Positions 1 through 24,000 of a DNA stretch of 24,000 bases are shown here, piece after piece. Both the position numbers and the translations under genes were made by a program. Below the pieces are notes generated by a model. The model saw only the letters and a list, made by a program, of their open reading frames with translations. It was not told where the DNA came from and did not search any database. This DNA comes from Zoogloeaceae bacterium (GTDB lineage Bacteria; Pseudomonadota; Gammaproteobacteria; Burkholderiales; Rhodocyclaceae), in assembly GCA_031287525.1 (NCBI GenBank), contig JAITSU010000051.1:1-24000 (forward strand), written 5' to 3'. Numbering within the stretch: position 1 is the stretch's first letter; each line of letters starts with the position of its first letter.

Positions 1-1
1 C

Positions 2-130
<129 letters not shown>

Positions 131-306
131 CTTGGATAACAGTATCTACAACCACGGAGCGGGTTGTAGGGGTCAGGACAGGGCGTTATGCTTTGCGGAG
201 CATCGTCCAGTATTTCAATGTAGCATTCGCGCGATTACCCTGAATCGCGTGGTTTGATGGCGTTGTGCGATTTTGACGGGTCATGAGACAGTCAGCCTGA
301 TTTCGC

Positions 307-335
307 TTGCGATTTTTGTTGTGAACCCGTAGAAT
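307..335 (+). promoter_or_regulatory. sigma70-type promoter of rpsT
   Basis: TTGCGA (307-312), 17-nt spacer, TAGAAT (330-335). The -10 ends 35 nt upstream of the rpsT ATG. Confidence 0.5.
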
Positions 336-370
336 CGCCGCTTTCGTTTTTCATCTTTCCAGGATTTTTC

Positions 371-640
371 ATGGCCAATAGCGCACAAGCCCGCAAGCGC
401 GCGCGTCAAGCAGTCAAGCAGCGCGCCCTTAATGCCAGCCAGCGTTCTTCCCTGCGTACCGCCATCAAGCGTGTGCGTCAGGCGATCGCTACCGGCGACA
501 AAGCGGCTGCCCAGAATGTGTATTCCCTGTCTGTGTCGGTCATCGACCGCATCGCGGACAAAAAAATTATTCACAAGAACAAGGCTGCTCGTCACAAGAG
601 CCGTCTGGCTGCCCAAATCAAGGCGATTTCGGCTGCCTGA
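371..640 (+). CDS. rpsT: 30S ribosomal protein S20
   Basis: 89 aa, [23 protein letters not shown]...[19 protein letters not shown]. Basic and typical of S20 in length and sequence. Confidence 0.97.
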
Positions 641-656
641 GCATTTTCGTTCTTGC

Positions 657-688
657 ATAAAAACGGCGCAATTCGCGCCGTTTTTTTT
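657..688. terminator. Rho-independent terminator after rpsT (A-run upstream and T-run downstream, so potentially bidirectional)
   Basis: Stem CGGCGC (664-669) / GCGCCG (675-680), loop AATTC, followed by T8 (681-688) and preceded by A5 (659-663). Confidence 0.8.
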
Positions 689-698
689 ATGGGGTTTG

Positions 699-800
699 TT
701 CCGGTTCGCATCAGAAGCGAGGCGCGAAGGCGAGCCGAAGATAGCGCTGTTGCGCGGCAAGGCGAAGTCGACACAGTATCGGTTCTGACGCGAACCGGAA
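699..800. repeat. 102-bp unit bounded by 18-bp inverted repeats (one mismatch) between rpsT terminator and ychF stop
   Basis: TTCCGGTTCGCATCAGAA (699-716) against the reverse complement of TTCTGACGCGAACCGGAA (783-800): 17/18 match, enclosing 66 nt. Confidence 0.6.
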
Positions 801-801
801 C

Positions 802-1893
802 TCAGACATTGAACAAAAAGTTCATCACATCCCCGTCCTGCACCACGTAATCCTTGCCTTCGGCGCGCATCTTGCCGGCTTCCCTGGCACCGTGTTCGCC
901 TTTGCAGGCGATGAAATCGGCATAGGCGATGGTCTGGGCGCGGATGAAGCCGCGCTCAAAATCGGTGTGGATGACGCCTGCCGCTTGCGGGGCGGTGTCG
1001 CCTTTGTGAATTGTCCAGGCGCGGACTTCCTTGACCCCGGCGGTGAAGTAGGTGTGCAACCCCAAGAGGTTGTAACCGGCGCGAATCAGGCGATTCAGAC
1101 CGGGTTCCTCCAGTCCCAGGTCGGTGAGGAAGGCTTGTTTGTCTTCGTCTTCCAGATCCGCGAGTTCTTCCTCAATTTTGGCGCAGACGGCAACCACGGG
1201 CGCGCCTTCTTTGGCGGCGTGTTCTTCCAGTCGCGTCAGGTGCGGGTTATCGTGAAAACCGCTTTCGAGCACATTGCCGACGTACATCGCGGGCTTGATG
1301 GTCAAGAGGCAGAGGGGTTTGATGAGCGCGATGTCTTCCGCCGACAATCCGGCGGTGCGGGCGGGTTTGCCTTCGTTCAAGTGCGGTTGCAGCTTTTTCA
1401 GCGCGGCGACCAGCTTTTGCGCTTCCTTGTCGCCGGATTGCGCCTTGCGGACATCGCGGTTCAGGGTTTTTTCCACGGCGGCGAGGTCGGCTAACGCCAG
1501 TTCGGTGATGATGGTTTCGATGTCGGCAAGCGGGTCGACCTTGCCCGCGACGTGCACGATGTTGGGGTCGTCGAAGCAGCGCACGACATTGACAATGGCA
1601 TCAGTTTCGCGGATGTTGGCGAGGAACTGGTTGCCCAACCCTTCGCCCTTCGACGCTCCTGCCACCAGTCCGGCGATGTCGACGAATTCGACGATGGCAT
1701 GTTGGATTTTCTGCGGTTTGACGATGGCGGAAAGCGCGTCGAGTCGCGGGTCGGGCACTTCGACGATGCCGACATTGGGTTCGATGGTGCAGAACGGGTA
1801 ATTGGAGGCTTCAATGCCCGCCTTGGTGAGGGCGTTGAAAAGGGTGGATTTGCCGACGTTGGGCAGGCCGACGATGCCGCATTGAAGACTCAT
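802..1893 (-). CDS. ychF: redox-regulated ribosome-binding ATPase YchF
   Basis: 363 aa. N-terminal G1 motif [18 protein letters not shown] and the C-terminal TGS-like region ...[29 protein letters not shown] are classic YchF/OLA1. Confidence 0.97.
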
Positions 1894-2495
1894 GCTGTGG
1901 TTCCTTTGATGTGAGTTGCTGTTGTCTTGACGTGCAACAGCCGTTGGGCTTTTTCATAGTCGCCTGCGAGCAGCGCGGGCGAGGCGTCCAGACTGCGTTC
2001 TATGGCGATGTCGATTTCGGTTTGCTCTGCGGCTTTTGGACGGGCGAGGACGAAATCAATGACTTGCTGGCTCATCCCCAATTCGCGCGGATGACCTACC
2101 CCCAGACGCAAGCGCCAGAAATTCGGCGTGGAGAGCGCCGCCTGAATATCCTTCAAGCCGTTGTGTCCGCCGTTGCCGCCGCCCTGTTTCAAACGGATGC
2201 CGCCGGGGGGAAGGTCGAGGTCGTCGTGGATGACCAGCACTTCTTCCGGCGCGATTTTGTAGAAACGCGCCAAAGCGCCCACCGCCTGACCGGAACGATT
2301 CATGAAGGTGGAAGGTTCCAGGAGCCACAATTCGCCTTGCCGCCCGACATTGCCAAAAAACTTGGGCTGCGGCGACAGGCTTACTTTCAGGCGTTGCGCC
2401 AGCGCGTCTACGAACCAGAAGCCCGCGTTGTGGCGGGTGGTTTCGTATTCGGCGCCAGGGTTGCCGAGTCCGACGATCAGGCGGGGCGAGGTCAT
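1890..2495 (-). CDS. pth: peptidyl-tRNA hydrolase
   Basis: 201 aa, [25 protein letters not shown]...GHNGLKDI motifs. The stop overlaps the ychF start as ATGA (1890-1893), implying translational coupling. Confidence 0.95.
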
Positions 2496-2510
2496 GGTGT
2501 GTGGTCATTC

Positions 2511-2554
2511 CAATAAAAACAAAGAGCCGCCAGCGGTTAAACCGAGGCGGCTCT
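2511..2554 (-). terminator. Rho-independent terminator downstream of rplY
   Basis: 9-bp stem AGAGCCGCC (2523-2531) / GGCGGCTCT (2546-2554). On the minus strand it is followed by CTTTGTTTTTATT. Confidence 0.7.
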
Positions 2555-2587
2555 GCGCGTGGTCAGCGCCCTATGCCAACAGCAAAC

Positions 2588-3226
2588 TTACTTGGCGGCT
2601 TCGGTAGCGGGCGCGGCGGTGGCAGGCGCTTCGGCGGCGGCGGATTCTTCTTCCACCGCGCCGCCCTTCTTGGCGATGCAGGAAACCACAGTCTGGTCTT
2701 CGCCGTGCACAATGGCGCTGACGCCCTTGGGCAGTTGCAGTTGCGAGACGTGGATGGAAGTTCCCGTGGTGAGGGCTTTCAGGTCGACTTCGATGAACTC
2801 CGGCAGATCGGCGGGCAGGCAGGAGATTTCCAGATCGGTGATGATGTGGGCAATCTGACCGCCTTCCAGCTTGACGCCGGGGGCGATGTCCTGATTGATG
2901 AAGTGCAGGGGAATCTTCTGGTGCAGTTTCTTTTTGGCGTCGACACGTTGAAAATCGACGTGCAACACGATGGGCTTGTAGGCGTGCACCTGAAAATCGC
3001 GCAGCAGCACTTGCTCTTTTTGACCTTCCAGCTCGATGGTGAGCAGGGAGGAGTGGAAGGCTTCTTTTTTAAGACCGAGGTAAAGCGGGTTGTGGTCGAT
3101 TTCGATCACTTCCGGCGCTTGACCGGCGCCGTAGATGATGCCGGGGACTTTTCCGGCACGGCGCAGGCGGCGGCTCGCACTCGTTCCCTGCACTGTGCGT
3201 TTTTGGGCGTTAAGGACAAATTGCAT
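2588..3226 (-). CDS. rplY: 50S ribosomal protein L25 / general stress protein Ctc (long form)
   Basis: 212 aa. N-terminus ...RTVQGTSASRRLRRAGKVPGIIYG, plus an Ala/Glu-rich C-terminal tail typical of the Ctc form. Confidence 0.95.
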   Translation of the reverse strand: MQFVLNAQKRTVQGTSASRRLRRAGKVPGIIYGAGQAPEVIEIDHNPLYLGLKKEAFHSSLLTIELEGQKEQVLLRDFQVHAYKPIVLHVDFQRVDAKKKLHQKIPLHFINQDIAPGVKLEGGQIAHIITDLEISCLPADLPEFIEVDLKALTTGTSIHVSQLQLPKGVSAIVHGEDQTVVSCIAKKGGAVEEESAAAEAPATAAPATEAAK

Positions 3227-3277
3227 GATGACTCCATGAAGTTACCGACCCGCGACCAGGTCGGTGGGTTGAAAAAA

Positions 3278-4228
3278 CTATTCAATAAACAGCGAAGAAA
3301 CAGAATCGTCGCTGCTGATGCGGCGGATGGTTTCCGCCAAAAGGGGCGCCACCGAAAGCTGGCGAATATGCGGACAGGCGGCGGCGTCGGGTTGCAGCGG
3401 AATGGTGTCGGTGACGACCAGCGAATCAAGGTCGGAACCGCCGACCCGTTCCACCGCGCCGCCGGACAGCACCGGATGGGTACAGTAGGCGACTACTTTT
3501 TTCGCGCCGCTGGCTTTCAGGGCGGTCGCCGCCTTGCAGAGCGTACCGGCAGTATCCACCATGTCGTCCATGATGACGCAGGTGCGGTCTCTCACGTCGC
3601 CAATGATGTTCATCACCTCGGTAACATTCGCCTTGGGGCGACGCTTGTCGATAATCGCCAGGTCACATTCCATACGTTTGGCGAGCGAACGGGCGCGCAC
3701 CACGCCGCCGTGGTCGGGCGACACCACCAGCGGATTTTCATAACGCTGTTTCTTGATGTCTTCAATCAGGATGGGCAGACCGTAGATGTTATCGACGGGG
3801 ATATTAAAAAAGCCCTGAATCTGCTCGGCGTGCAAATCCATGGTCAGCACCCGATCCACGCCCGAAACCATCAGCATGTTGGCAACCAGCTTGGCGGCGA
3901 TGGCCACCCGCGAGGAACGCGGACGCCGATCCTGGCGGGCATAGCCGAAATAGGGGATGGCCGCCGTGATGCGTCCGGCGGAAGCGCGTTTCAAGGCATC
4001 GACCATGATGAGAATTTCCATCAGATGATGATTGGTCGGCGCGCAGGTGGATTGCAACACGAAGACATCGTGACCGCGCACATGCTCCTGAATCTCGACA
4101 TTGACTTCGCCGTCCGAAAAGCGCCCTACATGCGCTTGTCCCAGTTTCACATTGAGCGCCGTAGCTACGTCGGCAGCCAGACTGCGGTTGGCGTTCCCGC
4201 TGAAAACCATCAGACTGTTGTAAGGCAT
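3278..4228 (-). CDS. prs: ribose-phosphate pyrophosphokinase (PRPP synthetase)
   Basis: 316 aa. [12 protein letters not shown]..., the GYARQDRR flexible loop, and the PRPP-binding motif [12 protein letters not shown]. Confidence 0.97.
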
Positions 4229-4272
4229 CGCTTATCCTTCGGGCGGACGCGTCCATCCGCCATAAATGATTT

Positions 4273-4296
4273 TGGGCAGGTGGAAAGCCTGCCCAA
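4273..4296 (-). terminator. stem-loop just downstream of tRNA-Gln (possible terminator or processing hairpin)
   Basis: TGGGCAGG (4273-4280) / CCTGCCCA (4289-4296), 8-bp stem. On the minus strand it is followed by AAAATCATTT, so the U-tract is weak. Confidence 0.35.
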
Positions 4297-4305
4297 TGGA
4301 TTTCG

Positions 4306-4382
4306 TGGCTGGGGAAGAAGGATTCGAACCTTCGAATGCCGGAATCAAAATCCGGTGCCTTAACCAACTTGGCGACTCCCCA
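4306..4382 (-). tRNA. tRNA-Gln (anticodon UUG), CCA encoded
   Basis: Reverse complement: TGGGGAGTCGCCAAGTTGGTTAAGGCACCGGATTTTGATTCCGGCATTCGAAGGTTCGAATCCTTCTTCCCCAGCCA. 7-bp acceptor stem; anticodon arm CCGGA/TCCGG with loop TTTTGAT (anticodon TTG); T-arm GAAGG-TTCGAAT-CCTTC. Confidence 0.92.
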
Positions 4383-4422
4383 GCGGGTCGCTTCCCCGGT
4401 CGCCCACAGAAGCGAGGCGCGC

Positions 4423-4430
4423 ATTATACA
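4423..4430 (-). promoter_or_regulatory. extended -10 element (TGTATAAT) upstream of tRNA-Gln
   Basis: The minus strand reads ...GATTTTTTTGTATAATGCGCG, about 41 nt upstream of the mature tRNA 5' end. There is no good -35. Confidence 0.3.
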
Positions 4431-4524
4431 AAAAAATCACGGACGCGCCATAAGTTTTTTACAAGCCGGAACGCCCCGAAGTTGAAGTCAGGCAACGTTC
4501 GCGGCGGATTCCAAAGCCTGCCGG

Positions 4525-5922
4525 TTATGGATTCTTTTTTCGTTCTGTCAGCGCGTACCAGTCGAAGCGGCGTGTACTCAACATGACGACGGCAAGCGCG
4601 GCGAACAGCAACGCGCTGCCCATGAGCAGCGCCATATCTTCCAGTTGCAGAATGGCGTAGATCATCGCGTACAGACCGGCAAGGCAGCCGCCGAACACGA
4701 GCGCCACGCGCCAGGAGCCGAACATGCCCGCGAGATAAAGAACGATCAGCCCGATGCAGGCTGCGGCGGCGGCAAGATAGGCCGACAAGAAGGGCAGGTG
4801 TTCGGAGAGCGCGATCAGCAACAGGAAGAAAATGGTGAGCGCCAGCCCGACCAACAGGTATTGCAGGAAGTGTACCGGGCGGCGGCGCGCGATTTCGTAG
4901 ATGAAGAACGCGGCGAAGGTCAGCACGATGAAAAGATTGCCGTACTTTAACGCCCGTTCGGATTGCAGATAAATGTTGATGGGATCCATAAAACGGATGC
5001 CCAGGGCTTCTTCGCCGTTGAGCGTGCTTTCCAGATTGCGCGCCAATTGGGAGACTTCCCATTGCGCGGTAAAACCGTCATCTCCGATTTGCCGACTTCG
5101 CGGCAGGAAACGACCATGAAAACTCGGATGTTGCCAATTGGATTTCAGTTGAATGGCATTGTTTTCCGCCGTGGGCGCGATGTTGAAAGAGGCGGTGCCG
5201 GTGAGTTTGAGCGGAAAGGAAAAGTCGATGTCGCGCGCCGTGCCGAAAGTTAACGCGCCCAGGTCTATTTCCAGCCGGTTGCCCTGCAAGGTTCGGGCGA
5301 AACGCGTGTCTTTCGGTGTCATAAAGTGCATCGGGCGCTGGTCGATGAGAACTTCCGGCGCGACATCAATGCCGCGCAAATCGGAAACACCAAACAGCAT
5401 GACCGCGCTGGCGTCAATGATTTTGCTCTCTTTCGCCACATCCAGAATCAGCTTCATGTCGGCGGGCAGGCTGAAAATACCTTGCAAATTGAGATCAAGA
5501 TGAAAAAGGCTTGCCCGGTAAATCCCCCGATAACGCTGCTCTACCTCGGCGTTTCCCTTGATCGTCAGCGTTTTGGCGGGTACGACGGTGATGTGCTCCT
5601 CCGTTTGGGGCGGCGTGGTGACGGTTTTTTTCGTGTACGTGTCGAAGTAAGTCTTCGCGGGTGTCTTCACGTGGTAACGGATGGCCAATACCGGCCCGGT
5701 CAGGGTTTGCTCCCCGGCGGCGGTTTGGGCGATTTCTTCCGTGACGACCGACTGATAGTGACCGCGTTCGGTGATCTTCGTGTGGATCATGCTAAGCGGC
5801 ACAATCAAAAGCAGGACCAGCACGACTACGCCTGCGAATTTGCCGGTGATCGGAGAAAAACGCCTCCCCTGGAATTTGCCGGACGACGGCGTTTGCAGGG
5901 TTTCTTCGTTTTCCATTTTCAC
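4525..5922 (-). CDS. creD: inner-membrane protein CreD (cell envelope integrity protein)
   Basis: 465 aa. An N-terminal TM segment, a large periplasmic region with ...SNWQHPSFHGRFLP...GF.AQW, and the C-terminal multi-TM block ...YLLVGLALTIFFLLLIALSEH... all match E. coli CreD as I recall it. Confidence 0.85.
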   Translation of the reverse strand: MKMENEETLQTPSSGKFQGRRFSPITGKFAGVVVLVLLLIVPLSMIHTKITERGHYQSVVTEEIAQTAAGEQTLTGPVLAIRYHVKTPAKTYFDTYTKKTVTTPPQTEEHITVVPAKTLTIKGNAEVEQRYRGIYRASLFHLDLNLQGIFSLPADMKLILDVAKESKIIDASAVMLFGVSDLRGIDVAPEVLIDQRPMHFMTPKDTRFARTLQGNRLEIDLGALTFGTARDIDFSFPLKLTGTASFNIAPTAENNAIQLKSNWQHPSFHGRFLPRSRQIGDDGFTAQWEVSQLARNLESTLNGEEALGIRFMDPINIYLQSERALKYGNLFIVLTFAAFFIYEIARRRPVHFLQYLLVGLALTIFFLLLIALSEHLPFLSAYLAAAAACIGLIVLYLAGMFGSWRVALVFGGCLAGLYAMIYAILQLEDMALLMGSALLFAALAVVMLSTRRFDWYALTERKKNP

Positions 5923-5965
5923 GTTCTCCTGAAATTGACGGCAAACACGAGCGTAGAGGGGATGG

Positions 5966-6700
5966 CTATTTGATGCTGTTCAACTTCTGTTCAATGGCAT
6001 CCAGCGAAATTGCGCCGGGGATGCGCGAACCGTCGGCGAAAAACAGGGTGGGTGTGCCGCGCACATTCAGTTTTTGCGCGAATGCGAGATTGCGGTCAAT
6101 GGCGCTGGTGTCGCAATCGCTTTTACCGGCGGGTTCCTTGTTGCTCAACATCCAGTCATTCCAGGCTTTCGCCTTGTCGGCGGCGCACCAGATTTGGCGT
6201 GATTTTGTGTCGGAATCCTCAGAGAGAATGGGGTAAAGAAAGGTGTACAGCGTTACGTTGTCGAGCTTCATCAAGTCTTGCGCGAGCCGTTTGCAGTAGC
6301 CGCAGTTGGGGTCTTCGATGGTCGCCAGCACACGCTTGCCATTGCCGCGCACCTGCTTGATCGCCTGCGTCAAGGGCAGGTCGGCGAATTTGATGGCGGA
6401 AAGCTGCTCAAGCCGCGCCTCGGTCACATTGCTCATGTTTTTGGTATCGAACAGACTGCCGTTTAACAGCGCGCTGACTTTCTCATCGGTGTAATAAATC
6501 TGTCCGTCGATATACAACTCGTACAAACCCAGATAGCCTGCCTTGCGAACACTGTCGATTTGCGTTTTCAGGATTTTTTCAGCCGTCTGTTTCACCTTGT
6601 CTTCCGGCGAAGATTTGCTCGCTTGCGCCAGCAGGGGGGGCGTGAAAGCCGCGAAGGAAAATGCGGCGACCAGCGCCAGCATGAAATTCTTTTTGAACAT
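5966..6700 (-). CDS. dsbC: periplasmic thiol:disulfide interchange protein, DsbC/DsbG family
   Basis: 244 aa. Signal peptide MFKKNFMLALVAAFSFAAF..LLAQA, thioredoxin-fold active site CGYC (..DPNCGYCKRL..), and cis-Pro region GTPTLFF. Confidence 0.85.
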   Translation of the reverse strand: MFKKNFMLALVAAFSFAAFTPPLLAQASKSSPEDKVKQTAEKILKTQIDSVRKAGYLGLYELYIDGQIYYTDEKVSALLNGSLFDTKNMSNVTEARLEQLSAIKFADLPLTQAIKQVRGNGKRVLATIEDPNCGYCKRLAQDLMKLDNVTLYTFLYPILSEDSDTKSRQIWCAADKAKAWNDWMLSNKEPAGKSDCDTSAIDRNLAFAQKLNVRGTPTLFFADGSRIPGAISLDAIEQKLNSIK

Positions 6701-6874
6701 GGAGGGTTCCTTGAATGGGGTGGGGAAAAGGGAAGATTATAGACGCACTTGCGTACTTGATGCGGGACGATTGTCAATCGCTTGTCGTCGGGGAATGGGC
6801 ATGGGGGACAGGTCATCACCCCATGCCCCGCGCGAAATTGCCGGATTATTACAACGCGTCGGTTACGGAGCGTC

Positions 6875-7714
6875 TTAAAAATCCGCCGTATCCGGGTGCG
6901 GGCCGATGCGGTTTTTGGGGGCGTCCAGCGCCTTGATTCTGGCGCGGTCTTCGGCGTCGAGGGTGAAATCGAAGACGGCGAAGTTTTCGGTGATGCGGGG
7001 CGCGTGGATGGATTTGGGAATCACCAGCAGTTGTTCATCCAGATGCCAGCGGATGACGACTTGCGCCGGTGTCTTTTTGTGCTTTTGGGCGATGGCGCGG
7101 ATGAGTTCGTTTTTCAGCAAAGCGCCTTGACCCAAGGGACTCCATGATTGCGTCAGGATGCCGTGTCGGGCGTGGAACGCGGTGAGTTCACGTTGCTGAA
7201 AGTCGGGGTGCAGTTCAATCTGATTGACGGCGGGCGTGACGCCGGTTTCCTGGATGACGCGCTCCAGATGCGCGGGTTCAAAATTGGAAACGCCAATGGC
7301 GCGCACACGCTTTTCTTCCAGCAAACGCGCCAGCGCCTTCCAACTGTCGGCGTACAGGTCTTTTTTCGGCGCAGGCCAGTGAATCAGGTACAGGTCGACG
7401 TAATCGAGTTGCAGCCGTTTCAGGCTGGCGTCGAAGGCGCGCAGGGCGCTGTCATAACCCTGTTCGCTGTTCCAGAGTTTGGTGGTGACGAAGACCTGCT
7501 CGCGCGGCAGGGCGGCGGCTTTTAAGCCTTGTTTCAAGCCATCTCCGACGCCGGTTTCGTTTTCATAAATGGCGGCGGTGTCGATGAGGCGGTAGCCGTC
7601 TTTCAGCGCGTTCTTGACGGCATCGGCGGCAACATCATCCGGCGTTTGCCAGGTGCCAAGCCCCAGTTGCGGGATTTGGACGCCGTTGTTCAGGGTAAGA
7701 AAAGGTTGCGGCAT
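6875..7714 (-). CDS. aldo/keto reductase (DkgA/DkgB-like)
   Basis: Family-typical N-terminus MPQPFLTLNNGVQIPQLGLGTW, then ..DTAAIYENE.., ..LYLIHWP... Start moved to the ATG at 7714, which is preceded by AAGGAGA. The 296-aa track ORF carries a 17-aa extension. Confidence 0.9.
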   Translation of the reverse strand: MPQPFLTLNNGVQIPQLGLGTWQTPDDVAADAVKNALKDGYRLIDTAAIYENETGVGDGLKQGLKAAALPREQVFVTTKLWNSEQGYDSALRAFDASLKRLQLDYVDLYLIHWPAPKKDLYADSWKALARLLEEKRVRAIGVSNFEPAHLERVIQETGVTPAVNQIELHPDFQQRELTAFHARHGILTQSWSPLGQGALLKNELIRAIAQKHKKTPAQVVIRWHLDEQLLVIPKSIHAPRITENFAVFDFTLDAEDRARIKALDAPKNRIGPHPDTADF

Positions 7715-7786
7715 GGTGGCTCTCCTTTGAGGTGAAAAGCGAGCGGGTGGCTTACGCTTTGCCAACCCACTGCAAAAAGTCTCTTG

Positions 7787-8839
7787 TCACTTGGTCGTCA
7801 GGCTGGCGCTGTCGATGACAAAACGGTATTTCACGTCGCCCTTGACCATGCGTTCGTAAGCGTCGTTGATCTGGTCTGCCCGGATCAGTTCAATGTCCGC
7901 CACAATGCCGCGCTCGGCGCAGAAATCGAGCATTTCCTGGGTTTCGGGAATGCCGCCAATCATTGATCCGGCGAGGGAGCGGCGTTTGCCGATCAGGTGA
8001 AACACCTCTGGCGAAGGATGCGGCGACGCGGGCAATCCGACCAGGCTCATCGTGCCGTCGCGCTTCAACAGGGTCATGTAGGCGTCAAGATTATGGGGGG
8101 CGGCGACGGTGTTGAGGATGAAATCGAAACTCTTGACGTGCGCGACCATTTCATCGGCATTGCGGGAAACAACGGTTTCATCCGCGCCCAGCGCCTTCGC
8201 CGCGTCGCGTTTGGAGGGCGAGGTAGTGAAGGCGACGACATGCGCGCCCATCGCGTGCGCGATTTTGATGCCCATGTGACCAAGACCGCCGATGCCGACG
8301 ACGCCGACCTTTTTGCCCGGCCCCGCGCGCCAATGACGCAGCGGCGAGTAGGTGGTAATACCGGCGCACAACAGCGGCGCGACGGCGGCGAGTTGGGCTT
8401 CGGGGTGATGGATCCGCAGAACATAATGCTCGTGCACGACGATTTGTTGTGAATAACCGCCCAGCGTATGACCGGGCGCGTCCGGTGTGGCGCCGTTGTA
8501 GGTGCCCACCATGCCGTCGCAGTAATTTTCCAGCCCGGTGTCGCACTCTTCGCAATGACGACAACTATCGACGATACAGCCGACGCCCACGAGGTCGCCC
8601 GGCTTGTAGCGGGTGACATGCGCGCCCACCGCCGAAACGCGCCCGACGATTTCGTGTCCGGGTACGCACGGAAAAAGTGTGCCTGCCCATTCTGCTCGTA
8701 CGGTGTGCAGATCGGAGTGACACACGCCGCAATAGGCGATGTCGATTTGCACATCGTGCGCGCCTGGCGCGCGTCGGGTGATTTCCATCGGTTCAAGCGA
8801 TTGATCGCTCGCGTGAGCGCCGTAGGCTTTGATTGACAT
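7787..8839 (-). CDS. zinc-dependent NAD(P) alcohol/aldehyde dehydrogenase (cinnamyl-alcohol-DH family, YahK-like)
   Basis: MSIKAYGAH...IAYCGVCHSDLH..., structural-zinc Cys cluster CRHCEEC..C, and GVVGIGGLGH Rossmann motif. Start set at the ATG at 8839, preceded by AAGGAG. The track ORF (421 aa) has a 71-aa spurious extension. Confidence 0.9.
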   Translation of the reverse strand: MSIKAYGAHASDQSLEPMEITRRAPGAHDVQIDIAYCGVCHSDLHTVRAEWAGTLFPCVPGHEIVGRVSAVGAHVTRYKPGDLVGVGCIVDSCRHCEECDTGLENYCDGMVGTYNGATPDAPGHTLGGYSQQIVVHEHYVLRIHHPEAQLAAVAPLLCAGITTYSPLRHWRAGPGKKVGVVGIGGLGHMGIKIAHAMGAHVVAFTTSPSKRDAAKALGADETVVSRNADEMVAHVKSFDFILNTVAAPHNLDAYMTLLKRDGTMSLVGLPASPHPSPEVFHLIGKRRSLAGSMIGGIPETQEMLDFCAERGIVADIELIRADQINDAYERMVKGDVKYRFVIDSASLTTK

Positions 8840-9039
8840 CGTAGACTCCTTGAAATGGATTTGCTGCGGTGAGTGGGGGGGGGCAAAAGCGTCAATATAC
8901 GTGTCATTGAGAAAAACGGAAACCCCGCGCACGACGCGCCCAAGGTCATAATGTTCTATACTGTACATGATTTTCCCCTTGATGCTTTGGCGGTGTCGTG
9001 ATGGATGGGCGTCGCTGAACGAACTGGATGGAGCGCAAA

Positions 9040-9993
9040 ATGCCCGTTTCAAGACGTGAATTTATCGTGGGAAGTTCTCTGGCGATTCTGGGCGTCGGCG
9101 GTCTTGACCGCGTTGCCGCCGCGACACAGAACTCCGTAAAGGCAAAAGTCTATTTCACCAGGGATTTGAGTCCTGTCGGACTGAGCAAACTCTACGCCCG
9201 GATTAAGCAGGGTTTGAGCGGCAAAATTGCCGTCAAGGTGCATACCGGCGAACCCAACGGGCCGAACATCATCCCCCGCGAATGGGTCAAGGCGTTCCTG
9301 TCCGGCGTACCCGACAGCACGATCGTCGAGAGCAACGTGCTTTATCCCAGCCCCCGGCAAACCACAGAGGGTCATCGGCAGACGCTGAAGACAAACGGCT
9401 GGACATTCAGCCCGGTGGACATTCTGGATGCCGACGGCGATGTGAATCTGCCCGTCACGGGCGGTAAGTGGATCAAGGAACTGGCGGTGGGGAAGCATCT
9501 TCTCAACTATGAATCCATGCTTGTCCTCACGCATTTCAAGGGTCACGCGATGGGTGGATTTGGCGGCTCGCTCAAAAATATCGCCATCGGCTGCGCTTCC
9601 GGCAAGCTGGGCAAGAAACAACTGCATCAGGAAGGCGACAATCTTTGGGCGGCTGGCCCCAATTTCATGGAGCGCATGGTTGAAGGCGGAAAAGCGATTA
9701 CCGATCACTTCGGTTCGCGCATTGCCTATATCAATGTCCTCCGCAACATGTCGGTGGACTGCGACTGCGCGGGCGTGAAAGCGGCGCCTCCGACGGCGCC
9801 GGATTTGGGTATTCTGGCGTCGACGGACATTCTTGCGGTCGACCAGGCGTCGGTCGATCTGGTCTACGCCTTGTCGCCGGAACAACGGCACGACCTCGTT
9901 GAACGCATTGAGAGCCGCAGCGGTCTGCGTCAACTTACGTACATGAAGGAATTGGGTTTGGGCAACGATCAATATGAATTGATCACGGTCTGA
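9040..9993 (+). CDS. DUF362-domain protein with twin-arginine (Tat) signal peptide
   Basis: MPVSRREFIVGSSLAILGVGG..AAA is a Tat-type signal. The core has the K.H...P and THFKGH..GGFGGSLKN..G blocks I recognise from DUF362. The ATG at 9040 has GGAG 7 nt upstream. Confidence 0.8.
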   Translation: MPVSRREFIVGSSLAILGVGGLDRVAAATQNSVKAKVYFTRDLSPVGLSKLYARIKQGLSGKIAVKVHTGEPNGPNIIPREWVKAFLSGVPDSTIVESNVLYPSPRQTTEGHRQTLKTNGWTFSPVDILDADGDVNLPVTGGKWIKELAVGKHLLNYESMLVLTHFKGHAMGGFGGSLKNIAIGCASGKLGKKQLHQEGDNLWAAGPNFMERMVEGGKAITDHFGSRIAYINVLRNMSVDCDCAGVKAAPPTAPDLGILASTDILAVDQASVDLVYALSPEQRHDLVERIESRSGLRQLTYMKELGLGNDQYELITV

Positions 9994-10020
9994 TGGCTGG
10001 TTGGCATCAATTGGCGTCAT

Positions 10021-10045
10021 CGGGGCGGGTTTGAAACCCGCCCCG
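10021..10045. terminator. GC-rich stem-loop between convergent genes (likely terminator, no clear U-tract)
   Basis: CGGGGCGGGTTTGAAACCCGCCCCG: perfect palindrome, 11 bp per arm around a 3-nt centre. Confidence 0.45.
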
Positions 10046-10095
10046 ATACGTTCTGGCGTACTGTTTACTCCGCTCGCCTGAATTTGTATTGCCGG

Positions 10096-10941
10096 TTATG
10101 ACGAATCCCTGTTCTTTGAGGCAACTCGCCGCAAACTTTTTGTGTTCAGCGAACTGATGATGGATTTACCCGTGCTTTTTTCGATTTGGGTACGCGCTGC
10201 CCTGGCTGCCTTCGCGCCTTCCCTGGCGACCTCCGCGCTCTCGCTAAAACCAGCGGGCTGTCGCACGATGGAAATATCGGTGGCGGCAACCTCGGCGAGC
10301 ATATTCAACACCAACTCGGTGTTGGTCATGTTGTCCCGCAAATTCTCCTTTTTCAGCCCCTTGTGCTGCTTGTATTCACGGGTGCTCATACCACTCCATG
10401 TCCTGCTCATCAAATCGGTCAAAGCCGCATATTCTTTCCCTTTGGCAACACCACTCCTGTCCCACTCGTCGGTGAGCGCCTTACGCACTTCAATGGATTT
10501 GATACGTTGGTTGATCCAGTTTTCGCTGTACCCCAAACGCCGGAAATTCTGAATGGCGCGGTCAATGGAAAGCTCCGGGTCGACGGTTTCGTCGAGACGC
10601 TCATTTCCTGCCTGCGCCAGCCACAACTTGAACGGCTCCGCTTTCTTGCTGGGAATAGACTGAATCAGGCGCAAAATCTGTTCTGTGTCGGCGACATCGG
10701 TCAGGTATTTTTTTCCATCCGACGAGCGCATTTTCAGTTGGCTACAATTTGTAGCCAACTCGCTGCCTTCCTTTTTCAGCCTTGTTTTGAGAACGCTCCA
10801 ATATTTGCGTGGGTTATCGCTGTCGGTCAGAATCGCAACGATGTCGATGATGGAGAACCACCACTTTTCGGCTTCCTCATCCCACGCCGTGCGGACAGTT
10901 TTCTGCTCGAACAACTTGATTTTGCTGGTTTGCGCGTTCAT
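10096..10941 (-). CDS. Bro-N domain protein with DinD-like C-terminal region (prophage-antirepressor / DNA-damage-inducible protein D-like)
   Basis: 281 aa. The N-terminus (...IKLFEQKTVRTAWDEEAEKWWFSIIDIVAIL...) looks like a Bro-N domain. The C-terminal ...YKQHKGLKKENLRDNMTNTELVLNML... resembles the E. coli DinD segment ...HQRKGLKK..ILDHMGSTELAANLF as I recall it. Starts 15 nt after the larE stop on the same strand. Confidence 0.7.
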   Translation of the reverse strand: MNAQTSKIKLFEQKTVRTAWDEEAEKWWFSIIDIVAILTDSDNPRKYWSVLKTRLKKEGSELATNCSQLKMRSSDGKKYLTDVADTEQILRLIQSIPSKKAEPFKLWLAQAGNERLDETVDPELSIDRAIQNFRRLGYSENWINQRIKSIEVRKALTDEWDRSGVAKGKEYAALTDLMSRTWSGMSTREYKQHKGLKKENLRDNMTNTELVLNMLAEVAATDISIVRQPAGFSESAEVAREGAKAARAARTQIEKSTGKSIISSLNTKSLRRVASKNRDSS

Positions 10942-10956
10942 ACATCTTCTCTCTGG

Positions 10957-11784
10957 TCAAACGGATTGATTTTGAACGACGAGCGTTTCGTTCATGCTAC
11001 CCGTGCGATAGCCCAGTAAATCGAGGGATACGTAAGTAAAGCCGTATTTCCGCAAGGCTTTGTAGACCTTTTCCCGATTTTCCGCCGTCATCAAACGCGC
11101 CATTCCCCCGTCGTCGGTTTCGATACGCGCCAGAGTACCGTGCAGACGCACGCGCACCTGTTTCAGCCCCAAGTCCAGCAAAAACTGTTCGGCGCGGTCA
11201 ATCATTTCCAGGCGCGACACGTCAATTTTTTCGCCATAGGGGATGCGGCTCGCCAGACAAGCGAAGGAAGGTTTATCCCAGGTGGCAAGCCCCAATTCTT
11301 TTGAAAGCTGCCGGATTTCCGCCTTGTTCAGATGGGCGTGGCGCAAGGGGCTTTTGATCTGATGTTCTTCGATGGCGCGCAGCCCCGGTCGATAATCGCC
11401 CATGTCATCCATGTTTGAGCCTTCCACGACATGCTTGATGCCTTCGTTGTCGGCAACTTCCCGCAGGCGCGTCATCAACGCCGTTTTGCACAGATAACAG
11501 CGATTGACCGGATTGCCCGAAAAACCGGCGATATCCAGTTCTTCGGAGTCCACCAGCACATGCCGGATGCCCTCTTGTCTGCAAAAGGCAATCGCCTCGT
11601 CCAGTTCGCGCTTCGGAAAGGAATGCGAACGCGCGGTGACGGCAAGCGCCCGCTCGCCCAGCGTGTCATGCGCCATTTTGAGCAGAAAGGTGGAATCCAC
11701 GCCGCCGGAAAAGGCGACGACAACGCGCTCCAGCGATTCGAGACAGGCGGCGAGGGTCTGTTTTTTTTCTTCCAGAGTGGGCAT
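10957..11784 (-). CDS. larE: LarE, ATP-dependent sulfur transferase for nickel-pincer nucleotide cofactor synthesis (PP-loop ATP pyrophosphatase)
   Basis: 275 aa. PP-loop VAFSGGVDST and the conserved sulfur-donor region KPSFACLASRIPYG (Cys176). An additional CxxC is present (NRCYLCK, Cys96/Cys99). Confidence 0.9.
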   Translation of the reverse strand: MPTLEEKKQTLAACLESLERVVVAFSGGVDSTFLLKMAHDTLGERALAVTARSHSFPKRELDEAIAFCRQEGIRHVLVDSEELDIAGFSGNPVNRCYLCKTALMTRLREVADNEGIKHVVEGSNMDDMGDYRPGLRAIEEHQIKSPLRHAHLNKAEIRQLSKELGLATWDKPSFACLASRIPYGEKIDVSRLEMIDRAEQFLLDLGLKQVRVRLHGTLARIETDDGGMARLMTAENREKVYKALRKYGFTYVSLDLLGYRTGSMNETLVVQNQSV

Positions 11785-11787
11785 CGG

Positions 11788-13017
11788 CTAGACCTCTTTC
11801 AAAATGTCATTTGCTGTTTTCATAAAAGAGACACCGTTTTTTTCCGCCAATGCCGCGACATCCTCGTATTCCGGCTTGGATTTGCCCACGCCATAGCCTC
11901 TGCCGCGCTTGATGCGGACGCTGCCCAGGCGGGTTTGTTGTTCGGTGAATTCGCGGGTAAGGATATAACGCTCACACAGGGTTTTGCGGACGCCGAAACT
12001 GCTGGTGTGGACGAGCATCAATTTTGCGAAGCGTTCCGCCTCAGCGGGCGCACAGAGGCAGGTGAGCAGTACGCCGGGACGACCTTTTTTCATCTGCGCG
12101 GGAACCGTGAACACATCCAGCGCGCCTGCCGCGAGCAGCGTTTGCGCGGCATGGGCGATGGCTTCGCCGGTCATGTCATCCAGATTACAGCGCAGTTCTG
12201 CCACAGCGTCATTGCTTTGACTTGCCGCGTCAGCATGTTCGCCAACACTTTCACCCCAAAAAGCGCGTACCGCGTTCAAAGCGCCGATAAACGCTTTCGC
12301 GCCCATGCCGTAGCCCGTCTTTGCCACGCGCATCGTCGGCATTGCGCCGAATTCCTGGACGAAATGCCGCAGCAGCGCCGCGCCGGTGGGTGTGCACAAC
12401 TCTCCATCAATGGCACCGCCGTAAGCGGGAATGCCTTCGAGCAGCCGCAGCGTCGCTGGCGCGGGTACGGGCAGAATGCCGTGGGCGGTATTGACCTGCC
12501 CCTTGCCGACATGGATTGCCGACGCCACGATACGCTCCGGCGCGAGCCGTTCCAGCAGGATCGCCACGCCGACAATATCGACAACGGCGTCCATCTGCCC
12601 GACTTCGTGGAAATGAATTTGCCCGACCGGACAGCCATGCGCGGCGGATTCCGCCTCGGCAATCAAGCGATAGACTTGAGCGGCGTGTGTACGCACCGAA
12701 GCCGAAACGGGCAGACGCGACAGCAGAGACTCGATTTCCCCCAAGCCTGTTGTCGGAGCGTGTCGGGGGTGACGAGAAGGGGCGAAGGCAGCCTGGGGTT
12801 CATGCTCTTCCTGCCCGCCGATGCGTACCGCGAAGCGCGTGCCGGTGATTCCGCATCTTGTCGCAGGCTCGACCGCAACCCGCGCGTCCGGCAATCCGAG
12901 CGCGTTGAGCGTTTGAAGAAACGAGGCTTTGGCATCGTCCGCCAGCAGTTCATAGAGCGCCGCCATCAGCATATCGCCCGCCGCGCCCATCGCGCATTCA
13001 AGATACAAGGTCTTCAT
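11788..13017 (-). CDS. larC: LarC, nickel insertion protein (pyridinium-3,5-bisthiocarboxylic acid mononucleotide nickel chelatase), single fused polypeptide
   Basis: True N-terminus MKTLYLECAMGAAGDMLMAAL is typical of the LarC/DUF111 family. Its ATG (13015-13017) overlaps the larB stop as ATGA. The 543-aa track ORF has a 134-aa Arg/Gly-rich spurious extension running through larB. Confidence 0.9.
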   Translation of the reverse strand: MKTLYLECAMGAAGDMLMAALYELLADDAKASFLQTLNALGLPDARVAVEPATRCGITGTRFAVRIGGQEEHEPQAAFAPSRHPRHAPTTGLGEIESLLSRLPVSASVRTHAAQVYRLIAEAESAAHGCPVGQIHFHEVGQMDAVVDIVGVAILLERLAPERIVASAIHVGKGQVNTAHGILPVPAPATLRLLEGIPAYGGAIDGELCTPTGAALLRHFVQEFGAMPTMRVAKTGYGMGAKAFIGALNAVRAFWGESVGEHADAASQSNDAVAELRCNLDDMTGEAIAHAAQTLLAAGALDVFTVPAQMKKGRPGVLLTCLCAPAEAERFAKLMLVHTSSFGVRKTLCERYILTREFTEQQTRLGSVRIKRGRGYGVGKSKPEYEDVAALAEKNGVSFMKTANDILKEV

Positions 13018-13790
13018 GATGAGGCGCCCCGCGTTTGATTGATCCGGCTCGCCAGCACCGCCGCGCCGTAACCGTTGTCGATATTCACCACCGCCACGCC
13101 GCTGGCGCAGGAATTGACCATTGCCAGCAGCGCCGCAATGCCGCCGAACGACGCGCCGTAGCCGACACTGGTGGGTACCGCGATCACCGGACAACTCACC
13201 AGCCCGCCGATGACCGTGGCAAGCGCCCCTTCCATGCCGGCGACGGCGATGACGACCCGCGCCCGCGCCAACGTATCCTGTTGCGCCAGCAGACGATGCA
13301 AACCGGCAACGCCCACATCGTAAATCCGCTCCACATGATTGCCCAGCGTCAGAGCGGTGAGCGCCGCCTCCTCGCAAACCGGCATATCGCTCGTGCCGCC
13401 AGAGGCGATGACGACGCACCCGGTTGGTTGTGGCAGAGATTCCGGCAAAAGCAGCGCGAGTCGGGGCAGCGGGTGATGCACAAGGGGAATGCCATTCGCC
13501 AGCAGCGCATCCACCGCCGCCTGATTGACGCGGGTGACGAGGAGATTACGCAAGCCGTTTTCCCGCATTTTGAGGGCAATGGCGACGATTTGCTCCGGCG
13601 TTTTGCCCTCGCCAAAAATCGTTTCCGTCATGCCCTGACGCAGCCCGCGATGCAAATCGGGCTTGGCAAAGCCGAGGTCTTCAAAAGGCAGGGTTTGCAG
13701 GCGCAACAGCGCCTCATCCGGCGTGAGCGTCCCTGCCCTGATGCGGTGCAGCAGCGCGAGGATTTTGTCTTTTTCGTTAATGGGAACCAT
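13014..13790 (-). CDS. larB: LarB, NaAD carboxylase/hydrolase (pyridinium-3,5-biscarboxylic acid mononucleotide synthase; PurE-like)
   Basis: 258 aa from the ATG at 13790: ...LPFEDLGFAKPDLHRGLRQG.TE.IFGEGKT... and the PurE-like C-terminal domain VVIASGGTSDMPV...AVAGMEGALA...PTSVGYGA. There is no SD. Confidence 0.88.
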   Translation of the reverse strand: MVPINEKDKILALLHRIRAGTLTPDEALLRLQTLPFEDLGFAKPDLHRGLRQGMTETIFGEGKTPEQIVAIALKMRENGLRNLLVTRVNQAAVDALLANGIPLVHHPLPRLALLLPESLPQPTGCVVIASGGTSDMPVCEEAALTALTLGNHVERIYDVGVAGLHRLLAQQDTLARARVVIAVAGMEGALATVIGGLVSCPVIAVPTSVGYGASFGGIAALLAMVNSCASGVAVVNIDNGYGAAVLASRINQTRGASS

Positions 13791-13795
13791 GACAA

Positions 13796-13804
13796 ATTGT
13801 ACCA
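13796..13804 (-). promoter_or_regulatory. possible extended -10 promoter (TGGTACAAT) immediately upstream of larB
   Basis: The minus strand reads CTTGCTTGGTACAATTTGTCATG. The -10 ends 5 nt before the ATG. No SD and no good -35. Confidence 0.3.
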
Positions 13805-13876
13805 AGCAAGCGGTTTTGAGTTTTGTCTTATGTCTGACGGCAGGGTAATCGCATTCAGGCAGGGCGACCGCCCACC

Positions 13877-15769
13877 TTAAAGAAACCTGTCCGGCGCGAT
13901 GGCGTTTGCCAAATCGTATTCCAGCGGCAAGGGTTCGCCCCCCATCAGGCTGGCGATGAAGTCTGCCATCAGCGCCGACCAGACGATGCCGCGCGAGCCG
14001 AAGCCCTGCGCGCACCAGAGTCCGGGATGCGTGGGCGGGCGGCGGCGGGTTTTGCGGGCATTGAGGTCAGGTACCGCGCCGACGATGGGTAGACGGTCAG
14101 GCGACATGGGGCGAAAACCGACCCTGCCGCGCAAGCTTTCCGGCTTGATGTGTTCGGCAAAGCCGGGCAACAGGACGTTCAGTTTGTGCAGGTTTTCCGC
14201 GTGTTCCCGCGCGCGCTCATTCGTATCCAGATCATCCAGCAGATAACTCGCGCCGACGACGCGAATGCCATCCACCAGCGGCGTGGCGTAGCCCTGACCG
14301 CAAATCAGGGTGTCCAATCGGGGCGTGTCGGCGGCGGCGAGCCAACTGACTTGTCCACGCGCGGCGCGTTGCGGCAACCATGAAAAAGCCGCGAAACGGG
14401 GCGCGTCGATGCCGCTTGCCATGACGAGATGCGGCGCGGCGGCGATGACTTTGCCTTGCGCGTCCAACGCCTGCCATGCGCCTTGCTCGCGGCGAATTTC
14501 CGCGACCCGCACAGGGCAGCGGAGCGTAATGCGTTCGGCATTGGCGAGCAGATTGGCGCGGCAGAGCGAAGGCGGTTGCACCCAGCCGCCCAAGGGAAAA
14601 TACCAGCCGCCACGCGTGGTCGGGTAGCCCAGTAATTCGCTGGCGGCGCTCTGGTCGAGGTAGCGCAGAAATTCCGGCGGCAGCCCAAGCCCCGCAACCG
14701 CTTTGGCTTGCGTGGCTTCGTGTTCGGCGTCGCGGGCGAGGTGCAATGCGCCGGTTTGTCCCCAACGAATCGGCAGACCGGCGGCGGTCAGCGTTTGCAA
14801 ACCATTCAGGGCGGCGAGAAAACCGGCGCGGGTGAGACGCGCGAGGAAATTGTCATCCACCGAGGGCAGGGGGCGCATGACGCCCGCCAGATTGCCGGAA
14901 GCGCCCTGCCCCGGCGCGTCGCGGGCTTCCAGCACATCCACCTGCCAGCCACGGGCTGCCAATGCCGCAGCGACGGAGGTGCCCGCGACGCCCGCGCCAA
15001 TGACGATGGCGCGGCGCTCATCGGGCGCGGGGGCGGGATAGGGATGCGGTTTACGCGAACGGTAGCGACCAACCAGCATTTGCCGTTTTTCGGCAAAGCC
15101 AGCGCGTTTTTCCAACGCGAATTCGTTGGCGGCGAGCGCCGCGCGCAAATGTCCGGCGACCGACCATGTGGCAAGCGTCGCGCCGGGAGCGGCGAGGCGG
15201 GCGATGGCTTTGCAGATTTCCGGCGACCACAAATCGGGATTTTTCGCCGGAGAAAACCCGTCCAGATAAAACGCGTCCGCCGCCAACATCAGACGGCGCA
15301 GTTCGCGCGTGGCATCACCGAAAATCAGGGTTAAAGTGACGCGCCCGCCATCCAGAAAAATCCGGTGGATGCCAGGGACGAGCAAAGGCCAACGGTTTTG
15401 CAATGTTGCGGAGAGCGGCGCGAGTTCCCGCGAATCCCGCAACACATGCGCCTGCGCCCGCGCCAAATCCTCGCGGGTAAACGGGTGTTTTTCGACGGAA
15501 ACAAAATGCAGCCGCAGACAAGCGCGCGGGTCAGCGCGCCACGCCGCCCAGGTCGCCAGAAAATTCAGCCCCAGCCCGAAGCCGGTTTCCAGAATCACAA
15601 ACTGCTCATGCCCCTGCCAACGGGCGGGTAACTCGTTGCCGCTTAAAAACACATGCCGCGCCTGTTCCAGAGCGCCATGACAGGAGTGATACACGTCGCC
15701 ATAGCGTTCAGACCAGAGCGTGCCATCGGGGGAGAAGGAGAGAGGGGCGGGGGTCAGGGGGTTAGGCAT
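13877..15769 (-). CDS. mnmC: bifunctional tRNA (mnm5s2U34) methyltransferase / FAD-dependent cmnm5s2U34 oxidoreductase MnmC
   Basis: 630 aa. N-terminal methyltransferase domain (..YGDVYHS...FVILETGFGLGLNFL..) and C-terminal DAO-type FAD domain (IVIGAGVAGTSVAAALAARG). Confidence 0.92.
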   Translation of the reverse strand: MPNPLTPAPLSFSPDGTLWSERYGDVYHSCHGALEQARHVFLSGNELPARWQGHEQFVILETGFGLGLNFLATWAAWRADPRACLRLHFVSVEKHPFTREDLARAQAHVLRDSRELAPLSATLQNRWPLLVPGIHRIFLDGGRVTLTLIFGDATRELRRLMLAADAFYLDGFSPAKNPDLWSPEICKAIARLAAPGATLATWSVAGHLRAALAANEFALEKRAGFAEKRQMLVGRYRSRKPHPYPAPAPDERRAIVIGAGVAGTSVAAALAARGWQVDVLEARDAPGQGASGNLAGVMRPLPSVDDNFLARLTRAGFLAALNGLQTLTAAGLPIRWGQTGALHLARDAEHEATQAKAVAGLGLPPEFLRYLDQSAASELLGYPTTRGGWYFPLGGWVQPPSLCRANLLANAERITLRCPVRVAEIRREQGAWQALDAQGKVIAAAPHLVMASGIDAPRFAAFSWLPQRAARGQVSWLAAADTPRLDTLICGQGYATPLVDGIRVVGASYLLDDLDTNERAREHAENLHKLNVLLPGFAEHIKPESLRGRVGFRPMSPDRLPIVGAVPDLNARKTRRRPPTHPGLWCAQGFGSRGIVWSALMADFIASLMGGEPLPLEYDLANAIAPDRFL

Positions 15770-15782
15770 CGGGTGTCAGGTG

Positions 15783-16256
15783 TCAAAATCGGAGTGGCTC
15801 ATCAGTAAAATTGAATTCTTCCAACAGGGTTGTGTGCTCTTCGTCTTCCCAAATAACCACGCCTTGATTCAGTATCTTGTAATGTAAGCCAATGCAATAA
15901 ATTTTCTTGTTTTCATATTTTTTATTTTCGGTAATGAATTTATTAAAATTTTCTTCCAGCAGCGCAGAATTGTTGTACAACAACAGGGCATGTTCTTTTC
16001 TTTCGTCGAGAAATTTATCTTCTCTGATGTCAATAAATACAGGGTTATTGTTGATGCTTACATATAGTCCATATGACTTGTCGCCATCAATATCATGATA
16101 ATCCAGAGTGCCATAACTAACAGCAAGGCTGGTAAGGGTTGCAGCCGTTCTTTCAGTCCTCGCCTTTGCTTCTTCTGTTTTTGCTTTTCTGATTTTGTAA
16201 ATAGCAAAAAGCAACAAGAGCGCCCAAATAATTGCGAATAAAGTCCTTCCAGTCAT
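15783..16256 (-). CDS. hypothetical membrane-anchored protein (AT-rich islet gene 1)
   Basis: 157 aa from the ATG at 16256, with GGAGA 8 nt upstream; the track ORF begins at a TTG 6 codons earlier. One N-terminal TM segment (LFAIIWALLLLFAIY), then an Asn/Lys/Glu-rich soluble domain. No family recognised. Very AT-rich: 15901-15960 has 12 G/C of 60. Confidence 0.6.
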   Translation of the reverse strand: MTGRTLFAIIWALLLLFAIYKIRKAKTEEAKARTERTAATLTSLAVSYGTLDYHDIDGDKSYGLYVSINNNPVFIDIREDKFLDERKEHALLLYNNSALLEENFNKFITENKKYENKKIYCIGLHYKILNQGVVIWEDEEHTTLLEEFNFTDEPLRF

Positions 16257-16297
16257 CGGTGTATCTCCGTTCAATAGTCAGCGAGCAAGCGCAGGTT

Positions 16298-16474
16298 CAA
16301 TGCCATTAAGTTAAGCGTGTGGTCTGAAAGTTGTTGGGTAAGCCGGAGGCGTAACCCAACGGTAGGGCGCGCTCTCCGAGCGCGCCGGATGTAACGTCCG
16401 GCTGTTTCGGAGAAACAGCCCTACCTAAAACAGCACTCTACAAATGCCAGCCTACGCTTAACTTAATGGCATTG
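16298..16474. mobile_element. 177-bp MITE-like insertion with perfect 21-bp terminal inverted repeats and a 10-bp target-site duplication
   Basis: TIR-L CAATGCCATTAAGTTAAGCGT (16298-16318) is the exact reverse complement of 16454-16474. It is flanked by the direct repeat AGCGCAGGTT (16288-16297 and 16475-16484). Deleting the element plus one repeat copy restores ...AGCAAGCGCAGGTTGGGTAAGCGAAGCG, matching the uninterrupted copy at 17725-17752. No coding capacity. Confidence 0.65.
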
Positions 16475-16582
16475 AGCGCAGGTTGGGTAAGCGAAGCGTA
16501 ACCCAACATCCCCACGCTATTCGCGTATTGTACATGAAGAACGGTTATGTTGGGTTGCGCCTTTGGCTTACCCAACCTACGC
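16475..16582. repeat. REPIN-like palindromic repeat, copy A (its left end, 16284-16297, is displaced by the MITE)
   Basis: About 92% identical by eye to 17729-17837. It is built from two inverted hairpin modules GTTGGGTAAGC-N-GCGTAACCCAAC (16482-16507 on +, 16549-16576 on -) around a ~40-nt spacer. The outer end on the minus strand begins GTAGGTTGGGT (GTAG head). Confidence 0.75.
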
Positions 16583-16598
16583 ACAATTTCACAGGGTC

Positions 16599-17069
16599 TC
16601 ACCCTGCGCCGACGCAGCGATAGCTCGTGGAAACCACGATGCCATCGCGCGCGCGGATGAAAAATTCGATGCCCCATTTCCACACCTCTTCTCCTTGAGC
16701 CTTGCCCATCCATACGTTGGCAAGCCATCCGTGCTCGCCTGCCTGTTCTTCCGGCATAATCTCGACCTGCACATAGTTATGACCATCCGGGTCATTGAGT
16801 TCGACCAGAAAACCGCTCAAATACGCTCCAATTGTCGCATCCAGAAAATCTGTACCCACTCCATGACAGGAACTATTGATACTCAAAGGTACTTTTGCGC
16901 TCAAGAACATCGCCTCGATGACGCTTTTAGCGGTTGGGGGCAGAGTAACGACTCGAATTTCGGAAGTCGGAGTATTGACTTCTGTGAATTGGGCGCTGGC
17001 ACAACCCACCAGCAGAAAGGCGACACTGCTGATGAGATAAAGTCGTATCCACTGAAATAATGAAATCAT
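16599..17069 (-). CDS. hypothetical lipoprotein (AT-rich islet gene 2)
   Basis: 156 aa. Signal peptide with lipobox LLVG|C (MISLFQWIRLYLISSVAFLLVGCAS). No family recognised. Confidence 0.6.
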   Translation of the reverse strand: MISLFQWIRLYLISSVAFLLVGCASAQFTEVNTPTSEIRVVTLPPTAKSVIEAMFLSAKVPLSINSSCHGVGTDFLDATIGAYLSGFLVELNDPDGHNYVQVEIMPEEQAGEHGWLANVWMGKAQGEEVWKWGIEFFIRARDGIVVSTSYRCVGAG

Positions 17070-17214
17070 GTCGCTATTTTTTTCCCTTGAATAGATGGAT
17101 CGCCGTATAACAAGGCAGGATTCGCCCCCGGCTTCATACGCTGCACTTGTTTTCTGCGTGTTTCATCGAAATCCAATCCTGAAACATGGCTAACGAAATG
17201 AGCGCAATTCGTAT

Positions 17215-17679
17215 TCATGGCGTAATTTCACAATACAGGGAATCCATTATTATTTTATCGAAAACAGCTTTGAATCGTAGCTCGAAATAAGACTTGCTCT
17301 CTCCAATAGAATGCGTAATCCTTATGAAACATTCTTTTCTTTCTTTGCCATAACATTGTCCTATAATTACATTTTCACCCTGATTCAATCCAGAAAGTTG
17401 AGGCAATAACAAATATTTGATTTTTTTATAGGATTCAGGGTGGGAACGATAATAGCAAGTTCCTTTGGGCACTACAGGGTTATCCACAGGTAAACTTTGC
17501 CAAACAACAGGAACATCATCATATTCGCCTGAAATCTCTTGTTCCAGGTTGGACAACAGGATTTCCCATGCTGTTTCTATATCATTGTCAGCATGGAATG
17601 ACGTAGCATTGCCCATGACAGGAAGCGCCATCCAAAACAAACTGAACAAGAGTGAGAAAAGATAAATATTTTTTTCCAT
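17215..17679 (-). CDS. hypothetical secreted Cys-containing protein (AT-rich islet gene 3)
   Basis: 154 aa from the ATG at 17679: MEKNIYLFSLLFSLFWMALPVMGNA is signal-peptide-like. The track ORF (184 aa) is extended into the upstream repeat (MGMLGYASLAQPAL...), which is repeat-derived, not coding. About 35% G+C at 17281-17340. Confidence 0.6.
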   Translation of the reverse strand: MEKNIYLFSLLFSLFWMALPVMGNATSFHADNDIETAWEILLSNLEQEISGEYDDVPVVWQSLPVDNPVVPKGTCYYRSHPESYKKIKYLLLPQLSGLNQGENVIIGQCYGKERKECFIRITHSIGESKSYFELRFKAVFDKIIMDSLYCEITP

Positions 17680-17728
17680 CAGAAAACCAACTCCGGTTGA
17701 ACCCCCGCCCTTTCGGGCGGTGGAAGCA

Positions 17729-17822
17729 AGCGCAGGTTGGGCAAGCGAAGCGTAACCCAACATCCCCACGCTATTCGCGTATTGTATATGGGGAACGGTT
17801 TATGTTGGGTTGTGCCTTTGGC

Positions 17823-17837
<15 letters not shown>
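17729..17837. repeat. REPIN-like palindromic repeat, copy B (overlaps the last codons and stop of hldA)
   Basis: Same architecture as copy A: modules at 17736-17761 (+) and 17804-17831 (-). The adjacent GNRA hairpin CCGCCC-GAAA-GGGCGG (17705-17720, read on the minus strand) is not part of the repeat. Confidence 0.75.
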
Positions 17838-18773
<936 letters not shown>

Positions 18774-18805
18774 GCGTCAGATTTCCTTTTTAATCGGACA
18801 AGAGT

Positions 18806-19225
18806 TCACCATCCGCCATGACGACTGACGGCTAAGTGCAATTCAGCAAGTACGGCGAAAACACAGATGGAAAAAATGAATGAACATGTTCTCACGAACC
18901 ACATTGGACATCCTTTCAGGCTGATAACCATCATGAGCAGGATGAATCCAGAAACCGGAATAAACGCCGTCGTCCAGATCGCTGCCCCAAAAAGCGCGAG
19001 TCTGAGGCAGAAAAAGAATTCGGGCGAAGGCAGAAACAGGGTAAACAAAAACACAAACAAGGTGGATATGGAAAAAACGATGGCTATTTCCGCTAACCAT
19101 GCCAGCAGCGCCTTTGTCCAGATATTATGCCCTTCGGATTCTTTGCGCTTGACCCATCTTGCAGATGCAACCGCCGCCCAAATGCTGGGGCTGACCAGAG
19201 CAATTAGTAACAGTAATAGCCACAT
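18806..19225 (-). CDS. hypothetical integral membrane protein (about 4 TM segments)
   Basis: 139 aa and hydrophobic throughout. Lower G+C than neighbours (43-52% in the two 60-nt lines counted). No family recognised; support comes only from ORF length, strand consistency and the TM pattern. Confidence 0.5.
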   Translation of the reverse strand: MWLLLLLIALVSPSIWAAVASARWVKRKESEGHNIWTKALLAWLAEIAIVFSISTLFVFLFTLFLPSPEFFFCLRLALFGAAIWTTAFIPVSGFILLMMVISLKGCPMWFVRTCSFIFSICVFAVLAELHLAVSRHGGW

Positions 19226-19262
19226 ATCACGCTTTCCTTCTCCTCACCCGCCCGCCGCTTGC

Positions 19263-20429
19263 TTACAGCGATGAATCAAATTCTTCCGCCCGACGCGGGG
19301 GATAGGTTTCCCAGCCGCCGCAGGCGGGGCAGCGCCAGTAGAACTGGCGGGCGCGGAAGCCGCAATCGTTGCAGCGATAACGCGCCAGACGGCGGGTGTA
19401 GCCCTGAATGATGGTCCGCGCCAGTTCCAGATCGGCGTGGCTTTCGTTGGCGACCAGGGGCAGGCGGGCGCTGATGAGTTTTTCCAGCGCCAGGAGTGAG
19501 GGGTTGCGTTGCAGTTCGGCGCGCACCATCTGGTAGGCGGCGTCCTGTCCCGCGCCTTCCAGCTCAAGTTGGTACACGCTGTCCAGCAGGTCGAGCGAGG
19601 GGTAGCGTTCGAGGTAGGCGCGCAAGAGCGCCAAGCCTTCTTCCGGTCGTCCCAGACGGCGGTAGGCTTCCTGCATCCTGCCCGCGACCAGCGCAAGATA
19701 GGCGGCGTCCTGCTGTTCGATTTTCTGCCAGACGGCGATGGCGACCTCCGGCTTATCCTGTTGCAGGGCGATGTCGCCTGACAGCAGGCTGGCGCGCACA
19801 CATTGCCGGTGCGCGGTTTTCGCTTCCGTGAGGTGATTTTCTGCCGCTTCAAAATTCGAGCGCGCCAGTTCATTGGCGGCGAGTTCGCAATGAAAATGGG
19901 CGATGTTTTTGCCGGAGCAGGGGTCGTCACGTTCGCGGGCGATGGCAATGGCTTTTTCCCATTCTTTTTCCAGTTGGTAGATGTCCAGCAACTGGCGCTG
20001 CGCCTCGTCTTGCAGGGAGGAGGTTTGCAGTTTGGCAAAAATGTCTTCGGCGCGGTCGAGCAGCCCCGCTTTCAGGTAATCCTGCCCCAGTTCCATGAGG
20101 GCTTGCAGACGGATTTCCTCACCCAGACCGTCGCGTTCAATCAGGCTTTGGTGCATCCGAATGGCGCGTTCGGTTTCGCCGCGCCGCCGGAAAAGCCCGC
20201 CCAGCGCGAAATTCAGTTCCACGGTTTCCGTGTCGCTGCGGGCGACTTCCAGAAAGGCGTCAATCGCCTTGTCCGGCTGTTCGCTCAACAGAAAATTCAG
20301 GCCTTGAAAATAGGAACGCGGCAGTTCGCGGGATTCGCGCACGACATGGTGAATATCCACCCGCGCCGCGACCCAGCCCAGCGCGAAAAAAAGCGGCAGC
20401 ATGAGCAACTGCCAGTATTCCAGTTCCAT
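19263..20429 (-). CDS. lapB: lipopolysaccharide assembly protein B (TPR protein with C-terminal rubredoxin-like zinc finger)
   Basis: 388 aa. N-terminal TM segment, TPR repeats, and the C-terminal YRCNDCGFRARQFYWRCPACGGW motif diagnostic of LapB/YciM. Confidence 0.93.
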   Translation of the reverse strand: MELEYWQLLMLPLFFALGWVAARVDIHHVVRESRELPRSYFQGLNFLLSEQPDKAIDAFLEVARSDTETVELNFALGGLFRRRGETERAIRMHQSLIERDGLGEEIRLQALMELGQDYLKAGLLDRAEDIFAKLQTSSLQDEAQRQLLDIYQLEKEWEKAIAIARERDDPCSGKNIAHFHCELAANELARSNFEAAENHLTEAKTAHRQCVRASLLSGDIALQQDKPEVAIAVWQKIEQQDAAYLALVAGRMQEAYRRLGRPEEGLALLRAYLERYPSLDLLDSVYQLELEGAGQDAAYQMVRAELQRNPSLLALEKLISARLPLVANESHADLELARTIIQGYTRRLARYRCNDCGFRARQFYWRCPACGGWETYPPRRAEEFDSSL

Positions 20430-20749
20430 CAGGACTCCACGGCGGGGATGATTGTAGTCGGGGCAGCGGAATGGGCGAAAGCGGCAGAAGCGGCTGCGGC
20501 GGCATTGGCGCGGTCGAGTTCTTTTTTCAGGCGACCCGCTTCACGCCGCGCCTTGAACAAAGCGCCCGCGATCGCCAGCACACCCAGCAGACAACCGGCT
20601 GCGAAAAACGCCACCAATACCAGCGACAGCGGCGCTTCCCAGACCTGTCCAAAAAAGAAATTAAGGCGGACAGGCTCCGCGTTTTTCAGGGCGAACAGGA
20701 ACAGAAAGAGGAATAACAGGAGGCGCAGCCCCCAGGTCAAAACGCGCAT
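20429..20749 (-). CDS. lapA: lipopolysaccharide assembly protein A
   Basis: 106 aa from the ATG at 20749 (MRVLTWGLRLLLFLFLFLFALKN...): two TM segments plus a basic coiled tail. The stop overlaps the lapB start by 1 nt (TGATG). The 152-aa track ORF has a spurious extension. Confidence 0.8.
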   Translation of the reverse strand: MRVLTWGLRLLLFLFLFLFALKNAEPVRLNFFFGQVWEAPLSLVLVAFFAAGCLLGVLAIAGALFKARREAGRLKKELDRANAAAAASAAFAHSAAPTTIIPAVES

Positions 20750-20923
20750 GGCATTATCCCGAAGCAGGTGAAAAAAGGGCGGCAGGCCGAAGCGTTGCCA
20801 ATGCCGGAATCTACCACGTTCGGAAGGCAGAGGACAGAGGACAGGAGACGGAAGACCGGCTTGCGTCGGAATGATGTCGGAACTCATCAGACCCGGCGGT
20901 GTCTGTTTTCTTCAAATTGATTC

Positions 20924-20929
20924 TATAAT
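20924..20929 (+). promoter_or_regulatory. candidate -10 hexamer (TATAAT) for the chemoreceptor gene
   Basis: Perfect TATAAT 51 nt upstream of the ATG. The -35 is poor (CTGTTT region). Confidence 0.3.
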
Positions 20930-20980
20930 GACGCTTCCACAAACTTCCGTTTGTAATATAACTGACCCGAGGGGGCTGCT

Positions 20981-22636
20981 ATGTTCAATAATTTCAAAGT
21001 GGGTACCCGACTTTTTTCACTGACGGCAATTGCGCTTTTGATGATGATTATCGTCGGTATTGTCGGGTTTTATGGCATCTCGAAAATATCGGGAGAGGCG
21101 GAGAGCATGTATGAAAATGCGACCGTACCGCTCTCTGAGCTGGGCGCCATGAATGGGACGCTGGGCAAAATTTGCGCGGATATTCTGCTCGCGCTGCAAC
21201 ACAATCCCGACAGTCCCCAGGCTTTGCTGCATGATCATCCTGTAGACGTGCATATCAAAAGCGCCGAACACTGGCGCTCTGTGTATGAACAGGGTTGGGC
21301 TGCCTACAAGAACACGTTTATGACAGACAAGGAAAAAGAACTGGCGCGCAAGGTTGATGAAAACTATGCGCCCTTCATGAAAGAAGCGGTCGAACCCACA
21401 CTTGTCGCGATACGCGCTGGCGATTTTTCCGCGAAAACGACCTCGGTTTTTTTGAGAGGCTTTCGCGCGTATGCCGAAAATGTTGAAATGACCATCGGCG
21501 AACTCATCGCGTTACAGAGCAAGATTGCCGGTGAGGAATTCAAGGAAGTACAAGCCGATTCCGGCTCGGCAAAGTCCGGGATGCTGGTGGCCACCCTGGT
21601 GGGCATTCTGCTTGCCACCGTCCTCGCCTGGGGCATCATCCAGTCCATCACCAAGCCACTGATCAAAGTGCAGACCGCAATGGCGGACATTGAAAAAACG
21701 GGCGACTTTACCCATCGCGCGCCTGTGGCGGGTACGGATGAAGTCGGGCAAACCGCGTCTTCTTTCAATGTCCTTTTGGAGAGCCTGCAAAAGAGCATCC
21801 GGGATGTGTTGGAGCATACCGTCAGTCTTGATCAGGCGGCGACTGAACTGGCGGCGACTTCCGAGCAATCCGCCAAGGGTTCGGAAATGACGAGCGAATC
21901 GTCGGCGGCGATGGCGTCTTCGGTCGAGGAAATGACCGTCAGCATCAATATGGTCAGCGAAAACGCCAGGGAAACCGCTGACATTACCACGCGCACCGGC
22001 GAACTTTCGGCGCGGGGCGGCGAGGTGATTTCGCGTACCGTGGAAGAAATGCGGGCGATGGCGGAAGCGGTACGGAGTTCGTCGAGCATCATTGCCGAGT
22101 TGGGGCAGCAGTCCGAACAGATTTCCGGCATTGTTCAGGTCATCAAGGATGTCGCCGACCAAACCAATCTGCTGGCGCTGAATGCCGCGATTGAGGCGGC
22201 GCGGGCAGGGGAACAGGGGCGTGGTTTTGCGGTAGTTGCCGACGAAGTACGGAAACTGGCGGAACGCACAGCGGGCGCGACGGGCGAAATTTCCGCAATG
22301 ATTACCGCCATCCAGACGAGTTCACATTCAGCCGTGGATGCCATGCACAAGGCAGCGGAACGGGTGGAATCCGGCGTGGCGTTGGCAGATCAGGCGGGTC
22401 AGGCGATCGCCGACATCCAGCAAGGCGCGGGGCAGGTGGCAGACCATGTGAACGACATCACCTCGGCATTGTCTGAACAAGGGCAGGCGAGCCAGAACAT
22501 TGCCCAACAGGTCGAACGGGTCGCGCAAGCCGCAGAAGAAAACAGCGCCGCCGCTCGCAGTTCTTCCGATGCGGCAGCCCATATCGAAGCACTGAGCAAG
22601 GGGATGCGCGAGAGCATGGCGAAATTCAGGGTGTGA
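20981..22636 (+). CDS. methyl-accepting chemotaxis protein (4-helix-bundle periplasmic sensor, HAMP, MA signalling domain)
   Basis: 551 aa. Two TM segments flank a ~170-aa periplasmic domain. Highly conserved signalling hairpin ...[43 protein letters not shown].... SD GAGGGGG lies upstream. Confidence 0.93.
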
Positions 22637-22654
22637 GTTTGCGGTTCGCGCAAT

Positions 22655-22684
22655 AAAAAAGCCCGACCGAAGTTGGGCTTTTTC
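22655..22684. terminator. bidirectional Rho-independent terminator between the MCP and porin genes
   Basis: A6, then stem AGCCCGAC (22660-22667), loop CGAA, stem GTTGGGCT (22672-22679), then a T-run. Confidence 0.8.
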
Positions 22685-22690
22685 AAAGGC

Positions 22691-22726
22691 AAGGCAGAAG
22701 GCGACGCGCTTCTGCCTTGTTTTTTC
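22691..22726 (+). terminator. second Rho-independent terminator (plus-strand orientation)
   Basis: 10-bp stem AAGGCAGAAG (22691-22700) / CTTCTGCCTT (22709-22718), followed by GTTTTTT. Confidence 0.7.
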
Positions 22727-22731
22727 AAGGC

Positions 22732-23817
22732 TTAAAAGGTGTGGCGCAGACCGACAGAAAGTCCGTTCTGGTACTGATCCGCGTCGCCGGTTCGGGTGGC
22801 GTCACCGACGCTGGCGGCGCGTCCGTCGTCGTTGCTGATGTCCGCATAGGCGGCGTAGAAATTCGTGCGTTTGGAGAGGCGGTAAGTGTAGCCCAATGCC
22901 CATTGCCGCGCCGTTTTACTGTCGCCCTGATATTTGTGCTTCGAGCGGATGTAAGACGCTTGTACGGCATGTTTGCCGAACGGCACGCTTGCGCCGACAA
23001 GCCAGGAGTTGAGCTTGATGTCGTCATTGCCACCGCCAAAATCCTTCCATTTGCTGGCGTCATAGAATGCCGAAAGTTTGACCACCTTGAAATCGTAGGA
23101 ACCGCCCACTGCCCGGTTGTCAACCGTAATGTCCGGCGCGCCGACTTTTTCCATGTGTCTGCCGTCAATGCGGTGAGCGTAGATTGCCACGTCCAGCGGG
23201 CCATTGACGTAGTGCGGATACACCGCCATCACGCGCACATCGCCCTCATTGGCGACGCCTTCCTGTCCGGCAGCCGTGGTCATGTAGGCGGCAATGACGT
23301 TAAAGCCATTCCACGAGGGGGAGAGATACAGCAAGGTATTGTCGGCGGTTTTCGGATTGAAAAGCCCGTAGGTGCCGCCGCCTTCCAGATTGGCGTAGAT
23401 GTTGGAATACTTGCCGACCGTGCCATCCGCGAAAGGATCGTAGCTTTTCAGGAAATTGTAGTGACCGCCGTCAATACGCCCGACGAGGAGGGTGCCGAAG
23501 CCACCCGACAGCCCCAGAAAGGATTGGGAAAAAAGTCGGTTATCGGCTTGTTGTCCATCATCCGCCGTGAAATCCGCTTCCAGCACAAACGAGGCTTTCA
23601 GCCCGTTGCCCAGGTCTTCAACGCCCCGAAAACCCAGGGTATTGTCGGCGCTTACGCCGGAATCAATCGCGTTTTTGCTGCCGACACCCGGCGCGATGTT
23701 GTCGCCGTAATGGGAAAAGCCCACGTCAATGGTGCCGTAAATTTGCACATTCGATTGCGCGCCAGCAACGCCGGAAAAAAGGAAAGCCAACGCCAGAGGG
23801 ATAAATTTGCGTTTCAT
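22732..23817 (-). CDS. outer-membrane general porin (Gram-negative porin family)
   Basis: 361 aa from the ATG at 23817. Signal peptide MKRKFIPLALAFLFSGVAGA, then QSNVQIYGTIDVGF... Beta-strand alternation throughout and a C-terminal ...GLRHTF ending in Phe. Confidence 0.9.
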   Translation of the reverse strand: MKRKFIPLALAFLFSGVAGAQSNVQIYGTIDVGFSHYGDNIAPGVGSKNAIDSGVSADNTLGFRGVEDLGNGLKASFVLEADFTADDGQQADNRLFSQSFLGLSGGFGTLLVGRIDGGHYNFLKSYDPFADGTVGKYSNIYANLEGGGTYGLFNPKTADNTLLYLSPSWNGFNVIAAYMTTAAGQEGVANEGDVRVMAVYPHYVNGPLDVAIYAHRIDGRHMEKVGAPDITVDNRAVGGSYDFKVVKLSAFYDASKWKDFGGGNDDIKLNSWLVGASVPFGKHAVQASYIRSKHKYQGDSKTARQWALGYTYRLSKRTNFYAAYADISNDDGRAASVGDATRTGDADQYQNGLSVGLRHTF

Positions 23818-24000
23818 GAAAGTAAATTCCTGTAGTTGAAAGAGCAATTATTGTATATCGACAAGGGCAATCCGGTTTTTTGATACAAATTGGCATGGGC
23901 AGGGGGCGCAACAGATGGCATCCGGGCAAACCCTGGCGCAGGAAGCGGACGGACGCATTTTGCATATCCGCGCCGGTTATCTTTGTTGAGCGACGGGCGT

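Follow-up and report, generated by a model that had tools for sequence, protein, structure and literature searches.

In this study we focus on a DUF362 protein encoded in a 24,000-nucleotide stretch of DNA from a Zoogloeaceae bacterium, the whole of which is hereafter called the window, and on the operon for nickel-pincer cofactor (NPN) biosynthesis that lies beside its gene. Judging from sequence comparison, this protein is a strong and testable candidate for a new family of NPN enzymes, which would be the first in the periplasm. The features on which this proposal is built are collected in Table 1.

Table 1. Features of the DUF362-lar region, with positions counted from the first nucleotide of the window.
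Feature	Position	Strand	Basis
DkgA-like NADPH aldo-keto reductase (AKR), canonical	6875..7765	-	PF00248; 2,5-diketogluconate reductases
Zn-dependent alcohol dehydrogenase (Zn-ADH), divergent from DUF362	7787..8839	-	PF08240 + PF00107
DUF362 gene, 317 aa	9040..9993	+	PF04015, AF2 model, Foldseek
Predicted Tat signal peptide, aa 1-28	9040..9123	+	sequence, RR motif of homologs, PF10518, low pLDDT
Twin-arginine motif S4-R-R-E-F-I9	9049-9066	+	sequence
Glu71 codon, aligns with LarA Asp72	9250..9252	+	hhalign; 98% conserved
H165-F-K167-G-H169 motif	9532..9546	+	hhalign; H165 98%, K167 99%, H169 94% conserved
His169 codon, aligns with LarA catalytic His174	9544-9546	+	hhalign
Lys179 codon, after Gly-rich loop GGFGG, aligns with LarA Lys184 (NPN thioamide tether)	9574..9576	+	hhalign; 95% conserved
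His196 codon, aligns with LarA His200 (nickel ligand)	9625..9627	+	hhalign; invariant
C241-D242-C243 motif	9760..9768	+	94-96% conserved; no LarA counterpart identified
GC-rich hairpin between convergent DUF362 and lar genes	10022..10044		sequence; conserved in closest relative (locus L004)
larE, 275 aa; SGGxDS PP-loop and CxxC...C motif (motif meaning: PMC9283937)	10957..11784	-	TIGR00268, 339 bits (cutoff 150)
larC, full length (LarC1 + LarC2)	11788..13017	-	TIGR00299, 199 bits (cutoff 90); NF052512, 142 bits (cutoff 50); PF01969, E 3e-129; start confirmed
larB, 258 aa	13014..13790	-	NF033503, 271 bits (cutoff 175); translation

The reading frame at 9040-9993 is free of stops, and its ATG is preceded at about 6 nt by a GGAG Shine-Dalgarno sequence. 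The encoded protein is a full-length and clear member of the DUF362 family (PF04015, 135.3 bits for a gathering cutoff of 24, E 3.7e-39), its residues 63-273 matching positions 1-200 of the 200 in the HMM. PF04015 was the sole match in a Pfam scan at E<=0.01, with neither Lar_N nor Lar_C, and the pairing of the LarA N-domain (PF09861) with Lar_C (PF21113) that identifies the LarA superfamily by sequence (DUF2088, IPR048068) is absent from the window protein. In the N-terminus, MPVSRREFIVGSSLAILGVGGLDRVAAA, a twin-arginine motif is followed by a run of hydrophobic residues and by A-A-A as the cleavage site; cleavage is predicted after A26-A-A28 and would leave a mature protein of about 290 residues. 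The RR motif is found in 104/116 close homologs (those with an intact N-terminus), PF10518 (Pfam TAT_signal) is matched in several homologs, and the AF2 model (pLDDT 92.1) is of low confidence (<50) only at residues 1-25. The window protein displays the signal features of a Tat substrate and its export is predicted, which agrees with the original prediction of a DUF362 protein with a twin-arginine signal. A conserved Tat signal among homologs is what would be expected of a protein that folds around a cofactor before export; no dedicated export chaperone for the window protein was identified. The protein belongs to a tightly conserved, Tat-exported clade, with 60-85% identity over Pseudomonadota, Desulfobacterota, Campylobacterota and Deferribacterota, and carries no Fe-S domain.

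A complete larB-larC-larE operon for NPN biosynthesis is located 1 kb from the DUF362 gene, all three genes scoring above the NCBIfam equivalog cutoffs. The operon spans 10957-13790, the larB stop and the larC start overlapping by 4 nt and larC being separated from larE by 3 nt. The DUF362 gene is convergent to it and not co-transcribed with it, and the hairpin in between, GGGGCGGG-TTTGAAA-CCCGCCCC, is likely a bidirectional terminator. No match to a LarA N-domain profile (LarA_N HMM built from 45 sequences, E<=1e-3) was found among the six-frame ORFs of the 24-kb window; the proposal of a complete larBCE operon 1 kb away with no larA in these 24 kb therefore holds. A search for nickel/cobalt riboswitches or other RNA elements near the DUF362 and lar genes, in the window and eight loci, returned nothing but tRNAs and a TPP riboswitch at some distance. 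The genes for a Zn-ADH and an AKR are divergently adjacent, as had been noted; orthologs of the Zn-ADH, with 53-58% identity, were found by tblastn within other DUF362-lar clusters (L089, L112 and L169). The AKR has 2,5-diketogluconate reductases as its best PDB matches (E 1e-96 to 1e-98), and the IPKS...R...N cofactor motif is visible. This AKR was considered, and rejected, as a relative of NphT, the NPN-dependent AKR (PDB 9YEB) found by mining lar-adjacent genes (PMC13524815), on account of that canonical motif and of the absence of 9YEB from the best 60 of its 172 PDB matches; NphT-type AKRs are set apart by a lost NADPH pocket and by a His/Lys motif that canonical AKRs lack. The AKR of locus L090 was likewise rejected as NphT-type, being AKR13-like with NADPH-dependent reductases as best PDB matches.

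The model of the window protein resembles LarA. In a Foldseek comparison with the PDB, all 16 chains at E<1e-3 belong to the LarA family, from E 5.7e-7 (8EZF) to E 3.8e-4, while the following match lies at E 1.3e-2; the LarA alignments comprise 260-348 columns with a TMq of 0.38-0.44. Structures of the LarA superfamily (DUF2088/PF09861 plus Lar_C) include PDB 5HUQ, 6C1W, 8EZF, 2YJG, 6D6Z, 9EIA and 9Q3J. Profile-profile comparison of DUF362 with LarA by hhalign gave E 0.025 over 186 columns, and DUF362 and LarA_N are placed in one Pfam clan, CL0471 (PMC11770544). Sequence searches of the PDB, either by phmmer with the single protein or by hmmsearch with a 42-sequence profile, returned no LarA and only noise at E>0.2, hence the need for profile-profile and fold comparison. 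According to the model, the window protein adopts a LarA-type α/β fold, and DUF362 is, at the level of the fold, distantly related, as a sister family, to the N-domain with which LarA binds its cofactor.

LarA homologs share few conserved residues, among which are Lys184, His200, His174 and Asp72, the last of which binds the NPN ribose (PMC12611868). Most of the conserved LarA residues appear to have aligned and conserved counterparts in DUF362: Lys179, His196, His169 and Glu71 are each 94-100% conserved, the figure for Lys179 being counted in 82 distant representatives, and His196 is invariant (100%) in alignments of 42 and of 203 sequences. The LarA H73-T-R75 loop, with the phosphate-binding Arg75, corresponds to a gap in DUF362 and lies in a low-confidence part of the hhalign alignment that includes the Asp72/Glu71 pair. 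LarA His108 is aligned with Pro105, the following Arg being kept (R109 = R106), so that of the two catalytic histidines characteristic of the LarA superfamily (His108 and His174) the window protein has a counterpart of His174 alone. The lack of an equivalent of His108 had been anticipated by the original prediction, which was made by comparison with three blocks of LarA. These blocks agree exactly with PDB 5HUQ/8EZF (residues 62-86, 164-192 and 196-203, with His174, Lys184 and His200 as given), and the codons picked from them do encode His165 (9532-9534), Lys179 and His196. The equivalence of Lys179 and His196 to the LarA residues stood, whereas His165 was mistaken for the counterpart of His174, which hhalign places four residues later, at His169. 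DUF362 forms of the Tat, Sec, cytoplasmic and Fe-S-inserted kinds share the Cys-Asp-Cys motif. The LarA model gives this motif no role, which counts against an NPN-dependent function.

Genomic association of DUF362 with larB, larC and larE is observed well beyond the window. In 14/83 orthologous loci, from three phyla and in at least 6 arrangements, larB/larC(/larE) directly adjoin the DUF362 gene, and the same adjacency is seen in 9 of the 47 DUF362 loci that have 3 kb or more on each side. With a chance adjacency of about 0.003 per locus, this corresponds to P ~1e-14, or to 2e-11 when the count is reduced to 6 events in 20 lineages. The convergent arrangement is found in the window and in L004, the order DUF362-larB-larC-larE in Helicobacteraceae and Burkholderiales, DUF362-larB-larC1 with gaps of 15-53 bp in Bilophila, Lawsonia and Desulfovibrionaceae, larE-DUF362-larB-larC1 in Geobacter, a divergent arrangement in Mailhella, and DUF362 with larC1 only in L024 and L055. 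Starting from LarB (DUF362 end at most 450 bp upstream of larB, same strand), a clade of short LarB proteins has a DUF362 gene immediately upstream in 44/51 metagenome loci, or 15/22 groups after dereplication; the operons of this clade are without a LarC2 domain, and the most abundant LarB cluster of the gut always shows the order DUF362(Tat)-larB-larC1. The LarA N-domain profile had no match in 172 loci. In about 80% of the orthologous loci of the Tat type, lar genes are absent up to a distance of 10 kb. Copies adjacent and not adjacent to lar genes interleave by sequence, which indicates a single family; residues 68 and 185 were tried as markers of lar-linked and unlinked forms, and neither separates them cleanly. 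Genes for AKR, ADH, cupin and flavodoxin recur in DUF362-lar clusters. The DUF362 candidate family is common in Bilophila, Desulfovibrio, Mailhella and Sutterella of the human gut and in environmental Geobacter and Rhodocyclales; Tat-exported cofactor enzymes are common in Desulfovibrionaceae, Helicobacteraceae and Sutterella. Tat-exported flavodoxin-like proteins are frequent neighbours of DUF362 in other genomes.

More distant relatives, at 38-45% identity, have a Sec lipoprotein signal or none, with the HFKGH...K...H and CDC motifs unchanged. The contigs of the Sec lipoproteins encode an ArsP_1 permease, an MBL-fold protein and an AKR, and no lar genes were found beside the Sec-lipoprotein, cytoplasmic and phage-encoded relatives on their short contigs (3-17 kb). 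Sister forms of DUF362 contain an inserted 2x[4Fe-4S] domain.

On balance, we favour the view that the window protein is an enzyme which acquires the nickel-pincer cofactor in the cytoplasm and is exported by the Tat pathway. The folded apoprotein would receive NPN, with a thioamide tether at Lys179, nickel coordination completed by His196 and the ribose held by Glu71, and export of the loaded protein would follow. No NAD(P)H is available outside the cytoplasm, and the tethered pyridinium could act there as a built-in hydride carrier. As only one LarA-type catalytic histidine (His169) is kept, classical racemisation by two histidines is probably not the chemistry; a hydride transfer that uses one base and acts on small hydroxy or carbonyl compounds, leading to epimerisation, dismutation or oxidoreduction, seems more likely. 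Electrons may pass to the neighbouring Tat-exported flavodoxin-like proteins seen in other genomes. That DUF362 was an NPN client had been proposed from the window alone, and relatedness to LarA, conservation of the residues and lar linkage, the last a very strong signal, speak for it, whereas the presence of the same residues in Sec lipoproteins (40-45% identity) and the loci without lar genes speak against it. Further points against it are the hhalign E-value of only 0.025, the TM-scores of 0.38-0.44, the failure of sequence searches to reach LarA, the lack of His108 and of the HTR loop, and, in the window itself, the convergent orientation of the DUF362 gene and the lar operon. None of the outcomes listed in the original prediction as contrary to it, such as a lack of profile or structural similarity to LarA, unconserved Lys and His positions or wrong LarA blocks, was encountered. 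A broader proposal, to which we give somewhat less than even credence, is that DUF362 as a whole forms an unrecognised and widespread NPN-dependent class, the cytoplasmic forms wiring NPN to 2x[4Fe-4S] clusters and the Tat forms carrying it to the periplasm.

The window protein could also be a metalloenzyme or metal-binding protein outside the cytoplasm that has no need of NPN, the His, Lys and Cys-Asp-Cys residues binding Ni, Fe or Zn directly and the lar linkage reflecting a shared nickel supply or regulon, for instance with the His-rich LarC1 as nickel donor. We regard this as rather unlikely. Motifs that are identical in Sec-lipoprotein, cytoplasmic and Tat forms are most easily explained by a cofactor available in every compartment; Sec forms fold outside the cell, and we know of no delivery route for NPN there. 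The conservation of the Cys-Asp-Cys motif at 94-96%, for which the LarA mechanism offers no counterpart, the two loci with larC1 alone beside DUF362, and the fact that most DUF362 orthologs do not adjoin lar genes point the same way. However, the gene most tightly coupled to DUF362 is larB, with gaps of tens of bases in the short-LarB loci, and to our knowledge LarB has no role beyond making the pyridinium dicarboxylate precursor. Moreover, it is precisely to the NPN-contacting set of LarA that the aligned Lys, His and acidic residues correspond, and among the neighbours that recur we noticed no nickel transporter.

It is quite improbable that DUF362 makes or handles the cofactor, as a scaffold or carrier, or replaces the missing LarC2 in operons with LarC1 only. 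A LarA-like pocket could hold cofactor intermediates, and DUF362 heads larB-larC1(-larE) in most loci of the short-LarB clade, where LarC2 is lacking; but the window LarC is full length, so that nothing is missing there, and exporting a biosynthetic helper, as the Tat signals on the window protein and on many operon-linked copies would imply, makes little sense. The lar operon of the window might instead serve another client, either a LarA encoded elsewhere in the genome or a neighbouring oxidoreductase as with NphT, the adjacency of DUF362 being incidental. Co-occurrence of AKR and lar genes has been counted 427 times, and one AKR binds NPN (PMC13524815); the AKR and Zn-ADH genes of the window are 1-3 kb away, oxidoreductase genes of this kind recur in the clusters described above, and the search for larA in this genome covered the 24-kb window. 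Against this, the AKRs of the window and of L090 look canonical, the former being of the DkgA type with an NADPH-binding motif, 13 lar-adjacent loci all contain DUF362 but no detectable AKR within 10 kb, and at least six different arrangements of adjacency are not incidental. This reading has, in our judgement, only a slim chance of being correct.

Specialists have stated since 2014 that many genomes make NPN without LarA, and non-LarA NPN proteins are expected in ~15% of genomes (PMC11796402). Use of a nickel-pincer cofactor has been shown for three scaffolds only, namely LarA, the AKR NphT and an ornithine cyclodeaminase with the dinucleotide NPAD (PMC13524815). Our literature search on DUF362, PF04015, COG2006 and 'Fe-S center protein' returned no functional study, DUF362 appearing only as an outgroup in LarA phylogeny, and no paper linking it to the nickel-pincer cofactor. 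The study that described NphT focused on proteins without homology to LarA (PMC13524815), which may explain why DUF362 went unreported. Our work names a concrete and abundant candidate family for NPN makers without larA. If the NPN-dependent function is correct, DUF362 would explain part of the ~15% of genomes in which larB/C/E occur without larA, the Tat forms would be the first known case of an NPN enzyme beyond the cytoplasm, and the cytoplasmic Fe-S forms would connect hydride chemistry with one-electron carriers, a novelty for NPN. Very few nickel-using protein families are known. Lys179, His196, His169, Glu71, Cys241 and Cys243 are offered for mutation, and the hallmarks of an NPN protein are a +450 Da adduct, bound Ni and a characteristic spectrum (methods in PMC11796402 and PMC13524815). 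Confirmation would assign a function to a large DUF family and reveal new hydride-transfer chemistry, possibly with Fe-S or flavodoxin partners.

Among known systems, DUF362 itself is annotated (COG2006) as an 'uncharacterized Fe-S center protein', whereas the window protein contains no Fe-S domain. With LarA it shares the Gly-rich H-x3-G-F-x-G-x2-K loop, a gene adjoining larB/C/E, as many larA genes do, and, by alignment, the putative Lys tether and Ni-binding His, an acidic residue where LarA holds the ribose, and one of the catalytic histidines. It differs in its size (about 290 residues when mature, LarA having about 420), in the absence of His108 and of the HTR phosphate/substrate loop, in the additional conserved His165, Lys167, Lys192 and Cys-Asp-Cys, and in its Tat signal, since the characterised LarA enzymes are all cytoplasmic. 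Homologs of LarA with a single catalytic His exist and provide a partial precedent (PMC12611868). Like NphT, the window protein is a non-LarA candidate client spotted by larB/C/E adjacency in loci without larA, with a Lys and His pair as the proposed cofactor tether and nickel ligand and a suggested shuttling of hydride without NAD(P)H. However, NphT is a cytoplasmic and experimentally proven enzyme with a TIM-barrel fold unrelated to LarA, while the window protein is a candidate from the LarA clan and is predicted to be exported. Periplasmic [NiFe] hydrogenases carry a twin-arginine signal, and their cofactor, nickel included, is inserted in the cytoplasm before export; the window protein has this type of signal in common with them, on a different fold and with a different proposed cofactor.

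The DUF362 gene is an intact open reading frame with a GGAG sequence about 6 nt upstream of its ATG at 9040, and its product matches PF04015 over its full length (E 3.7e-39). The twin-arginine motif SRREFI, followed by a hydrophobic core and an AAA cleavage site, predicts export by the Tat pathway, and the RR motif is common to 104 of 116 close homologs. The lar operon in the window is complete, with larB, larC (C1 and C2 domains) and larE all above the NCBIfam equivalog cutoffs, and the LarA N-domain profile gives no match in the window. On the Tat-signal DUF362 protein, the complete operon and the absence of larA here, the original prediction, that this protein is a client of the nickel-pincer nucleotide (NPN), had read the DNA correctly.

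The window is ordinary chromosomal DNA of a betaproteobacterium (about 57% G+C), and its closest relative is a Zoogloeaceae MAG whose DUF362 ortholog is 84% identical. Long antisense ORFs, such as 9049-10020 (-), are artefacts of high G+C. Compared with L004, the locus of the closest relative, the window has about 940 bp of inserted DNA between DUF362 and larE, which holds the Bro-N / DinD-like gene and where local G+C falls to 0.52; in L004, DUF362 and larE are 48 bp apart, with the same GC-rich hairpin as the window. This gene looks like a mobile or phage-derived arrival directly past the terminator. Another stretch, with a G+C of 0.46-0.49 against about 0.57 around it, contains three small ORFs, of which the first and last gave no match in a Pfam scan, and is possibly a small acquired island. 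The window LarE carries SGGVDS and a CxxC...C motif (NRCYLCK ... SFACLAS), as in the catalytic [4Fe-4S]-dependent Thermotoga LarE and unlike the sacrificial L. plantarum type (PMC9283937), despite its NCBIfam label of 'sacrificial'.

Coordinates of features in the window and in loci collected from other genomes and metagenomes (L-handles)
Feature	Sequence	Position	Strand
ychF	window	802-1893	-
pth	window	1890-2495	-
prs	window	3278-4228	-
tRNA	window	4309-4382	-
creD	window	4525-5922	-
dsbC-like	window	5966-6700	-
Aldo-keto reductase (AKR)	window	6875-7765	-
Zn alcohol dehydrogenase (ADH)	window	7787-8839	-
DUF362	window	9040-9993	+
Insertion relative to L004	window	10045-10986	
Bro-N protein	window	10096-10941	-
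larE	window	10957-11784	-
larC	window	11788-13017	-
larB	window	13014-13790	-
mnmC	window	13877-15769	-
Low-G+C stretch	window	15783-17769	
Small ORF	window	15783-16274	-
Small ORF	window	16599-17069	-
Small ORF	window	17215-17769	-
pfkB-family kinase	window	17823-18773	-
lapB	window	19263-20429	-
Chemoreceptor (MCP)	window	20981-22636	+
Two Tat-type DUF362 paralogs	L046	91-2312	
Two Tat-type DUF362 paralogs	L067	6698-10951	
Two Tat-type DUF362 paralogs	L005 + L015		
Two Tat-type DUF362 paralogs	L028 + L030		
Tat-signal flavodoxin_4	L016	10970-11599	
Flavodoxin-AKR fusion	L057	10889-12325	
2x[4Fe-4S] DUF362	L090	4754-5908	
2x[4Fe-4S] DUF362	L097	6758-7888	
Sec-lipoprotein DUF362 + ArsP_1	L084	158-2201	
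Sec-lipoprotein DUF362 + ArsP_1	L085	1107-3179	
Sec-lipoprotein DUF362 + ArsP_1	L182	742-2758	

Plain sequence searches did not reach LarA, and the relatedness of the DUF362 protein to LarA is drawn from three independent lines. DUF362 and the LarA N-domain (DUF2088) belong to one Pfam clan, CL0471, and the LarA tree has been rooted with DUF362 as outgroup (PMC11770544). The AlphaFold model, built from an alignment of 42 sequences, has high confidence (pLDDT 92.1, pTM 0.88) and at E<1e-3 matches only LarA-family chains in the PDB (n=16, best 8EZF at 5.7e-7, TM-scores 0.38-0.44), the next match of any other kind being at 1.3e-2. Finally, the profile-profile check proposed with the prediction, run with hhalign between the DUF362 alignment and 45 LarA N-domains, gave a modest E of 0.025 over 186 columns. 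It aligns Glu71 with LarA Asp72, which binds the cofactor ribose (a low-confidence part of the alignment), His169 with the catalytic His174, Lys179 with the thioamide tether Lys184, His196 with the nickel ligand His200, and Arg106 with Arg109; the phosphate/substrate loop His73-Thr-Arg75, in the same low-confidence part, is deleted. Few active-site residues are kept across LarA homologs, namely a catalytic His, the His that coordinates nickel, the Lys and the Asp that contacts the ribose (PMC12611868), and by this alignment DUF362 has counterparts for three of the four; His174 is also matched, and the first catalytic His is not. Indeed, LarA His108 falls on Pro105, as had been anticipated. The LarA blocks given with the prediction are identical letter for letter to PDB 5HUQ/8EZF, and its candidate Lys and second His are those aligned here, while its first His was misassigned to His165 instead of His169.

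With 2,903 cluster representatives at E<=1e-3 this is a large family, and it is unusually conserved, with 60-85% identity across Zoogloeaceae, Desulfovibrionaceae, Bilophila, Sutterella, Helicobacteraceae and Mucispirillum. Among 82 distant representatives (38-60% identity), conservation reaches 99% for Lys66, 98% for Glu71, 90% for His112, 98% for His165, 99% for Lys167, 94% for His169, 95% for Lys179, 98% for Lys192, 100% for His196, 96% for Cys241, 95% for Asp242 and 94% for Cys243. The additional residues, including the Cys-Asp-Cys motif, suggest a putative pocket richer than that of LarA. Several genomes hold two Tat-type paralogs, either as a tandem pair or at two different loci. With 37-44% identity to the window protein, DUF362 domains also occur inside huge ORFs (homologs P0150, P0174, P0205, P0224 and others) on contigs classified as viral, apparently jumbo phages. 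On the IMG/VR contigs L173-L177, of 89-274 kb, these ORFs have 1,251-2,316 aa, with no lar gene found within 6 kb of them; the largest such ORF among the representatives has 2,928 aa.

The linkage to lar genes recurs in other genomes. Among 83 DUF362-anchored loci, 80 of which came from scanning one genome per species, larB/larC(/larE) directly adjoin DUF362 in 14, and in 9 of the 47 whose two flanks each reach 3 kb or more; by NCBIfam the neighbours are LarB and LarC1. DUF362 and lar converge in the window and in L004 and diverge in Mailhella. Helicobacteraceae and Burkholderiales have DUF362-larB-larC-larE, all on one strand, and in Bilophila, Lawsonia and further Desulfovibrionaceae the order is DUF362-larB-larC1, with gaps of 15-53 bp. 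L024 and L055 have DUF362-larC1, Geobacter sp. FeAm09 has larE-DUF362-larB-larC1, and in Humidesulfovibrio two DUF362 genes precede larB-larC1. Such differing arrangements argue for repeated selection and not a single inherited accident. At a generous rate of 0.003 per locus, the chance of 9 in 47 is P ~1e-14, and P is 2e-11 when only 6 events in 20 lineages are counted. By sequence, copies next to lar genes are interspersed with those that are not, and all thus form one family. Using the short LarB of DUF362 operons as query, 80 metagenome loci were collected, of which 51 extend far enough upstream; in 44 of these a DUF362 gene ends at most 450 bp from larB on the same strand, and dereplication at 95% nucleotide identity leaves DUF362 upstream of larB in 15 of 22 groups and close by in three more. 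These genes mostly encode a cytoplasmic form into which a 2x[4Fe-4S] domain is inserted. In the gut LarB cluster of highest abundance, every place read has the order 6PGL-like, DUF362(Tat), larB, larC1. The 172 loci examined (~1.9 Mb in total) yielded no LarA N-domain.

In the cytoplasmic form (L090; L096-L164) the ferredoxin domain follows directly after the His196 equivalent, and the operon CMD, DUF362-Fe-S, larB, larC1, larE, flavodoxin_4 is present on many human-gut metagenome contigs. The DUF362-adjacent operons of Desulfovibrionaceae and Geobacter (L038, L041, L045, L024, L055, L089, L090, L183-L186) encode only the nickel-insertion half LarC1 (~270-290 aa), often His-rich at its N-terminus; no CTP-binding LarC2 domain was detected near them, and either LarC2 is encoded elsewhere or the pathway differs. 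Recurrent neighbours of DUF362 are an AraC regulator (18 loci), an exported carboxymuconolactone-decarboxylase-family protein (15), a flavodoxin_4 protein (~15, at least some with their own Tat signal, such as the inspected case in L016), an exported cupin (14) and, in several loci, AKRs. In Geobacter and in two metagenome lineages, orthologs of the window Zn-ADH (53-58% identity) lie inside the DUF362-lar clusters. The Tat-flavodoxin_4 neighbours, together with a signal-bearing flavodoxin-AKR fusion in L057, suggest a group of small redox proteins that are exported. Sec-lipoprotein relatives (~44% identity) pair with an ArsP_1-family permease (PF03773), the two genes overlapping by a few bases in L084 and L182, with MBL-fold, AKR and LysR genes nearby.

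The simplest account, and the one towards which we lean, is that the DUF362 protein is an NPN client, as originally predicted. LarB, LarE and LarC would produce the cofactor, which would be loaded on Lys179 in the cytoplasm with nickel held by His196 and ribose by Glu71; the folded holo-protein would then leave via Tat and could perform hydride chemistry in the periplasm without need of free NAD(P)H. We infer this whole scheme, cofactor binding included. In NphT, the NPN-dependent AKR, the cofactor shuttles hydride between molecules (PMC13524815). Since a single LarA-type catalytic His is left, we would expect not classical racemisation but a one-base reaction, in which small hydroxy or carbonyl compounds may be epimerised, dismutated, or oxidised or reduced. 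Possible partners for electron transfer are hinted at by the sister forms with an Fe-S insertion and by the Tat-flavodoxins encoded nearby.

Against the NPN-client reading stand the modest hhalign E and TM-scores, the missing phosphate-binding loop, the Cys-Asp-Cys motif, which it leaves without explanation, and the ~80% of orthologous loci with no lar gene within 10 kb. The protein could instead be an NPN-independent metalloprotein whose His and Cys bind a plain metal ion and whose lar linkage reflects nickel supply. Relatives at 38-45% identity with a Sec lipoprotein signal or no signal keep every motif, and the best support for such a metalloprotein is that the Sec-signal ones do so while pairing with the permease in 3/3 cases read; Sec forms fold outside the cell, and we know of no route for NPN delivery there. 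The tightest partner is LarB, however, and not a nickel transporter, which weakens this explanation; we consider it unlikely. Tat export and the complete window LarC are difficult to square with a biosynthetic scaffold or LarC2 substitute, a role that is quite improbable. That the lar operon serves another client, with DUF362 adjacent only incidentally, is similarly hard to credit, since the AKR of the window is of the canonical NADPH type and 13 lar-adjacent loci have no detectable AKR within 10 kb.

Known users of NPN-type cofactors are LarA homologs, NphT and, with a dinucleotide form, ornithine cyclodeaminase; the NphT study mined lar neighbourhoods with a focus on proteins without LarA homology (PMC13524815). 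No link between DUF362 and the NPN cofactor was found in the literature searched. By sequence model, domain composition and the two-His criterion the DUF362 protein falls outside the LarA superfamily, although its predicted structure has the LarA fold and the alignment gives it candidate cofactor-holding residues. Thus its DUF362 membership, the fold and residues it appears to share with LarA and the lack of a literature link point to a family of the LarA clan whose architecture and predicted cellular location are new and whose chemistry probably is as well.
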